Notes under the pieces: generated by a model
Database searches by the model: none
The model's input: the letters and a program-made list of their open reading frames with translations, nothing else
Told to the model about the DNA's origin: nothing
Part shown: positions 1 through 64,000 of the stretch, one piece after another
How the letters are laid out: every line of letters begins with the position of its first letter
Position numbering within the stretch: the first letter of the stretch is position 1
NCBI GenBank assembly: GCA_013112545.1
Contig: JABFGJ010000008.1
Coordinates: 95,394 to 159,393 of the forward strand
Direction of reading: 5' to 3'
From: Bacteroidota bacterium
Lineage (GTDB): Bacteria > Bacteroidota > Bacteroidia > Flavobacteriales_E > Vicingaceae
DNA length: 64,000 nt
Made by a program: the position numbers and the translations under genes

Positions 1-600
1 CTTTTCTCCATTTGGAGCCATTGACTTCTTTAAATTTAAATCATTGATGGGTGTTCCACATTCACGCAAACAAACAAAATTTGGTATAACCTGTATCTCT
101 CTAGTGACTTTAAAATGTTCGTAAGTATCTCTTTTTAAACTTTCAGAAACTGTTGTTACTGCATTGGATTGATTAATAGCAAAGGTAATTACTGGTTCAA
201 AAGAACTATCTCTACCTACCAATGTAATGTCGGTTCCATGCAAAGTAGTAATAAATGGAATATCAATGCCTTCAGACTTTAATATTTGTTGAGCCATATA
301 TGCTGATGAAGCATGTGGTATTGCATAATGAACATGTAAAATATCCAGTTTTTCAAACTTTACAACATCTACTAATTTGCTTGCTAAAACTAATTCATAA
401 GGTGGATAATCAAACAAAGGATAATCGGACACATTTACCTCATGATATTGTATATTCTTTGTAAACGATTCTAATCGTACTGGTTGACTGTAAGAAATGA
501 AATGTATTTGATGCCCTTTTTTGGCTAGTTCCTTTCCTAATTCTGTTGCTACTACTCCACTTCCGCCATAAGTCGGATAACATACTATTCCTATATTCAT
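1..600 (-). CDS. bshA: N-acetyl-alpha-D-glucosaminyl L-malate synthase BshA (GT4 glycosyltransferase), 5' part; the gene continues beyond the window start
   Basis: Reverse-complement translation starts at 600-598 (ATG) with MNIGIVCYPTYGGSGVVATELGKELAKKGHQIHF...LDILHVHYAIPHASSAYMAQQ, closely matching the characteristic BshA N-terminus. No stop codon before position 1. Confidence 0.7.
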   Translation of the reverse strand, partial: MNIGIVCYPTYGGSGVVATELGKELAKKGHQIHFISYSQPVRLESFTKNIQYHEVNVSDYPLFDYPPYELVLASKLVDVVKFEKLDILHVHYAIPHASSAYMAQQILKSEGIDIPFITTLHGTDITLVGRDSSFEPVITFAINQSNAVTTVSESLKRDTYEHFKVTREIQVIPNFVCLRECGTPINDLNLKKSMAPNGEK

Positions 601-3593
601 TAATGCAAATTTAAGGCTGACTGCTCTGTTCTATATTTTTTGTTTGAAATCGCTTCGTAAATCTTTTCTTGAATTCGAGTCCGAATGTCCATGTTCAGCA
701 ATTTCTTATTGTTTGCATCTTGATACACACGATTTGATAAAAACACATAAACTAATTTATTTTCTGGATCAACCCAAGTGTAAGTTCCAGTAAAACCTGA
801 ATGTCCGTAACTATTCATAGGCACGCACTCACAAGTTGGTCCTGGATTTCCATGAAACTGAGGCTTATCGAAACCTGCTCCTCTCCTATTTTCGGTTTTA
901 TTGTTTGGAACACTATCCTTGCAAAATTGGCATTTCGCATATTCCTCAATTACGCCATGTTTGATGTATTTTTTATTAGCATAAGTTCCATCTTGTAAAT
1001 ACATCTGTAATAATTTCCCCATATCGTTGGCATTCGAAAATAATCCTGCATGGCCGCCTACTCCACCTAACATCGCAGCACCAGGGTCATGAACATATCC
1101 ATGAATCTGCTGCTTGCGAAATGTTTTATCATTCTCAGTTGGCGCAATGGCCGATAAATCAAACTTATGCAATGGATTAAAGGTGGTTCTACTCATTCCT
1201 AAAGACTCATAAAAATTTTCGCGATTGTATTCATCGATAGGTTTTTTAACCATCCCTTCAATAATTTCTTTCAAAAAGTAATAGCCAATATCGCTGTATT
1301 TATACCCTTTAGATGGGTCAATTTCTGCACGATTGATAATGCGATAGAAAATAGTATCTTGGTATTCTTTTATCATGTAAAAGTCTTTTGCTACTTCAAC
1401 AGGGTATTTATCCGATTGTTCGGTACTGTAGATATCAAAGCGAGGTTGACCCTTGGTTAGGGTTTTATTGTAAAATGGAATCCATGCCGCTAATCCTGCT
1501 TGATGAGCTAATATATCTCTCAAAATCAATTCTGCATAAGGTGTACCCTTAGTCATTTTTAAGTGTTTCCCCAATTTATCATCCAATGAGATTTTACCTT
1601 CTCCATCTAATTCCATCAATGCTAAAAGCGTGGAAGTAATTTTTGTAACCGATGCTAAATCATATAAATCTGTAGGTTTTACACCATTTTTATCTTCGTA
1701 AGTCAGGTTTCCAAAGCTTTTATTGTAAATCACTTTTCCAGCTTTAGCAACATAAACTTGAGCTCCTGGGTATGCTTTTGCTTGAATTCCTTCTTGAACA
1801 ATTTGATCTATTAAGTATAAATCCTCGCTTTTTATACCCAACTCTTCAGGCATGGTGTATTTAAGTCTAATAGATTCTGCTATTTCTTCACCCATTCCAG
1901 CTATAATCTGGCTTGAGGCACTAATGGGTAATTTACCATTTGCTTTTATTCCTCCAAAAATCAGTTGAGCAGATAATTCTTGTGCATTTTTTGAGTTTTG
2001 ATAAGACATGATTAAACCATCTGAGAATTCTGCGGCTAAGAATTCTTGTAAAGAATATGCGTTGGCAAATACATCAATTATAATCGGTTTTTTTAATCGC
2101 AATACATTCAAGAAGTTCTTGATTTCAGTATCGATTTTAAAAGATTTCCATGGATTTGCATTTGATTTGTGAATACTAACAATAATGTGATCATAATTCA
2201 ACAAAGTGTCCAATAGTTTTTTTTGCTCAGACACAGGTAAATTGATGTAGTGTAATGTATCAACCTGGCTGTATAAGTTTAACGATTCTTGAAAACTACG
2301 ATAACTCACACCCTCTTCGGCAAAAGCCAAGGAGATAATCTTTTGATCTTTCAATTCTCGTATGGGAATTATATCCTTATTTCTAACAACAGTCAACGAT
2401 GCTTCTGTCAATCGTCGTATGGTGTATTCATACTTTTTTTGATTTAAATCTTCGTATAGATTTTTAATTTTTATAGGTTTCTCTTGATGAAGTTTTAGCC
2501 ATTCTTTCGCTTTCAATATTTTCAAACATGATGCATCTATCGTTTCTTGGCTTAAAACATTAGAGTCCAAAGCAGTTTTGATGGCTACAAATGCTTTTTC
2601 AATGTCTTGAGAAAGTAACAACACATCATTTCCTGCAAGCAAAGCATCAAGATCATTTTTTTCAGAGGCTTGGTAACGAGCAACTCCGCCCATATTTAAA
2701 CCATCGGTAAATATCAATCCTTGAAAACCAAGTTTTTGCTTTAGCAAAGAATCTACAATCTGCTTATTTAAAGAAGAAGCCTTTTTATTATTTCCAACAA
2801 ATGAAGGTAAATATAAGTGGGCAGTCATCATGCTAGAAACACCTTGATTGATTAAATGCTTGAAAGGAAATAATTCGATAGAATCTATCCGTTCTTTACT
2901 GTGCTTTACTACTGGTAGCGAAATATGCGAATCGGTATCGGTGTCGCCGTGGCCTGGGAAGTGTTTTGCATTGGCCAAAATCCCGCCAATTTGCATGCCT
3001 CTCATATAGGCAAGTCCTTTTCGAGTTACATTTCTTTTGTCTTCACCAAACGAGCGTGCATTTATGATGGGATTTTTAGGATTGTTATTGACATCTACAA
3101 CCGGTGCAAAATTTACATGCACACCTAACCTCCTAAACTGCTCAGCTATTTCTATACCCATCTGATAAATTAAGCTATCATTTTGGATGGCACCCAAGGT
3201 CATTTGCCAGGGATAGCGAACTGTACTATCTAATCGCATAGATAATCCCCATTCTCCATCAATGGCAATCATTAAGGGAATACTTGATGCAGCTTGATAT
3301 GCATTTGTCAGTTTGGCCTGACGGACAGGCCCACCTTGAAAAAAAGTTAATCCACCAATGTGGTACTTTTTTATAAGCTCAATAATTTCTTGCTTGTGCT
3401 TATCATCTTTATTCGAATATGCAGCCACACTAAACAGTTGACCAATTTTCTGATCAATGGTCATGGATTTAAAAACAGAATCAGCCCAAGGAGTCTCGAT
3501 GCTTAAAAAAGGTGGTTTTAACTTTTTTTCCTCAGTTTGAAAGGAGAATAAAAGACTAATTAAAAAACCAAAAAATAGCCACTTAATTTTCAA
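600..3593 (-). CDS. Glycoside hydrolase family 3 (NagZ-like) N-terminal domain fused to a serine beta-lactamase/transpeptidase-like domain
   Basis: 997-aa ORF with a signal peptide and the GH3 motif KHFPGHGDTDTDSH. The C-terminal half carries an SxxK motif (ASVTKITST), typical of class C beta-lactamase-like hydrolases. Confidence 0.8.
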   Translation of the reverse strand: MKIKWLFFGFLISLLFSFQTEEKKLKPPFLSIETPWADSVFKSMTIDQKIGQLFSVAAYSNKDDKHKQEIIELIKKYHIGGLTFFQGGPVRQAKLTNAYQAASSIPLMIAIDGEWGLSMRLDSTVRYPWQMTLGAIQNDSLIYQMGIEIAEQFRRLGVHVNFAPVVDVNNNPKNPIINARSFGEDKRNVTRKGLAYMRGMQIGGILANAKHFPGHGDTDTDSHISLPVVKHSKERIDSIELFPFKHLINQGVSSMMTAHLYLPSFVGNNKKASSLNKQIVDSLLKQKLGFQGLIFTDGLNMGGVARYQASEKNDLDALLAGNDVLLLSQDIEKAFVAIKTALDSNVLSQETIDASCLKILKAKEWLKLHQEKPIKIKNLYEDLNQKKYEYTIRRLTEASLTVVRNKDIIPIRELKDQKIISLAFAEEGVSYRSFQESLNLYSQVDTLHYINLPVSEQKKLLDTLLNYDHIIVSIHKSNANPWKSFKIDTEIKNFLNVLRLKKPIIIDVFANAYSLQEFLAAEFSDGLIMSYQNSKNAQELSAQLIFGGIKANGKLPISASSQIIAGMGEEIAESIRLKYTMPEELGIKSEDLYLIDQIVQEGIQAKAYPGAQVYVAKAGKVIYNKSFGNLTYEDKNGVKPTDLYDLASVTKITSTLLALMELDGEGKISLDDKLGKHLKMTKGTPYAELILRDILAHQAGLAAWIPFYNKTLTKGQPRFDIYSTEQSDKYPVEVAKDFYMIKEYQDTIFYRIINRAEIDPSKGYKYSDIGYYFLKEIIEGMVKKPIDEYNRENFYESLGMSRTTFNPLHKFDLSAIAPTENDKTFRKQQIHGYVHDPGAAMLGGVGGHAGLFSNANDMGKLLQMYLQDGTYANKKYIKHGVIEEYAKCQFCKDSVPNNKTENRRGAGFDKPQFHGNPGPTCECVPMNSYGHSGFTGTYTWVDPENKLVYVFLSNRVYQDANNKKLLNMDIRTRIQEKIYEAISNKKYRTEQSALNLH

Positions 3594-3741
3594 GATTATG
3601 CATTTTAGATAAAGTGCTAAAATAATTCTTAAAAGTCCTGATTTTATAAGGATTTTATAGACTTATAAACAGCGCATGGTTAATGTAAATTGCAATAATC
3701 GACCCATTTTTTAGTTTCTATAAAAACATTAATTTTAGGCT

Positions 3742-4020
3742 ATGATTTCATCGATGTTTAAAACCCGAAAAAACAAGTCGTTTAACTTCATTCCTCGCCA
3801 TTACAATCAAGACAAGGAAGAATTTGAAAGCAGATATGCTCAAATTGAAGCCGAAATGACAGGGAATTCAAATTTTAAAAAAGGAAGCTTTAGACCAAAT
3901 TTAAAAGCCAAATGGCAGAGTAATAAAAAAACAAGCTCCTTTTCTTCAAAATCTAATGTTCGTTTAATCATCATCGCTTTGCTATTATTTTTCATCTGCT
4001 ACTATATTTTATTTAATTAA
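3742..4020 (+). CDS. Hypothetical small protein with a C-terminal transmembrane helix
   Basis: 92-aa ORF in a gap upstream of mutL. Basic N-terminal region and hydrophobic C-terminus (LIIIALLLFFICYYILF). No recognisable domain. Confidence 0.3.
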   Translation: MISSMFKTRKNKSFNFIPRHYNQDKEEFESRYAQIEAEMTGNSNFKKGSFRPNLKAKWQSNKKTSSFSSKSNVRLIIIALLLFFICYYILFN

Positions 4021-4117
4021 CAGAAATCTGTTTAAATACTTTATTGGCTTCTTAGTAGAATTACTACTTTTGACTTGAGTTTTTCACAAAGAATTATTCT
4101 AGTTTTTTCCCTTTAGA

Positions 4118-5950
4118 ATGTCCGATATTATTCAATTGTTACCCGATTCTGTTGCCAATCAAATTGCTGCTGGTGAAGTAGTTCAGCGTCCTGCATCTGC
4201 AGTAAAAGAGCTTCTTGAAAATGCTATTGATGCAAAAGCGAGCGAAGTAAGTTTGGTCGTAAAAAACGCAGGTAAAACTCTAATTCGGGTGATTGATAAT
4301 GGAACTGGCATGTCGCAAACTGATGCTCGATTGTGTTTAGAACGACACGCTACTTCAAAAATAAAAACTGCAGATGATTTATTTTCTCTAAACACTATGG
4401 GATTTCGCGGTGAGGCAGTTCCATCGATTGCAGCAATTTCTCAAATGGAAATCAAAACAAAACCTGAAAACGAAGACTTAGGCTCTCACCTAATATTAGA
4501 AGGTAGCGAAGTAAAATCACAAGAGTTTTGTCAAACATCAAAAGGAACAATCATCAGTGTTAAGAATTTATTTTTTAATGTTCCTGCACGTAGAAATTTT
4601 TTAAAAAGCAATCCGATAGAAACCAAACACATCATAGAAGAGTTTTTACGTGTTGCCTTAATACACCCTGAAGTGGCGATGAACATGGACAATGATTCAA
4701 ATGAAGTTTATCGTTTGCCGACAGGTACTTTCAGGCAGCGGATAGTAAATATTTTTGGAAATAAATACAATCAGCGTTTAGTTCCTGTTGAAGAAACCAC
4801 AGATATCGTAAAGTTGTCTGGTTTTGTTGGTAAACCTGAGTTTGCAAAAAAAACACGTGGAGAACAGTACTTTTTTGTCAATAGGCGATTTATAAAAAGT
4901 CCTTATCTTAATCATGCCATTCAAAAGGCTTATGAAGAGTTGCTTCCAAGTGATCAATTTCCTTCATATTTCATAAAATTAGAAATTGACCCCTCTAAAA
5001 TTGATATCAACATTCACCCCACAAAAACCGAGGTTAAATTTGAAGAAGAAAGAGCTATTTATGCCATAATTCGCACTGCAGTTCGACAAGCATTAGGAAA
5101 ATACAACATTGCTCCTACAATCGACTTTGAACAAGAAAATAGCTTTAATGTGCCTGCTCTAAAAAAAGGTGAAAGCATTCAAATGCCTAATATTCAGGTT
5201 GACCCAAACTTCAATCCTTTCGAATCAATTCAAAAACCAAGACAAGCTAGTGTTAAGTTTCCTATTCACAGAGATGATAAACCCTTGGTTAATTGGGAGA
5301 AATTATATCAAAATCAAGAAGCATCAAAAGAAGAAAACACTTTTCAATCGCAAGCAAACTCCAAGCGAATTGAACAAGAAATTAGCGATAGAAAGGTAAT
5401 TCAATTGCATCGAAAATACATTTTAAGTCACATAAAGTCTGGATTTATTATCATCGATCAACAAAGAGCTCACGAGCGTGTTTTAATTGAAAAATTGAGC
5501 ACTAATCTAGCTTCTTCTAATCTAAATAGTCAGCAATTATTGTTTCCTGAAGAAGTTGAATTCTCTACTGAAGATTTTGAATTGCTTCATAGTTTATTAG
5601 ATGAAATAAGAGCTTTGGGATTTGATTTGAATCAATTTGGAAAAAATGCATTTATCGTAAATGGAATTCCAAGTGGCACAGAAGAAAACGCCAGGTATTT
5701 GTTAGAGAGTATGTTAGAAGAATTCAAACAAAATCTGTCTGAATTAAAAAACAAACCAAAAATCAATTTAATCAATTCTTTGGCAAAAGGCATGAGTTTG
5801 AAGCCAGGTAAAAATTTAAAAGAGATAGAAATGCAAAATTTAATCGATGAGCTTTTTGCTTGTGAAATGCCCTATCACTTGCCTAATGGAAAACCCATTA
5901 TCATCAATTATTCAATAGAAGACTTAGATAAAAAATTTAAAAAAGGATGA
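4118..5950 (+). CDS. mutL: DNA mismatch repair protein MutL
   Basis: 610 aa. N-terminal GHKL ATPase motifs (IQLLPDSVANQIAAGEVVQRPASAVKELLENAIDA; DNGTGM) and C-terminal dimerisation region. Confidence 0.9.
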   Translation: MSDIIQLLPDSVANQIAAGEVVQRPASAVKELLENAIDAKASEVSLVVKNAGKTLIRVIDNGTGMSQTDARLCLERHATSKIKTADDLFSLNTMGFRGEAVPSIAAISQMEIKTKPENEDLGSHLILEGSEVKSQEFCQTSKGTIISVKNLFFNVPARRNFLKSNPIETKHIIEEFLRVALIHPEVAMNMDNDSNEVYRLPTGTFRQRIVNIFGNKYNQRLVPVEETTDIVKLSGFVGKPEFAKKTRGEQYFFVNRRFIKSPYLNHAIQKAYEELLPSDQFPSYFIKLEIDPSKIDINIHPTKTEVKFEEERAIYAIIRTAVRQALGKYNIAPTIDFEQENSFNVPALKKGESIQMPNIQVDPNFNPFESIQKPRQASVKFPIHRDDKPLVNWEKLYQNQEASKEENTFQSQANSKRIEQEISDRKVIQLHRKYILSHIKSGFIIIDQQRAHERVLIEKLSTNLASSNLNSQQLLFPEEVEFSTEDFELLHSLLDEIRALGFDLNQFGKNAFIVNGIPSGTEENARYLLESMLEEFKQNLSELKNKPKINLINSLAKGMSLKPGKNLKEIEMQNLIDELFACEMPYHLPNGKPIIINYSIEDLDKKFKKG

Positions 5951-6693
5951 ATTTTAGCAGCTCAAACCCCTTAGCCAATATTCCTACGGTAGTTAAGAAC
6001 CTATTAATCATTAATGTTTTAATGCTTTTTGGAACTTGGGCAGCAGGCAGTTCAGGTATTGACCTAGGTGATACATTAGGTTTGCATCATTGGAAAAGTG
6101 ATTTGTTCAGACCACATCAGTTGGTTACTTATATGTTTATGCATGGTGGTTTTCAACATTTATTTTTTAACATGTTTGCCCTGTGGATGTTTGGTAAAAT
6201 CCTTGAACAAGTATGGGGTTCAAAGCGCTTCCTTATCTATTATATGGTGACAGGAATTGGTGCGGGAATAATTCAATTAATTGTAATTGAATTAAGAATA
6301 TTAAGCCTCAAATCACAAGTTGATCCTGAGTTTTATCAAATTGTATTAAACGAAGGCTTGTCTGCCTTGCAAATGGGTAAAAACTTTACAGATCCTATTG
6401 CAGGTGAGTTAAATCATTTAATAAATACGACAACAGTTGGTGCTTCTGGTGCTGTATTTGGAATTTTATTGGCTTTCGGAATGTTATTTCCAAACACCCA
6501 GTTGATGTTGCTCATTCCACCTATTCCAATTAAAGCGAAATACTTTGTTGCCCTTTATGGTTTGTTCGAACTATATATGGGATTCTCAAACAATCCAGCT
6601 GACAACGTGGCACATTTTGCACATTTGGGCGGAATGTTGTTTGGTTTTATTTTGATAAAAATGTGGAAAAAAAATACGAATACTTTTTACTGA
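5947..6693 (+). CDS. Rhomboid family intramembrane serine protease
   Basis: 248 aa, multi-TM. Carries GASGAVFG (the catalytic Ser motif) and a downstream AHLGG His motif. Its ATG overlaps the mutL stop. Confidence 0.8.
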   Translation: MNFSSSNPLANIPTVVKNLLIINVLMLFGTWAAGSSGIDLGDTLGLHHWKSDLFRPHQLVTYMFMHGGFQHLFFNMFALWMFGKILEQVWGSKRFLIYYMVTGIGAGIIQLIVIELRILSLKSQVDPEFYQIVLNEGLSALQMGKNFTDPIAGELNHLINTTTVGASGAVFGILLAFGMLFPNTQLMLLIPPIPIKAKYFVALYGLFELYMGFSNNPADNVAHFAHLGGMLFGFILIKMWKKNTNTFY

Positions 6694-6694
6694 A

Positions 6695-7591
6695 ATGCAA
6701 ACAAATCCTTTCAATAGTTTTGATTTAAAATTTAAGAATAACAATATGTTATTCAAGCTAATTTATATCAATGCAGCTGTTTTTGTAAGTATTATACTAC
6801 TCTATTTGCCCTTTTGGCTCATGAGTTCAGAGTTAAATCCAAAATCTTTTGTGACTTCTTGGTTTTCTGTCCCTTCAAATTTAATGGACTTGTTTATTAA
6901 ACCTTGGACAATTTTTAGTTACATGTTTTTGCATGTTGAGTTTATGCATTTACTGTTCAACATGATCTTATTGTACTTCTCAGGCCAATTGTTTGTTCAA
7001 TTTCTTGGTGAACGCAGATTATTAACTGTATATATTGCAGGTGGAATTGCAGGTGCTTTGTTGTACATTATTGCATTTAATATATTTCCTGCTTTTCAGG
7101 GTGTTTCACATATTTCAAAAGCATTAGGTGCATCAGCCTCAGTCATGGCAATTTTGGTTGCCTTGGCAGCTTATATGCCAGATTTTATTGTACGGTTTAT
7201 GTTTATTGGCAACGTCAAACTAAAATACATTGCTGCAGTTTTATTTATCATTGATTTAGCTGGTATATCCAATGCCAATTCAGGTGGTCATATAGCACAC
7301 ATTGGCGGAGCTTTACTTGGATACTTTTTTGCTAAAGAATTAAAAAAAGGAAAAGACATTACCGCTTGGGTTGGAAAATCAAGTGATTACGTGCTTGCTA
7401 TATTTAAGCCTTCGACAAAAAGCAAAATGAAGGTTAAATACAAGAAAACTAGAACTGACTACGAATACAAAGCCAAGAAAAAAGAAGAGCAAGAGCAAAT
7501 TGATCGCATTTTGGATAAAATATCTAAATCGGGTTACGACAGTTTAAGTAGAAGCGAAAAGGAAATTCTTTTTAAGGAAAGCAATAAGTAA
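6695..7591 (+). CDS. Rhomboid family protein (second paralogue) with a lysine-rich C-terminal tail
   Basis: 298 aa, multi-TM. Carries GASASVMA and AHIGGALLG motifs. Its 3' end is duplicated at 9323-9353. Confidence 0.75.
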   Translation: MQTNPFNSFDLKFKNNNMLFKLIYINAAVFVSIILLYLPFWLMSSELNPKSFVTSWFSVPSNLMDLFIKPWTIFSYMFLHVEFMHLLFNMILLYFSGQLFVQFLGERRLLTVYIAGGIAGALLYIIAFNIFPAFQGVSHISKALGASASVMAILVALAAYMPDFIVRFMFIGNVKLKYIAAVLFIIDLAGISNANSGGHIAHIGGALLGYFFAKELKKGKDITAWVGKSSDYVLAIFKPSTKSKMKVKYKKTRTDYEYKAKKKEEQEQIDRILDKISKSGYDSLSRSEKEILFKESNK

Positions 7592-7667
7592 AATTTGAAA
7601 TTGAGTGTAGAAAATACTACTTCATAATTCTTTCACCGCAAAGTCGCAGAGATCGCAAAGGTTCTTT
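7561..7667. repeat. Left copy of the ~107-bp direct repeat flanking the IS; it includes the last 31 nt of the rhomboid gene
   Basis: 7561-7623 is identical to 9323-9385 (63/63). After a 7-9 nt divergent stretch, tcaccgcaaagtcgcagagatcgcaaaggttcttt is shared again. Confidence 0.8.
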
Positions 7668-9322
7668 CCTGTCTTCGACAATCAAACAAGCAACAAATTG
7701 TAAATAATTGCTTGACAATTACTTATGAATATTTTCGCTTAAAAATGGGTGTCCCAGGGTGGCGTTTTGCTACCTTTGGGCATGTTTGTTAGAAAAAAAC
7801 GAAACAAAAGTGGTGTAATTAGTGTGCAAATTATCGATAAAAGCACAGGGAAATATCGTATGCTAAAAACTATCGGGAGCAGCTCTGATAATATGAAGAT
7901 AGAGCACATGGTTCGTGAAGGGGAAGCATGGATTAAAAATCAAATAGGGGTTCAAGAGTTAGATTTTACAGATTATGGGCATCATACGATGCTTGTTCTA
8001 CAAGGAATAGAACAGATTGTAGTTTATGGTCCCACACTTTTATTAGGTAAGATTTTTAATGAAGTGGGGTTTGGAGAAATTAAGCAAGATCTATTTCGAC
8101 AACTAGTCTTGGCGAGATTATGTTTTCCTGCAAGCAAGCTAAAAACAACAGACTACCTTTCAAAATATCAGTTTTTAAACATTGATGTTCAGGTAGTTTA
8201 TCGATATTTGGATAAGCTTTATAAGGAACAAAAAGAACTTGTACAGCAAATTAGTTACGATCACACTTTAAAGATACTTGACAACAAAATTCAAGTTGTA
8301 TTCTACGATGTAACCACTGTTTATTTTGATGCAGAAAGTGAAGATGAACTCCGTAAAACGGGATTTTCAAAAGATGGTAAACATCAGCACCCTCAAATAG
8401 TTTTAGGATTACTAGTAAGTAAGGGAGGCTATCCTTTAGCTTACGAGATATTTAAAGGGAATCAGTTTGAAGGGCACACTATGCTGCCGATAATAGACGC
8501 CTTTAAAGCAAAATACAGCCTTGACAAATTGGTGGTTGTAGCTGATGCAGGATTACTTTCTAATGATAATATTAGTTTATTAGAACAAAGGGGATACGAA
8601 TATATTTTAGGAGCCAGGATAAAATCAGTAAGTCGTGTACTAAAAGAAAAGATTTTAGCACTAAAGCTAGTCAATGGAGAAAGTAAAATAATTGAGATAG
8701 AGGCAAATAGAAAGATTATTGTAAGTTATTCTGAGAATAGAGCTAGAAAAGACGCTCATAACAGAACACGTGGGCTAGATAAGCTAGAAAAACAAATAAA
8801 GTCAGGTAAACTCACAAAGGCAAACATTAATAATAGAGGATATAATAAATTTTTACACATTGAGAATACTCTTCAAGTATCTATCAATAAGGAGAAAATA
8901 AAAGACGACAAAAAATGGGATGGTCTCAAAGGTTACATAACCAATACCAGTTTAAACAAAGAAGAAGTTTTAAACAGTTACAAAGATTTATGGCAAATAG
9001 AAAAAGCCTTTAGAATAGCCAAGTCAGATCTAGAAATACGTCCCATTTATCACCGATTACAGCGAAGGATAGAAGCCCATATTTGTATCGCATTTGTAGC
9101 ATACAAAATCTACAAAGAACTTGAACGCCAACTCAAAGAAAAAGAATCTAAACTTAGTCCAGAAAAAGCCATAGAAATCGCAAAAACAATATATGCTGTA
9201 AAAGTAAAGCATCCTGTTACTAATGAAACTTATTATACAACTGTTATCAAATCACAAGAACAGCAATATCTATCCAAATTATTTGATTTTTGAGTTTGGG
9301 TGACCCAGCGACGAAAACAGGA
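7668..9322 (+). mobile_element. IS4/IS1634-family-like insertion sequence (~1655 bp) with imperfect terminal inverted repeats
   Basis: Single transposase ORF. Left end cctgtcttcgac (7668-7679) versus the reverse complement of the right end cgacgaaaacagga (9309-9322), i.e. tcctgttttcgtcg, match at about 11/13. The element is flanked by long direct repeats. Confidence 0.55.
7749..9293 (+). CDS. Transposase, IS4 superfamily (IS1634-like)
   Basis: 514 aa. Size and overall sequence resemble the IS1634-family DDE transposases common in Bacteroidota. Flanked by IRs and long TSD-like repeats. Confidence 0.65.
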   Translation: MSQGGVLLPLGMFVRKKRNKSGVISVQIIDKSTGKYRMLKTIGSSSDNMKIEHMVREGEAWIKNQIGVQELDFTDYGHHTMLVLQGIEQIVVYGPTLLLGKIFNEVGFGEIKQDLFRQLVLARLCFPASKLKTTDYLSKYQFLNIDVQVVYRYLDKLYKEQKELVQQISYDHTLKILDNKIQVVFYDVTTVYFDAESEDELRKTGFSKDGKHQHPQIVLGLLVSKGGYPLAYEIFKGNQFEGHTMLPIIDAFKAKYSLDKLVVVADAGLLSNDNISLLEQRGYEYILGARIKSVSRVLKEKILALKLVNGESKIIEIEANRKIIVSYSENRARKDAHNRTRGLDKLEKQIKSGKLTKANINNRGYNKFLHIENTLQVSINKEKIKDDKKWDGLKGYITNTSLNKEEVLNSYKDLWQIEKAFRIAKSDLEIRPIYHRLQRRIEAHICIAFVAYKIYKELERQLKEKESKLSPEKAIEIAKTIYAVKVKHPVTNETYYTTVIKSQEQQYLSKLFDF

Positions 9323-9429
9323 GGAAATTCTTTTTAAGGAAAGCAATAAGTAAAATTTGAAATTGAGTGTAGAAAATACTACTTCCTATTTTTTTCACCG
9401 CAAAGTCGCAGAGATCGCAAAGGTTCTTT
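9323..9429. repeat. Right copy of the ~107-bp direct repeat; it duplicates the rhomboid 3' end including its stop codon
   Basis: ggaaattctttttaaggaaagcaataagtaaaatttgaaattgagtgtagaaaatactacttc is identical to 7561-7623. Confidence 0.8.
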
Positions 9430-9590
9430 ATTTTTTACTTTTCATTTGATTAACACTTTGTGCCTCTGTGGTACTTTTTTGAATACTACTTCCTATTTTT
9501 TTCACCGCAAAGTCGCAGAGATCGCAAAGGTTCTTTATTTTTTGCTTTTCATTTGATTAACACTTTGTGTTTCTGCAGTTGTCATTTTAC
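9372..9590. repeat. Tandem duplication of a ~108-bp unit (two copies) containing tcaccgcaaagtcgcagagatcgcaaaggttctttattttt(t/g)cttttcatttgattaacactttgtg
   Basis: 9372-9480 and 9481-9590 are near-identical and lie head to tail. The second copy abuts or overlaps the hipA stop (9582). Confidence 0.75.
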
Positions 9591-10868
9591 TTTATATGGT
9601 ATAGTTTTTAATTTGTTAGCAATAAAATCAGTAGTTTCTTTTGAAATATTTAATTCTTCAGCAATTCTTCTCCAATTAAGGAAACTCTGATTGACTTCAT
9701 TAATTATCTTCTTAGGATTTTTGATAGAATATTCCTCTGCAATATGAAGAATATCATTTAAATTAATGTCCATATTTTTGCCATTAATGGAGAGAAAGTG
9801 TGGCGTAATTCTATTAAAATTCTCGTTATAACTAAATGTTAAATCATAGGCAGGGGACAAACTCCATTCTCCAATTTTGTTCATATTAAATCCGAAGTTT
9901 TTAGTATGATCATCTACATTTCGACCAATCACATTAAAAATCATCACTTTAAATAATTGCTCTTTAGAAGAGTAATTTAATCTCATTTTATTAAGAAGGG
10001 TAAATATTTGTTCGTAAGAATACGTGTTAGGTAATTTGAAATTCATACCAGCAAATGCATGTAAGGTCTGAGTATGAAGTTTGTGACCGTCAATACGATC
10101 AAACCTTTTTGTCATAAAATAATAATCATTTTCAAATTCCTTTAATTCTGAATCCATAATAGCAATTTTAGATTCTCTAGCCATTAGGTAATAGGCGTAT
10201 TCAATTTTACCTCTTTCTTTATCAGATTCTAAACCGATATCTCTGTTAAATTTTAAAATCCAACTGTCTTGGTTACTTGTTGGTAAGCTATCACCTCTAT
10301 AAATGTCGCCTGTCTTATTATCGATATTTATCAAAACTTTTGGCTGAGCTCCTCCAGGAGATGTTCCTATATGAAAAAGGTTTGCCATGTCATCCATATT
10401 TGCTATAGGTTCATTTTTTAGTAGTGATATGGATAGTTCATTTAGTTTTTTTAAGTTTAATAATTCAATGCTATTTTGCACTTTTTTTGCAGGTTTAAAT
10501 TCAAGTGCACCCATACCTCTATTGCCTATATATGCTAACTTTTCTAAAGGGTTAAGGTCTCTATAGTTTTTACCTTCTTTCTCGAGATATTTTAAGAAAA
10601 TTTCGGTTCCAAATTGATCAGGAAGCGAATCTGATATAAAAAGTGGGAGTCCTTTATTGGTGTCAAATGACAAGCTCCTCTCGCTACTGTATTCTAATTT
10701 ATGAATTGCAGTAATTATTTTTTTAGAAGTAGGGTTTACGATTGGTGACAATTCTATTCCCTTGTGAATAAAAGCTGGAGCGTATTCAAATTCAGTTCTT
10801 CCTTTTTTCTCATTCCAAACAAGAACTCCTACAAGGTTTTCCCATAAAATAACTTCTAATAGATTCAT
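9582..10868 (-). CDS. hipA: Type II toxin-antitoxin system HipA-family toxin (serine/threonine kinase)
   Basis: 428 aa. HipA-like N-terminal and C-terminal kinase regions. 4-nt overlap with the upstream XRE HTH gene. Confidence 0.75.
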   Translation of the reverse strand: MNLLEVILWENLVGVLVWNEKKGRTEFEYAPAFIHKGIELSPIVNPTSKKIITAIHKLEYSSERSLSFDTNKGLPLFISDSLPDQFGTEIFLKYLEKEGKNYRDLNPLEKLAYIGNRGMGALEFKPAKKVQNSIELLNLKKLNELSISLLKNEPIANMDDMANLFHIGTSPGGAQPKVLINIDNKTGDIYRGDSLPTSNQDSWILKFNRDIGLESDKERGKIEYAYYLMARESKIAIMDSELKEFENDYYFMTKRFDRIDGHKLHTQTLHAFAGMNFKLPNTYSYEQIFTLLNKMRLNYSSKEQLFKVMIFNVIGRNVDDHTKNFGFNMNKIGEWSLSPAYDLTFSYNENFNRITPHFLSINGKNMDINLNDILHIAEEYSIKNPKKIINEVNQSFLNWRRIAEELNISKETTDFIANKLKTIPYKVK

Positions 10869-11185
10869 ATTTTATATCCTCCCCTCTTTTTTCTCTTTTT
10901 TTCTTTTTCATATATTTCCATAGGAGTTAATTCAAATTCTTCCTTTTTTAGAAAGAATTCGAATTCATCTAATAATTCAAGAGTTCGAGAGATTGAGATT
11001 AGAGATGCTATCGAGAAATTTCTTCCTTTTTCAATTCCTGCAATTGAACTTCTGCTCATTCCAGTTTTTTGAGCTAATTCCGTTTGTGATAATCCAGCAT
11101 TTACACGTAATGAACTAAGTTTTTTGCCCCATTTTCGTATTAACTCTTTATCAGAATAAGCATAATAGTTACTTTCCATAATCAA
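10865..11185 (-). CDS. hipB: XRE-family helix-turn-helix transcriptional regulator (HipB-like antitoxin)
   Basis: 106 aa. HTH_XRE signature (LSQTELAQKTGMSRSSIAGIEKG). Translationally coupled to hipA. Confidence 0.7.
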   Translation of the reverse strand: MIMESNYYAYSDKELIRKWGKKLSSLRVNAGLSQTELAQKTGMSRSSIAGIEKGRNFSIASLISISRTLELLDEFEFFLKKEEFELTPMEIYEKEKKRKKRGGYKI

Positions 11186-11506
11186 ATGTACTACAAAAAG
11201 GTCAATAAAGCAAAAAAACGCACATAATGACCTTTTTGTGATACATTTTACATTGGATTAAAGGGAAGTAAATACCACATAATACTTGACAAATTAAATA
11301 CAAAAGCGCAATTTATAAATGATTACTTGTAATTTTTTAGTGTTGTCTTAGCATAATTTATGAATAGCACTAGTTTTTGTAGAGCTTACAAATTCATCAT
11401 ACCAACTCATAATTAACTAGTTAAACCATTACTATTACTTTAATCTCAAATTAACATTTGTTAATGCCTTGATTAAGCGGATAGCTTTGTAAGAAGCCTT
11501 ATTTTT

Positions 11507-14011
11507 ATGCCTCAAATTAATTTTATGCGCAAAATTTTACTACTCGCTTTCACGACTGCTGTATTTTCTCAAGTGAAAGCTCAAAGACCTATTGCAAACG
11601 GAGCTGACTTACTTCAAGAGATAAAAAAATTAAACGTTGTTACCAATGTACTTTACCTAGCTGCTCACCCAGATGATGAAAACACCCGCTTAATTGCTTG
11701 GTTAGAAAATGAAAAACTAGCAAGAACCGCTTATTTATCTTTAACTAGAGGCGATGGTGGCCAAAATTTAATTGGAATTGAAAAAGGCGATGCCATGGGC
11801 GTTTTAAGAACTCAAGAATTGTTAGAAGCAAGAAAAATTGACGGTGCTGAACAGTTTTTTAGCCGTGCAGTGGATTTTGGTTATTCTAAAACTGCCGAAG
11901 AAACTCTAGAGATTTGGGACAAACAAGCCATACTTGCTGATGTGGTTTACACCATTCGAAAGTTTAGACCAGATGTTATTGTCACCCGCTTCCCACCTGA
12001 TTCAAGAGGCGGACATGGCCATCATACTGCTTCGGCATTATTGGCTGAAGAAGCATTTGACTTAGCAGCTGACAAAAATTCATTTCCTGAACAGCTGCAA
12101 TATGTTGAAGTGTGGCAAGCCAAACGAATCTTATGGAATACCTCTGTTTGGTGGGATAAGCAATTACCAGAAAAAGCTGCAAAAACTGATGATTATATTA
12201 AAATAGACATTGGAGAATACAGTGAAATTTTAGGCCTTTCTTATTCGGAAATTGCTTCTGATAGTCGCTCTCAACACAAAAGCCAAGGCTTTGGAGCTGA
12301 AAGAGCAAGAGGAAGTCAAATAGAATATTTAAAGCACAGCAAAGGCGAAAAAGTGAAGCAGGATTTGTTCGAAGGAATTAATTGTACTTGGTCGAGGGTA
12401 GCAGGAAGCAAAAAAATACAGGATAAATTAAATCATATCATTGCTACTTATGATATCAATTCCCCTTCTAAGTCTGTGAAAGATTTAGCTGAGTTGTATC
12501 AATTAATTCAGTCTTTGGAAGAATCCTTTTATACAAAAGAAAAACTAGCCAGTTTAGAAAGAATCATACAAGCAGCAGCTGGAATACATGTAGAATTTTT
12601 AGCAGAAGATTATAACTATCCTGCTTTTCAACTAAGCCCAGTAAAAGGCTCTGCTGAGTTTATTGTAAGAACGAAAACACCAGTATTTATCAAATCCATT
12701 GAACCTTCAATTGACACAAATTATTCAAGTATAGAGTTGGAAGAAAATGAGTTGACAAAATTTACTTTTACTCACGAAATTGCAATAAATCCTTCAAATC
12801 CCTATTGGTTAAACATACCCATCAACAAAGAGCATGAATTATCTTTTGTAGATGAATTGCTTCCCAATTGGCCTGCACAATATGGTATGCCCGAAAATAT
12901 TCCCAATATAGAATTTAGCTATGTATTAAATATTGCAGGAATAGATATCCCGTTCAAGCAGGCCATCGATTATAAATGGACTGATCGTGTTGACGGGGAA
13001 TTACATCGTGATCTAATTGTCAGCCCTGAAGTCACTGCTACTCCAGCGGAAAAAGTATTTATTTTTTCTACAAATGAGGCCCAACGAGTTGATGTTTTAT
13101 TAGAAGGAAATAAAGACAGTGTAATGGACAAAACACTTAAATTAGTGGCTCCTGAGGGTTGGAAAGTAGAGCCAACTTCTATTCCATTTAGCTTAAAATT
13201 TAAGGGAGAACAGCAGTCAGTGAGTTTCCATTTAACACCACCTGTTCATTCTTCAGTTGGCGAGATTTCATTTCAATTTGAAAAGATGTTTGCCCAATCT
13301 GTTCAACGAGTTAATTATCCACATATAAAACCACAAATATTGTTTCCAAGAGCAAAGGCCAAAGTAGTTAAAATGGACATCAAAAAAACGGTAAAATCAA
13401 TAGGATATGTTATAGGCAGCGGTGATGAAGTGGCAGATAACTTAGGGCAGATAGGATTTAATGTTGTTTCTTTTCATGCAGACCAATTAGCCATTATGGA
13501 TTTGTCGATGTTTCAAACAATCATTGTTGGCATTAGGGCATACAATACGGAAGCAAGCATGAAAAATGGCAATGTTATCTTAAATGAGTTTGTTAAAAGT
13601 GGTGGAAATGTAATTGTTCAATACAATACTAATCGAGGCTTAAAGGCTGATGAAATAGGCCCATATCCATTTCAACTTTCAAAAAATAGAGTAACGAAAG
13701 AAGAAGCTGAACCAACATTTTTAAAGCCTAAACATCCTTTATTAAACACTCCAAATAAAATAAGCCAAGCAGATTTTGAGGGATGGGTTCAAGAAAGAGG
13801 TTTGTATTTTGCCGATGAATGGGATAAACAATACGAAAGCATAATAGCCTGGAATGATCCTGGCGAAGAGCCTCAAGCTGGAAGTATTTTAGTTGCCGAT
13901 TATGGAAAAGGCCATTTTATTTATACTGGTATTTCATTTTTCCGCCAATTGCCTGCTGGTGTGCCGGGTGCTTATCGTTTATTAACAAACATGATTTCTT
14001 ATGGAAAATAA
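11507..14011 (+). CDS. PIG-L/LmbE-family N-acetylglucosaminyl deacetylase, large secreted form
   Basis: 834 aa with signal peptide. Carries AHPDDE...HxxH motifs typical of LmbE-like deacetylases, plus a long C-terminal extension. Confidence 0.8.
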   Translation: MPQINFMRKILLLAFTTAVFSQVKAQRPIANGADLLQEIKKLNVVTNVLYLAAHPDDENTRLIAWLENEKLARTAYLSLTRGDGGQNLIGIEKGDAMGVLRTQELLEARKIDGAEQFFSRAVDFGYSKTAEETLEIWDKQAILADVVYTIRKFRPDVIVTRFPPDSRGGHGHHTASALLAEEAFDLAADKNSFPEQLQYVEVWQAKRILWNTSVWWDKQLPEKAAKTDDYIKIDIGEYSEILGLSYSEIASDSRSQHKSQGFGAERARGSQIEYLKHSKGEKVKQDLFEGINCTWSRVAGSKKIQDKLNHIIATYDINSPSKSVKDLAELYQLIQSLEESFYTKEKLASLERIIQAAAGIHVEFLAEDYNYPAFQLSPVKGSAEFIVRTKTPVFIKSIEPSIDTNYSSIELEENELTKFTFTHEIAINPSNPYWLNIPINKEHELSFVDELLPNWPAQYGMPENIPNIEFSYVLNIAGIDIPFKQAIDYKWTDRVDGELHRDLIVSPEVTATPAEKVFIFSTNEAQRVDVLLEGNKDSVMDKTLKLVAPEGWKVEPTSIPFSLKFKGEQQSVSFHLTPPVHSSVGEISFQFEKMFAQSVQRVNYPHIKPQILFPRAKAKVVKMDIKKTVKSIGYVIGSGDEVADNLGQIGFNVVSFHADQLAIMDLSMFQTIIVGIRAYNTEASMKNGNVILNEFVKSGGNVIVQYNTNRGLKADEIGPYPFQLSKNRVTKEEAEPTFLKPKHPLLNTPNKISQADFEGWVQERGLYFADEWDKQYESIIAWNDPGEEPQAGSILVADYGKGHFIYTGISFFRQLPAGVPGAYRLLTNMISYGK

Positions 14012-14134
14012 ACCCAATGACATCAACGACAAACCTCCTTTCTTTAAGAAGTGGAGCGGCTTGTATCTGTTTATTTTAGGATTTGAGCTTTTCTTAATTC
14101 TACTTTTTATATGGATTACTAATACATTTAACGG

Positions 14135-15832
14135 ATGAATGCTTTAGGTTGGATTGATTGGTTAATCATGTTGGGAACCTTATTTACCATAGTGGTATAT
14201 GGTGTTTGGAAAACACGTGGTGCAAAAAATATTGAAGGCTACCTATTGGGTGGAAAAGAATCGAATTGGTGGACAATCGGTTTGTCGGTTATGGCAACTC
14301 AGGCTTCAGCCATAACTTTTTTGTCAACTCCAGGTCAGGCATACATGGAAGGAATGGGTTTTGTGCAATTCTATTTCGGTTTGCCTTTAGCCATGATTAT
14401 AATTTCAACGGTATTTATTCCACTCTATTATAGGTTAAAAGTCTATACAGCGTATGAGTTTTTAGAATCTCGATTCGACAATAAAACTCGTTTTTTAACC
14501 GCTTCTTTATTTTTATTGCAACGTGGATTAGCTGCTGGAATAACCATTTATGCACCTGCCATTATTCTTTCTCAAATCATTGGTTGGAGTCTAAATTTCA
14601 CCATCCTATTTATTGGTGCTTTAGTTATAATTTACACCGTTTCCGGAGGAACTAAAGCAGTCAGTCAAACGCATAAGCAACAAATGGGAATTATTTTCTT
14701 AGGTATGTTTATCGCCGCAGGTTTTTTGATTTCTTATCTCACCGACAACTTAAGTTTTTCGCAAGGAATTGAAGTTGCGGGAATTATGGATAAAATGGAA
14801 GTCATCGATTGGAAATTCGACCCCAGCAGCAAATACAATATTTGGTCGGGAATTATCGGTGGTTTGTTTTTGCAATTAAGTTATTTTGGAACTGATCAAA
14901 GTCAAGTTCAACGCTATTTAAGTGGAAGTTCTGTTAAGGAAAGCCGATTAGGTTTGATGTTTAACGGATTGCTTAAAATTCCGATGCAGTTTTTTATTCT
15001 GTTTGTAGGAATTTTGGTTTTCTTGTTTTATCAATTTGTGATGCCTCCACTCCATTTTAACCAAGCGAATGTAGATCAAGTGATGCAAAGTGAATACGCA
15101 GAACAATATGAAGAATTACAAGTCAAACAAAAAATGGTTTTTGATGCTAAGCACGATTTAATTCTTCAATACAAAGACACAGAGCAACCAGAAGAAGTTG
15201 CTAAAATGATTCAAGGGTTTCACGCTGAGGAGCGACTTTTAATGCAAGATGGTAAAGACTTAATCAAGAAAGCAAACCCTAAGGCAGAAACCGAAGACGA
15301 TGATTATATCTTCATCACTTTTGTTATCAATTATTTGCCCATTGGGATAGTAGGTTTGCTATTAGCAGTTATCTTCTCGGCAGCGATGTCTTCTACTTCT
15401 GCCGAATTGAATGCCTTAGCTTCTACCACTACTGTTGATATTTATAAACGAAATGTTAAAAAGAATGGCTCTGAAGTGCATTATTTGAAAAGCTCAAAAT
15501 TATTCACTCTATTATTTGGCCTTTTTGCCATTGGTTTTGCAGCTATGGCAAGTTTATTCGAAAACTTAATTGAAGCTGTAAATATCTTGGGTTCTTTGTT
15601 TTATGGAACTATTTTGGGGATATTTTTAGTTGCCTTTTTTATTAAATTCATTAAAGGTCAAGCGGTTTTTATTGCTGCAATAATTTCTCAAATCATCATC
15701 ATTGCCTTGTTTACCATGAACCGCTTGGAGATTATACAAATTGGATATTTGTGGTATAATTTAATTGCTCCGATGCTAGTTGTTGGTTTTGCGCTGATGA
15801 TTCAGGGAGTATTAATAAAGGAAACGAGTTGA
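14135..15832 (+). CDS. Sodium:solute symporter family transporter
   Basis: 565 aa with about 13 TM segments. SSF-like pattern including GGxxxxWW... and a conserved mid-region. Confidence 0.8.
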   Translation: MNALGWIDWLIMLGTLFTIVVYGVWKTRGAKNIEGYLLGGKESNWWTIGLSVMATQASAITFLSTPGQAYMEGMGFVQFYFGLPLAMIIISTVFIPLYYRLKVYTAYEFLESRFDNKTRFLTASLFLLQRGLAAGITIYAPAIILSQIIGWSLNFTILFIGALVIIYTVSGGTKAVSQTHKQQMGIIFLGMFIAAGFLISYLTDNLSFSQGIEVAGIMDKMEVIDWKFDPSSKYNIWSGIIGGLFLQLSYFGTDQSQVQRYLSGSSVKESRLGLMFNGLLKIPMQFFILFVGILVFLFYQFVMPPLHFNQANVDQVMQSEYAEQYEELQVKQKMVFDAKHDLILQYKDTEQPEEVAKMIQGFHAEERLLMQDGKDLIKKANPKAETEDDDYIFITFVINYLPIGIVGLLLAVIFSAAMSSTSAELNALASTTTVDIYKRNVKKNGSEVHYLKSSKLFTLLFGLFAIGFAAMASLFENLIEAVNILGSLFYGTILGIFLVAFFIKFIKGQAVFIAAIISQIIIIALFTMNRLEIIQIGYLWYNLIAPMLVVGFALMIQGVLIKETS

Positions 15833-15892
15833 TTTCATGATAAAATAAATAGGTCTAATTTTAATCTTTAAAAAACTTTTACCAATACAACT

Positions 15893-16978
15893 ATGCATCT
15901 TTCAGAGGAAATCTCAAAAGAAAAAGCCAAGGAATTAATTCAAAACTTAAAAACACCTGAAGGTACTGCAATTTTTGATATAAAATTCATTGGACTCTTC
16001 GAAAATAAAGATAACAAAATTAAGTATTTTGAATTAGAAACTGGAAAATTAATTTATATTATAGAAAGAGATCAATATCAAAATATTAATTTCTATCATT
16101 CATCTCCCGGTACAGGTACTAGAATGGCTTCTATAAACATTGATCAATTTAAACCTGATGAAAATTTTAAATTATTTTTAGTTTGGTCACCAAAAGAAAT
16201 TAGTCTAAGCATGGGCGTTCCCAATAAATCTAATTTAGTTCACGCAGTAGGTAAACCTTCCCCCCTTCAATTTAGCATTGCTACAGATGGCTCTATTATT
16301 AGTTATACGAACAACATCCATGGAATTGAAATGTATGTTAATGGAAAGACTCATTTTAAGAATTCAGCGATTGAATCTTGGAGGTTTGTCATAAAGGCCG
16401 CAAAAGTCCTAATGACGGGAAGTCCTCCTAAGAATGATTATTCTTTCATACCAGTTGTAGTAAATATGGTAATTGTAATGCTTGTAATGGGCTTTGAAAG
16501 TTATTCTAAGTCCCGTTTTTTAGAATTGGAGGAAGAAGGTATAAAAGTTGACTTTAAAAACCTTGCGGATGCTTTTCTATCTAGAAATGAAAAAGATAAT
16601 AATGAAATTGAAATTATTATAAAAGATGCTGAAATACTTAACATATCACCAACACAACATTTTATTGAAAAAAGAAAAATCGATTTTCAGAATTATAAGA
16701 AATCAAAATTAGCGTTCAAAAAAGGCCTTAACATCAACTTTGTAAAGGACTTAGGCATTGAAATTACGTTATTAGAAGAAATACAAGACTTAATACAAAA
16801 AAGACATAAAATCGTTCACTCATCATTATTCATGACAGTTTTTAACCCCGATCAACAAAGTTCAGATCCAGTTTACCCTACATTCAATCTTGCTAATCAC
16901 TTTATCGAAATATTCGATTTATTTATACAGAGTATTCACGAACAAACACTATACATATATAAAAAACAAAATAGATAG
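15893..16978 (+). CDS. Hypothetical protein
   Basis: 361-aa ORF with no recognisable motif. AT-rich codon usage. Confidence 0.45.
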   Translation: MHLSEEISKEKAKELIQNLKTPEGTAIFDIKFIGLFENKDNKIKYFELETGKLIYIIERDQYQNINFYHSSPGTGTRMASINIDQFKPDENFKLFLVWSPKEISLSMGVPNKSNLVHAVGKPSPLQFSIATDGSIISYTNNIHGIEMYVNGKTHFKNSAIESWRFVIKAAKVLMTGSPPKNDYSFIPVVVNMVIVMLVMGFESYSKSRFLELEEEGIKVDFKNLADAFLSRNEKDNNEIEIIIKDAEILNISPTQHFIEKRKIDFQNYKKSKLAFKKGLNINFVKDLGIEITLLEEIQDLIQKRHKIVHSSLFMTVFNPDQQSSDPVYPTFNLANHFIEIFDLFIQSIHEQTLYIYKKQNR

Positions 16979-17254
16979 TTTCCAAACCTTATTGAAATTA
17001 TAACCCATTAATAGAAGTCTTCAACCATTTCTAAAAATTAAAAGAATAAGAAAATCCTTTCTAATTCTTCAATAATCTTTCCCCTATCCATGATAGGAAT
17101 TAAGAAGTTAAAAAATCTGCTAAGGTTTGCGGGAAACTTTAGCTACAATCAATGATTTGAATGCAACTATTTTCAAATGGAAAATAGCCTCAAATGAAGA
17201 CGAATACTTTCTATTGGAATTCAGAATTAAACACTAATCAAATTGTTTTAACAT

Positions 17255-17686
17255 TTATTTAATCCAATGCTTATTTTTTGCTTGATTAAACAAGTAAACA
17301 AGCAGAATAGCGACAATCAATACAATGATTTGCATGTATAAAGCACTCATTCCAAATAGTGAAATTGAGTCAATCATGATAAAGTTATAAAAATCATTGA
17401 TGATAATAGAAATCAGTGAAATCCAAAGTAAAATTTTAGCAATATTCTTTTTCAACAAAAGAAATAGACTGCCAAAAAAACCACCAAAAACAGACAATGC
17501 AAAAGCTGCTGTTGCCCATGCAGGTACATTTTTATAGGCCTCTTGTACTTCTGGTTTTAAACTTTCTAACGCTTCTGGAGGCATAAAAGCTTGAGCTAAA
17601 TAGGCCATAATACCCATTAAATTCCATATGATTGCTAGAATTGCTACAACTGTAAACCAAGTCGGTGTTTTTATTTGTGTGTTCAT
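17255..17686 (-). CDS. Hypothetical small membrane protein (4 TM)
   Basis: 143 aa and strongly hydrophobic. Confidence 0.45.
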   Translation of the reverse strand: MNTQIKTPTWFTVVAILAIIWNLMGIMAYLAQAFMPPEALESLKPEVQEAYKNVPAWATAAFALSVFGGFFGSLFLLLKKNIAKILLWISLISIIINDFYNFIMIDSISLFGMSALYMQIIVLIVAILLVYLFNQAKNKHWIK

Positions 17687-17746
17687 GATATAGTATTTGA
17701 ATACAACTATACAAAAAAAATCAATAAAAACCTTCGCTTTTAAATT

Positions 17747-19504
17747 TTATCTCCTACCTCGATTTCCGCTTCTGCTTCTGTTATTTCTACCTCCGCTAGG
17801 TGAATTTCGATTCGAATTTCCTCTTCCTCCTTGACGTCCACCATCTCTACGACCTTGGTATCCACCTCCGCCTCTGTTGTTGCTTCTGCCACCGCCGCCA
17901 CTTCGATTGTTTTCAATATTTACTTTAATGGCTCGTCCATCTTCCATTTCTAAACCTTCAAACTTGGCTTCAAATCCTTTGGTTTGTCCAGTTTCAATGT
18001 TAAAAAATGCACGACGTTGTTGGACTGCTATATCTCCAATGTGCTTACGGTTTACACCACTAACTTCACTTAAAAAATCTAACAAATCAACTTTAGATAA
18101 TCCATCATCAGTACCGATGTTTATAAAATAACGATTATCGCCTGATTCAGATCTAGAATTTGAATCTTTTCCTGAGCTTGACTGATTAATATCCCCACCT
18201 GAGAAGTCTTGTTTCATTAAAGTTTCCAATTCTTTAGAAATTAGCACCTTTAAAATATCTTCTTTGCTTAAACTTTCAAGTTTTGGCAACAAAACTTCTA
18301 AATATTCATCAACCCCTTTATCAATTTTTGCATGAATTAATTGGTCAGCCCATTTGTTAAGGCGAATATCTTTTATCATATCTGCGCTTGGAACAGCAAT
18401 TTTCTCAAACGAAATCTTTAACATTCGTTCCAACTCATTGACTCTTCTTCCTTCTCTTGGGTTGATTAAAGCTAAAGAAATACCTTTATTCCCAGCCCTT
18501 CCAGTTCTTCCACTCCTGTGGGTGTATGCCTCTAATTGGTCTGGTAATGTATGATGAATAACATGGGTTAAATCACTCACATCAATTCCTCTAGCAGCCA
18601 CATCAGTTGCTACTAATAATTGCATAGAACGAGACTTAAACCTTCTCATTGCCGAATCTCTTTGTGCTTGAGATAATTCACCGTGAAGCGCCTCTACGCC
18701 ATAACCTTGACTACTTAAATCATCGCTAATTTGTTGAGTTTCACGTCTAGTTCGGCAAAATAAAATCCCTCTTAAATCAGGTTGAATGTCCATAAAACGT
18801 TTTACTGCGGCTAATTTATCACCAACCTTAGTAATTACATATTGATGGGTAATGTCTTCATTACTCTTTTGTTCTGTATTGATCGCTATTTCTTTAGGAT
18901 CTGTCATGTATTTTTTGACAATCCTGCGAATGTCATTAGGCATAGTTGCAGAAAACAACCAAGTAGAGTGTTCTACCTTAATGTTTGACAAAATATCATC
19001 AATGTCTTCTTTAAAACCCATGTTCAACATTTCGTCGGCTTCATCTAAAACCACATGTTTTACATTGTCTAACTTTATTGCTTTTCTGCGAATTAAATCT
19101 AACAAACGACCTGGGGTTGCTACTACAATTTGAGTTGGATTTTTTAATGCTTTAATCTGATTTGTTATTGCTGCACCACCATAAACGACTTCAACGTTTA
19201 AGGATTTGTATTTTGCAGAGAATTCAACCAACTGTTTGGCAGTTTGTTGGCCAAGCTCCCTAGTGGGTGCCATTATTAAAGCTTGAGTAGCTTTATTATT
19301 ACTATCAACCAAATCAATTAACGGTAAACCAAAAGCGGCTGTTTTGCCAGTTCCAGTTTGTGCCAGACCAATAAAATCAGTCGGATTATTAATTAATAAA
19401 ATAGGAATTGCTTGTTCTTGTATTGGGGTTGGCTTTGTAAAACCAATTTCTTCTAAAACTTTTACTAAATTATCAGAAAGTCCTAGTTGTTTAAAATTAT
19501 TCAA
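17747..19504 (-). CDS. deaD: DEAD-box ATP-dependent RNA helicase with a C-terminal RGG/arginine-glycine-rich tail
   Basis: 585 aa. Q-motif, GTGKTAAF, DEAD (VLDEADEM), SAT, HRSGRTGRAG, and a C-terminal GGRGNSNR... repeat. Confidence 0.9.
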   Translation of the reverse strand: MNNFKQLGLSDNLVKVLEEIGFTKPTPIQEQAIPILLINNPTDFIGLAQTGTGKTAAFGLPLIDLVDSNNKATQALIMAPTRELGQQTAKQLVEFSAKYKSLNVEVVYGGAAITNQIKALKNPTQIVVATPGRLLDLIRRKAIKLDNVKHVVLDEADEMLNMGFKEDIDDILSNIKVEHSTWLFSATMPNDIRRIVKKYMTDPKEIAINTEQKSNEDITHQYVITKVGDKLAAVKRFMDIQPDLRGILFCRTRRETQQISDDLSSQGYGVEALHGELSQAQRDSAMRRFKSRSMQLLVATDVAARGIDVSDLTHVIHHTLPDQLEAYTHRSGRTGRAGNKGISLALINPREGRRVNELERMLKISFEKIAVPSADMIKDIRLNKWADQLIHAKIDKGVDEYLEVLLPKLESLSKEDILKVLISKELETLMKQDFSGGDINQSSSGKDSNSRSESGDNRYFINIGTDDGLSKVDLLDFLSEVSGVNRKHIGDIAVQQRRAFFNIETGQTKGFEAKFEGLEMEDGRAIKVNIENNRSGGGGRSNNRGGGGYQGRRDGGRQGGRGNSNRNSPSGGRNNRSRSGNRGRR

Positions 19505-20098
19505 ATATTGTTTATTTAATGAGTTGCAAAATTAAACAAAGCAAATTGAATGGCAAGTCAAAGTAATTTCTTATAAAAGGCTTATTCAGAAACAATTACT
19601 TATCACATCAAGTTACTATCTTAAAACTATTATAAAATTTAACTACTGAAGTTAAGAAAACAAACAAATACTTGCTTTAAAATTTCTCTCTAGATTTTAG
19701 AATTTATTATTAAATAATATGTGCTTTGCAAATAGTAAAAAATATAGACTCTTTTCTATTTTAAATCATGATTGTCCGACAAACATCTAATTTTGATGTT
19801 CTATTGGGTTTTAGTTTATTTTTTGATGTGCAAAAAGTAAAACAAAAAAACTCAGCCCTTATCAAAAAGCAATAAAATCTTCGAATTGGCTAAGCTTTTC
19901 TAATAATTTTTATATAAGCTTTATCGGACACCTGTGATTTTAAATGTAATCTGAAGGTAAATTAAACAATATCAAGATCGGCATCAAAATAAGTTTTTAT
20001 CTGATATAAATTAAGGTAAACAGCTCTTTTATAGTCATTAAAGGACTGATTATTTTTACTACATCTATCCCCTAAAATCAAATTTAAACTTTAAAGCT

Positions 20099-20230
20099 AT
20101 GAAAAAACTAATTACAACTTTGCTAGTTCTAAGCTCCCTACTTGGGTTTGCACAAACTTGGCAAACGGTATCTATTTTATTAGTCTCACCAACAAAAAAG
20201 GAGACATTCAACAACAAAAAATTATTATAG
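20099..20230 (+). CDS. Possible small secreted peptide (43 aa)
   Basis: ATG at 20099. MKKLITTLLVLSSLLGFAQTWQ... is a signal-peptide-like N-terminus. It is followed directly by a strong terminator. Not on the supplied ORF track (below its size cut-off). Confidence 0.25.
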   Translation: MKKLITTLLVLSSLLGFAQTWQTVSILLVSPTKKETFNNKKLL

Positions 20231-20256
20231 AGTAAACAAGTTCATATTCTAATGTT

Positions 20257-20295
20257 ATAGAGTTCTAGATTAAAACCTAGAGCTCTATTTTTTTA
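20257..20295 (+). terminator. Rho-independent terminator
   Basis: Hairpin atagagttctag / attaaaac / ctagagctctat with one mismatch, followed by a T7 tract. Confidence 0.6.
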
Positions 20296-20419
20296 TTCAA
20301 TTGAATTGATAATAATGCTTATTGAGTTATACAAATAAAAAAGCAGCGAGGATAACCCACACTGCTTCATTTTAATGATCACTATAAATCTCTGTCTATC
20401 TTTTAAAACAACTCAACTT

Positions 20420-21508
20420 TTATCTCCCCAAAACATATAACATTCTACCATGCGCTACTAGAGCATTTCTAAATGTATCTATGCTATAATAAGGTAGATT
20501 GAATTCTTTAGCAGTTTTTCTGACAATCGGAGCAATGTCTTTATAATGTATATGGCTGATGTTTGGAAATAAATGATGCTCTATTTGATAATTCAAACCG
20601 CCTACAAACCATGACAACACTTTATTTTTGTGTGCGAAGTTTAATGTCGTATTTAACTGATGAGCTGCCCATTGGTCTCCTACAACATTATCAATATCAG
20701 GTAAAGGATATTTTGTATCTTCCATTACATGCGCCATTTGAAAAACAGAAGCTAAAGTTACACCAGCAGTTACATGAACAGTAAGAAATCCAATAATCAA
20801 CTGCCACCAAGCAATATCCATAAAAATTAATGGAATTGCTACCATATAAGCAAAATACATAATTCTTGTCAGAATTATTTGAGTTAATTCTTTTCTATAA
20901 GTTGTCTTTAATTGCTTATAAAGACCTCTCTTTTCATATCGATTGACATCAACAAAGTCTTTAGCAAAAGTCCATGATAAAGTCATTAAACCATATAAAA
21001 ACCAAGCATAGATATATTGATAACGATGAACTTTCTTTTTTTCTGCATGGGGAGAAAATCTTAAAAGTGAAGCAGGTTGAATATCTTCATCATACCCTTC
21101 AATATTGGTGTAAGTATGGTGCATAATATTATGCTGAGCCTTCCAATTATTGACATTTCCACCTAAAAAATTCAATGAAAAACCCATAAATTTATTCAGC
21201 CATTTTTTATTGGAGAAACTACCATGATTGGCGTCGTGCATTACACAAAACCCGATACCTGCCATTCCAAAGCCCATCAATACTGTCATTGCCCATGCAA
21301 TATAAATATTAGAATAGCTTGAAGTAACTAAAACAAAATATGGAATCGTGTAGAGCAAAAACATAAATACAGCCTTAATTTTTAATGAAAGACCTCCTGT
21401 TTTGCTAAGATTATTTTCTTTGAAATAAGCATCTACTCTTTTTCTTAAGGTTTTTACAAATTCGTTTTGTGATGGATTCTTAAACCTCAGTGGTGTTATT
21501 ACGTGCAT
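20420..21508 (-). CDS. Membrane fatty acid desaturase (FADS-like, three histidine boxes)
   Basis: 362 aa. HDANH, HNIMHH and QIEHHLFP histidine boxes, plus TM helices. Confidence 0.85.
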   Translation of the reverse strand: MHVITPLRFKNPSQNEFVKTLRKRVDAYFKENNLSKTGGLSLKIKAVFMFLLYTIPYFVLVTSSYSNIYIAWAMTVLMGFGMAGIGFCVMHDANHGSFSNKKWLNKFMGFSLNFLGGNVNNWKAQHNIMHHTYTNIEGYDEDIQPASLLRFSPHAEKKKVHRYQYIYAWFLYGLMTLSWTFAKDFVDVNRYEKRGLYKQLKTTYRKELTQIILTRIMYFAYMVAIPLIFMDIAWWQLIIGFLTVHVTAGVTLASVFQMAHVMEDTKYPLPDIDNVVGDQWAAHQLNTTLNFAHKNKVLSWFVGGLNYQIEHHLFPNISHIHYKDIAPIVRKTAKEFNLPYYSIDTFRNALVAHGRMLYVLGR

Positions 21509-21787
21509 TGAATGCTTTTTTTATTAATAATTTGCAAATTTAAGCATGAAAGCATCAAATTTCATTAATAACCAATTGACTTTTCCATATTAGGTTGTGA
21601 ATAGATCATGATCATTTACATTATTTAAACTTAAAATTTGATCACTATCTTCCTAAATAATTTATTTTCCAAAATTTAAAAAGCTTATTAACTACCATTT
21701 AAATTATAATTTTTTATACGCTTTAGTGAAAATATAAAATTCAATTAGCATGTTATTTATAGCTAATTTCGTGTTCAAAATAAATGC

Positions 21788-23347
21788 ATGGCTGATAAAA
21801 ATATAGAGCAAAAAACGGACAATATCAGTCAGGAAGAGATTAATCTTTGTCTGGAAATTCTTGAAAAACTAAACTCAAACACCAATCAAATATTTGAAAT
21901 TCCAAAAGAGCAACGCATTGCCTTAATTAAAGCTGCGGGACTTTTTTCTAGACCAAGTAGAGAGGAATTTGGGAGGCGAAAAAAAGAAGCTAAAAAAGCA
22001 CAAAAACGAAAATTAAAAGAGAAAGATAGATTCGCTAGAAACACGACGGGCATTCGCTCGGCAAGAGATGCAAGCATATTTGTATCTCCTAAAATGATAT
22101 CTCTCACGGGTCTCGAAAAAGAGGCAGAAATTGAATTGGAATCTCCGAGAAATTGCTATGTGTGCAAAGAAGTGTTCAACACCTTGCATCATTTTTACGA
22201 TACCATGTGCAAAGAATGTGGTGATTTTAATTATGCCAAACGATTCCAAACGGCTGATTTAACAGATCAAGTAGCCTTAGTAACTGGTTCCAGGTTAAAA
22301 ATTGGTTATCATATCACATTGCTTATGCTTCGAGCTGGAGCCACGGTAATTGCCACTACTCGATTTCCAGTTGACTCAGCCTTGCGATTTGCTAAAGAAG
22401 CAGATTATAAACTTTGGAAAAATCGATTACACATTCACGGACTGGATTTAAGGCATATTCCTAGTGTAGAAATCTTTTGCAATTACATCGAACAGAAATA
22501 CGATAAACTCGATATTTTAATAAATAATGCAGCTCAAACGGTGCGCAGACCTTCAGGGTTTTATCAGCATCTGATGCCAAACGAAGAATTAGCGATGGAT
22601 AAACTTCCTCAAGCTGTTCAAGACTTGTTGGCCGATCATGATACTTGCATCAAAGAACTACATAAATTAAATGCTAGTTTTACTGAGAAAGAGCAAAAGA
22701 ACCTACCTATTAGTTGGCATGGAAAACAACTGGGTATTGGATTACATGCATCTGCTAAACTTTCTCAAATTCCTTATAGTATAGATGATACTTTACCTAG
22801 TCAAGAGGTTTTCCCGGTAGGCCAGTTAGATGCCGATTTACAACAAGTTGACCTGCGTAAAACAAATAGTTGGCGTTTGAGACTTGGAGAAATTCACACC
22901 AATGAAATGCTAGAAGTGCAATTAGTCAATTCAGTAGCTCCATTTGTCTTAGTGAATCGCTTGGTTAATATCATGAAAAAGGAAAACACTGGCGTTAAAC
23001 ACATAATTAATGTATCAGCAATGGAAGGTAAATTTCATCGTTGGCATAAAGAAGATCGCCATCCGCATACCAATATGGCAAAGGCCGCTTTAAACATGAT
23101 GACACACACTTCAGCTTCCGATTTTGCTAAATATGGCATTTATATGAATGCTGTTGATACCGGTTGGGTTACCGACGAAGACCCTGTTGAATTAGCAAAC
23201 AAAAAGAAAGAGGTTCATGACTTTCAACCTCCATTAGACATAGTTGATGGCGCTGCACGTGTTTTAGACCCTTTGTTTGATGGTATCAACACTGGAAAGC
23301 ATTGGTGTGGTAAATTCTTGAAAGATTATAGACCTATTGATTGGTAA
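21788..23347 (+). CDS. SDR-family oxidoreductase with a ~170-aa N-terminal lysine-rich and Cys4 (zinc-ribbon-like) extension
   Basis: C-terminal Rossmann motif [26 protein letters not shown] and NNAA. N-terminal CYVC...CKEC. Confidence 0.65.
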
Positions 23348-23546
23348 AAATAGCAATTAACACCCTTTATTAATTCAGGGTATGAATTTCTAAATGGCTT
23401 CTAATTCATAGAAATAATATATTCGTTTTAACGAAGATAAATTTTGATTACATTTGGTAGCATTGTTTTAAAATATCAATTAATTTACTGAAAACCAATG
23501 CGATAAAACATTAAAGTTTTTTAAGTTTTTGTAATCATTATCCGAT

Positions 23547-25538
23547 ATGAAGGGTTTAATAAGTAAAAGATTTTTTTTCTTCCTTTATTCTCTAATGCTT
23601 TACAATTCTTTACTAGCTACAAATAATACCTACTTAGATAGCATACAATCTATTCTAAAAAAGACAACTAATACTGAAGAAAAACTTAAAATATTATACA
23701 CACTCAGTTTTGAATATAGCTTAATTAATCCAGAAATAGGAATTAAATATGGAAAAGAATGTTATTCCCTTTCAATTCAAAACAATAATTTATTCTTCCA
23801 ATTAAATGCTTATAATGGAATAGCAAATTCTTATGAAACATTAGGTGAATACGATTCTGCATTATACTACCATTTAGAATCTTATAAATTAGCTACAAAG
23901 ATGGGTTCAACATCCAAAATGGCTTTAACACTTTCTAACATCGCACTAATTCATAAACTAAAAGGAGATTATAAAAAAGCTTTAAATCAGTACTTGTTTG
24001 CATATAAAATTCTAGAAAAGCAAGATAGTTACAATCCTCGAATTCATTTTTATATTGGGGATATTTATATGCGCCTAAACGATTATGAAAATGCTGAGCT
24101 CCAAACTAGGTTGGGTATTAAGAAGTGCATAGAATATGATCAAAAGGAAATTAAGTATAATTTATACATTAATCTAGCGAAATGTTACCTTCATGTTGGG
24201 AAGATAGATTCGGCAAAGTTTCATTTATTGAATTCATTGAAAAATCTCGAACAAAACTCAGATCAATTAAGTATTGGGATTTGTTTAAATGCATTGGGAG
24301 AAGTATTTACTGCTTCAAATGAATATGATATTGCTTTTAAATATTATTCAAGAGAATTAAATATTCAAAAAAAATTAAAAAATTCTGTTGGAATAAACTT
24401 AGCATATATAAATATGGCTAATAGTTTAGCTCATACTAATCAAGATAAATCACTTGTTCTAGAATATTTAAAACTAGCTGAGAAAGGTTTAGAACCTTTA
24501 AAATCAATAAATGATCAATTATTGGAAATTTATTTAAAAAAAGCCGAGACGTATGAGTTAATAAATAACAGCTCTAAAGCGCTTGAGAACTACAAATTGT
24601 ATCAAAAGCTAAAAGAAAAAGTTTTAGATAAAAAAAAGGTAGATCAAATTGTTGAAATGCAGACAAAATATGAAACTGAAAAGAAAGAGCTTAAAATTAG
24701 ATTACTAGAACAAAGTGATTTAATAAAAACAACTCAACTGAAAACACAAGAATCACTAATATTTTCAAAAAATATTTTAATAGCTACAAGTGGAATAGTC
24801 ATCATTTTAACTTCAATTTCTGTGTTTTTTATTTTACAAAAACAAAAATTGAAAACTAATTTAGAAAAAGAGCTGGCAATTAAAAAAGCTGAGGAAACAG
24901 AACGCTTACGCATTGCAAAAGATATACATGATGACCTGGGTTCCGGTTTATCTAAAATTAATTTTTTAAGTGCTATAATTTTAAATGATAAAGAATTAAG
25001 CTATAAATCAACTGAGAATATTCAAACTATAGTTGATTCTTCATCAAAAATTATTGAAAGTATGAGGGATTTAATTTGGATACTAAATCCCGAAAACACT
25101 ACTATGCTGGGATTGATTTCTAGAATTAGAGAGTATGCATCTGATTACCTAGAAGATTATCCTGCAGAGCTAAATTTTAATTTAACTCAAAACATAATTG
25201 ATTTTCCCATTTCAAAAGAAAGCTATCGTGATGTTTTTATGACAGTTAAAGAAGCGTTAAATAATATTATAAAACATTCTAATGCTAGATTGATTGAAAT
25301 AAAAATAGAAATAAGTCAGGGGATTTTCATTTTAATGATAAAAGACAATGGCAAAGGAATTGCAAACTTGGGATTGGTTAATTCGATTATTATAGAAGGA
25401 AATGGTTTAAAAAATATGACTGAGAGAATAGAATCAATCGGTGGTAAATTTAAAATAGAAAGTAACTCAACCATTGGAACAATAATACTCATTGAAATTT
25501 TAATTGATCAATTAAAACAGAATCGAATACTACTTTAA
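23547..25538 (+). CDS. TPR-repeat sensor histidine kinase (HisKA_3/HATPase_c)
   Basis: 663 aa. N-terminal TPR region, one TM, H-box ERLRIAKDIHDDLGSGLS, and C-terminal ATPase G-boxes. Confidence 0.8.
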   Translation: MKGLISKRFFFFLYSLMLYNSLLATNNTYLDSIQSILKKTTNTEEKLKILYTLSFEYSLINPEIGIKYGKECYSLSIQNNNLFFQLNAYNGIANSYETLGEYDSALYYHLESYKLATKMGSTSKMALTLSNIALIHKLKGDYKKALNQYLFAYKILEKQDSYNPRIHFYIGDIYMRLNDYENAELQTRLGIKKCIEYDQKEIKYNLYINLAKCYLHVGKIDSAKFHLLNSLKNLEQNSDQLSIGICLNALGEVFTASNEYDIAFKYYSRELNIQKKLKNSVGINLAYINMANSLAHTNQDKSLVLEYLKLAEKGLEPLKSINDQLLEIYLKKAETYELINNSSKALENYKLYQKLKEKVLDKKKVDQIVEMQTKYETEKKELKIRLLEQSDLIKTTQLKTQESLIFSKNILIATSGIVIILTSISVFFILQKQKLKTNLEKELAIKKAEETERLRIAKDIHDDLGSGLSKINFLSAIILNDKELSYKSTENIQTIVDSSSKIIESMRDLIWILNPENTTMLGLISRIREYASDYLEDYPAELNFNLTQNIIDFPISKESYRDVFMTVKEALNNIIKHSNARLIEIKIEISQGIFILMIKDNGKGIANLGLVNSIIIEGNGLKNMTERIESIGGKFKIESNSTIGTIILIEILIDQLKQNRILL

Positions 25539-25578
25539 TGTTACAATTTGATGCAATACCTTTATCTAATTTTGAAGT

Positions 25579-26202
25579 ATGAAGCTATCTGTTTGTATTG
25601 TAGAAGATGAAAAACACATTCGAGAAGGAATTGCTCTCTTTATAAATGAAAGCGATGGATTTAGTTGTGAGCATACTTATAGTAATTCAGAACAAGCTAT
25701 TAAAGAAATACCATTATTAGGTATAGATGTTGTTCTAATGGATATAAATCTTCCTGGAATTTCTGGAATTAAGTGTGTTGAATACTTAAATCCAATTTGT
25801 CCAAAAACTCAATTTCTAATGTTTACTTCTTTTGATGATTCAGATTCTGTATTTAACGCTTTAAAAGTAGGAGCAAATGGCTACATTACTAAAACCACTA
25901 CACCGCTCAAATTACTAGATGCTATCATAGATATTCATAAAGGTGGGTCTCCTATGAGTAGTCATATTGCAAGAAAAATTGTCAACTCATTTCAAGCAAC
26001 AAAAACCAATTCGGAACTAAAAAAATTATCAACCAGAGAAATTGAAATATTAGATTTACTAGATAAAGGCTATCGGTATAAAGAAATCGCTAATCATTTG
26101 TTTATTAGCACCGAAACTGTAAGAACTCACATTCGAAATATTTATGAAAAGCTACAAGTGAATTCTCGAACAGAAGCTATAAATAAGACCCATCGATTAT
26201 AA
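25579..26202 (+). CDS. Response regulator, NarL/LuxR family (REC + LuxR HTH)
   Basis: 207 aa. Receiver domain Asp ([10 protein letters not shown]) and C-terminal LuxR-type HTH. Confidence 0.9.
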
Positions 26203-26296
26203 TTCCTAATTTAGATTACTACTTTTTGCGTATTGCCTTGTCCAAATAAAGGTTTCAACTTTGATTCATATAATCTTAATAAACAGGATAGATACT

Positions 26297-27286
26297 ATGA
26301 AAGCAAGAATTACAATTTTAGCAGTTTTAACTAAAATATGTGTTATTGGACAAACCATAACCTACAATAACTTTTCTAAAGCCATAAACGATACAATCTC
26401 GGTTAATCTTGCTGAGAATAATTCCTTTAGTCCAACTTTAAAAACCACAACAGGTTCAAGTGTTATTTGGAATGCATCGAACTTACTAGTGAAATCGGGT
26501 ACTCCAATCATTCACTTTTCATATTCTGCAACTACAAGTACTCCTTACGCAAGTTTATACCCAAATAGCAATTACAGTTTCTATGACCCAGCTTTAACTG
26601 CATTTTTGGGTTATGATTTTGTTCATTTTAATTCCGATAGCGTTATAAGTTGGGGGACTTATGAACCGAGTTCTTCTCATGAAATTTTTCAAAACCCTGA
26701 CAAAAAATTGATATTCCCTTTTACTTATGGACAAAGTTTTACTGATACATATGCCAAAACAAACTACAGTAATGCAACTACTATTAGCAGCTATCAAGTA
26801 GGTACAAGAACTGTTACTTTTAGTGGATTTGGCACTTTGATTTTGCCTCAAGGAACATTTACCAACGTCGCTTTGGTAACTGAGTTAAGAACGAACAACC
26901 TTGGGCCAAATTCTTATGAATATACTTGGTACAATATTTCAAATGGCAAAAAACTCTTATTGAGAACTGAAAACGGCAGCTCTATTAATACCGCTTTCTG
27001 CAATTCCTTACCAACTGGTATATCGAAATTAGCTAATACTTCTGAATTCAGTATTTCTCCAAATCCAGCTGCAACTTCAGCCACATTAAATATAAGCTCC
27101 ATTCTAATTAGCGATCATTTAAATTTGACCATATACAATTTACTAGGTGAAAAAATTTATACATCTGTAATCACTAGTAATAAGCACATAATCAATAGAA
27201 ATGGCTTAGATTCTGGCATTTACATTTACACCATAACAACTAAAGCCAATGAAACATTATCAATAGGAAAATTGATTTTTAAATAA
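26297..27286 (+). CDS. Secreted protein with a T9SS type A C-terminal sorting domain
   Basis: Start chosen at the Met followed by a signal peptide (MKARITILAVLTKICVIGQT). The C-terminal ~80 aa match a Por/T9SS sorting domain (ISPNPA...LTIYNLLGEKIY...GIYIYTI). Confidence 0.75.
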   Translation: MKARITILAVLTKICVIGQTITYNNFSKAINDTISVNLAENNSFSPTLKTTTGSSVIWNASNLLVKSGTPIIHFSYSATTSTPYASLYPNSNYSFYDPALTAFLGYDFVHFNSDSVISWGTYEPSSSHEIFQNPDKKLIFPFTYGQSFTDTYAKTNYSNATTISSYQVGTRTVTFSGFGTLILPQGTFTNVALVTELRTNNLGPNSYEYTWYNISNGKKLLLRTENGSSINTAFCNSLPTGISKLANTSEFSISPNPAATSATLNISSILISDHLNLTIYNLLGEKIYTSVITSNKHIINRNGLDSGIYIYTITTKANETLSIGKLIFK

Positions 27287-27354
27287 ATAATATTCTTCTA
27301 AGTCTTTGTAACCTAAACTACACTGAAACATAAATTACAAGTTAACTTTGCAGC

Positions 27355-28218
27355 ATGAAATTGCTGTACACTTTTTTTGAATCTATCGTCAATACTTTCA
27401 ATTGGACCATTCAGAGCATACTCATGAATGTTCCTTGGTATCAAAACTTTTTCTATGGTTTAATCCTAATTTCTCTGTTAGCATGGAGCCTAGAGATTCT
27501 TTTCCCCTGGCGAAAAAATCAATCCATTATTAGAAAAGATTTTTGGCTAGATGGCTTTTACATGTTTTTCAACTTTTTCATTTTTGCCATTTTTATCAGT
27601 GGATTTTATGCAATCCTAGAACAGCTTTTTTCTACTATTGGTATCAGCATCAACTCTTTTGCTTTACTTTCAATAAATGAGCTCTCTCCTATCCTACAGC
27701 TCTTAATATTCTTTATTTTATTAGATTTTGTTCAATGGTTTACCCATGTTTTATTACACCGTTTCGAGTTTCTTTGGAATTTCCACAAAGTACATCACTC
27801 GGTTAAAGAAATGGGATTTGCAGCTCATTTAAGATACCATTGGATGGAAAACATATTTTATAAACCCTTTAAAACATTAGCTGTCATGTTACTTGGCGGT
27901 TTTGAACCCGAACAAGCTTATATCGTTCATTTCATTGCCATTACCATTGGTCATATCAACCATTCTAATGTTAAAATTACTTGGGGTCCACTGAAATATG
28001 TTTTCAACAATCCAGTCATGCATTTATATCATCATGCTTATACTTTGCCTAATAAATACGGAGTGAATTTTGGAATTAGCTTAAGCTTGTGGGATTATCT
28101 CTTTAAAACCAATTATATTCCCAAGCCAAATGCCAACGAAAAATTGGGTTTTGAAGGTGATGAGAGTTTCCCAAGTGATTTTATTTCTCAAAACCTTTAT
28201 GGGTTTAAGAAGAAATAA
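27355..28218 (+). CDS. Sterol desaturase / fatty acid hydroxylase superfamily membrane protein
   Basis: 287 aa. Histidine motifs HKVHHS and HLYHH. Confidence 0.7.
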   Translation: MKLLYTFFESIVNTFNWTIQSILMNVPWYQNFFYGLILISLLAWSLEILFPWRKNQSIIRKDFWLDGFYMFFNFFIFAIFISGFYAILEQLFSTIGISINSFALLSINELSPILQLLIFFILLDFVQWFTHVLLHRFEFLWNFHKVHHSVKEMGFAAHLRYHWMENIFYKPFKTLAVMLLGGFEPEQAYIVHFIAITIGHINHSNVKITWGPLKYVFNNPVMHLYHHAYTLPNKYGVNFGISLSLWDYLFKTNYIPKPNANEKLGFEGDESFPSDFISQNLYGFKKK

Positions 28219-28226
28219 ACTACATC

Positions 28227-29105
28227 TTAGCTAATTTCTTTTACCGCTTGTTGAATACGCTCATTTAAACAATCACTTACCCTCCACAAAGGCAATCTCA
28301 GGTAATCATTGCAAACAGACAAGTGTTTTAAAGCTGCTTTTATACCGCCTGGATTTCCTTCTTCAAACATTAGATTGGTGAAGTCTAATAATTGATAATG
28401 TAAATTTCTAGCAGTTGCTAGATCTCCCATTAAGCTCGCTCGAATCATATCTGAATATTGCTTGGGATAAGCATTGGCTACAACTGAAATTACACCTACT
28501 CCACCCAAAATACTAATAGGAAATGCAAGAGCATCTTCACCAGAGGTCAAGAAAAAATTATCCGGTTTGTTTTTTAAAATTTGCATCACTTGATCCATAT
28601 TGGCCGAAGCTTCTTTAATTCCAATGATGTTTTCGAAATCATTGGCTAAACGCAATGTCGTTTGGGCTGTCATATTTGAAGCCGTCCTTCCTGGCACATT
28701 GTATAATAATATGGGCAAACTAGAAATGCTTGCAATGGCTTTATAATGCTGATAAATACCTTCTTGTGTTGGTTTATTATAATAAGGGCTTGCTGTTAAA
28801 ATAGCCGTTACACCTTCTAAATCAAAAGATTGATAGTTAGAAATAACTTGAGCTGTATTGTTTCCTCCTATGCCCAAAACAATTGGTCTTCTAGCATTAT
28901 TTACCTTTTTTACATGGCTTAAAATAGCAATTTGCTCATCCATTTCAAGTGTTGCTGTTTCTCCAGTTGTTCCTAAAACAACTAAAAAGTCTAAACCGCC
29001 TTGTATAACATGCTCAACTAATGCAGTTAATCCAACAAAGTCAACTGTTCCATCCGAATTAAATGGAGTGACTAATGCTACTCCAGTACCCTTTAATGCT
29101 TCCAT
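28227..29105 (-). CDS. dapA: 4-hydroxy-tetrahydrodipicolinate synthase
   Basis: 292 aa. VALVTPF...GTTGE and conserved Lys/Tyr regions. Confidence 0.9.
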   Translation of the reverse strand: MEALKGTGVALVTPFNSDGTVDFVGLTALVEHVIQGGLDFLVVLGTTGETATLEMDEQIAILSHVKKVNNARRPIVLGIGGNNTAQVISNYQSFDLEGVTAILTASPYYNKPTQEGIYQHYKAIASISSLPILLYNVPGRTASNMTAQTTLRLANDFENIIGIKEASANMDQVMQILKNKPDNFFLTSGEDALAFPISILGGVGVISVVANAYPKQYSDMIRASLMGDLATARNLHYQLLDFTNLMFEEGNPGGIKAALKHLSVCNDYLRLPLWRVSDCLNERIQQAVKEIS

Positions 29106-29106
29106 A

Positions 29107-29631
29107 TTATTTATTTATCATGTTTAAATAGACCTTCATTTGTTCAATTAAATAATCTAACCTTTGTTCCTGAATATCAAGCGTTAAATCAAAGGTTTCA
29201 TTTCCATACTGGTGGTTTGGTCCTACTTTAAATTTTGCATTTGAAAGACTTGATAATACTTTTAGCGAAAAGTTTGCTTTTAGATTTAAGTCAATCATCA
29301 AATCGTGTTGCTTCTTTATTAATTTGATTAATTCTTGCCTTTTGGGAAATTTATAGGCATTTAAATCTTTTCTATCGTAGTAATAAAAATTGTTCTCATC
29401 TGCCGGTTTACTTACATTTTTGCCAAGTTTTGAGAAATATCCAATACTATCAACTTGCAACCTTTCTTCTTTGAAGTATCGGATAAAATCCCTAACCTTT
29501 TGAGATTGTGCCTTATCAGTGCAATCGTAAATTATCAAAGCTGTTTTTGTGCTTTCTAAATTCTTAAAGTAAACCTCTCTAGTCAGTTTGGACTTTTTCC
29601 TTTTTAATAAAAATTCACCTAAAAATTTCAT
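29107..29631 (-). CDS. Hypothetical protein
   Basis: 174-aa ORF tightly packed between dapA and the DUF721 gene. Confidence 0.5.
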   Translation of the reverse strand: MKFLGEFLLKRKKSKLTREVYFKNLESTKTALIIYDCTDKAQSQKVRDFIRYFKEERLQVDSIGYFSKLGKNVSKPADENNFYYYDRKDLNAYKFPKRQELIKLIKKQHDLMIDLNLKANFSLKVLSSLSNAKFKVGPNHQYGNETFDLTLDIQEQRLDYLIEQMKVYLNMINK

Positions 29632-29641
29632 CGCATCAAAT

Positions 29642-29932
29642 TTATTTAAAAATGATATCGCTTACCATTCTTTTCTGAGCCTTTCGGTTTAAACTTTCTA
29701 TTAAGTTGGTTTTAGCATAAGAAAGCTCTTGGCGAACTGTAGATGAATCTAGTTTTATGTAGAGTGTACCTTTTTTGAAATAAATTTCTGTAGTGTGCTT
29801 GGCAATCATTTTGCCTACCACTTCTTCCCAACTTTTAATTAAACTCATTTCGTCTAATTTGTCTCCCAAGCCATATGTTCTAAGCATTTGGTTAATTACC
29901 TCTCGTAATGGCTTTTGATTTTGATCACTCAT
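29642..29932 (-). CDS. DUF721-like small protein, commonly found downstream of recF in Bacteroidota
   Basis: 96 aa. Overlaps the recF stop, an arrangement conserved in this phylum. Confidence 0.55.
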   Translation of the reverse strand: MSDQNQKPLREVINQMLRTYGLGDKLDEMSLIKSWEEVVGKMIAKHTTEIYFKKGTLYIKLDSSTVRQELSYAKTNLIESLNRKAQKRMVSDIIFK

Positions 29933-31031
29933 ATGTTAATGCCTCCCCAGCTTTAATTTTAAAAACCTTATGTTCTGTTTTTAAATTGGTAAATAATTTT
30001 GGCAAACGGTCATGATGTGTATCGCTAATAAAGACTTGTCCAAACAATTTATCTTGAACAACTTCCATCAATTTAGAAATTCTTGATTCGTCTAATTTGT
30101 CATAAATATCATCTAAAAGCAAGATTGGGGCAATTTTTTTGATGCTTTTCAAAAATTCTGCTTGAGCCAATTTCAAAGCCAGTAAAAAGGTCTTTTGCTG
30201 ACCTTGTGAACCAAATTTCTTTATGGGTTTACCGCCAAGCTCAAAAGACAAGTCGTCTTTGTGAACTCCAGCATTCGTGTAGGTTCTTCTTCTGTCTTTA
30301 TCCCTTGTTTCGATTAATAAATTTTCAAATTTATGTTCTATCAATTTAGATTCGTAAACCAAATTCACCTGCTCCTTTTTATTACTGATATAATCATAAT
30401 GCTTTTGAAATAGCGGAATAAACTCTTGAATAAAAAGATTTCGAGCCTCAAATATTGGTGTGCCAAAACGAAGCAATTGATCATCCCAAACTTCTAAACT
30501 TGCCACATCGAACTGCCTTGTTTCCATAAACTTTTTAAGCAATCGATTTCGATGCGACAAAGCTTTATTATATTGAATTAAATAATCAAGGTAATTTCGG
30601 TCATATTGAGAGATAATTAAATCTAAAAACCGTCTTCTAACTTCACTTCCCTCTAATATTAATAGAGAATCTTCAGGAGAAATCATCACCAAAGGTATTA
30701 AACCAATGTGATCTGCTAGTTTTTCGTATTCTTTCTTATTTCTTTTAAATTGCTTTTTCTGTCCTCTTTTAATACCGCAATAAATACTCTCATTTTTCCC
30801 TTTTATATCAAATTCTCCTTGTAATACCATAAAAGGTTCATCATGTCGAATAATTTGAGAATCAGAAGGATTAAAATAACTTTTGCAAAATGAAAGGTAA
30901 AATATTGCATCAAGCAAGTTGGTTTTTCCCTCTCCATTATTTCCTAGAAAACAGTTGATATTTGAAGAAAAGTCGAGCTTAATTTCTTCGCAGTTTTTAA
31001 AGTTTAAAAGTTGAATATTTTTTAGATGCAT
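29925..31031 (-). CDS. recF: DNA replication and repair protein RecF
   Basis: 368 aa. Walker A GNNGEGKTNLLDAI, plus a C-terminal signature motif and D-loop. Confidence 0.9.
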   Translation of the reverse strand: MHLKNIQLLNFKNCEEIKLDFSSNINCFLGNNGEGKTNLLDAIFYLSFCKSYFNPSDSQIIRHDEPFMVLQGEFDIKGKNESIYCGIKRGQKKQFKRNKKEYEKLADHIGLIPLVMISPEDSLLILEGSEVRRRFLDLIISQYDRNYLDYLIQYNKALSHRNRLLKKFMETRQFDVASLEVWDDQLLRFGTPIFEARNLFIQEFIPLFQKHYDYISNKKEQVNLVYESKLIEHKFENLLIETRDKDRRRTYTNAGVHKDDLSFELGGKPIKKFGSQGQQKTFLLALKLAQAEFLKSIKKIAPILLLDDIYDKLDESRISKLMEVVQDKLFGQVFISDTHHDRLPKLFTNLKTEHKVFKIKAGEALTYE

Positions 31032-31136
31032 GCTTGTGCAAAAATAGCCAAAGGACTTGTGTTAACATATTGCTTCAAAAAATTTGTCGGAACTAAAAAA
31101 AACTTATTTTTGCCGCTTCGAAAATCAAGAAATAAG

Positions 31137-31823
31137 ATGTCTAAGAAACAGGATCAAAACGAAGAATTAATAGTAGATGTACAAGAAGTTTACAGTAAAA
31201 CTGAAACTTTCATTGAAGAAAACAAAAAGACTCTTTCAGGAATCGTTGCAGCTTTAGCAATTGTTATTGGAGGCTATTTTGCTTATAATAGTTTTTATAT
31301 AGCACCATTGCAAAATGAAGCTATTGAAGAAATGTTCATGGCTGAGAAGTATTTCTCGCAAGATTCAATGAATTTAGCCATCAATGGTGACGGAGTTCAT
31401 GCAGGCTTTATCGAGATTGCTAACAATTATGGTTCAACCAAAGCTGGAAATTTAGCCCATTATTACTTAGGCATAGCTTATTTGAGAACTGGACAATATG
31501 AGGCTGCAATAGCTGAATTGAAAGATTTTTCGGCAGACGACATTATGGTTAGCACAATGGCTATTGGTGCAATTGGTGATGCTTACTTAGAGTTAGGCGA
31601 TTTAAAGCAAGCTGTTTCTTATTATAACAAAGCCGTTAAAAACGAAGAGAATAATTTTACTACTCCTTATTATATGCTAAAAGCAGGTAAAACTTATGAA
31701 TTGTTAGGCGACTATAAAGCAGCAGTAAAGAACTACAAAGGCATACAAACCGATTTTAAAAATTCAGCAGAAGCAGCTGATATTAAAAAGTATATCGCTA
31801 GAGCAGAATCATTTATCAATTAA
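31137..31823 (+). CDS. Tetratricopeptide repeat protein (secreted or membrane-anchored)
   Basis: The start was moved to the ATG at 31137, because the ORF track's start at 31026 overlaps the divergent recF. One TM, then TPR-like repeats. Confidence 0.6.
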   Translation: MSKKQDQNEELIVDVQEVYSKTETFIEENKKTLSGIVAALAIVIGGYFAYNSFYIAPLQNEAIEEMFMAEKYFSQDSMNLAINGDGVHAGFIEIANNYGSTKAGNLAHYYLGIAYLRTGQYEAAIAELKDFSADDIMVSTMAIGAIGDAYLELGDLKQAVSYYNKAVKNEENNFTTPYYMLKAGKTYELLGDYKAAVKNYKGIQTDFKNSAEAADIKKYIARAESFIN

Positions 31824-31824
31824 A

Positions 31825-32316
31825 ATGGCCACTGCCAATCAAAATCTTTCAAAACATGATGCCAGCAAAGTTCCTTCTGCTGAAGGAATGCACATCTCTA
31901 TCGCTGTAGCAGAATGGAATGAACAAATTACTTCTAAGCTTTTAGAAGGTGCGAAAAATACTTTATTAAAATACGGTTTAAAAGAAGATAATTTATCCAT
32001 CCACTTTGTACCCGGTAGTTTTGAATTGCCAATGGCAGCACAATTTCTTTTTGAAAAAACCAAAACTGAAGCAGTTATCTGTTTAGGTAGTGTAATCCAA
32101 GGAGAGACAAAACATTTTGATTTTGTTTGTCAAGGAGTGAGTCAAGGGATTAAAGACGTTTCTTTAAAATACAACAAGCCTGTTATTTTTGGTGTTCTGA
32201 CTGATAATACTCTTCAACAAAGCATTGATAGAAGTGGCGGTAAGCACGGCAACAAAGGAGATGAAGCGGCAATTACAGCCATCAAAATGGTTCATCTTTG
32301 GAAAACCATTAAGTGA
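31825..32316 (+). CDS. ribH: 6,7-dimethyl-8-ribityllumazine synthase
   Basis: 163 aa. Characteristic RibH core (IAVAEWNEQITSKLLEGA...GSFELP...GVLT). Confidence 0.9.
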   Translation: MATANQNLSKHDASKVPSAEGMHISIAVAEWNEQITSKLLEGAKNTLLKYGLKEDNLSIHFVPGSFELPMAAQFLFEKTKTEAVICLGSVIQGETKHFDFVCQGVSQGIKDVSLKYNKPVIFGVLTDNTLQQSIDRSGGKHGNKGDEAAITAIKMVHLWKTIK

Positions 32317-32845
32317 GCTTAGTTTTCACTTGATCCCATGATTTAATTTGCCAATTCGTTTTAGCTGTACACAATAAATTCTGTTGAGAATCGTGCAAAT
32401 GTATAGTGCAAACTTTATACGCTATGCCATCTTTTTCTATTGCTGATATTACCGTTGTTTGATATTCTTCATCGCTTAACTCAAAGGTTGCAATTGCATC
32501 TGTTTTACCCTGGTAAAAATATTTCACTTCAATCGATTCCATAATAATGCGATATTTTTTCATGCCTAATCGAGAAAGCAAAAGCAATCCTGAAGAATAC
32601 TCGGCAGCAGTTGCTAAACCACAAGCATGCAAGCCTTTAATATGGTTAAGATTGCTTTTTATATAGGGCATTTTTACTTGAACTTTGTTGGGTTCTATGC
32701 AGATTACTTTTAAATTATGAGGTTTATTAAACGGAATAAAACGTTGCAATAAAAAATTCAACTTCCACATTCCAAAACTAGAAGTTCTTGCATTTTCTAT
32801 AATTTTATTGAAATTCATCTTTAAAAAGGTTTCTTTTGTTATCAA
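32309..32845 (-). CDS. Hotdog-fold thioesterase-like protein (DUF4442-like)
   Basis: 178 aa. PaaI/YiiD-like core (GLHACGLATAAEYSSGLLL). Confidence 0.5.
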   Translation of the reverse strand: MITKETFLKMNFNKIIENARTSSFGMWKLNFLLQRFIPFNKPHNLKVICIEPNKVQVKMPYIKSNLNHIKGLHACGLATAAEYSSGLLLLSRLGMKKYRIIMESIEVKYFYQGKTDAIATFELSDEEYQTTVISAIEKDGIAYKVCTIHLHDSQQNLLCTAKTNWQIKSWDQVKTKLT

Positions 32846-32855
32846 AGCTAGTGAA

Positions 32856-33188
32856 ATGAAAGAAGCAGAACGTAAAGAATTAAAAGAAAAAATAATTGCA
32901 ACAATTCAAATACTAAAGGCTGACATAGAAGCTTTAAAGGAATTGGTTAGACCAATAGCCCCTGAAAATGCCATAGGAAGAATAAGTCGCATGGATGCCA
33001 TTAACAATAAAAGCATCAATGAAGCTGCATTACGCAAAGCAAGCTTGAGGTATGCTGCATTAAAAGAAGCATTGCAAAAGATAGATGATGCTGACTTTGG
33101 GATATGTGCAAATTGTCGCCATGTTATCCCTATTGGGCGTTTGCTCCTTAGACCTCAAAGTAGGTCTTGTGTAAAATGTGCTTATTAA
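32856..33188 (+). CDS. DksA/TraR-family C4-type zinc-finger protein
   Basis: Start chosen at ATG 32856. C-terminal CANCRHVIPIGRLLLRPQSRSCVKC. Confidence 0.75.
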   Translation: MKEAERKELKEKIIATIQILKADIEALKELVRPIAPENAIGRISRMDAINNKSINEAALRKASLRYAALKEALQKIDDADFGICANCRHVIPIGRLLLRPQSRSCVKCAY

Positions 33189-33278
33189 TAAGGATTTAGA
33201 CTCAAATCCCATGGTCATTCCAAATCATAAAAGTATCTTTGCATCAATTAATATATTATACAATTTAAAGACAAGTTT

Positions 33279-33707
33279 ATGTCTATAGCAAGTAAAGGAA
33301 ATACAGTAAAAGTACATTATACAGGAACTTTAACTGATGAAACTGTTTTTGACAGTTCAAGAGAAAGAGAACCCATACAATTCACCGTTGGTGCAGGTCA
33401 AATGATAAAAGGATTTGACTCAGCTGTTGAAGGAATGAAAGTAGGTGAATCTAAAAAAGTAAAAATTGCATCAGAAGAAGCTTATGGTCCAAAAAACCCT
33501 GAAGCATTATTTAATGTGCCAAAAAATCAGCTACCTGAAGGGATGGAACCACAAGTGGGAATGCAGCTAGAAGCTACACAAGAAGATGGTAGAAGTCAAC
33601 TGTTAGTTGTTGCAGAAGTTCATGAAACTGAAGTTACCTTGGATGCAAATCATCCACTAGCTGGTAAAGATTTAGTATTTGACATAGAATTGATGGAAGT
33701 AGTTTAA
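33279..33707 (+). CDS. FKBP-type peptidyl-prolyl cis-trans isomerase (SlyD-like)
   Basis: 142 aa. VHYTGTLTDETVFDSS...QFTVGAGQMIKGFD. Confidence 0.85.
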   Translation: MSIASKGNTVKVHYTGTLTDETVFDSSREREPIQFTVGAGQMIKGFDSAVEGMKVGESKKVKIASEEAYGPKNPEALFNVPKNQLPEGMEPQVGMQLEATQEDGRSQLLVVAEVHETEVTLDANHPLAGKDLVFDIELMEVV

Positions 33708-33730
33708 TCTATTATTTACATATTCAAGTA

Positions 33731-33761
33731 AAAAAAGGTGCGATTTTCGCGCCTTTTTTTG
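33731..33761 (+). terminator. Rho-independent terminator
   Basis: aaaaaaggtgcgattttcgcgccttttttt: a GC-rich hairpin plus T-tract after the FKBP gene. Confidence 0.7.
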
Positions 33762-33830
33762 TTCATTATTTTTTCTACACAATCAATTTATTGATATTTT
33801 TCGGTACATTTAAAACCAATTTAAAAAGCA

Positions 33831-34412
33831 ATGGATAACTTCTTTGAAGGAATGACAGCCTTATTACAAACCTACTGGATAACAGCGCTTATCGGCACAG
33901 GTTTGTTTCTTATTATTTTTATTATGACATTCATAGGTGGTTCTGGCGACGCAGATATGGTTGCAGACAGCACCGAATTTGATGCAGATGATGGAGGTGT
34001 AGGATTTCAATTTTTTACATTTAAAAATGTAGTTGCCTTTTTCACGATTTTCGGATGGACTGGTATTATTTGCATCGAACATGAATATTCTTCAACTTTT
34101 ACCATTTTAATCTCTAGTCTTGCAGGATTAATCACGATGCTAATTACTAGTTCTTTGTTTTTCTACATGGCCAAACTTGCACAATCAGGAACATTAAACA
34201 TACAAAAAGCTAAAGGCTTAATTGGTGAAGTTTATTTGCCAATTGGCGCAAAACGCAGCTCTATTGGAAAAATCCAATTAAAAGTGCAAGGCAGTTTAAG
34301 AGAATTAGAAGCCATAACCGATCATGAAGAAGACTTACCGACTTCGTCAATAATAAAAGTAAAAGAGGTTGTAAGTGCAGAACTTTTACTAGTTGAAAAA
34401 TTAACTCAATAA
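33831..34412 (+). CDS. NfeD-like (YqiJ-like) membrane protein partnered with flotillin
   Basis: 193 aa. N-terminal TM helices, an acidic linker and a C-terminal beta-rich region. Immediately upstream of a flotillin gene. Confidence 0.5.
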   Translation: MDNFFEGMTALLQTYWITALIGTGLFLIIFIMTFIGGSGDADMVADSTEFDADDGGVGFQFFTFKNVVAFFTIFGWTGIICIEHEYSSTFTILISSLAGLITMLITSSLFFYMAKLAQSGTLNIQKAKGLIGEVYLPIGAKRSSIGKIQLKVQGSLRELEAITDHEEDLPTSSIIKVKEVVSAELLLVEKLTQ

Positions 34413-34422
34413 ATCAAAATCC

Positions 34423-35856
34423 ATGATAAATCTCATTTTTTTAGCCGGTCAATCTGGTGCAACACCTACCTATTTAGTTGGTGCTTTTGTATTAATCATT
34501 GTCGTCTTTCTCTATTCTATGTTTCGAAGGTACAAGCGTTGCCCTTCGGATCAAATTTTAGTTGTTTATGGTAAAACAGGTGGAGATAGTTCTTCTAAAT
34601 GTATTCACGGTGGAGCAGCGTTTATATGGCCGATATTCCAAGATTATTCGTTTTTAGACCTAACCCCTATTTCAATTGAAGTAAATCTTACAAAAGCGTT
34701 AAGCAAGCAAAATATACGTGTTAATGTGCCTTCTCGATTTACCATAGGTATTTCTACAGAACCGAGTATAATGCAAAATGCAGCAGAACGTTTATTGGGT
34801 TTAAGCTTGGATGCTATTAAAGAATTGGCACAAGAGATAATCTTTGGTCAATTGCGTTTGGTTGTAGCTTCTATGGATATTGAAGAAATCAACACCGACA
34901 GAGATAAATTTCTTTCTCACATTACACATAGCGTTGAAGCCGAATTAAAGAAAGTAGGTTTAAAATTAATTAACGTAAACATTACCGATATTCACGATGA
35001 ATCTGGGTATATAGAAGCTTTAGGAAAAGAAGCAGCTGCTAAAGCCATAAATGATGCGATTATTTCTGTAGCTCAAAAAGATAGAGATGGAGCCATTGGT
35101 CAAGCGCAGGCTGTACAAGACCAAAGAATACAAGTAGCTAATGCCAATGCTAAAGCTGTAGAAGGAGAAAATCTAGCTAAGGTACAAATTGCAAACTCAG
35201 ATGCAGACCGAAGAGCCAGGGAAGCAGAAGCTGAAAAAATTGCAACCGCTTCTGAGAAAGTTCAAGCAGCCAAAGCATTAGAAGAAGCTTATGCTGCTGA
35301 AAAAGAAGCTGAAATTGCTAGAGCCAAACGAAAAGAAGCCGAGCAGCAAGCAGACATTATTGTTCCTGCTTCAATTGACAAGCAAAAAATTGAAATAGAT
35401 GCAGAAGCAGAAGCAGAACAAATTAGAAGAATTGCCAAAGGTGATGCAGATGCAATATTCTTGAAAAAAGAAGCTGAAGCAAAAGGTATTTATGAAATAT
35501 TGACCAAACAAGCAGAAGGTTTAGATCGAATTGTGAAAGCTGCTGGGAATGATTCTAAGGATGCCGTATTGTTACTTATTGCTGATAAACTTCCTGAATT
35601 GGTTAGAACACAAGCAGATGCAATTAAAAACATTAAAATTGACAAAATTACTGTGTGGGAAGGTGGAAATTCTAAAGATGGCAAAACTTCAACTTCTAAC
35701 TTTATCTCAGGCATGTATAAGTCAGTTCCACCATTGCAAGAAATGTTTAACATGGCTGGTATGCAATTACCTAACTATTTAAAAGGAGAAGACGTTGAAG
35801 GTAAAGAATCAAGCACTGAAACAAAATCAAATAATGAGGATAAAAAAGTCGAGTAA
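34423..35856 (+). CDS. Flotillin family protein (SPFH/band 7 domain, YqiK-like)
   Basis: 477 aa. N-terminal TM, SPFH domain, and an Ala/Glu-rich coiled coil (EAEAEKIATASEKVQAAKALEEAYAAEKEAEIARAKRKEAEQQ). Confidence 0.85.
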   Translation: MINLIFLAGQSGATPTYLVGAFVLIIVVFLYSMFRRYKRCPSDQILVVYGKTGGDSSSKCIHGGAAFIWPIFQDYSFLDLTPISIEVNLTKALSKQNIRVNVPSRFTIGISTEPSIMQNAAERLLGLSLDAIKELAQEIIFGQLRLVVASMDIEEINTDRDKFLSHITHSVEAELKKVGLKLINVNITDIHDESGYIEALGKEAAAKAINDAIISVAQKDRDGAIGQAQAVQDQRIQVANANAKAVEGENLAKVQIANSDADRRAREAEAEKIATASEKVQAAKALEEAYAAEKEAEIARAKRKEAEQQADIIVPASIDKQKIEIDAEAEAEQIRRIAKGDADAIFLKKEAEAKGIYEILTKQAEGLDRIVKAAGNDSKDAVLLLIADKLPELVRTQADAIKNIKIDKITVWEGGNSKDGKTSTSNFISGMYKSVPPLQEMFNMAGMQLPNYLKGEDVEGKESSTETKSNNEDKKVE

Positions 35857-35894
35857 TTGAATAAATAGATTTAGATAAAATTCTTTTCAAAAAT

Positions 35895-35930
35895 TAAAAG
35901 CGCATCATTTTAAAATGATGCGCTTTCAGT
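35895..35930. terminator. Bidirectional rho-independent terminator
   Basis: aaaagcgcatcatt/ttaa/aatgatgcgctttcagttt: a perfect 13-bp stem between the convergent flotillin and 35931-36287 genes. Confidence 0.7.
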
Positions 35931-36287
35931 TTAATCCCATTCCTTTTTTTTGACAATTAAATACCAGTCCTCCCCTGTTTCTTGAAACGCATAATCGTAA
36001 ACATAATAATAAACTCGATTGTCTTTGGTGGTATAAGTATTGGTATAAAAATTAAAGTTAAATCCGAGGTTCAGCAATTTCTCTTTGGTTGTTTTCGCCT
36101 TTTCTTCTGGATTTAGTTTCATCAATATCTTTCGGTTTTTCCTTAAAATTCCATTGACACTTCGCATGTAGCTGGTATCGCTCGACTTTTCTTTATTGTT
36201 ATATGTGTTTCGGCATTGGTCTGTACAGAATTTCTTATCTATTCGCCCACTAATTTTTCGATCACATTCTAGGCATTTTCTTTCCAT
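35931..36287 (-). CDS. Hypothetical protein with an N-terminal Cys4 zinc-ribbon motif
   Basis: 118 aa. CLECDRK...CTDQCRN. Confidence 0.45.
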   Translation of the reverse strand: MERKCLECDRKISGRIDKKFCTDQCRNTYNNKEKSSDTSYMRSVNGILRKNRKILMKLNPEEKAKTTKEKLLNLGFNFNFYTNTYTTKDNRVYYYVYDYAFQETGEDWYLIVKKKEWD

Positions 36288-36364
36288 CCTTTAAAATTAA
36301 GAAAATATTGGAAAAATTATACTTAACGAATTATGAGTTCAATTCTAAAAATGAAATATTGATA

Positions 36365-37270
36365 TTATTTCTTGGCTCTTGGATGAAATTGAATAATGGC
36401 ATCTTTTAAATACTGTCGATCTAAGTGGGTATAGATTTCTGTAGTAGTAATAGATTCATGTCCTAGCATCTCTTGAACGGCTCTTAAATCAGCACCACCA
36501 TCAACCAAATGGGTAGCAAAAGAATGTCTGAAAGTGTGTGGAGATATATTTTTAGTAATCCCTGCTTTTTTAGCTAAATTTTTAACCATTGTAAAAATCA
36601 TCACTCGAGTTAGCTTATTTCCTCTTCGGTTTAAAAAAAGTACGTCAACGGCTTCTTTTTTTATATCCATGTGGTTTCTATAATGTGTTTTATAAATCTC
36701 AATATACTTCAAAGCCGTTTTTCCTATCGGAACTAATCTTTCTTTATTTCCTTTGCCGGTGACCAACAAAAAACCTTCATCCATTAACATATTTGACAAT
36801 TGTAAGTTTACCAATTCAGAAACCCGCAAACCACAACTATACATAGTTTCTATAATGGCTCTGTTTCGTTCTCCTTCAGCTTTGCTTAAATCAATGGCTG
36901 CTATTAATTCATCGATTTCAGAAATGTTTAAAAACTCAGGTAATTTACGCCCAACTTTAGGCGCTTGTATTAATTCAGCAGGACTTGTTTCAATTAGCTC
37001 TTCCAACAATAAAAACTTAAAAAAGGCCTTTAAACCCGAAATAATTCGCGCCTGAGAACGTGCAGCTATTCCCATTTCAAACAACCAAAGGATAAATTCG
37101 CTCAGGTCTTCATGGTTTATTTCTTTTGGGCTTTTATCCTTTTCAGCAAGTTCTAAATACTGAATTAGTTTGTCAATATCTTGTAAATAAGCATCAACAG
37201 AATTTTGAGACAAAGAGCGTTCTAATTTTAAAAAAGACTCAAAACCTTTGCGATAATTATTCAACTTCAT
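36365..37270 (-). CDS. xerD: Site-specific tyrosine recombinase XerD
   Basis: 301 aa. R...HxxR...Y catalytic residues (HTFRHSFATHLV...EIYTH). Divergent from aroQ, as in many Flavobacteriia. Confidence 0.8.
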   Translation of the reverse strand: MKLNNYRKGFESFLKLERSLSQNSVDAYLQDIDKLIQYLELAEKDKSPKEINHEDLSEFILWLFEMGIAARSQARIISGLKAFFKFLLLEELIETSPAELIQAPKVGRKLPEFLNISEIDELIAAIDLSKAEGERNRAIIETMYSCGLRVSELVNLQLSNMLMDEGFLLVTGKGNKERLVPIGKTALKYIEIYKTHYRNHMDIKKEAVDVLFLNRRGNKLTRVMIFTMVKNLAKKAGITKNISPHTFRHSFATHLVDGGADLRAVQEMLGHESITTTEIYTHLDRQYLKDAIIQFHPRAKK

Positions 37271-37308
37271 GACTGCAAATGTATAACTTTGGGAAGATAG
37301 AATTTTAC

Positions 37309-37737
37309 ATGAAAAAAATCTGCATAATCAACGGTCCTAATTTAAATTTGTTGGGGAAAAGAGAGCCCGAAATATATGGTTCATCAAGCTTTGAAGATTA
37401 CTTCGACACATTAAAATCATCTTTTCCTAATGTAGAACTCACTTATTTTCAATCGAATATAGAAGGAGAACTCATTAATCATTTGCATGATATCGGTTTT
37501 AAATTTGATGGTATAATTTTAAACGCTGGAGGTTATACTCATACTTCTGTTGCCATTGCAGATGCTGTAGCAGCTATAGACACTAAAGTTATAGAGGTTC
37601 ACATTTCTAATCCTGCTGCCCGAGAAAAAGAAAGACACACTTCCCTACTTTCTAAATATTGCTTGGGAACAATTTCAGGCTTAGGATTAAGTTCTTATTA
37701 TTATGCACTAGCTTACTATATGAATCAAAAAACATGA
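37309..37737 (+). CDS. aroQ: Type II 3-dehydroquinate dehydratase
   Basis: Start at ATG 37309 (MKKICIINGPNLNLLGKREPEIYG...). Conserved His/Arg regions. Confidence 0.9.
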   Translation: MKKICIINGPNLNLLGKREPEIYGSSSFEDYFDTLKSSFPNVELTYFQSNIEGELINHLHDIGFKFDGIILNAGGYTHTSVAIADAVAAIDTKVIEVHISNPAAREKERHTSLLSKYCLGTISGLGLSSYYYALAYYMNQKT

Positions 37738-38267
37738 AATTAAAGACCTTAATTATACTCATTGCTTTATGCCCAATGTATTTATTGGCGCAATTAAATA
37801 CGCTATTTCCTGAAATCCCTTGTGTGGATTTGAATGAAAAAGCCATCACAATACCCAATGACACTAAAGGAAAATTCACCTTAATTGGTGTTGCATTTTC
37901 TGAGCAAGCACAAAAAGATTTGTATTCTTGGAGTCAGCCGGTATATAATATGTTTATGGATGAAAATAACCTAAACTCCATGGTGTATGATCCCAATGTG
38001 CATTTAATTTTAATGTTTACAGGTGCTAACCAAGTGGTTTACAATAAAGCCAAACAACAAATTACAGATGGTTCTGAAGAAAGCCTAAAGGATAATATCG
38101 TTTTGTTTAAAGGAAAAATGGAAGATTACCGTAAGGATTTAGATATGAAAGATCGAAAATCTCCTTACTTTTTTGTGTTGGATAAAATGGGCAAAATCAT
38201 TTACAAAACTAAAGGAAGATACAGTCAGAAAGTATTGAATGAAGTAGCTGAATTAATTGAAGAATGA
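37734..38267 (+). CDS. Hypothetical secreted protein
   Basis: Start at ATG 37734, overlapping the aroQ stop by ATGA. Signal peptide MKLKTLIILIALCPMYLLAQ. Confidence 0.5.
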   Translation: MKLKTLIILIALCPMYLLAQLNTLFPEIPCVDLNEKAITIPNDTKGKFTLIGVAFSEQAQKDLYSWSQPVYNMFMDENNLNSMVYDPNVHLILMFTGANQVVYNKAKQQITDGSEESLKDNIVLFKGKMEDYRKDLDMKDRKSPYFFVLDKMGKIIYKTKGRYSQKVLNEVAELIEE

Positions 38268-38637
38268 GATGAATTTTGACTCAACTCTTTTTGTATTGAA
38301 TGGACTATGTGGTATTATTTTTTTAATACTCTTTTTTATCGTTTATCGATTTCCGCCTAAAAAAATTAATTCCTTTTATGGATATCGCACAGCTAGGTCT
38401 ATGAAGAACCAAGAACTATGGGATTTCGCACAAACTTTTTCGGCTATACAGTTTTTAAAGTCTGCTGTAATTTTAATCTTTGTGTCTATTATTGGTTTAT
38501 TCACAAATTTAGATCACAGTATTGACGTACTTATTGCTTCACTCATATTAGCCGCAGCAATCCTATACCCCATTTATAAAACTGAAAATGCATTAAAACA
38601 AATAGATAATTATGAAAACAATCATTCAAACAAATGA
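38257..38637 (+). CDS. SdpI/YhfL-family membrane protein
   Basis: 126 aa. YGYRTARSMKNQELWDFAQ motif flanked by TM helices. Confidence 0.6.
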   Translation: MKNEMNFDSTLFVLNGLCGIIFLILFFIVYRFPPKKINSFYGYRTARSMKNQELWDFAQTFSAIQFLKSAVILIFVSIIGLFTNLDHSIDVLIASLILAAAILYPIYKTENALKQIDNYENNHSNK

Positions 38638-38992
38638 TGCTCCTGCTCCAATAGGGCCTTACAATCAAGCAGTAAAATTTGGAAACACTTTATACACATC
38701 AGGTCAAATTGCCCTTAATCCTATAAGTGGTGAATTAATTTTAGACAATATAGAATTGGAAACAGAGCAAGTTATGCAAAACTTAAAAGCTGTTTTAGCA
38801 GCTGCAGATATGAATTTTGAAAACATTGTAAAAACATCCATTTTTTTATCTGACATGGGAAACTTTGCTCAAGTCAATGCCATCTATGGCAAATATTTTA
38901 ACGAGGCCACTGCTCCTGCTAGAGAAACCGTGCAGGTTGCATGTTTGCCAAAAAACGTAAACGTAGAGATTTCTTGTATAGCGATAAAATAG
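38612..38992 (+). CDS. ridA: RidA family protein (YjgF/reactive intermediate deaminase)
   Basis: 126 aa. APAPIGPYNQAV...YTSGQIAL...PARETVQV. Confidence 0.85.
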   Translation: MKTIIQTNDAPAPIGPYNQAVKFGNTLYTSGQIALNPISGELILDNIELETEQVMQNLKAVLAAADMNFENIVKTSIFLSDMGNFAQVNAIYGKYFNEATAPARETVQVACLPKNVNVEISCIAIK

Positions 38993-39007
38993 TTTTGTAA
39001 TATAAAG

Positions 39008-39050
39008 AAAAAAAAGGCTTTAAATTTTCATTTAAAGCCTTTTGAGTTTT
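39008..39050. terminator. Rho-independent terminator (bidirectional)
   Basis: aaaaaaaaggctttaaattttcatttaaagccttttgagtttt: a hairpin between A- and T-tracts. Confidence 0.65.
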
Positions 39051-39063
39051 AATCTATTCTTTA

Positions 39064-39174
39064 TCTAGATTTACGTTTTCTCATTTTCTTATCTTCCAAC
39101 TTTTGAAGAATTTTTTTCTGTTTCTTTTCTTTTAATTCTTCCTTAGAAGCTTTCTTTTTTAATACAGCCATGAT
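39064..39174 (-). CDS. Possible small basic protein (36 aa)
   Basis: Not on the ORF track. Reverse-strand ORF MAVLKKKASKEELKEKKQKKILQKLEDKKMRKRKSR, placed between a terminator and a 560-bp AT-rich gap. Confidence 0.2.
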
Positions 39175-39738
39175 CTATTTTTTTAATTAATAAAATAACT
39201 TCACAAAAACTCCAATTATTTACATCTATCTTTCCGAGTAGAATTATTCTATGTGATTTCTTGAACAATACTTTCTAAATACCGACCAAACCTAAAATGA
39301 TATTTCATTTTTTATGCTTCAATACCTAAACTTGTGACTTATACAGTTTGCTTAGTATTAAAATTTAATTTACAAACTGTGACAAACTAGACATTTACGG
39401 CTAAAAATTGAAGCTTAATCTATTTGATGGCTTAAATGTAATGGAGATACTACAGGCACACTCGTAATGCCTGATTAATAGAGGAAGATGATTTTTCTTT
39501 TTCTGAAAATAACAAAATCAATAAATGAACTGTATAACAGCACTTCTAGTGTTTTATAAATTCGATGAGGGAGTATATTAATCAATTGATGCATTTTAGT
39601 ATAATAACAACATTAGTTAATAATAGAGACCAAGTTAGCCATATTTGTTTGACTTTCCAAATATTAAGTACATAACATAATACAGTTGATACTTACTCTA
39701 TATTGGTATAGCTTTAAGCTCTAAAAAAGCAATTTAAC

Positions 39739-40581
39739 TCACGCATTTAAAGGTGTGAAATTGGACTTTAACTTCAAAATTCCCCATGTTATCAAAACAA
39801 ATGGTGCAGTTAAAGTAATTAATCCTAACATCATCAGCCCCTTATTCAACAAAGTTGAAAGGATAATTGCGATGCTTATCCAAAGAAAGTCACTCCACTT
39901 CTTACCTACAAGTGCAATGGCACAAAGTATAGCATTATAGCCCATTAATCCGGAATTAATTTCAATGATATTCCCAACCATAAGCCAACTCATTAAAGAA
40001 CCCAAAATGGCTGCATAAGCGGCATAAATAGCCATTAGCTTATTGTTTACGAGTGTAGCCAATAAAAAAAACAATCCAGTAATTACATTTTCTTGAAACA
40101 TCACTTGTCCAAAACTATTGCTTGAAGCCGCAAGAACATGAATGTCATTCAATGACGATTCAGAACTTGTAATTAATGGATAATTGAAGAAATACATTAA
40201 AGTATATGTAAACAACCAAGTAACCAGAACAAAAGGTGCCGTAAACGGCGGTGTTATTTTCTTTAAATAAAACATTGTTAAAGTGGATAAGACAGCAGCT
40301 ATGATTAAAGCAATGCAAATCAATAAATCAACTTCGAAAAAACACAACAAGGCGATTCCAGTTAAAGTGCCGTTAAAACCATAAAGTCCATTTTCAATGT
40401 CCTCCTTAGGATACTTCAAAACAAGTGCGGTGATGGTACTTATTATAGTGCCAAATAGAGCGGCCAATCCCATTGACCAAGAATTGTAAAAAATACCAGC
40501 TAAAAATAATATTCCTGAATAACTATTATTTTGAAACATGACCTGACCAATGCCTCGCAATATTGTTTGTAGAAACCTCAT
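39739..40581 (-). CDS. Urea transporter (UT family)
   Basis: 280 aa with about 8 TM. Internal duplication with GQVMFQ(N/E)N and TAPFVL(V/I)TW motifs in both halves. Confidence 0.7.
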   Translation of the reverse strand: MRFLQTILRGIGQVMFQNNSYSGILFLAGIFYNSWSMGLAALFGTIISTITALVLKYPKEDIENGLYGFNGTLTGIALLCFFEVDLLICIALIIAAVLSTLTMFYLKKITPPFTAPFVLVTWLFTYTLMYFFNYPLITSSESSLNDIHVLAASSNSFGQVMFQENVITGLFFLLATLVNNKLMAIYAAYAAILGSLMSWLMVGNIIEINSGLMGYNAILCAIALVGKKWSDFLWISIAIILSTLLNKGLMMLGLITLTAPFVLITWGILKLKSNFTPLNA

Positions 40582-40696
40582 ACCATTTCAAAATAAATCC
40601 AATAAGAGTTCATTGCAGCTTAGTTTTCAAACTTATTTCTAAAAGCTTGAAATAACCTTACATTTTTATGTCTCAGTAATGCTGTAAAATACTATT

Positions 40697-42160
40697 TTAA
40701 GCTAAATCCAATTCACTCAGGTTAATTCCTAGAGCTTTTGCTAGTCCTTTACCATAATTTGGATCTGCTTTATAACAGTTTCTTATGTGTCTTTCTTGAA
40801 TAAATCGCTCAGCACCTCCAACTTGACGTGCAGTATTCTCAAACAAGATTTGTTGCTGTGCTGGAGTCATTATTCTGAACAGATTTCCAGGCTGTGTATA
40901 GTAATCTTCGTCTTCTCGATGATCGTAATGAAAAGCATCTCCATCAATAGCCATTGCTGGTTCAACATGCTCTTTACTTTCAGCCCATTGACCATAACTA
41001 TTTGGCTCATAATGAATGCTAGAACCTTCATTCCCATCCACACGCATTGCCCCATCTCGATGCGGATTATGAAATGGACAAGTCGGTTTATTAACTGGGA
41101 TTTGATAATGGTTCACCCCTAGCCTATAACGTTGGGCATCGCCATAAGAAAACAATCGACCTTGCAACATTTTATCAGGAGAAAATCCAATTCCTGGAAC
41201 AACATTGGCAGGATTAAAAGCCGCTTGTTCTACATCTGCAAAATAATTCTCTGGATTTCGATTAAGCTCCATTACTCCAACATCCATTAATGGATAATCA
41301 GCATGCGGCCATACCTTAGTTAAATCAAAAGGATTAAAACGATAATCTTTAGCATCTGCTTCAGGCATAATTTGAACTTTTAAATGCCATGTTGGAAAAT
41401 CCTTTTTTTCAATGGCATCAAATAAATCTCGTTGATGGCTTTCCCTGTCTTTTCCAACGATAGCTTCTGCTTCTGCATCGCTTAAATTCTGAATCCCTTG
41501 TGCTGTTTTAAAATGAAATTTCACCCAAAAACGCTCATTCTTAGCATTTAAAAAGCTAAAGGTATGACTACCATAACCATTCATGTGCCTATAAGATTTT
41601 GGAATTCCTCTTTCGCTCATCGTTATGGTAACTTGATGCAATGCTTCAGGCAGAAGCGTCCAAAAGTCCCAATTGTGATTGGCGCTTCTGAGGTTTGTTT
41701 TTGGGTCGCGCTTCACAGCTTTATTCAAGTCAGGGAACTTGTATGGGTCTTTTAAAAAGAAAACAGGAGTATTATTTCCAGCCAAATCCCAATTTCCTTC
41801 TTCAGTATAAAATTTTAAGGCAAAACCCCTTATGTCTCTTTCTGCATCAGCAGCACCTCTTTCACCAGCAACAGTAGAAAAACGAGCAAATAGTTCTGTT
41901 TTCTTGCCAATTTCCGAAAAGATTTTAGCTTTGGTATATTTTGTAATATCATGAGTTACGGTAAAAGTTCCGAAAGCACCAGATCCTTTAGCATGCATTC
42001 TTCTTTCAGGAATAACTTCACGGTCGAAATGCGCTAATTTTTCTAGAAACCAAAAATCCTCTAAAAGCATCGGCCCTCTTTTTCCGGCGGTTTTCACATT
42101 TTGATTTTCGGCAATTGGTCTTCCCGATACAGATGTTAGTTTTTTCTTTTCGTCTTTCAT
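40697..42160 (-). CDS. Monofunctional haem catalase
   Basis: 487 aa. [18 protein letters not shown]-type motif (here [16 protein letters not shown]), distal His, and proximal Tyr region [14 protein letters not shown]. Confidence 0.95.
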
Positions 42161-42329
42161 GATTTTATTTTTAGGTTTAAACTTTATCGCTAATTGTTTA
42201 TCTTCTGTATCTATGGCGTTTTCTCAATACACTAAAATTCAGTTCTATGATAATGTAATTTATTACAAATAAAACTACTGATTGTTTATCATAAATTTTA
42301 ATCAGCTACCAAATACTTTAAAAAGCAGA

Positions 42330-44228
42330 CTAGATAGTGTTTACAAAATCTAAAAAAACTTTTTTATGCGCTGCTAAATCTAAGTCTGGAGAAATGGCTA
42401 CTCGAGCAATATAATCTTTATCACCTTCTTTAGTTGTGCCTTGCGTAGAAGTAGCAGGAATTGTCCAATAACAGCCTTTCAACTGTCCATAGCTCACGCA
42501 GTATTTACTCTCATTCGGAATTTCAGTAATCATCATATTAATTAATTGATGATTTAAAGCTCTTTTATGTGCTTCTTTTTCCTCTGGGCTGTTGCCCTTA
42601 GTAGGTAAGTCTAAAGAAAATACAGAGGGGGTAAATCCTTGATCTGCTAATTCTTCAGAAACAAAATTGATTTTCGCCGTGGGCAAAGTTTTTTTGATAA
42701 AGTTCACAAACTCTCGAGTATTCAAATAAGCGTCCTTGATTCTTTGATTCATTGAAGGCAATTGTTTTGCTAAAACTTCATATTGCAGCTCAGTTGCTTC
42801 GTTATCGCAAAGCGTTAAGTGCTGTTCAATTTTTTCCATCAAGGCTTCTGTTTTTGTATTCCCAACACAATAGCCCGCTGTACACAATCCCCCACTAGGA
42901 AATTTAGAGCCACTGACGTAAGAAATGGTTCTTACAGTTGAGAGCATTCCTTTTTGTTTGCCTTCAGAAACATCTTCGCCTAAAAAATTCAAGTTGGGAC
43001 AAAATGTTTGATCCAATATAAATACAGGGTCTATGGATAGTTTTCCTTGACTGGTTTTTCGCTCCAATCTCAATACATTTTTTAATTGAACCATGTCTGG
43101 CACTTCAACTCTAGGGTTAGTAGGTATTTCTGCAATGATATAAGGAATAGCGTCTTCTTTTGCTATTTGATTCAAAATACGATCAATGCTTTGCACCATA
43201 TCATTTTCGCCATCTACAGGCAAATCAACTACTTCCACATTATCTAAACAAGCTGCAACGCGCCTTGCTTGGTCATTGGTGCCGCCATAGCAATTTGGAG
43301 GAACTATAAATTTGATGGATTTGCCTTTGTGGTTTTCAACAGCATCGTGTACAAGCCCCATCATAATTGCATACTGCATAGAAAGTCCACTAGAAGCAAG
43401 CAATGGCTTAGCAATGGTGCCAGTAATGGATTTAATGGTTTTTAAAACACTAGTTTTATTTGCCGCTGTGTTTTTATTATCCTTGTTTTGTGAGGGTAAA
43501 TTAAGCAAGATGTTTAGTGCAGCTAGAGCATTAGCTGGTGTCATTGCAATGGTTTCCCTCCTTCTTACATGCTGAATTTCTGATACATAACTTTCATTTT
43601 CTTTGCCATTTACTAACAATACGCTTCCAAGGCTTATCGAGTTCTGCTCTTTATTCTGGTGTAAGTTAATGTAAAAGTCGATGTTAGCGTGGAGTTCCAT
43701 TTTAGAAAAGTCTTCAGCTTGCGAAACGAAAACCGTACTGCCCTCAAATGCAGGAATTTCTTTTATAGAGCTAAGTTTTTTTATTTCAAACTGATATCCG
43801 TAAATGCTTTTCACCAGTTCGGCATCAAAAATTTCAGGTAAATCTCCAGTATGAATAATTTGAGTGTTTTTACTTAGCAACAAGTTTTTTCTCAGAATTG
43901 CTAAAACGGGGATCGTATTTGACGAAAAGCTAATGACATTATTAGGTTCTAGCTTATTCAATTTAGCAATCCCCCACTCCAATACACATGACAAGGGATG
44001 CCCTAAACGAATGTAATCGTATGCAGTTGGCAATTCACTAAGCGCAGTTTTTAGGTCAACTGGCGTAGAATTATTGTTGTTAAACAAGTTTTCAAATTGT
44101 TCTAAAAATTGTGTTTTCGCCAAACGCTCATCGTAAATATCTAGTCGGTGTGTGGTGATAGTCAACCAATCAGATGGCATATTTTCTAGTACAGCTTTAA
44201 GGAATTTTAGCATTTTTTTATCGTCCAT
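42330..44228 (-). CDS. Hypothetical protein with a C-terminal region resembling PLP-dependent (Cys/Met-metabolism-type) transferases
   Basis: 632 aa. The segment YVSGSKFPSGG resembles the SxTK(Y/F)xxGH PLP-lysine motif. The N-terminal ~250 aa are unassigned. Confidence 0.35.
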   Translation of the reverse strand: MDDKKMLKFLKAVLENMPSDWLTITTHRLDIYDERLAKTQFLEQFENLFNNNNSTPVDLKTALSELPTAYDYIRLGHPLSCVLEWGIAKLNKLEPNNVISFSSNTIPVLAILRKNLLLSKNTQIIHTGDLPEIFDAELVKSIYGYQFEIKKLSSIKEIPAFEGSTVFVSQAEDFSKMELHANIDFYINLHQNKEQNSISLGSVLLVNGKENESYVSEIQHVRRRETIAMTPANALAALNILLNLPSQNKDNKNTAANKTSVLKTIKSITGTIAKPLLASSGLSMQYAIMMGLVHDAVENHKGKSIKFIVPPNCYGGTNDQARRVAACLDNVEVVDLPVDGENDMVQSIDRILNQIAKEDAIPYIIAEIPTNPRVEVPDMVQLKNVLRLERKTSQGKLSIDPVFILDQTFCPNLNFLGEDVSEGKQKGMLSTVRTISYVSGSKFPSGGLCTAGYCVGNTKTEALMEKIEQHLTLCDNEATELQYEVLAKQLPSMNQRIKDAYLNTREFVNFIKKTLPTAKINFVSEELADQGFTPSVFSLDLPTKGNSPEEKEAHKRALNHQLINMMITEIPNESKYCVSYGQLKGCYWTIPATSTQGTTKEGDKDYIARVAISPDLDLAAHKKVFLDFVNTI

Positions 44229-44585
44229 TTTAATAAATAAATAATCTGGAAATTTAATGAATCGGACTTGTTTAAATGACTTAGAAAGTGGTTTTATCCT
44301 AAAATTTTCAGTAGTGCTTTAACCATACACACTGGTTTGTTTATCAATTTAGTTTTTTTAATGTCATCAAAAAATAATGCAGTTCTCTTTCAACTGTTGC
44401 TTTGAATTTACTACAGAAAGGCTTTGAAAACGACAATTTTTCAAGGTAAAAGACAAATTTTCAGTTTGTTTAACAAGTCTTAACATAGATCCTGAAAAAA
44501 TGTCCTAAAATTTCAGCTGGTATTTGATTTGTCGGACTTTAGGCAAACAACGTTGTTACAATTAATAAATGTTTAACTAAAAAAT

Positions 44586-45038
44586 ATGGAGGAACAAAAA
44601 ATGACAACTCTGATAAGAAAAAACGAAGATGTGTTCCCAAGATGGAATAGCTTCTTTGACAACGATTGGCTTAATTTATCTGGTTTAGCTCAAACAAATG
44701 ACAATATACCAGCTGTAAACATTAAGGATACTGCAGACTGCTATAAAATTGAAATGGCTGCCCCGGGTATGAAAAAAGAGGATTTTTCGGTGAATTTGGA
44801 CAATGGAGTGTTGACCATTTCATCTGAGAAAAAATCTGAGAACAGTGAAAAGGATAATGATGGAAACTACACTCGCAGGGAGTTTAGTTATCGATCTTTC
44901 CGAAGAGCATTTCACTTACCTGATAGCGCCGAATCTGAAAACATTACTGCTTCATACAAGGACGGAGTGCTTCAGATTGCAATTCCTAAAAAGGAAGAAG
45001 CTAAACCAAAACCAATCAAAATGATTGAAATTAAATGA
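44586..45038 (+). CDS. Hsp20/alpha-crystallin family small heat-shock protein
   Basis: 150 aa. ACD core (PAVNIKDTADCYKIEMAAPGMKKEDFSV...GVLTISSEK...GVLQIAIPK). Confidence 0.9.
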   Translation: MEEQKMTTLIRKNEDVFPRWNSFFDNDWLNLSGLAQTNDNIPAVNIKDTADCYKIEMAAPGMKKEDFSVNLDNGVLTISSEKKSENSEKDNDGNYTRREFSYRSFRRAFHLPDSAESENITASYKDGVLQIAIPKKEEAKPKPIKMIEIK

Positions 45039-45051
45039 TAAGAAATATAAT

Positions 45052-45077
45052 AAAGGCGGGAATTACCCGCCTTTATT
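45052..45077 (+). terminator. Rho-independent terminator
   Basis: aaaggcgggaattacccgcctttatt. Confidence 0.65.
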
Positions 45078-45107
45078 ATGTATAAATGTTTAATTAAAAA
45101 AATAAGT

Positions 45108-45602
45108 ATGAAAACAACAGTTTTAGCATTAATAGCAACAATGTTTTTTACAGCTTGCAATGCACAAGAATCAAGTGAAAAACAAAGTAAAAATTCGAGT
45201 TTAAAAAACACCCCTAAAGAAAGTTGGACGGTAAACAAAGAGCTAGATGAGAATGGAAATATCATTCGATATGACTCAACATACACATGGACATATACCA
45301 ACATGGATGGAGATTCTGTGAGTGTTAAAATGGACAGTGTGCTAAAATCATTTAATAGCTATTTTAACCAACAATTTCCTACTGCATTTGGACCTAGTTT
45401 TATGAATCCAATTTGGAATGACACTTTACTCCAACATGATTTTTTTCGCGATGATTTTTTCAAAAATCGTTGGGAGCAAGATTTTTATAACATGGATGAA
45501 GTTTTTCATCAGATGGATTCGTTAAGAAACCTATTTTTTAAAGATCGATACCCTGGGTTAATGGAATCGACAAAGAAGCAAGCTAAAAAGCAAAGTAAGT
45601 AA
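45108..45602 (+). CDS. Hypothetical lipoprotein
   Basis: Start at ATG 45108. MKTTVLALIATMFFTAC is a lipobox-like signal. Confidence 0.5.
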   Translation: MKTTVLALIATMFFTACNAQESSEKQSKNSSLKNTPKESWTVNKELDENGNIIRYDSTYTWTYTNMDGDSVSVKMDSVLKSFNSYFNQQFPTAFGPSFMNPIWNDTLLQHDFFRDDFFKNRWEQDFYNMDEVFHQMDSLRNLFFKDRYPGLMESTKKQAKKQSK

Positions 45603-45818
45603 AGATTAGAACTGAATTAATGCGGCCTTTAAAATGGCTTAAATAAGGTCATTTTTATCAAGATTTAGACTTGTGCAACGGTTACTAATGTTGTGGTGCG
45701 TTATTATTCTTACATTTAGGAATTTACAATATAATACTCGAGCCAAATACTTAGTCAATTAGTTAATTAAATACTTTGCAGCTGCAAATTTGCAAAATTG
45801 TATAAAAAATTATTGCTT

Positions 45819-46289
45819 TTAGAGCTTTATTAGGTTGTCAAAACCTTCAAACTTTAAATGATTAACTTTTAAATTATCTTTTAGACTAGAAATATCAAAT
45901 AAAAGTCTATCGTGGCAAAGAGCTTTACAAAATTGGTTTTCGTTCTTAAAAATTAGCTTTATCTGATAATATAAATTTCCTTGATTGTCTCTGAATAATT
46001 GCCCATCTGAAACAAGTTTAGATTTATTATCACCGCATCCACAAGCATAACTAATCCTAAAAAATAGACAATTATCTTCAACTGTAATTATATCGTTAAT
46101 GTTCTCTATTTGATATCTTACGATATTGTGGACTATATTATTTGTAACTATATCAAATTCATAGGAATCTGATTCTGTATTAAATAAGCTATCATTAATA
46201 ACAATTGCCTTACAGAGATTTTTATCTATATCTTGTGAATAAACTGTTAGGTTAATAAGAACAAATAATAATAATAAATGCTTCATCAA
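45819..46289 (-). CDS. Hypothetical secreted protein
   Basis: 156 aa. Signal peptide MMKHLLLLFVLINLTVYSQ. Confidence 0.45.
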   Translation of the reverse strand: MMKHLLLLFVLINLTVYSQDIDKNLCKAIVINDSLFNTESDSYEFDIVTNNIVHNIVRYQIENINDIITVEDNCLFFRISYACGCGDNKSKLVSDGQLFRDNQGNLYYQIKLIFKNENQFCKALCHDRLLFDISSLKDNLKVNHLKFEGFDNLIKL

Positions 46290-46675
46290 TTTTGAGCTAA
46301 AAATAGCTATTTATCTATTTTCACGTTGTTTATACCCAATGTAGCACAACGTTTTGCGTGTATGTGCAGTAGCGGATTAGAAGCACTTTCCTCGCCGTTT
46401 AGCACAAAGTTACTTAGAAGCACAGACCTTCGAATTACCATTTCACCCGCTATTGCCACATACACGCTGTTACCACCAGTGCTTCCTTGTCTGCCATGGT
46501 TTGTCGGTCTATTTGTTGCTGTTATATTCATTGTCTTTTGTCGTGCGGTGGGGCTTTCTTTTCTCTTGCGTTGGCTTTGCAAGCTCTTTGACAAAGCTTT
46601 GGTCTGTGCTTGGGCTTGTGCGGCTTTGGCAATGTGCTTGCAAATAGCGTGAGCTTGTATTTGTTGTTCCTAAAT

Positions 46676-47365
46676 TCATTTGCCTTTCTTCTGTTTTTTC
46701 TCTTTTACTTCTTTGTCGTAACCGATTTGCCAAAAATACATATCCAGTATTTTCATTAGCGGATAATGTCTTTGGGTTTCAGTTTTTATAAGTTTTTGTG
46801 CTTCGTCAATTTCATTTTTGTTATCGTCAATGAAATTGAAAAGTTCGTTTAATGATGCCTCATTAAAACCTGTATGTTTCATTTTCATTTCTTTTAAGCC
46901 GTCTATGAAATACCTGTCGTAAGCAGGAACACAGCCCAATGTGCCAAGTATAATTTTGCTCAATAAAGTGTCTGTTGGTGAAATGGGCTTTGGCTTGTCT
47001 GCTCCTTTGGTGAAATAAATACTCCTGTAATATTTTGCCAATTCATCTTTCACTGCAATAATGTCTTTAATTTTTTCTCGTTTTATTTCGGTGGTTTGGT
47101 TGCATTTGAGTTTTTGACTGGTATTTGAAAATATGATGTCAACTGCTCCTTTGTGAATTAAATGATTCTTTTGAAGCAACCCGCCTGAACCTCTATACAT
47201 TCCCCAACTTGCCAAATAGAAAGCTAACTCCAAAATCTGAATTTCTGATTTTGTTGAAGAACTAAAGGAATGAAAGCAATTGTCCCAAGATTTATATCTG
47301 TGGAATTCATCTGCCGTAATGCCTGATAGGTACTTCTTAATTATTTCAACAATACTTGCTTTCAT
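46676..47365 (-). CDS. Hypothetical protein, last gene of the pAgo operon (3-nt gap after pAgo)
   Basis: 229 aa with no recognisable motif. Co-directional and tightly packed with the pAgo gene. Confidence 0.5.
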   Translation of the reverse strand: MKASIVEIIKKYLSGITADEFHRYKSWDNCFHSFSSSTKSEIQILELAFYLASWGMYRGSGGLLQKNHLIHKGAVDIIFSNTSQKLKCNQTTEIKREKIKDIIAVKDELAKYYRSIYFTKGADKPKPISPTDTLLSKIILGTLGCVPAYDRYFIDGLKEMKMKHTGFNEASLNELFNFIDDNKNEIDEAQKLIKTETQRHYPLMKILDMYFWQIGYDKEVKEKKQKKGK

Positions 47366-47368
47366 ATT

Positions 47369-48793
47369 CTACATATAAAAAGCATAGGATTCTTTTGGTT
47401 GTTCATTTTCTCCAAGGTATTTCATTATTTCCCCAACCCGTCTGGCACAGCCAATTGTGATTGGATATTTGTTGTCGAATTGGGTGTTGTTCCAGTTCAT
47501 TTTTGTTAGACCAAGGACTTCCTTGCAAACTGTCTTTACAGAAGAAACTGATTCTACGATTCGCACTTCTAAAGGAGCAGGAATATACATTCCGGGATAT
47601 GTCTGATATTGATGAACCGAGCCTCTTGTATAAAGGATGTGTCTGTTCTCTGTCAATGAAAAAACCGAGCCTCTTACTGGTGGATAAAGATTGTTTCTAA
47701 AAAAACGCAAGTCGGTTTCCATAACAGTTACAATGTCATATTCAGAAATGCCTAAATCTTGCATTGCTTGTATAAAGCCGTCTAACTCGTCTTCATAATA
47801 TTTTGAAGTTTTGTGTAGAACTACTCGACCTGGTAATGTCCCCGTAGCAAATTTGTATTTAGTTAAAGCATCTTTCAGAAGACTTAATGATTGGTCATAA
47901 GTCAAGTGGGGCTTTCTATCGTCCTTGTCTTCCGTTACAGGTGTTCCCCGAAGTATTACGCCTTTACCATTCTCATTGAAAATTTGAGCCAAACTGGTCT
48001 GAATTGTCTTTTTATCTCTGCTTCTATAAAACCCAATTCCGACAAAACAAACTTTTGGTTTGTTTTCATCAACATCCAATTTCCAAGGAATAGTTTGAAG
48101 TCCTTTGTAATAAAGTGCTGTGCAAAAGTTCCAAGCCTTTGTAGCTGCATCTTGTGATTTGTTATTGTCGTGCAAAACATACTCTCTCAATAACTGGATA
48201 GGTGTATTGTATCTCATTGCACGAGCTTTTAAAGCACGTCTAAAGTTCAATTCCAATTCAGGCTCTCCGTTATCTTCCGCATCTTGTTCTACGGGTTCAT
48301 CATCTTTATTTTCCTTTACAATTTTACCTTCAAAACTTTTTGGAATGATGCAAATGATAACATCACAATTTTTTATGTCTGATAGAAAGCCAATGTTCTC
48401 GCCAAATAATTCGACTGCATCCAATACTTTCTGATCCCTGTCAGGTTCTTTTAGAATTTTCTTAATGTCGTTTGGCGAAAGAATTCTTTCATAATTTGTA
48501 TCGTAAATTAATTTGGCACAAAATCCTTTATCTTGGTTAAAACCCGAAAATGGTTTGAACAAACCTTTTTGTTTTCCTTTGGGGTTAGCAGGTATATAAC
48601 TTTCAAATCGCTTTAACCAACCTTTTAAATTCTCAACATCTTCTTCTATTCCGATGATGCCGAGTAATAATTGATTTTTTCTTGCTTCTATGACTGTGTC
48701 ATAAACATTTAACTCTGCTATACCTTCTCTTGGACAAATACTTTTGCCTTTGCCAAATAATAAAAAAGGTTCTTGTATATAGTCCGCTTTCAT
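47369..48793 (-). CDS. Short prokaryotic Argonaute (MID-PIWI, predicted catalytically inactive)
   Basis: PIWI-like blocks: KVCFVGIGFY (position of the GIDV motif, Asp replaced), RVVLHKTSKYYEDELDGF (position of RDGVSE), DIVTVMETDLRFF, RGSVFS, and YPGMYIPAPLEV (position of the GTxxPxxY motif). MID-like region FRRALKARAMRYNTPIQLL. Start placed at the ATG 48793-48791, which forms ATGA with the stop of the upstream gene. The ORF track's alternative start at 48868 would give 499 aa. Confidence 0.7.
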   Translation of the reverse strand: MKADYIQEPFLLFGKGKSICPREGIAELNVYDTVIEARKNQLLLGIIGIEEDVENLKGWLKRFESYIPANPKGKQKGLFKPFSGFNQDKGFCAKLIYDTNYERILSPNDIKKILKEPDRDQKVLDAVELFGENIGFLSDIKNCDVIICIIPKSFEGKIVKENKDDEPVEQDAEDNGEPELELNFRRALKARAMRYNTPIQLLREYVLHDNNKSQDAATKAWNFCTALYYKGLQTIPWKLDVDENKPKVCFVGIGFYRSRDKKTIQTSLAQIFNENGKGVILRGTPVTEDKDDRKPHLTYDQSLSLLKDALTKYKFATGTLPGRVVLHKTSKYYEDELDGFIQAMQDLGISEYDIVTVMETDLRFFRNNLYPPVRGSVFSLTENRHILYTRGSVHQYQTYPGMYIPAPLEVRIVESVSSVKTVCKEVLGLTKMNWNNTQFDNKYPITIGCARRVGEIMKYLGENEQPKESYAFYM

Positions 48794-50181
48794 ATGCCAA
48801 ATAAATCTACGTCTCCATCCACGTCTTTTAGTTTTTTCTGTGCTCCAATTGCTTCTAAACTGTTCCAAACTGTGTCAGGAACAATAGGGGCAAAGTCGAA
48901 CTTTTCAATTTTATCCAACTTTATGAATGGATAATCTTTATTCTCATCAAATAATGACAATGTTTGAGAAGGTTGAAGGTAGTGTAGGATGAAATTAAAA
49001 TGATTAAATACGTGCATATTTCGTTCGGTCTTTTTCAACCACTGAATATTTTTAAATGCCAAGTGGCAAACACGGAAATCGCTCCAAAGAAAGATCCATT
49101 CAGGTTTTATAGAAATATACCAGTCATTATCAAAATTCTCAAAACCAGTTCTAAAGGCAAGACATCTCATATTAAACACTTCTTCCTTATTTTTCAAGTT
49201 TCTTTTGATTTCAACAACCTTTCGAGTTGCTCGTTTAGATGTTTTTGTCCATTCAATTGACCTTGGTTGCCATCTATCTAAATCATCTTTTTGAATGGGC
49301 AGGAAAGCGAACATTTTGGCTTCTCTTATCCACTTAATTTTCAGCTTATGTAACTTGGCTTCAAGACATTTCTTTAAAAGATACTTAAACTGAGATAAAT
49401 GGTCTGCTGATGTATCATAAAACTCATCACAAGCAAAAGGCTCTGCTGTTCCTCTGTCAATTATTTTGGTTAAGCCTACCGAATCATCTTGCAGGTTGTG
49501 AAAGGTGATGATTTTCCCATCCCAAATTAACCAGTCGTGAGGGAAAGAAATGTCCTGCATATACAAAGCAGAAACTGCATAATCGTGTAAGGTTGGTTTC
49601 TTTATATATCGCTTTCTTTCTTTATTGTATTGCTTAACTACCTTCTTATCAATATCCAAATCGGCAATGTATAAGTGACTGGGAAATTGAATTTTTACAA
49701 GGTTGGAATAAACAGGCTCTGTTCTATTGAAATATTCATTTTGCTTTTTGTCAATTTCAGTTTTTAATGCTTTTTCTAGTTCTTTTTCCAATTCAAAAGC
49801 ATCATTTACCGTTTTTCGAAAATAGTTTGGCTCAACCCGTCCTTCAAATTCCTTTTGTAGTGGGTCTTTAGGATAAGTGGTATTGATTACCAATACTGGA
49901 ATATTTTGGCTTCTTGCCGTTTGATATTCAAGTTCAGTAATGGATTCTTTGCCTTCGGGTTGCCAACCATACCGACTGCCTATTATCAAAACATAAATAT
50001 CCGATTCCATTACTTTGCTCAGGCAAGCAGTTAGCGAATCGGTGCTTTGTGCTTCCATTGTCTTTTCAGACATCACAGGAAAACCACCAACCTTATTCAC
50101 GGCATTGTATGCAGCGGTTCTCTCATTTGGCAAATCCCAAATGGTGCTACTAATGAATATTTTAGGTTGGGTGATGAACAT
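48790..50181 (-). CDS. DUF4062-type (TIR-like) N-terminal domain fused to an APAZ-like region; partner of the short pAgo
   Basis: 463 aa. N-terminus KIFISSTIWDLPNERTAAYNAVNKVGGFPVMSEK...SDIYVLIIGSRYGWQPEGKESITELEYQTARSQNIPVLVI follows the DUF4062 pattern (FxSST.DL..ER ... RYG ... SxTElEy). The size and position upstream of the pAgo match TIR-APAZ genes of SPARTA systems. Confidence 0.6.
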   Translation of the reverse strand: MFITQPKIFISSTIWDLPNERTAAYNAVNKVGGFPVMSEKTMEAQSTDSLTACLSKVMESDIYVLIIGSRYGWQPEGKESITELEYQTARSQNIPVLVINTTYPKDPLQKEFEGRVEPNYFRKTVNDAFELEKELEKALKTEIDKKQNEYFNRTEPVYSNLVKIQFPSHLYIADLDIDKKVVKQYNKERKRYIKKPTLHDYAVSALYMQDISFPHDWLIWDGKIITFHNLQDDSVGLTKIIDRGTAEPFACDEFYDTSADHLSQFKYLLKKCLEAKLHKLKIKWIREAKMFAFLPIQKDDLDRWQPRSIEWTKTSKRATRKVVEIKRNLKNKEEVFNMRCLAFRTGFENFDNDWYISIKPEWIFLWSDFRVCHLAFKNIQWLKKTERNMHVFNHFNFILHYLQPSQTLSLFDENKDYPFIKLDKIEKFDFAPIVPDTVWNSLEAIGAQKKLKDVDGDVDLFGI

Positions 50182-50185
50182 CTTT

Positions 50186-52159
50186 CTAAATTGTTATTCC
50201 TATTTTCTCAATCAAATCTTTTAAAGTCCAAACGCTGTCAATGATTTTGGTATTTGAATCAAACATCTCGCTATCAATATTTAGCGGAACAGCAACATTC
50301 GCTATATGTCTTGCCTTTATTTGTTCTAACCGTTGTTCAATTTGTTTGGCTGGAATCTTTGCTACGTTGTCTTGAAAATCCCAAAATTCTGTTCCATTGT
50401 ATTGCCATTTCTCTATTCTACATTTTGGATATTTAGGTGTCTTTACACCAGCCAAGTCATCTACATAAAAGTCAGACAGCAACTCAAAATCGAAAGAGTA
50501 ATTTTCGGTTGGATGCTTGAATTGCAATTTCATTCCTTTAGTCAAGAGTAATGTGTATTGCGGAATCGGATAATTGGTTTTGAGGTCTGTAATTAAATCA
50601 AAAGCTTTTTCTAACTCTACCTTGTAAATCGGCATTGAAATATGTTGAAAATGTGCTTGTGGATTTAATACCATAAGTTTGGTTTCATCAAAACTTTTTT
50701 TGATGTCCTCTGAAACTGGTTTTCCCAATGCTAAATACCGATTTATCATATTGCCCCAAAGTGTTTGCAATGAAAGGAAAGTGCCGTCAGATTTATATTT
50801 TAGTTCAGCGGGAAGTCTTTCATTCACAATTTTTTCAAGCTCTTTTCTGATATAGATAGATGAAGCTGTATAATCTTTTGCATCAAAATATTTTTTGGCT
50901 TTGTCAATAAACTCCAAATCACTTTCAATTAGGATAGGATATTCCTTTTTGCTTGCAACATCTTTTCCAGCATACATTTCTTTGAAAACCCATTTAGCAG
51001 GGTCGTGAAGTTTTTTGATTTTGAAGGAAACAAAGTCAAACAAGTTTTTATCGTGGGTTAAAAAAAGTAATTGATAATCTTTGGTGAAATTATTTTCCTC
51101 ATCTAACAAAAAGTCAATCAACTTGTCTCTGTTATTCATATCCAAGCTAATCATCACATCATCAAACACGATGAATTTCAAAACATCAGGAGCTTCTTCA
51201 TTTACTCGTTTCTTTAAAATAGTTAACCGAATGGCTATTGCAATTGCGGTTATTTTCGCCTCATTTAAGAATGATTGCGGACGATGTATGTCTATTTTCT
51301 TTCCTAAATAGGAAGTGATTTTCAAATCTATTTTAAAAGGCTCAAATGAATATGTTGTATCTTTTTTTCTATGTGAATGCCTATGATATTTTAATTCAAA
51401 GTCAATGTCATACCCCAATTTTTTAAGCATATCGGGAGCATTGGCATTGATGAAATCAATCAGGTTTTGAAACTCGTCATTAAAATGCTTGGCAAATTTT
51501 TCAAATTGTTTGTTCTCGTTGCTGTATTTGTAAACTTGAATAGTTTTTCCTTTCGAATTTGTTGTAGTTCCTGGGCCATTTTGAATTTCCTGCCACATTT
51601 CAAAAGCACTTGTTCTTGGCTGTAATGTTCCATCACGCCAAAGGCTATATTCTGCAAACCGAACATAAGGCAAAACATAACCCTCAAAAATCTTGGCTAA
51701 ATCAATAGGTTGTCCGTTCCAAAAGTCTTGAAACTTATACAACACCTTGTAGTTGATAAAGTCTGAAGCTTGGTTTACTTCAACAGCATCTACTTTAGCA
51801 CTTATATCGGTATTTAAAAGTGATACTTCATATTCTATAGCAGGATTATCTGTTGTTTTTACTTTGATAAATGAATTGAAATGTTCTTTTTTAGTAGCTA
51901 GATCTGATTGCTTAGATGCATATATGTTTATCAAGGATTGTTGTCGAGGGTCATTTGTGTCTACAAAGTATTTTTCAATGTCCTTTTCCTCTTTGAGCGA
52001 ACATTCAAACAATGTATATAAAGCCCAATACACAGAGCTTTTACCGCTTCCGTTTTCTCCGTATAACAGCAAATGTTTTCCTGTTTCTCCTAATTCTATC
52101 GCAGGTTGCTCATCAAAAAATTTGAAGTTGTGTATGTGCATGGATTTTATTCTGCTCAT
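50186..52159 (-). CDS. ABC/SMC-like (OLD/AAA_15-21 type) ATPase with an unassigned ~250-aa C-terminal domain
   Basis: 657 aa. Walker A LLLYGENGSGKSSV, Walker B/D-loop FIVFDDVMISLD, H-loop LLFLTHD. 5-nt gap to the downstream gene and 4-nt overlap with the upstream gene. Confidence 0.75.
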   Translation of the reverse strand: MSRIKSMHIHNFKFFDEQPAIELGETGKHLLLYGENGSGKSSVYWALYTLFECSLKEEKDIEKYFVDTNDPRQQSLINIYASKQSDLATKKEHFNSFIKVKTTDNPAIEYEVSLLNTDISAKVDAVEVNQASDFINYKVLYKFQDFWNGQPIDLAKIFEGYVLPYVRFAEYSLWRDGTLQPRTSAFEMWQEIQNGPGTTTNSKGKTIQVYKYSNENKQFEKFAKHFNDEFQNLIDFINANAPDMLKKLGYDIDFELKYHRHSHRKKDTTYSFEPFKIDLKITSYLGKKIDIHRPQSFLNEAKITAIAIAIRLTILKKRVNEEAPDVLKFIVFDDVMISLDMNNRDKLIDFLLDEENNFTKDYQLLFLTHDKNLFDFVSFKIKKLHDPAKWVFKEMYAGKDVASKKEYPILIESDLEFIDKAKKYFDAKDYTASSIYIRKELEKIVNERLPAELKYKSDGTFLSLQTLWGNMINRYLALGKPVSEDIKKSFDETKLMVLNPQAHFQHISMPIYKVELEKAFDLITDLKTNYPIPQYTLLLTKGMKLQFKHPTENYSFDFELLSDFYVDDLAGVKTPKYPKCRIEKWQYNGTEFWDFQDNVAKIPAKQIEQRLEQIKARHIANVAVPLNIDSEMFDSNTKIIDSVWTLKDLIEKIGITI

Positions 52160-55100
52160 TGCTGTATGTTTTTATTTATTACTGCAATGATGTCTTTGCT
52201 TCTTGTTTCCACCAGCAACATTCTTTGCCGTACAGGATTTTCGGGCTTTTGATACCACAAATAGAAATTTTGAATAACTTCTTCTTGGTCTTTCGAGTTC
52301 TCTAAATCCGAAATTGGTTTTGGCGAAATGAATTGTAATACATCAATTCCCACTTCTTTCATATGTTCTTCAAAATACAATTCATACACCATCATATTTA
52401 ACACATCTTCAATGTGTGAAGCTACTCTAACATTTGGCGTATGAGAAATGACCTGCTCTTTTTCCTTATCATAAAGAAAAATCAAATAATCCACAAGAGT
52501 TTCAAATGAAGATTCTCCTTCAAATTTCATAATAGGAATTTGAGAAATTTGTGTTCCTCTTAGGTCAAAATAACCTCCTTGAACTTTAGTTGATGAAAAT
52601 TTATTTTCAAACCAGAAATGAATCAATTGAGAGTTTAAAATTGATAATGCATACTTTGAATTGATTTGATTGCCATATCTCTGTAGGTAATATATTCTAT
52701 CTAATATAATATCTTCTTGATTGTGATAAGCTGCTCTTATATTCAAAACAGTTCTTGGCAGTAGTAGTAGCTCATTTTTAAACAATTCAACTATGTTTGA
52801 ACCAAATGATTTATCTTTAAACTCAATGTAAGTGTTGGGTGTATCTATAAAATACTTTTGAACATTAACAGACTTTATTGCTCTTAAACCCTTATCTACA
52901 TACTCAATTTTATTATTGGGTATTCCCCTTTTACATTTAAAATAATCCCCAATATTAGTTTTGATTTCTTCAATTTTATCAATTATGTTTGATGTTCTTG
53001 AATCGGATTGAAATATAATTTCAAATTGCGAGTTGAAATTAAATAGTTTATGTAGTTCGAGTTTTTTATCAATATTCTCAAACTCATTTAGGTTCTTTAA
53101 TTGAACATAAGAGGTTTCGGAATTTGTATGGTTATTTCTAATTAAGAGCAAAATAGGATATGTAAGTGCATTTTCGAAAACTGAACATTTGGATAGGTCA
53201 ACTATTTGAAGAACATCAGCTTTAGTTAATACAATCTCTCTTATTTTCAATCCATATTCAGCAACAAAAAATTTATTTGGATTGATAAAGGATAAAATCC
53301 CGTCTTTTTTTAGATTATTTAACCCCATTTCAATGAATAAAATATACAAATCATACTGCTTATAAGCTGATTTATAATATTTCTCATATTGCTTTTTTAA
53401 ATTTGAATCTAACGAGGTTCTTCTAACGTAAGGTGGGTTTCCAATTATTATATCAAATCCTTCTTTAACACCAAACATCCACCAAGCATCAAACCAAGAG
53501 CAGGGTGCAGATTCAAAGTCGAAAGGGTTAAATCCGTAAAGTTTAGTGTAAAAGTCATAGTTGTCTTTGGTTGTCAATTCACGCAAACTCAATAAATCAG
53601 TTTGCACCTTTTTAAATCGTCTTTCAAGTTGTAGCTTTTCTTCGCTGCTTACATTAAAAAAATCGTGGCGTATTTTTTCTAATTCTTTTACTGCCAAACT
53701 TGCTTTGGCATCCATATCAAGCTCATTAATCTTCCCAAGTGGGATAAGTGTGTTAGCACAAATAATTTTAAAGTCAAGGTTTGGTAATGGTTGTGGTTCC
53801 GGTTCATCTACCACCAAACTCAACCAAAATCGCAAACGGGCAATGTCCACCGCACCGCTATCAATGTCCACTCCATAAATGCTTTCCTCAATTATGTGCT
53901 TTTTGATATCAGCATCCGAAACGCCTTTTTTAAACCCTTTAAGTTCTTGTAAATAAACCAGTGCATTAAAAATCTCTTGCAACAATCCCATAGGAAAAGC
54001 TCCTGAACCAATAGCTGGGTCGCAGACCTTTACTTGTTCTAATGCTCCAATGATTTTATAGGCATTCTTTTCAGCGAATTGCTTTTCATCATCATTCAAT
54101 TCTTGTTGCTGAATGATTTTATCTATGGCTTGTTTAGCCAGTTCGTTATTTCCAAAAAGATTTTCGTCTTGAGCAAAAAGATAAGCCTTCAAACTCTCTT
54201 TGCACATATAATGCACGATTTCTTTCGGGGTATAAAACGCTCCTTTGTCTTTGTTGTCTTCCAGTAAGTTTTCAAAGATGTGTCCGAGCATTTCAGGGTC
54301 AACGGCTACCGTATGTTCATCAGGTGCATCTTCGTAAATGGTAAAGTTGTAATTATTGAAGGTTTCAAAAAGGTTCTGAAAAATACGCTCAGGCATATAG
54401 AGCTTGTTGTATTTTCTGTCCTGACTGTCGTCAAACAAACCACCATTCAAGTAAGGAAACCTAAAATCATTGTTTGCTTTTTCATAATCAGGATTACATA
54501 ATGTTCTAAAGAACAATGGCACTAACTCCTGATGATAAAAATCCTCTTTGTGTTTTGATTTGGTAAAGAGATCATACAAATAATCAGGATTGCCTTCGCC
54601 CCATTTTTTACCTTTAGCCACTGCTAACCAACCTTTCTTTTGAATGAAATAGAGAAACACAATACGCCCCATCATTCGCTTGCAGAAATCACGGGCTTGT
54701 TTTTCGTCTTTGTTAAAAAGGGCTGTTAATTGCCAGTCGGGTTCGTGAATGACTTGTTCAACATATTTGTTTCCTTTCTTTCTGTATCGCTTACCCGTAA
54801 GGAATTGAACAAAATCTTCATAAGCTTCTTTATAGTTTTTGAAAAACTCCTTACTCAATTTCTCAACCGAGAAAGCTTCTTCAAAATCATCTAAAGTGAG
54901 AAACTGAAAAATATTTTCTTGCTGCTTTTGAATGAGTTTATCAAAGCGAATGGCTGCCGTTAATGCTTTTTCATTTTTACCAAATAGGTATGTGTAGCGT
55001 TTAGGTGCTGTTTCCTTATCTTGAATTTCGTTGGTAGCTGTGTTCTTTACTTTTCGCTTACTGATGTAGCTAAAACGCCATTTATCACCCTGCACAAATA

Positions 55101-55401
55101 CCACCATTGCCCCTGCAACTTGTTTGGTCAAGTCTTTTAATAAGTTTCTAAGTGCAACACGATTTCGGGTAATGTTAACTTTCTCATTCAGTTCTACTTC
55201 AAAAATTCCGATTTTGGTGTATTCGTTTATTTCATAATTACCCAAACTCAAACATTGTTTGCTCAATGTTTTGTCAGACAATGAAATTACACGGTCTTCT
55301 GCATTCAGTTTGTTATTGGTAAACTGAGTTTGCAAAAAGCCTTTCCACACTTTTCTATCGTATGGACTTTCGAGAATATGTCTTATTTCTGATACTGTCA
55401 T
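52156..55401 (-). CDS. Eco57I-like N6-adenine DNA methyltransferase, large (1081 aa) with N- and C-terminal extensions (type IIG/PglX-like architecture)
   Basis: AFYTPKEIVHYM (motif X-like), DPAIGSGAFP (motif I), IIIGNPPYV (motif IV, NPPY), and a long C-terminal putative target-recognition region. Confidence 0.8.
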   Translation of the reverse strand: MTVSEIRHILESPYDRKVWKGFLQTQFTNNKLNAEDRVISLSDKTLSKQCLSLGNYEINEYTKIGIFEVELNEKVNITRNRVALRNLLKDLTKQVAGAMVVFVQGDKWRFSYISKRKVKNTATNEIQDKETAPKRYTYLFGKNEKALTAAIRFDKLIQKQQENIFQFLTLDDFEEAFSVEKLSKEFFKNYKEAYEDFVQFLTGKRYRKKGNKYVEQVIHEPDWQLTALFNKDEKQARDFCKRMMGRIVFLYFIQKKGWLAVAKGKKWGEGNPDYLYDLFTKSKHKEDFYHQELVPLFFRTLCNPDYEKANNDFRFPYLNGGLFDDSQDRKYNKLYMPERIFQNLFETFNNYNFTIYEDAPDEHTVAVDPEMLGHIFENLLEDNKDKGAFYTPKEIVHYMCKESLKAYLFAQDENLFGNNELAKQAIDKIIQQQELNDDEKQFAEKNAYKIIGALEQVKVCDPAIGSGAFPMGLLQEIFNALVYLQELKGFKKGVSDADIKKHIIEESIYGVDIDSGAVDIARLRFWLSLVVDEPEPQPLPNLDFKIICANTLIPLGKINELDMDAKASLAVKELEKIRHDFFNVSSEEKLQLERRFKKVQTDLLSLRELTTKDNYDFYTKLYGFNPFDFESAPCSWFDAWWMFGVKEGFDIIIGNPPYVRRTSLDSNLKKQYEKYYKSAYKQYDLYILFIEMGLNNLKKDGILSFINPNKFFVAEYGLKIREIVLTKADVLQIVDLSKCSVFENALTYPILLLIRNNHTNSETSYVQLKNLNEFENIDKKLELHKLFNFNSQFEIIFQSDSRTSNIIDKIEEIKTNIGDYFKCKRGIPNNKIEYVDKGLRAIKSVNVQKYFIDTPNTYIEFKDKSFGSNIVELFKNELLLLPRTVLNIRAAYHNQEDIILDRIYYLQRYGNQINSKYALSILNSQLIHFWFENKFSSTKVQGGYFDLRGTQISQIPIMKFEGESSFETLVDYLIFLYDKEKEQVISHTPNVRVASHIEDVLNMMVYELYFEEHMKEVGIDVLQFISPKPISDLENSKDQEEVIQNFYLWYQKPENPVRQRMLLVETRSKDIIAVINKNIQQ

Positions 55402-55413
55402 TGTTCAGTTCTT

Positions 55414-58400
55414 TTATGAAACAAATGTTTCGGATATGATAATTTTTGGTTGCAGAGGTTCTAAGTCCTTTTTTGCTTCTCGTTTAATTTTGGAAGTGTA
55501 TTTCCTAGATAGTTTTATCAATTCCGTTTCCAATTTCATTGGATTTGTTTCGTTTCTTAATTTGTAAACTTCATTGGTTAGGTTGGTGTAAGTTCCATTT
55601 TTTAGCAAAGGCAATAAATTTGTTCCTGCTTCAATGCTTTCAGGTGATGAAAGAATTTGATTGGCTAACCAATTATTCAAATCATTTAATGCTTTGTTTG
55701 ACCTTACGTCCAATTTATCTTCATTGCCTCCAATCATTTCGGGAGTGGTGATGTCTCTTTCAAATTGTTCCAAAATATGATTGATGTGTTTGTAATGCTC
55801 ATCAGGAACAGGCAAAATGCCTTCTTCTGATTTTGGTGCTTCGAAAATCTTAACTGCTTTTTCAAATGGAACAGAAAATGATTTGCCTTCTGTATGAATA
55901 TAGATATTCTTATGGTCTCCATTTTTCACAAATGCTATACTGCTTTCATTTTCGGATGCTTTACGGATGCACCTAACTTTTAAAGGCATTTTTCGGATAG
56001 CGTTAAAATGAGCTTCGTTTTGCTCTCTGTATTTTCGCAACCATTCTAAATATTCTGTTCTCAGGTCTTTATCTTCTTCCTTTTCCTCAAACATTCTGAA
56101 TTGGTCTATAATCTCGTCCAGTGTGTAAATCTTGTTGTCCTCACCAAAAGTGCTGTGGCTACTTTGCAGTTTTACCAATGATTTTTGTCGAAGGTTAATT
56201 CTATCATCTCCGTGTTCAGAAGGGTAGAAGTTGTAATTGTAAATGAATTGAGCTTTTGTTCCAATTCGGTTGATTCGTCCAAGTCTTTGAATAAGTCTTG
56301 TCGGATTCCAAGGTGTATCATAGTTTACAATTACATTGGATCTGTGCAAGTTGATTCCCTCTGCCAATACATCTGTTGTTAAAATGATGTCGTAATCATT
56401 TCTAAAAGTTCCTTCAAAATTGGCATCAAAGTTTTCACGAATGGTTTCAAATTCTTTATTTCTGTTGTCAGATGTAATGCTTAAAACCTTGTAATTTGTT
56501 TCGTTTTTCAGTCTGGCAGTCAGGTATTTTAAAGTGTCTGCTGATTCAGTAAAGATTACAAGTTTGCCTAACTCGTTTTTGTCTTTATTGAAATATTCAT
56601 TTTCCAGTAGCTGAATAAATACATTCCATTTTGGGTCGTTGTGTTCTTCAATAGCTTGCCATCTTTCATTTAAGGCAAACAGGTTTTCATAGTCTCTGCG
56701 TAATCCCTCAATAAAGCCAGCTTTGAAATCGGATTGTTTGAACTTCTTGTTTTTGGGTTTGTCATCATCAATTTTCAGAATTTCAATTTCAATTTCTTCA
56801 TCTGTGTAGCCTTTGTTCAACAAATCTGAAATGTCTAAATCAGGAGCTATGAAAACACTGTCTCTTTCATACATTTCAATCATTTGCTTTGTGGAAGCAG
56901 TGATTTTGCTCAACGAGTTTTTGAAAGCATAGAAACTACTTTCCAAACGCTTGATTAGCTGCGTTTGCATAATGAAGGCCAATGAACGGGAAATTGTCTG
57001 TGCACTTTGGTAAAGGCCGTTGTTCGCTTCGTCTGTCAAATATGCTATTGCTTGATAGCGGAAAAAGTCAATTTTATTTTTGTCAATAATGCTGTTTGCA
57101 GTATCAAGAAATAAAGTCGCTAAATCGTGGGGCAATTCATATTCATTTGCAAAAGGGTCTGCAACTTGAGGAAAAATAATTCCTTGCTCTTGCAAGTCTT
57201 TTGCATAGCGTTCATTTTTCTTTAAGTCGGTTCGGGTTCTACGAATGGTAATATCCTTTACCACTTTATCTCTGATGTCGTTGAAAATATCTTGTATGGC
57301 TTGTAAGTCAAGCGGAGTTTGTTGAATAAGTGTTTTATATCTGATGATGTGAGGATAGAAAAACTTTTGCAAATTGGTTTCAGCCAAATTACTGTTTCTA
57401 ATATCTTGGAATAAAGAAATCAAATAGTAAATATCTTCGGGCTTGTTATTTAATGGTGTTGCAGAAATCAATACTACCTTTTTTTCAAATCCTTCAATAC
57501 CACCAATATTTTCACGCCCCGATTTGCAAATCACTTGAAGGTTTTCAAACTGCTGACTTTTATGGTTTCTAAATTTGTGAGCTTCATCAACTAGAATTAA
57601 ATCGTAGCGTTCTTTATCTGCATAATTGTGGTCGCCCTCAACAATTTTGTTCAAACTTCCATTGGCAATAAAATGGCATTTTTCATCAATTCTGAACTCT
57701 TTAAAAGTGCTTTTCCAGTTTTTTTCAAGTGTTGGCGGGTAAACAACAAGAATTTTTGATTTAGGACCATTATTGATAATGAACTTCTTTGCGAGTAAAG
57801 CAGCCATAACCGTTTTACCCGTTCCAACTACGTCAGCTAAAAAGAAGCCGTTGTGTTTTAAAAGCAATTCGTAACCCTGATTTACTGCGTCAATTTGATA
57901 GCTGAGTTTTTTAAACTTCTTTAGCGGAATATCGCTAATACTGTCAGGGTCGTATTCAATATTCTTTCCGAAAAATTCGATTAAGAATTTTACATACAGT
58001 TCAAAAGGTGTTGGATTTAATTCTAAATAAGTCTTCTTTATCAATGCAGGTGCATCAACTGGAAGTATTGGTGTGCTTTGTTCCCAAAGCTTTTCAAATT
58101 CGGTGTCAGCAAAATTTACATTTTCGTAATCTCTTAACTCAACATTCATTTCGTAATTAAACTCTACTGCTTCAAGTCCAAGTCCTTGAGCAGAAAGATT
58201 AGACGAACCCATTATCACCATTCCATTTGGATTGTGTTCGTTGAAATTGGGTGAAAGAAAAATGTAAAATTTAGCATGAAGTTTTTTTGAATTGTGTGCT
58301 CTTATTTCTATTCGTCCTTCGGCAATATCAGCAATTAATTGAATGATTCCTGCTTCTATGTCCTTTCCATATTTTGCATTGATAATGTCTTGTTGAATTG

Positions 58401-58674
58401 ATTCAATGAATGATTCTTTGGTGTCTTTAGCGTTAAGATTGAATAAAAGTCCTTGTTTTTGAGCTAAAGCAATGAAAGGGTCAACATTGATTCCAGCAAT
58501 GATTTTTACCTTTAAGTTGTCAGGGAAATGTTTGCGAATAGCGAAATAACCCGATGCTCTGAAATAGCCAATAACTGATTTAAAGTATTCTATATTTTTC
58601 ATATGCTCAAACACACCTACAAATTTCTTGTAGAGTGTATTCTCGCCTTGATTTGTAAAAAAGTTTGATGCCAT
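55414..58674 (-). CDS. PLD-family nuclease domain fused to an SF2 (SNF2/DEAH-like) helicase
   Basis: 1086 aa. N-terminal HxK...GSSN motifs (LHAKFYIF...MGSSNLS). Helicase motif I ADVVGTGKT, motif II ILVDEAHKF, motif III LISATPLNN, and motif V/VI TDVLAEGINLHRSNVIVNYDTPWNPTRLIQRLGRINRIG. Confidence 0.8.
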   Translation of the reverse strand: MASNFFTNQGENTLYKKFVGVFEHMKNIEYFKSVIGYFRASGYFAIRKHFPDNLKVKIIAGINVDPFIALAQKQGLLFNLNAKDTKESFIESIQQDIINAKYGKDIEAGIIQLIADIAEGRIEIRAHNSKKLHAKFYIFLSPNFNEHNPNGMVIMGSSNLSAQGLGLEAVEFNYEMNVELRDYENVNFADTEFEKLWEQSTPILPVDAPALIKKTYLELNPTPFELYVKFLIEFFGKNIEYDPDSISDIPLKKFKKLSYQIDAVNQGYELLLKHNGFFLADVVGTGKTVMAALLAKKFIINNGPKSKILVVYPPTLEKNWKSTFKEFRIDEKCHFIANGSLNKIVEGDHNYADKERYDLILVDEAHKFRNHKSQQFENLQVICKSGRENIGGIEGFEKKVVLISATPLNNKPEDIYYLISLFQDIRNSNLAETNLQKFFYPHIIRYKTLIQQTPLDLQAIQDIFNDIRDKVVKDITIRRTRTDLKKNERYAKDLQEQGIIFPQVADPFANEYELPHDLATLFLDTANSIIDKNKIDFFRYQAIAYLTDEANNGLYQSAQTISRSLAFIMQTQLIKRLESSFYAFKNSLSKITASTKQMIEMYERDSVFIAPDLDISDLLNKGYTDEEIEIEILKIDDDKPKNKKFKQSDFKAGFIEGLRRDYENLFALNERWQAIEEHNDPKWNVFIQLLENEYFNKDKNELGKLVIFTESADTLKYLTARLKNETNYKVLSITSDNRNKEFETIRENFDANFEGTFRNDYDIILTTDVLAEGINLHRSNVIVNYDTPWNPTRLIQRLGRINRIGTKAQFIYNYNFYPSEHGDDRINLRQKSLVKLQSSHSTFGEDNKIYTLDEIIDQFRMFEEKEEDKDLRTEYLEWLRKYREQNEAHFNAIRKMPLKVRCIRKASENESSIAFVKNGDHKNIYIHTEGKSFSVPFEKAVKIFEAPKSEEGILPVPDEHYKHINHILEQFERDITTPEMIGGNEDKLDVRSNKALNDLNNWLANQILSSPESIEAGTNLLPLLKNGTYTNLTNEVYKLRNETNPMKLETELIKLSRKYTSKIKREAKKDLEPLQPKIIISETFVS

Positions 58675-58968
58675 TTATTTACCCTTTTTAATTTTCTTGG
58701 TTACCGACTTTAATGCCTCATCTGCAAATTGTTCATCTTTGATTACATCCATTACTTGGTCAGCTAACCAGAGTGTAAGAAGTTCTTGTTTGTCAGCATT
58801 TAATATTTCAGCCAAAGTTGCAACCTGCTCTTTTTTGATTGGTCTTTCACCTCTTTCCATTTTACTGATGATAGAAGTGTCAACGTCAAGTTTAGAAGCA
58901 ACCTGTCTTAACAGCAAGTTTTGCTTTGTCCTTAGCTCTCTTATTTTGTCTCCGAGTTGTGTCGCCAT
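58675..58968 (-). CDS. XRE-family HTH regulator (controller-protein-like) at the head of the defence operon
   Basis: 97 aa. HTH (LRTKQNLLLRQVASKLDVDTSIISKMERGE). Its start codon abuts a palindromic operator. Confidence 0.7.
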   Translation of the reverse strand: MATQLGDKIRELRTKQNLLLRQVASKLDVDTSIISKMERGERPIKKEQVATLAEILNADKQELLTLWLADQVMDVIKDEQFADEALKSVTKKIKKGK

Positions 58969-58983
58969 TATAAAATTATTGTC

Positions 58984-59000
58984 TTGACAAATTTTGTCAA
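58984..59000 (-). promoter_or_regulatory. Palindromic operator-like site TTGACAAATTTTGTCAA in the controller gene promoter
   Basis: 8-bp inverted half-sites TTGACAAA/TTTGTCAA separated by a single central T. It lies 16-32 nt upstream of the HTH start codon, and a TATAAT sequence abuts the ATG. Confidence 0.5.
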
Positions 59001-59576
59001 ATATACCATAATTAATGAAACTGTTTCTTGTGCGTGGGCAAAAATTTGGCTCTTTTGGTTTTACTCACGAGATAATTGATTAATAATTGTGTTCGTGAAT
59101 GCTTCGCATTTGTGAAAGGTTGGGCTTGTGTGTCAGGCAAAACCAAATGTGCCAAATGCGGGTGGGCTTAAAATTGTTTTTAAAAAATGTGCGGTGGGAA
59201 AAAAAATAAAAAACAAAGGGTCGGCTTGTGTGTAGCCAAAGTCAGTCCGTTAGTTTTTGTCAAGATGTCAAAGTTCGATTTTTCAGTGTCTGTTTTTAGT
59301 TGCACGGTCGTTCTTTAGGCTTGCGTACAACAATTGAATATAAGCACCAGTACGCCTATTTCTATTTTATGTAAACTAAATTAGTGAAATCTATTGAAGG
59401 AGTAGGTTAATTGGTTTTTGGATTGTATTGCGAATTGATGGCTTTGCACCTGTCTCGCCGCTAGGTGGAAAACCATGCGGAGCGGATATTCATCTGTTCT
59501 ACTGAACATCGTTGATTGTTGGCCTATCGGCAAAACAGCTTGACCACTGTGGAGGGAATACTTAGTGGGCTTTCGT

Positions 59577-61184
59577 TTATTTATTATTTTTTTCAAAAAT
59601 GGACTGAAAACGCTCTTCAATTGATGAAAGTTCTTCATCAGTTATTTCATCAAACTCCCTCTGTCTTTTATTCTTTGATAAGCTACCGTTATTCTGATTA
59701 AGCAACTTGATTAACAAATCCACTTTGGTGTCAGGTAAAGACAAATAATTGTTTATGTATTTAGTCATTCGGACATATTTTTCTAAATAATCCAGTTCTT
59801 CTGGAATTATTTTCTCGATGGTCTCTTCTACGCATTCGTATAAAAATTCTACCTGTTTGGTTAGGTCGAAATAACGATATAGATCAATTGTTTCATTAAG
59901 AATTTTAACATTGTGATCTGCTGTTGGTTCCCATTCTACTAATTCTATTCTTTGAGATGAGTATGACTCTAGAATTGACTGGTATTCGTCAATCCGATTT
60001 AATATGGCTGCTGATACTGGAAAAATCATCCCCCTTTTAGTGTACCCCATACGAGTCAATATATGATGAATTATGTATCTGTGTAAACGACCATTACCAT
60101 CAGAAAATGGGTGAATAAATACAAATCCAAATGCTATTGTTGCCGCTGCTAAAACCGGGTCGTAACTTGATTCTTGCAGCAATTTATTTGTATCTAATAA
60201 CCCTTTCATCAAAGTTGGTAAATCTTTAGACTTTGCTGATATATGGTCAGGTAGTGGGGAAAAAGTATCACGATCATGCTCACCGATAAAGCCTTCCTGT
60301 GTTCTTAATCCCATACTCTTCAGTTTTTTAGCTCCAATTACTACGTCTTGAAGCCTTTCTAATTCTTCTATTGTTAGCTGTTTTTTTCCTGATTGACCAA
60401 TTGCTTTGCCCCAATTTCTGGCTCTAAGATTTGGAGGGTATTCTCCTTCGATGGCAAAGGAGGCTTTTGAGTCTTTTAATAACAAAAACGCAGCAGTTCT
60501 TCTAATGAGATCTTTATCCCTACCTTCTAAGCCTCTTTCGATTGAACCAGATAAATCTTTAGCTATGAAGCTTTGGATTTTATCGGTCTTTTTTATCATG
60601 GGACAAAACCCTTTTGTACCTGGTAAATTATTTTTTATTCGGTGTCGGGTAGAATTAATTGAAGTACTCGTGAACTGTAGTTTGGGATTGACTATTTCGA
60701 CATACGTTCCTGTCTTTAGATCTGGTATATCAAGTACTTCATCCATAAGCCATTCATAGAGGAACCATACTCTCCTGCTATACTGGCTGGTGGGCTCTTT
60801 TTTTATCATGTGCAGAACGGGCTCATTTCCTGTATGCTCAAAAAACATTTTTAGAATGTATAGATCAATTCCTTCGTACTTTAATGCAAAAGCTAAGTGA
60901 CTGGTTAAATCATTATCAGGTTTGTGTCTGATTGTAAATACCTGCCAATGTTCAGTATTGTACCGTTGATGTTTTTCAGTAACAATAGCAAGTCTGTCAG
61001 GTAAAGGAACGTTTACCCCATTTTCTTCTATAATAGTTGCTAATAATGCGTACCCGACAAGAAACCCTGGTTCTGGTGTCGGTTTTCCATGAAATGCAGT
61101 TACTTGTTGTGAAAAATAGTTACTCATTATTCGTTTATATGAAATCTGAGTACAAATATAACATGAAAATCGATTATAATTCAT
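59577..61184 (-). CDS. Fic-family protein with an N-terminal extension (DUF4172-like)
   Basis: Fic motif HPFSDGNGRLHR. 535-aa ORF. The true start may be the internal Met (MSNYFSQQ...). Confidence 0.75.
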   Translation of the reverse strand: MNYNRFSCYICTQISYKRIMSNYFSQQVTAFHGKPTPEPGFLVGYALLATIIEENGVNVPLPDRLAIVTEKHQRYNTEHWQVFTIRHKPDNDLTSHLAFALKYEGIDLYILKMFFEHTGNEPVLHMIKKEPTSQYSRRVWFLYEWLMDEVLDIPDLKTGTYVEIVNPKLQFTSTSINSTRHRIKNNLPGTKGFCPMIKKTDKIQSFIAKDLSGSIERGLEGRDKDLIRRTAAFLLLKDSKASFAIEGEYPPNLRARNWGKAIGQSGKKQLTIEELERLQDVVIGAKKLKSMGLRTQEGFIGEHDRDTFSPLPDHISAKSKDLPTLMKGLLDTNKLLQESSYDPVLAAATIAFGFVFIHPFSDGNGRLHRYIIHHILTRMGYTKRGMIFPVSAAILNRIDEYQSILESYSSQRIELVEWEPTADHNVKILNETIDLYRYFDLTKQVEFLYECVEETIEKIIPEELDYLEKYVRMTKYINNYLSLPDTKVDLLIKLLNQNNGSLSKNKRQREFDEITDEELSSIEERFQSIFEKNNK

Positions 61185-61373
61185 GAATTATAATTAACAA
61201 TTCGTTAATTTCATGAAATACGTTTACAATTATATAAGTAAATAGTGTAAACCTTGTTTCTATAACTCTGTAAAGGATGTTTGTATAACGCACCAAGGAT
61301 GTTGCTAACAGTGTGTTTGAAACGTTGTCATTCCGAAGGGTGGCTAAGTTTTCATACATAGTGTTACCACACG

Positions 61374-62459
61374 TTATTCTTTTTCTAATATTGCCATTAG
61401 TCTATGATTAAGGTATAGTTTTTCTTTTCCCAATTTCACAGATTTTAGAAAACCTTTCTCTTCTAATGAAATCAAATAGTTGCCTACGGTTTTTGCTGTT
61501 CCTAGTCCAGCATCAATCAAATGCTGTCTTTTTGTATAAGGAAGTTTGTATAATAGTTCTATTAAGTCTTTTGAGTATGCTTTTGGTAGTTCCTTTTGAA
61601 TTTCTTCTGAAACTGTTTTCATTGAATTTAAAATATCTTCTAATCTCGTTATTCCCCTTTTAGAAGTCCATTCAACCATATCCAAAATATACATTATCCA
61701 ACTTTCCCAATTCTCTGATTCTGTTACTTGTCTTAATCTTTTATAATATTCCAACTTGTTTTGAATAATATACTCACTCAAATAAATTGCGGGAATATCA
61801 AGTAGATTTTCAATTTTAAGATAAAGCAAGAGTAGGATTCGTCCTGTTCTTCCATTTCCATCAGAAAATGGATGTATGGCTTCAAATTGATAATGCAGTA
61901 ATGCCAATTTTATTAAAGGGTCTAGAGAGTTATCATCATTTATGAATTTTTCAAGGTTTTCTAATTTTTCTCGAATTACAGACTCTCCTGATGGAGGAGT
62001 ATAAATAACTTCTCCTTTAGTATTGGAAAGTGTTGTCCCCGGAGTTGTTCTAATGTTGGATGTATTTTGTTTAATGCGTTGCATTATTTCAACACAGAGA
62101 TTTGTAGTAATAAATGGTCTTGATTCTAATTGTTCTAATCCGTGCCAAAGAGCGTCTTTGTAACTTATGACTTCTTTTGCGTTTGGATTTTCAATTTTTT
62201 TGTCTGCAATTACAGATTTGTACAATTCATCATTAGTAGTTATAATATTTTCAATTTCAGAACTTGCTTTAGCTTCCTGTAAATGAATTGTATCTAAAAA
62301 GAGCCTAGGATTCGGAAGATTTGTTATTGCACCATTTAATTGCGCTAAGGCCCTACTGGCAGTAATAGTTTTACGTAATATTTCTGTAGTTTCCAAATTT
62401 GTATTTGGAGGTAGAATAGGTAAATTATTATAAGGCTCATTTCTTATAAAATCTCTCAT
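61374..62459 (-). CDS. Fic/DOC-family protein with a C-terminal winged-helix domain
   Basis: 361 aa. Fic motif HPFSDGNGRTGR and a C-terminal wHTH-like region. Confidence 0.85.
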   Translation of the reverse strand: MRDFIRNEPYNNLPILPPNTNLETTEILRKTITASRALAQLNGAITNLPNPRLFLDTIHLQEAKASSEIENIITTNDELYKSVIADKKIENPNAKEVISYKDALWHGLEQLESRPFITTNLCVEIMQRIKQNTSNIRTTPGTTLSNTKGEVIYTPPSGESVIREKLENLEKFINDDNSLDPLIKLALLHYQFEAIHPFSDGNGRTGRILLLLYLKIENLLDIPAIYLSEYIIQNKLEYYKRLRQVTESENWESWIMYILDMVEWTSKRGITRLEDILNSMKTVSEEIQKELPKAYSKDLIELLYKLPYTKRQHLIDAGLGTAKTVGNYLISLEEKGFLKSVKLGKEKLYLNHRLMAILEKE

Positions 62460-62929
62460 ATTGGACGAAGGTAAGTTTTACTCTCTTTTATTTAACGAGT
62501 GTAAATATATCGAAAAATTACACTCGTCTGTGATTCGAGTGTAATTTTTACTTGTGTTTCATGGCTGTAATTATTGCATTTGTTCACCTGTCGGCATACA
62601 TTCGATTTAAAGAAACAACTGCCCAAATTAAGGCGGGTAAGCAACCGATGAGCGTTATTTGTAGTAATAAGTAAACAATTATGAGCGAATTCACCGTATC
62701 AATCTATTGGTTCGAGGTTGGATAAATTATTACAAACAAACATCCATTCAAGCCAAACTTAAAAAATCGGTACAATTTGTCTGACCTTCACTCCAAAAAC
62801 TAATCTAGAAAATCGTTTTCCCCCTAGGTATTTACTTCGTCAAACCTCCTGCCGGCGGTCAGGCACAGTATTCATTTTTGGCCTATCGGCAAAACGAATA
62901 CTTAGTTATTGTGGTTAGTGTTTTTTTAT

Positions 62930-63724
62930 TTATTTACTCAATTTTAAAATTCTAAAAGCACCTTGAATTACCAAAACAAAAACTATTGTTCCGATAATCA
63001 AATCAGGTTTGCTTGAACTCAACCAGTTTACCAAAAGTCCAGCTGTTATGACTCCTAAATTTATAATCACATCGTTTGAAGTGAAAATCATACTTGCTTT
63101 CATATGTGCCTCTTCCTTACTTTTTGACTTTTGTAAAATGTAAAGACAAATTCCGTTTGCAATAAGTGCGAAAATTGAAACGATAATCATTGTCGAAAAG
63201 TTTGGTAATTTCTCGTCTCCGAAAAATCTCCTTAAAACTTCTACAAATCCGATAATTGCAAGTGTTATTTGAAAATATCCAGCAAGTTTGGCAATCCGTT
63301 TTTTCTTTATTACTGTTCCACCAACCGCAAACAAGCTAATTCCGTAAACGAAACTGTCCGCAAGCATATCTAAACTGTCGGCAACCAATCCCATTGATTT
63401 TGAGATTATTCCTGTTGTCATTTCAATTATGAAAAACGCAAAATTTATGGCAAGTACAGACCAAAGTAGTTTTTTTTGGTTTGCATTTTTATTAAATTCT
63501 GTTTGGTCGGTTTGTTCAGTCGAGATTTTCTTTCCGCCTAAATTCAGTTCGATAACTGATTTTTCGATTTGGACAGTTTCTCCGCTGTGAAAAACGGTCA
63601 GTTTTCGGTTGGGAATGTCAAAGTCCAAATTCGCAATACTTGGAATTCCGTCCAATTTCATTCGGATTAGATTTTCCTCTGAAGGACAGTCCATTTTAGT
63701 AATTTCAAATATTGTTTTATTCAT
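62930..63724 (-). CDS. Cation diffusion facilitator-type transporter core with an N-terminal heavy-metal-associated-like domain
   Basis: 264 aa. N-terminal ~70 aa with MDCPSEE. TM region with CDF signature-like LVADSLDMLADS. Lacks the usual cytoplasmic C-terminal domain. Confidence 0.6.
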   Translation of the reverse strand: MNKTIFEITKMDCPSEENLIRMKLDGIPSIANLDFDIPNRKLTVFHSGETVQIEKSVIELNLGGKKISTEQTDQTEFNKNANQKKLLWSVLAINFAFFIIEMTTGIISKSMGLVADSLDMLADSFVYGISLFAVGGTVIKKKRIAKLAGYFQITLAIIGFVEVLRRFFGDEKLPNFSTMIIVSIFALIANGICLYILQKSKSKEEAHMKASMIFTSNDVIINLGVITAGLLVNWLSSSKPDLIIGTIVFVLVIQGAFRILKLSK

Positions 63725-63762
63725 TTAGTTACTCGGTTTTTTTTACATTAACCACAACGTTA

Positions 63763-63872
63763 AGTATAAGCGTAGTGCGGGTTTAGGAGCAATTCACTGT
63801 CCGCCCACCGAAAAGTTTATTATGGGCAAAAATGCTCAATTTTAGCAGTTCAGCCCGCATTACGCTTATACC
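63763..63872. repeat. Long imperfect inverted repeat (18-bp arms, ~72-nt spacer) in a GC-rich patch at the island edge
   Basis: agtataagcgtagtgcggg (63763-63781) versus cccgcattacgcttatacc (63854-63872), with a single mismatch that would be a G-U pair in RNA. Confidence 0.6.
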
Positions 63873-64000
63873 ATGTGTGTGCCTTGAATGGTAAATATAA
63901 ATAAGTTCTTTTAAATATTGAATTTAATCCAAAGGGTGTAAGTCCCTTATACGCCCCGAGTAACGTTGGGGAAGTATTAGTAAGACGCAAGCTTGTTAAG

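Follow-up and report, generated by a model that had tools for sequence, protein, structure and literature searches.

A pair of minus-strand genes in the window, as we call the whole 64,000-nucleotide stretch of DNA analysed here, probably forms a self-contained two-gene defence module of the short prokaryotic Argonaute (pAgo) type, in which RNA-guided sensing of DNA would end in depletion of NAD+. One gene encodes the Argonaute. The other encodes its partner, which joins an N-terminal DUF4062 domain, also called NIR, to an APAZ domain. The chemistry assigned to the partner is borrowed from DUF4062 domains in other proteins. Argonaute and APAZ, in turn, have their closest solved relatives in systems that employ nucleases.

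The gene pair

The two genes and their junction are the following:

48790..50181, minus strand: partner gene, DUF4062(NIR)-APAZ effector protein, 463 aa (open reading frame; PADLOC PDLC02415)
47369..48793, minus strand: short prokaryotic Argonaute, 474 aa, MID and PIWI (PADLOC pAgo_I PDLC02376; SPARDA Agos)
48790..48793, minus strand: ATGA overlap of partner stop and pAgo start, translational coupling (sequence)

Both open reading frames lie where the initial annotation had placed its two coupled genes. In the string ATATGA (48795..48790), the ATG of the pAgo (48793-48791) overlaps the TGA of the partner (48792-48790) to give a 4-bp ATGA, which recurs at most related loci. A pAgo of 499 aa, starting from a TTG at 48868, is not supported: homologues and gene callers alike agree on a length of 474 aa. 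At 36 related loci, mostly in Bacteroidota, the partner is always found directly upstream of the pAgo. We propose that these two genes may suffice for function, as they alone are common to 36 of the 36 loci and their order is fixed.

The partner matches PADLOC PDLC02415 over its full length (E 4.7e-97), a model that bears the label 'REase'. NCBIfam has no model for either protein. The effector of the DUF4062-APAZ family is labelled wrongly or not at all by present tools.

The Argonaute

Two parts of the Argonaute can be related to residues of known function:

47372..48052, minus strand: PIWI with degenerate catalytic tetrad, G254, T329 and R451 at TtAgo D478, D546 and D660 (hhalign and motif register)
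48104..48247, minus strand: MID stretch with guide 5'-end contacts, aa 183-230, N183, Q214 and N222 (alignment to XauAgo)

The initial annotation had staked its Argonaute on a significant MID/PIWI HMM hit. Taken literally, the claim fails, since a Pfam-A scan gave no Piwi or MID match. It is upheld by the PADLOC model pAgo_I PDLC02376, which matches residues 1-474 with its positions 1-455 of 455 (E 1.2e-176), and by the solved SPARDA Agos of 482-485 aa (9jsb_A, E 6.8e-71; 9qbp_B; 9qbl_B), with which residues 2-473 align end to end. By these models and solved short pAgos, the identity of the 474-aa protein as a short pAgo is beyond doubt. It consists of MID and PIWI only and has neither an N nor a PAZ domain.

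The motifs said to replace the catalytic aspartates, GIGF (residues 252-255) and HKT (327-329), are both present, but the register proposed for RDG was off by one residue: the profile alignment puts K328-T329-S330 there, with TtAgo D546 falling on T329. This hhalign comparison (probability 69.6%, E 4.2e-5) covers half of the PIWI domain and places R451 at D660. G254 was assigned to D478 by motif register alone (VGFDA versus VGIGF), and E512 was left unmapped. Measured against the tetrad residues of TtAgo (PMC5587774), two or three positions of the DEDX tetrad are replaced. The SPARDA Agos, termed catalytically inactive in the SPARDA paper, share the motifs GI[GS]F and LKTS with this pAgo. Judged by sequence, the PIWI domain is catalytically degenerate and is predicted not to cut.

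In the MID stretch, N183, Q214 and N222 align with N179, Q222 and N230, the residues by which XauAgo recognises 5'-AU in its guide RNA, and they are kept in 34-35 of the 35 family pAgos.

The partner

The partner is divided as follows:

49801..50181, minus strand: DUF4062 / NIR TIR-like domain, predicted NADase, aa 1-127 (Pfam PF13271)
50038..50073, minus strand: loop between strand B and helix B, BB-loop equivalent, aa 37-48 (pLDDT, conservation)
49927..49929, minus strand: codon GAA for E85, predicted catalytic glutamate (alignment to KpSwz E97A)
49726..49800, minus strand: long linker helix between DUF4062 and APAZ, aa 128-152 (both AlphaFold models)
48832..49725, minus strand: APAZ domain, aa 153-450 (phmmer, Foldseek, PADLOC PNTD1-PNTD2 models)
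48793..48831, minus strand: acidic disordered C-terminal tail, aa 451-463, LKDVDGDVDLFGI (pLDDT below 50)

The N-terminal DUF4062 pattern of the initial annotation is there in all its elements (FISST, ER, RYG, SITELEY), and Pfam confirms it: PF13271 matches residues 7-89 over profile positions 1-82 of 82 (E 3.3e-25; 88.5 bits, gathering cut-off 24.7). The domain has a TIR-like flavodoxin fold. A canonical TIR domain, as defined by IPR000157 or the Pfam TIR families and required of SPARTA, is lacking; PF13271 alone was matched in the Pfam scan of the partner at E up to 0.1.

Of the candidate glutamates E83 and E85, only the latter holds. E85 aligns with the alanine of the KpSwz E97A construct, the structure of which has been solved, and is invariant both in 16 diverse DUF4062-APAZ proteins and in an alignment of 37 sequences that includes DUF4062 proteins devoid of APAZ. 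F9, S11, S12, R21, G68, G72, S80, T82 and Q109 are further positions that are conserved family-wide and present in the partner. Residues 38-46 are modelled with a pLDDT below 50 in the full-length model; M37, S38 and A44 are nevertheless invariant. In KpSwz the BB loop blocks the active site as long as the protein is inactive, and by analogy the loop of aa 37-48 may occlude that of the partner.

What DUF4062 domains do has become clear from three preprints of 2026 (bioRxiv 10.64898/2026.05.01.722283, 10.64898/2026.06.25.731849, 10.64898/2026.09.04.749371): they hydrolyse NAD+. NADase chemistry is established for KpSwz and TEP1; PsAvs2, Vulcan and Vesta; and Evangelion (Eva01), and every DUF4062 domain so far assayed hydrolyses or depletes NAD+. 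A divergent TIR-like NADase, offered in the initial annotation as one of two alternatives, is thus backed by experiments on other proteins of the family. The effector domain family, the catalytic Glu and the conserved motifs are common to the partner and the DUF4062/NIR proteins (Swarozyc KpSwz, Evangelion Eva01, NIR-Avs2, Vulcan, Vesta, human TEP1). In these proteins NAD+ hydrolysis is switched on by higher-order assembly, as is predicted here. The sensing part differs: there it is a STAND/NLR module or else a portal-binding or AUX region, here an APAZ domain coupled to an Argonaute that would carry the guide.

The domain might act on something other than NAD+, be it by hydrolysis of (deoxy)nucleotides, as in MilB, Rcl or deoxyribosyltransferase-type enzymes, or by making a signalling nucleotide. 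We consider this quite improbable: another substrate would set the partner apart from all DUF4062 domains assayed, and none of the 36 loci points to a conserved third gene that could receive a signal.

The region that follows the DUF4062 domain, noted initially only for having the size of an APAZ, is an APAZ by sequence and by fold. In phmmer, the chains 9qbl_A, 9qbq_A and 9jsb_D of SPARDA DREN-APAZ are matched with E 8e-10 to 2e-7, and these matches to DREN-APAZ in the PDB are confined to the APAZ part, residues 202-451 of the partner. Foldseek finds 9qbp_A of SPARDA (E 2.3e-16), 9om4_A of SPARHA (1e-12) and the SPARTA TIR-APAZ 8i88_C (4.6e-12), over about 480 columns. The C-terminal 300 or so residues thereby qualify as an APAZ, encoded next to the pAgo in the same operon and adjacent to it at all 36 loci. 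In the tail, close homologues never vary at D453, L460 and F461. In apo XauSPARDA, the acidic C-tail lies in the nucleic-acid groove; that of the partner may do likewise.

As sole query for homologues, the N-terminal 147 aa proved unsuitable; they returned family fragments only and no distant DUF4062 proteins, which came from an all-representatives search instead. In PHROGs, the DUF4062 domain was matched by two families only, both of unknown function.

Relation to known short pAgo systems

In bit scores, the pAgo is closest to the SPARDA Agos (242, 239 and 226), followed by SPARHA (201) and SPARTA (119), the last scoring half of the first; the weakest listed match (80 bits) is 8in8_C, deposited merely as 'Piwi domain protein'. 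Its nearest relatives, at 47-53% identity, are paired with SMEK_N-APAZ partners. A neighbour-joining tree has the DUF4062-linked pAgos all on one side. Bit scores and SMEK-type relatives thus group the pAgo with S2B (SPARDA, SPARHA, SMEK-type) and not with S2A or S1. By sequence comparison, pAgo and APAZ belong to the nuclease-linked clade S2B, beside SMEK-APAZ, and not to S2A, the clade of SPARTA. The term 'SPARTA-like', under which the pair had been introduced, therefore fits the predicted chemistry but not the clade.

With SPARTA (S2A, TIR-APAZ; Koopal et al. 2022, PMC9097488) the pair has in common an operon of two genes in which effector-APAZ precedes an inactive MID-PIWI pAgo, the N-terminal TIR-type fold with its catalytic Glu and the predicted output, NAD(P)+ depletion after RNA-guided recognition of DNA. 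It differs in that its effector is DUF4062/NIR (PF13271) instead of a Pfam TIR and in that its pAgo and APAZ are much nearer to S2B. Could it be an ordinary SPARTA all the same, its S2A TIR-APAZ merely mis-assigned to DUF4062 by Pfam? [quoted passage not shown] However, Pfam sees no TIR family, the solved structures matched in sequence by the N-domain are KpSwz and TEP1 only, both DUF4062 proteins, the APAZ is closest to SPARDA and SPARHA, and the affinities of the pAgo to SPARDA and to the SMEK-type systems point the same way. The idea is hardly tenable.

SPARDA (S2B, DREN/DUF4365-APAZ; PDB 9jsb, 9qbq, 9qcc) offers the best solved relatives of both pAgo and APAZ; it shares the residues contacting a 5'-AU guide and the acidic C-terminal tail of the partner. 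Its effector is a PD-(D/E)XK nuclease, whereas a TIR-like NADase domain is predicted here; the Pfam scan found no DUF4365 in the partner. The SMEK-APAZ systems (PMC10810196), which contain the nearest pAgo relatives, have the same gene order and ATGA overlap, but carry SMEK_N (PF21941), predicted to be a nuclease, at the N terminus of the partner. SPARHA (S2B, HNH-APAZ; PDB 9om4, PMC12738770) belongs to the same clade (pAgo E 3e-58; APAZ Foldseek E 1e-12) but uses an HNH nuclease. We propose that within S2B a NADase took the place of a nuclease as effector, convergently with SPARTA (TIR) and SPARSA (SIR2).

A predicted mechanism

Homology to solved complexes and co-occurrence suggest that the non-cutting MID-PIWI Argonaute and the DUF4062-APAZ protein form a heterodimer. 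The complex would load small 5'-phosphorylated RNA guides, probably beginning with 5'-AU as the conserved N183, Q214 and N222 imply, and would scan the DNA of invading plasmids or phages. By analogy, the guide/target duplex would remodel the pAgo and trigger oligomerisation, be it to a tetramer as in SPARTA or to a filament as in the closer relatives SPARDA and SPARHA. Oligomerisation would gather the N-terminal DUF4062 domains and free the active site around E85. The activated domain may then hydrolyse NAD(P)+ to ADP-ribose and nicotinamide, as its relatives do, and the loss of NAD+ would halt the cell and abort the spread of the invader. The activation route and the oligomeric state are extrapolated from SPARTA, SPARDA and KpSwz.

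Filament-type activation as in SPARHA is plausible by analogy. The more specific reading, that an RNA-guided filament scaffolds the NADase as SPARDA and SPARHA filaments do nucleases and that the cassette is wired into RM-like operons, is rather unlikely. If its first part were true, the activation machinery of S2B would be effector-agnostic and coupling to a NADase would have arisen independently for the third time in short pAgos. If the second were true, the cassette would depend on the RM-like operon for expression or for self/non-self information.

The predicted module amounts to a natural effector swap: a NADase domain that was recognised only recently, and that human TEP1 also contains, sits on a pAgo/APAZ chassis used elsewhere to drive nucleases. 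The family thus lends itself to asking whether assembly into filaments or tetramers works as a general switch. Guide RNA plus target DNA would provide a defined on-switch for DUF4062, which would be useful for enzymology. Short pAgo systems are also under development as programmable detectors of nucleic acids, and they are a model of how a single sensor can drive varied suicide effectors.

Genomic context

The pair is embedded in an operon of RM-like appearance:

50186..58968, minus strand: host operon around the pair (Pfam, PADLOC, ORF gaps), comprising
58675-58968, minus strand: XRE-type HTH (Pfam, PADLOC)
55414-58674, minus strand: PLD+SNF2 helicase (Pfam, PADLOC)
52156-55401, minus strand: Eco57I/PglX-like N6A methyltransferase (Pfam, PADLOC)
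50186-52159, minus strand: SMC-like ATPase (Pfam, PADLOC)
46676..47365, minus strand: ORF229, 229 aa, context gene, not core (starts 3 nt past the pAgo stop)

From HTH to ORF229, the pair included, seven genes run in the same direction and are separated by no more than 12 nt. The pair might accordingly be a non-autonomous add-on to the HTH/PLD-SNF2/methyltransferase/ATPase/ORF229 operon, an RM-like system supplying, for example, guides or self/non-self discrimination. The trio of helicase, methyltransferase and ATPase indeed precedes the pair at 7 loci, although identity falls to 41%, 28% and 32%, respectively, at one of them (L031); a related methyltransferase and ATPase precede a SMEK-APAZ pair (L051), and several metagenome contigs have ORF229 behind the pair. 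Yet the trio is missing at 26 of the 36 loci and ORF229 at 35. At five loci the pair resides in a type I RM operon instead, between hsdS and hsdR. The trio also occurs without the pair (L086, L087), as do trio and ORF229 together, and the characterised short pAgo systems act as two-gene units (Koopal 2022). We regard the add-on as improbable and retain the self-contained pair as the better reading.

ORF229 as a third component was ruled out, being absent from 35 of the 36 genome loci and present behind RM-like operons that have no pAgo pair. A canonical Hma was ruled out for the upstream trio, as the Hma methyltransferase is of the m5C type versus Eco57I/PglX-like N6-adenine here. In the RM-like operons where the pair recurs, its flanking genes are either SMC-like ATPase and ORF229 or hsdS and hsdR.

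In this window the pair begins 4 nt after the ATPase gene. This leaves no room for a promoter of its own, so that its expression, and perhaps its function too, could hinge on the operon around it. A scan for sigma-70 promoters and terminators gave 64 versus 53 +/- 8 in shuffled controls, i.e., no excess, with a consensus that is unsuited to Bacteroidota; the scan has no bearing on the transcription units. No tRNA was found in the whole window and, in consequence, none that marks an island edge.

Distribution

Environmental Bacteroidota carry the DUF4062-APAZ family widely; clustering at 90% identity leaves more than 200 clusters. The homologues of the partner fall into 201 clusters, and the best 120 are nearly all of about 463 aa with PF13271. 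As the initial annotation had presumed, the combination is still uncharacterised, but it had already been noticed: one sentence of the NIR preprint mentions a DUF4062 domain occurring with a short Argonaute, and PADLOC has its model of the partner. The best genome match is Aquiflexum lacus, a member of the Cyclobacteriaceae and not of the Flavobacteriaceae, with 92-93% DNA identity; the exact partner protein was found on metagenome contigs only. A plasmid collection contained no full-length DUF4062-APAZ protein, its matches being confined to the APAZ region of SMEK or DUF4365 proteins, so that a plasmid-borne cassette cannot be claimed. On one metagenome contig, the cassette lies beside a relaxase and an integrase.

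Gene pair and partner protein

The two genes lie on the minus strand at the positions initially annotated:

50181 to 48790, minus strand: DUF4062-APAZ partner, 463 aa
48793 (ATG) to 47369, minus strand: short Argonaute (pAgo), 474 aa

Their overlap is ATGA (ATATGA at 48795-48790), as had been read from the sequence, and this 4-bp overlap recurs in most related loci. A 499-aa Argonaute starting at an upstream TTG, which had also been considered, is unsupported; all homologues and independent gene calls have 474 aa. When neighbouring ORFs were clustered in 36 loci, only partner and pAgo, in the fixed order partner-pAgo, were common to all loci with the pair. Judged by co-occurrence across loci, the two genes should be sufficient.

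The N-terminus of the partner had been suspected to be DUF4062 in place of TIR, and so it is. Pfam DUF4062 covers residues 7-89 with its full profile (E 3.3e-25), and the Pfam scan at E up to 0.1 yielded no TIR family. Among solved structures, this part matches DUF4062 proteins only, namely KpSwz (E 6e-6) and, weakly, TEP1. The KpSwz entry is an E97A mutant. Its Ala (SFTEKAF) lies opposite E85 of SITELEY, and E85 is therefore the predicted catalytic glutamate; of the two residues proposed earlier, E83 drops out. E85 is invariant in 16/16 diverse DUF4062-APAZ proteins. Once DUF4062 proteins of other architectures join the alignment, G72, E85 and A89 are the only three invariant columns.

The APAZ-sized region that follows, the C-terminal ~300 residues, is indeed APAZ. 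It matches the DREN-APAZ chains of SPARDA in phmmer (E 8e-10). Foldseek, queried with the full-length partner model (pLDDT 79), retrieved SPARDA (2.3e-16), SPARHA (1e-12) and the TIR-APAZ of SPARTA (4.6e-12), the latter aligned over both partner domains. A full-length PADLOC model of the partner already exists (PDLC02415, E 4.7e-97), labelled 'Aga_REase-PNTD1-PNTD2'.

The Argonaute

The initial annotation had made the identity of the Argonaute hinge on a MID/PIWI HMM match. Pfam-A, taken literally, speaks against it: it found no Piwi/MID domain in the 474-aa protein, because short pAgos are so divergent. The protein is a pAgo nonetheless. The PADLOC pAgo model PDLC02376 covers its whole length (E 1.2e-176), and solved SPARDA Argonautes align end to end (9jsb_A, E 6.8e-71; also 9qbp_B and 9qbl_B). 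The match to SPARHA is weaker (9om4_B, 3e-58), that to SPARTA the weakest of the three (1.6e-33).

The catalytic tetrad of TtAgo, encoded by plasmid pTT27, comprises D478, E512, D546 and D660 (PMC5587774). TtAgo was aligned with a profile of the pAgo family (probability 69.6%, E 4.2e-5), the alignment spanning TtAgo residues 517-678. D546 is opposite T329 and D660 opposite R451; D478 is beyond the aligned stretch and matches G254 by motif register only (VGFDA vs VGIGF). The presumed replacement of the catalytic Asp residues thus stands, while the proposed register RDG to HKT has to be shifted by one residue: RDG aligns to KTS. In XauAgo, the 5'-AU of the guide RNA is read by N179, Q222 and N230. 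Their aligned counterparts here, N183, Q214 and N222, are kept in 34-35 of 35 family pAgos.

Relatives and placement

Partner homologues form 201 clusters at 90% identity; the 120 best have 65-94% identity, a length of 463 aa with few exceptions and mostly a Bacteroidota origin. Clustering at 50% reduces the full-length DUF4062-APAZ proteins to about nine representatives. With each species represented by one genome, a scan yielded 456 pAgo relatives, the best genome match being Aquiflexum lacus (pAgo 99%, partner 90% identical). Among the best 80 of these loci, 36 have an identifiable DUF4062-APAZ gene, in all 36 directly upstream of a pAgo of 51-99% identity. At 47-53% pAgo identity, the APAZ partner carries SMEK_N (PF21941) in 36/41 (L038-L080, partner end near 10001), a type considered a nuclease (PMC10810196). 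In a neighbour-joining tree of unrooted quality, the pAgos with DUF4062 partners lie to one side of those with SMEK partners, which is consistent with one effector exchange. Two Microcoleus partners (L040, L042) match EAD8, an effector-associated domain, instead of SMEK_N; this adds one more variant, effector or adaptor, to the pAgo/APAZ chassis.

The pair is expected to work like SPARTA, yet lies outside it, as it has neither the TIR domain nor the S2A lineage. It belongs to the S2B group of short pAgos, with a new effector. Earlier classifications leave the DUF4062 effector unnamed: Ryazansky 2018 has 100 APAZ proteins of group IIb under 'no extra domains', Koopal 2022 (PMC9097488) gives 'various domains', and the SPARHA paper (PMC12738770) mentions 'additional uncharacterized effectors'. 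In the literature library searched, DUF4062 and Argonaute occur together only in copies of two preprints, one of which has Argonaute papers solely among its references. The pair is real and widespread, its function is predicted, and to a specialist in late 2026 it is unsurprising.

DNA identity to Aquiflexum lacus (L001 8613-10004) across the partner gene (48790-50181) is mosaic: 97-99% in the DUF4062 part, as in the pAgo, and 67-90% in the APAZ part. The 47 amino-acid changes cluster at residues 181-197, 285-341, 358-374 and 400-423; the whole pAgo has 6. The pattern points to a recombination tract or a diversifying patch within APAZ.

Proposed mechanism

The DUF4062 proteins tested experimentally so far (KpSwz, TEP1, PsAvs2, Vulcan, Vesta, Eva01) all hydrolyse or deplete NAD+. 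Short pAgo systems of all clades sense DNA via RNA guides and activate their APAZ-fused effector by oligomerisation. Taken together, these precedents make guide-triggered NAD(P)+ depletion the most likely mechanism. The pAgo and its partner would form a heterodimer, probably loaded with an RNA guide, that recognises invader DNA. On the target it would oligomerise, presumably into a tetramer or filament, and draw the DUF4062 domains together. The assembled domains, putative NADases, would then deplete NAD(P)+. The acidic C-tail and a loop resembling the BB loop (aa 37-48) may also play a role.

Genomic setting

The pair constitutes genes five and six of a tight co-directional run, the other members being:

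58675-58968, minus strand: XRE-type HTH, first gene
55414-58674, minus strand: PLD-SNF2 helicase, best PADLOC matches HmaA and DrmD
52156-55401, minus strand: Eco57I/PglX-like N6A methyltransferase, variable C-terminal specificity region
50186-52159, minus strand: SMC-like ATPase, best matches mad3 and AbiLi
46676-47365, minus strand: 229-aa ORF after the pAgo

Seven loci have the helicase-methyltransferase-ATPase trio ahead of the pair; trio and 229-aa ORF are also found without it. Five further genomes (L002, L004, L006, L016, L020; around 4000-14700) have the pair in a host operon different from that of the window: here it is enclosed by a type I RM system, with hsdS on one side and hsdR on the other. 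The pair thus acts as a mobile cassette of two genes lodging within RM-like operons.

The operon at 50186-58968 resembles parts of Hma, DISARM and BREX and fits none of them; the Hma methyltransferase is of the m5C type. The SMC-like ATPase is just 25-32% identical between loci whose helicases are 84-97% identical.

The 229-aa ORF is without match in Pfam, PADLOC, NCBIfam, PHROGs and PDB. It has 6055 homologues and recurs as last gene of differing RM-like operons (window; L083, L085-L089): after the pair, directly after the trio without the pair, or behind an hsdMSR operon of type I. In Bacteroidota, it seems to be a very common, uncharacterised gene at the tail of restriction-type operons.

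Just upstream of the operon are two Fic-domain genes (59577-61184 and 61374-62459, both minus), one matching the candidate defence family PDC-S24 (E 8e-190), the other SoFic (E 3e-110); 46.7-62.5 kb of the window therefore reads as a defence island.

On a 36-kb metagenome contig (L083; 1880-4704, 14044-15363), the cassette and a homologue of the 229-aa ORF lie between a relaxase/NikA/primase block and AbiEii plus a tyrosine integrase. This hints that a mobilisable integrative element carries it around; protein identities of 80-95% across different Bacteroidota classes would agree with that.

Follow-up and report, generated by a model that had tools for sequence, protein, structure and literature searches.

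Which kind of defence system is encoded by the Bacteroidota DNA analysed here, a window of 64,000 nucleotides, and does this system belong to a family that was already named? An earlier note on this DNA had described a fusion of a PLD nuclease and an SNF2 helicase next to a 1081-aa Eco57I-like methylase, a description that was confirmed, all named motifs being present and the Pfam domains being in agreement. The adjacency of the two genes is no chance juxtaposition either, since almost all of the 39 loci found via the helicase show this gene order; however, the view of the locus as a gene pair overlooked an HTH gene lying within the same interval and an ABC ATPase gene downstream. The interval 52156-58968 encodes three ORFs on the minus strand, i.e., an XRE-family, controller-protein-like HTH regulator of 97 aa (58675..58968; Pfam HTH_31/HTH_3), a PLD(HKD) nuclease-SNF2-type SF2 helicase/translocase of 1086 aa (55414..58674; Pfam PLDc_2, SNF2-rel_dom, ResIII, Helicase_C) and a gamma-class N6-adenine DNA methyltransferase of 1081 aa with a TaqI_C-type TRD (52156..55401; Pfam Eco57I, N6_Mtase, TaqI_C, MmeI_Mtase). 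These are followed on the same strand by a 657-aa protein (50186..52159), in which an ABC ATPase with an SMC/Rad50/RecF-like head is fused to a helical bundle of HEPN-like type and to a beta-rich domain at the C-terminus. The genes are tightly packed with gaps of at most 12 bp or 4-bp overlaps: the HTH stop codon is positioned 4 nt ahead of the helicase start codon so that both ORFs abut, helicase and methyltransferase are separated by 12 bp, and the ORFs of methylase and ATPase overlap by 4 bp, with stop and start codon joined in ATGA. The best explanation is that these four genes, encoding a regulator, a presumed DNA-cutting motor, a DNA methylase and an ATPase that is probably an RNA-cutting back-up, form one mobile defence cassette.

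The helicase contains a PLD domain (about residues 24-200, about 58075-58605, minus strand) and a helicase core (about residues 256-811, about 56242-57909, minus strand), and its C-terminal 270 aa are without domain assignment. The Pfam model PLDc_2 matches residues 115-197 with 32.7 bits and exceeds the cut-off of 27, so that the region does not fail the PLD models and the assignment made earlier stands. The PLD motif is composed of H133-A-K135 (58255-58278, minus strand) and GSSN156-159 (58198-58209, minus strand), and these H-x-K and GSSN residues are retained in helicase relatives of 24% to 98% identity, an Acinetobacter homologue being the sole exception. The motor motifs are GTGKT284-288, DEAH363-366 and QRLGR796-800. 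In PADLOC, the helicase matches HmaA, DrmD, 'C3a139 HKD+Snf2' over the full length and PbeA with the N-terminal 330 aa (residues 24-334), and with 129 bits against the cut-off of 1100 it is only a distant homologue of the NCBIfam family NF042964 'PLD anti-phage protein'. The presence of nuclease and helicase in one polypeptide, which had been regarded as atypical, turned out to be common: such PLD-SF2/SNF2 effectors are known from MANTIS/Gao_RL (MtsD), PbeABCD (PbeA) and SauUSI, where they are the standard effector. In addition, Milman et al. have already listed in a table a 'Type II R-M enzyme homologous to Cj0031' that is directly preceded by a PLD+SNF CDS.

The methylase is organised on the minus strand into a conserved N-terminal domain with a helical region (residues 1-388), the MTase core (residues 389-760, about 53122-54237), a variable TaqI_C-type TRD (residues 845-957, 52531-52869) and a C-terminal extension of about 65 aa (about 52159-52359). 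It carries the motifs FYTP389-392, DPAIGSG461-467 and NPPY655-658 and matches Pfam Eco57I (7.9e-39) as well as N6_Mtase and TaqI_C, the latter covering the TRD. The TRD is hypervariable, whereas the catalytic part stays 57-90% identical. A Prevotella relative has an Mpi invertase together with an inverted repeat of 47 nt at the NPPY-coding sequence, an arrangement that would exchange the C-terminal half of the methylase. In another locus the methylase is deleted and the helicase is still intact, which fits a targeting that depends on the methyltransferase better than a free-standing toxic nuclease.

Within Bacteroidota, the order HTH-helicase-methylase was encountered in about 40 loci and persists down to 28-43% identity; looser pairs of helicase and methylase are encoded outside Bacteroidota on plasmids of Rhodococcus, Microcystis and Allomeiothermus. 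The HTH protein, with PADLOC matches to HTH_VI, capH and the RM 'Control_protein', is kept at the same position in over 20 loci, with identities of 40-99%, and may act as controller of operon expression. An integrative element carries the cassette as cargo in one relative. The locus is moreover a hotspot with unrelated cargo, i.e., pAgo, GmrSD, HipA, RhuM and DUF1016.

The cassette is a mosaic, in which the helicase and the catalytic part of the methylase stand against a swappable block of TRD/C-terminal tail and ATPase. In pairwise comparisons, which are phylogenetically non-independent, the helicase co-varies with methylase residues 1-750 (r=0.93), whereas the C-terminal part of the methylase with TRD and tail co-varies with the ATPase (r=0.74) and not with the helicase (r about 0.1). 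Furthermore, the type of the methylase tail tracks the ATPase clade, and all five methylases that end at the canonical helix are without an ATPase. The co-variation of tail and ATPase could, however, reflect mere physical linkage, i.e., adjacent DNA recombining as a block.

The ATPase comprises the head (residues 1 to about 400, minus strand), which shows a Walker A motif (GENGSGKS with K40), a Walker B motif and a signature-like motif and for which Foldseek returned matches to the heads of SMC, Rad50 and RecN, and the HEPN-like bundle (residues 416-528, about 50576-50914, minus strand). For the latter, Foldseek yielded nothing significant except for one HEPN entry (prob 0.95, E 0.15), and Pfam HEPN matched only two of 12 ATPase members (E=0.02). 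The canonical R-x4-6-H motif is incomplete in this domain, which shows L/F-N-x3-H with an invariant arginine located elsewhere. The ATPase might serve the methylase as its integral loader or regulator and take the place of MtsA, the DUF499 protein of MANTIS, or BrxC of BREX, making the cassette a fourth 'BREX-related' type in which both methylation and restriction need the ATPase. The translational coupling to the methylase, with a 4-bp overlap also found in most relative loci, and the co-variation with TRD and tail are in line with such a role, as are the requirement of an ATPase for methylase loading in MANTIS and the pairing of HKD-SF2 effectors with ABC ATPases in PbeABCD/CxC systems. Moreover, in the contexts examined the ATPase family is found only beside helicase and methylase: three ATPase-seeded contexts are HEL-MT cassettes too, and on a Nostoc plasmid the ATPase follows a TaqI_C fragment with the same 4-bp overlap. 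However, of the 26 informative loci found via the helicase, 17 encode the ATPase, and the other nine encode full-length helicase and methylase without it. Because it is missing from about a third of the loci, the ATPase is not essential to the core. In addition, the invariant R/E/H residues of the HEPN-like domain are typical of an effector and not of a loader, the structural model has no long coiled coil and the sequence no CxC hook motif, and Pfam detected no DndE-like partner among the cassette ORFs. A loader function is thus unlikely.

Even less probable is a self-contained Type IIG enzyme similar to Cj0031 or Eco57I, accompanied by helicase, ATPase and the remaining genes as independent members of a defence island. 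Type IIG models are the top PADLOC matches of the methylase (2.9e-81), Milman et al. named such genes 'Type II R-M enzyme homologous to Cj0031', some of them solitary, and the unrelated cargo of the hotspot agrees with an island of independent genes. However, the alignment to these models starts only at residue 230 and leaves out the usual Type IIG nuclease region. An alignment of the N-terminal 150 aa revealed no invariant D/E/K triad but the pattern acidic-x8-9-E-x-variable, and a profile search of the N-terminal domain against the PDB gave no match. Because this invariant acidic/lysine triad is missing, the PLD domain would probably be the only credible DNase of the cassette, although a non-canonical nuclease could reside in the N-terminal domain of the methylase. 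Helicase and methylase remain adjacent and in the same order across phyla and over identities from 24% to 98%, their divergence is closely correlated as described above, and in loci with genes embedded between them the pair stays together. Finally, a degenerate or partial copy of MANTIS/Gao_RL, DISARM class 1 or BREX that is no longer a functional unit, as the weak model matches to DrmD, DrmMI, PglX, BrxHI/II and HmaA might indicate, is very hard to reconcile with ORFs that are all intact with their catalytic motifs present, with the recurrence of the four-gene layout without DUF499, DUF3780, DrmA/B, BrxC or PglZ in dozens of genomes and with a helicase whose identity reaches 80-98% between members of several Bacteroidota orders, which implies selection and recent spread rather than decay.

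We consider it fairly probable that the cassette is a split, Type ISP-like ATP-dependent restriction-modification system that is distributed over two proteins and supplemented by a latent RNase guard. The domain identities, the conservation of the catalytic motifs, the synteny, the translational coupling, the two-block mosaic and the mobility were observed, whereas we infer every biochemical step of this mechanism. The core domain order of nuclease, DNA motor, gamma-N6A-methylase and TRD would correspond to that of Type ISP enzymes, over two polypeptides, and to the MtsD and MtsC part of MANTIS. The methylase would read a short, probably asymmetric sequence via its variable TaqI_C-type TRD, and adenine methylation would mark self DNA. 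At an unmodified site, the methylase may recruit or license the PLD-SNF2 protein, which would have to dimerise to form one active site, since it contains a single HKD motif per chain, and which would translocate along dsDNA driven by ATP and then cut the foreign DNA. With less certainty than for the core, the ABC-HEPN-like protein is most likely a latent RNase of the PrrC/RloC type. It might be held inactive by contact with the C-terminal extension of the methylase, and a phage disabling the restriction complex would release the RNase, resulting in abortive infection as second line of defence. Only tentatively, TRD, the tail of about 65 aa and the ABC-HEPN protein are proposed as a swappable unit, in which the tail docks the latent PrrC-like RNase on the complex driven by PLD-SNF2. 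If true, the non-type-I, PLD-SNF2-driven complex would represent, outside EcoprrI, the first case of such a 'guarded' R-M, and DNA specificity and an abortive-infection module would be exchanged jointly between near-identical helicase backbones, which spread on Bacteroidota integrative elements.

How does this cassette relate to known systems? It falls outside the definitions of BREX, DISARM, type I, type III and Type ISP systems, as proposed earlier, and the reported absence of BrxC, PglZ, DrmA and DrmB holds for the operon (Pfam, PADLOC and NCBIfam) and for the ten largest ORFs in the rest of the window (PADLOC). Membership in BREX was rejected because of the missing BrxC and PglZ and a score of 101 bits for the methylase with the PglX model (cut-off 500). 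DISARM class 1 and NgoAVII/CglI likewise combine an SNF2-type helicase, a PLD nuclease and a methylase for defence. However, DISARM needs DrmA and DrmB (DUF1998), and its PLD protein DrmC is a separate protein; with these two proteins missing and 152 bits for the helicase with the NCBIfam DrmD model (cut-off 610), membership was rejected, and the methylase reaches only 59 bits with the DrmMI model of PADLOC. In NgoAVII/CglI, nuclease and helicase subunits are separate and the methylases are of the C5 type. The Hma system (BREX-related type 1) shares the logic of helicase, methylase and ATPase, and HmaA is the top PADLOC match for the helicase C-lobe region, but HmaA has its nuclease at the C-terminus in the form of a PD-(D/E)xK domain, and the ATPase HmaC belongs to DUF499. 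PbeABCD/CxC-ABC-ATPase systems also combine an HKD+SF2 helicase effector with an ABC ATPase and sometimes methylases; the cassette differs by the absence of a CxC zinc hook/coiled coil, of a DndE-like PbeD and of a small disordered PbeB, and by an N6A instead of a C5/N4 methylase.

The ATPase resembles PrrC, encoded within the type Ic R-M operon EcoprrI, and RloC, with which it shares the ABC-ATPase head and, putatively, a C-terminal HEPN-type domain. As for PrrC, the gene lies within an R-M operon, with RhuM and Fic/DOC genes in the vicinity; PrrC is sequestered by its own R-M complex. However, the host R-M is not type I here, and the 657-aa protein has an extra beta-rich domain and a non-canonical HEPN motif and matches neither Pfam AAA_13 nor another PrrC/RloC model. 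With Type ISP enzymes such as LlaGI and LlaBIII, which cleave upon collision of enzymes translocating from head-to-head sites, the core shares the order of nuclease, DNA translocase, gamma-N6A-methylase and C-terminal TRD, and it is expected to use an asymmetric site and to need ATP for cleavage. Type ISP enzymes are single polypeptides, whereas here a stop codon and 12 bp lie between two ORFs, the nuclease is PLD instead of Mrr-like PD-(D/E)xK and the motor is SNF2-type instead of HsdR-like.

The closest named system is MANTIS/Gao_RL (BREX-related type 2), closer than NgoAVII/CglI or DISARM, which the earlier note had used for comparison. The match is not exact, as the DUF499 AAA+ ATPase (MtsA) is absent from the operon ORFs and from the large ORFs elsewhere in the window and the DUF3780 protein (MtsB) has no Pfam match in the operon ORFs, including a 229-aa ORF without assignment; an exact match to a named family was thus not obtained. 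As in MtsD, an SF2/SNF2 ATPase carries an HKD/PLD nuclease at its N-terminus; the PLD-SF2 protein MtsD forms a dimer with one shared active site and needs MtsC for targeting, and its DNA cleavage was not achieved in vitro. With respect to domains and motifs alone, the methylase resembles MtsC, a large N6-adenine methylase with an exchangeable TRD, which in MANTIS targets modification and restriction. Both operons contain a second ATPase and an optional small repressor gene. However, the second ATPase here has an ABC/SMC-type head and a HEPN-like domain and is dispensable in a third of the loci, and the regulator is an XRE HTH instead of an Arc/CopG protein. As a summary, the cassette is not a new kind of system but an uncharacterised variant that resembles MANTIS/Gao_RL and differs in its third component.

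The region at 52156–58968 contains three ORFs within a run of closely spaced minus-strand ORFs, which encode an XRE-type HTH protein of 97 aa (58675–58968), a PLD-SNF2 helicase of 1086 aa (55414–58674) and an N6-adenine methyltransferase of 1081 aa (52156–55401). The run continues on the same strand with an ABC ATPase of 657 aa (50186–52159). The stop codon of the HTH gene lies 4 nt ahead of the helicase ATG, so that the ORFs abut, the helicase stop is separated from the methylase start by 12 nt, and the ATG of the ATPase overlaps the TGA of the methylase. The feature at 52156–58968 is real. An earlier note had described it as a fusion of a PLD-type nuclease with an SF2 helicase beside an Eco57I-like methylase, and this is borne out by the Pfam domains and by the presence of every motif that was named. 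The helicase matches PLDc_2 (residues 115–197, 32.7 bits, gathering score 27), SNF2-rel_dom, ResIII and Helicase_C and carries the motifs H133-x-K135, GSSN156–159, GTGKT, DEAH and QRLGR, and the methylase matches Eco57I (7.9e-39), N6_Mtase, MmeI_Mtase and TaqI_C and carries FYTP389, DPAIGSG461 and NPPY655. A degenerate, non-catalytic PLD fold, which the same note had considered, is not what was found: PLDc_2 scores above its gathering score and the PLD-site signature H-x-K/GSSN/E-x-N is kept in homologues at 98% to 24% identity, an Acinetobacter protein being the single exception. The interpretation was right in part, as the unit does not fit BREX, DISARM or Type ISP; its extent of two genes was too small, since the real unit also includes the HTH protein and the ATPase.

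The Type IIG models of PADLOC align to the methylase from residue 230 onward only, which leaves out the region that holds the nuclease in Type IIG enzymes. In an alignment of 18 methylase N-termini (27–91% identity) F27, F102, R109, R135, G141 and T148 are invariant, and no acidic or lysine residue is invariant within the first 150 aa. A pattern of the form acidic-x8-9-E-x-(variable) is present in the N-terminus, perhaps as the relic of a D...ExK site, and a profile search of the PDB with the N-terminal region gave no match. With moderate confidence, the sequence argues for a methylase without an active nuclease of its own. Searching PDB sequences with the entire methylase retrieved CamA, BseCI and TaqI only, and the corresponding search with the helicase gave only generic helicase C-lobe matches, SauUSI and MtsD not being retrieved. 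In one of the related loci from other genomes (L008, 8999–13789) the helicase (85% identity) is intact, and a deletion has removed methylase, ATPase and APAZ genes together with the greater part of pAgo. The orphan PLD-SNF2 gene is apparently tolerated there, which fits a targeting of the nuclease that depends on the methylase.

The cassette is a mosaic of two blocks. In pairwise comparisons of the 15 loci carrying all genes, in which the pairs are not phylogenetically independent, helicase identity follows the identity of methylase residues 1–750 (r=0.93) and methylase residues 770 to the end follow the ATPase (r=0.74), and the helicase/methylase-N block is uncoupled from the methylase-C/ATPase block (r about 0.1–0.3). 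Mean identities across these loci are 78% for the helicase, 66% for the N-terminal and 32% for the C-terminal part of the methylase, and 37% for the ATPase. Moreover, methylases preceding an ATPase gene have an extension of about 65 aa beyond the canonical terminal helix, and the sequence type of this tail matches the ATPase clade, with FYLWYQKPENPVRQRMLLVETRS... in clade A, FYLWLQTPDNQVRQRINIVDIKS... in clade B and LRKIYVxINQ..HPxKQ..FSML... in clade C; this match is again drawn from pairs that are not phylogenetically independent. It holds in L034, where the helicase shares 41% and the ATPase 46% identity with those of the window. An ATPase is missing from each of the five loci (5/5) whose methylase stops at the canonical helix; two other methylases bear the tail and likewise have no ATPase, and in one further case an ATPase remnant is left. 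The shared recombination history of adjacent DNA could by itself be a sufficient source of the tail/ATPase pattern.

The ATPase, intact or decayed, is found in 17 of the 26 informative loci collected with the helicase, and a search seeded with the ATPase returned homologues of 55–58% identity (Tenacibaculum, Cloacibacterium) again within HTH-helicase-methylase-ATPase cassettes. On a Nostoc plasmid (NZ_AP025734.1, L054 7985–10431) a 338-aa TaqI_C fragment is followed by an ATPase of 27% identity with the same 4-bp overlap as in the window, and the linkage of the target recognition domain (TRD) to the ATPase thus extends outside the Bacteroidota. The protein carries a Walker A motif (GENGSGKS), a signature-like LNEAK/R, a Walker B FDD with D-loop and THD, and matches SMC_N, AAA_21, AAA_29 and AAA_23 of Pfam. 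Its full-length AF2 model (pLDDT 86) comprises an SMC/Rad50/RecN/RecF-like head, a helical bundle (residues 416–528) and a beta-rich domain. Foldseek gave no significant match for the ATPase, the HEPN entry 2hsb alone reaching a probability of 0.95, and the HEPN model of Pfam picks up two of 12 proteins of the family (E=0.02). Invariant in the family are R438, K439 and E442 on one helix, and H503 and E515 before and in the final long helix; N499 varies hardly at all. The HEPN motif R-x4-6-H is incomplete, reading L/F-N-x3-H. The R-x3-E...H layout is presumably similar to the catalytic triad of PrrC.

Taken together, these features suggest a working model for the cassette. The TRD of the methylase would read a short, probably asymmetric sequence, in which an adenine would be methylated. 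At unmodified sites the methylase might recruit or license the PLD-SNF2 protein, which would dimerise, translocate on double-stranded DNA with ATP and cleave; dimerisation would be needed to form the active site, because each chain has one HKD motif. Expression would be controlled by the HTH protein. The ABC-HEPN protein may be a latent RNase, bound to the tail of the methylase and set off once restriction is disabled. For the helicase, MtsD of MANTIS serves as a precedent, as it is a PLD-SF2 dimer with a single composite site that is targeted via MtsC. Further precedents are the Type ISP enzymes for the restriction-modification (R-M) core and PrrC for the ATPase, PrrC being held in the EcoprrI complex and freed on attack by phage T4. 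The gene neighbourhood agrees as well: like PrrC and RloC, the ATPase is encoded within a putative R-M operon in the company of RhuM and Fic/DOC genes.

Among Bacteroidota of environmental and gut origin the cassette is common. A database search with the helicase gave 5,537 matches at E<=1e-20 and more than 120 sequence clusters with an identity of at least 85%; the best 120 clusters, all in that identity range, come from sources named as Flavobacterium, Cyclobacteriaceae, Saprospiraceae and other Bacteroidota. A genome scan with the helicase collected 39 loci, titled as Chitinophagaceae, Sphingobacteriaceae/Pedobacter, Flavobacterium, Cyclobacteriaceae/Aquiflexum and Bacteroidales-affiliated genomes, and nearly all of these with enough sequence keep the HTH-helicase-methylase order. 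The closest locus, from Aquiflexum lacus, has a helicase of 98% identity and retains the entire seven-gene array. The HTH-helicase-methylase core is still present at 28–43% identity in Prevotella, Parabacteroides, Pedobacter terrae and a Deltaproteobacteria MAG, and helicase-methylase pairs at about 24–27% identity occur on plasmids of Rhodococcus, Microcystis and Allomeiothermus. Public annotation names the proteins only as 'helicase-related protein', 'N-6 DNA methylase' and 'AAA family ATPase'. In Saprospiraceae (JADKFX010000001.1, L042 4312–9554) a tyrosine integrase, HTH_17 excisionase-like genes, a DUF6617 gene and a BT4734-like_N/DUF3987 primase-like gene lie immediately upstream, and this cassette is therefore cargo of an integrative element. 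Such carriage would account for the near-identical helicases across orders. In the window no integrative-element genes adjoin the cassette, the nearest integrase lying at 36365–37270. A helicase of 85% identity was also found on a 7.8-kb contig (L014) binned as Limnohabitans sp., a betaproteobacterial MAG, which reflects either a binning error or a cross-phylum transfer.

Defence and toxin genes are embedded in or beside the cassette without breaking it, a trait shared with type I R-M operons. Between helicase and methylase, DUF1016_N+YhcG_C PD-(D/E)xK nucleases are found in L007, L009, L010, L012, L014 and L015, a Bro-N protein in L018 and RhuM in L032; RhuM follows the ATPase in L042, and GmrSD, HipA and pAgo genes lie downstream of the cassette genes. 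On a Prevotella nigrescens plasmid (NZ_CP082843.1, L043 12494–20624) there are two inverted alternative copies of the C-terminal half of the methylase with an unrelated ATP-binding gene between them, a 47-nt inverted repeat across the NPPY-coding sequence (14604–14650/17295–17341) and an Mpi-family invertase, an arrangement that looks like a specificity shufflon. A published list of programmed inversions already includes such loci ('Type II R-M enzyme homologous to Cj0031 with an immediately upstream PLD + SNF CDS'). A repeat search in the window did not find shufflon-like inverted repeats.

In the window, three further ORFs follow the ATPase in the same orientation with gaps of at most 4 bp. 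The first two form a short-pAgo system (47369–50181, minus strand), namely a DUF4062(NIR)-APAZ protein of 463 aa (48790–50181) and a short pAgo (longest ORF 47369–48868; 474 aa from the ATG chosen by gene callers), and the pair also follows the cassette in L002, L004, L005, L011, L018 and L027. According to a recent report, DUF4062 is an NADase ('NIR') and occurs with a short pAgo as well. The third, a 229-aa ORF (46676–47365, minus strand) without Pfam, NCBIfam or PADLOC match, has homologues of 70–97% identity that directly follow the ATPase in L001 and L003 and the pAgo in L004, and it could be a further accessory gene that is portable. Two Fic/DOC proteins, PDC-S24 (535 aa) and SoFic (361 aa), are encoded directly upstream of the cassette on the minus strand at 59577–62459; they are not conserved at that place in most related loci. 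The island of about 16 kb is bordered by housekeeping-type genes, HSP20 and catalase on one side and a cation-efflux protein on the other. A tRNA/tmRNA scan of the window and an Rfam search of 44–64 kb were both empty, so that the island is flanked neither by an RNA gene nor by a tRNA as integration site. Sigma-70 promoter and terminator predictions did not exceed the shuffled expectation, sigma-70 being the wrong promoter model for Bacteroidota. Elsewhere in the window, a 585-aa SF2 helicase (17747–19504, minus strand) matches the PADLOC models for PsyrT, DpdF and BrxHI at E about 1e-23 and is probably a RecQ-like housekeeping helicase.

The pieces of the cassette are each known already, i.e., the HKD-SF2 effector, the Type IIG-like methylase and the ABC-HEPN proteins in R-M operons. 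For their combination no name or experimental study was found in the literature examined; the ABC-ATPase classification of Krishnan et al. (2020) may cover the ATPase clade. Among named systems, MANTIS (Gao_RL, BREX-related type 2) comes closest; it consists of MtsD (PLD-SF2), MtsC (N6 methylase), MtsA (DUF499 AAA+) and MtsB (DUF3780). The cassette is not a member, because the defining MtsA and MtsB are absent from the operon ORFs (Pfam, PADLOC), MtsA also from the ten largest other ORFs of the window (PADLOC), and because the helicase reaches 129 bits with the NCBIfam PLD anti-phage model, far below its cut-off of 1100; the match to the PADLOC model 'C3a139 HKD+Snf2' was not counted as a Gao_RL component. 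Hma (BREX-related type 1) is unlike the cassette, as the nuclease of HmaA is a PD-(D/E)xK domain at the C-terminus and the ATPase of the system belongs to DUF499. PbeABCD/CxC-ABC fails on its defining features and Type IIG probably does, the mad3 match of MADS reflects generic ABC-head similarity only and the NsnB match of Menshen is weak. The core genes of DISARM and of BREX are absent from the operon and from the ten largest other ORFs of the window, and Mokosh gave no match.

Mechanism-level work on two-ATPase methylation-based systems such as MANTIS and BREX is only now emerging. In the cassette the DUF499/DUF3780 loader pair is replaced by nothing, or by the ABC-HEPN protein, which makes the cassette a natural experiment on the functions that restriction driven by PLD-SNF2 proteins cannot do without. 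If the ATPase is indeed a latent PrrC-like RNase, the PrrC paradigm would reach beyond type I R-M. Furthermore, the cassette probably hinders the genetic manipulation of Bacteroidota, and new methylation specificities can probably be drawn from its variable TRDs. As a summary, the cassette can be likened to MANTIS or to Type ISP in its putative working and is a member of neither.
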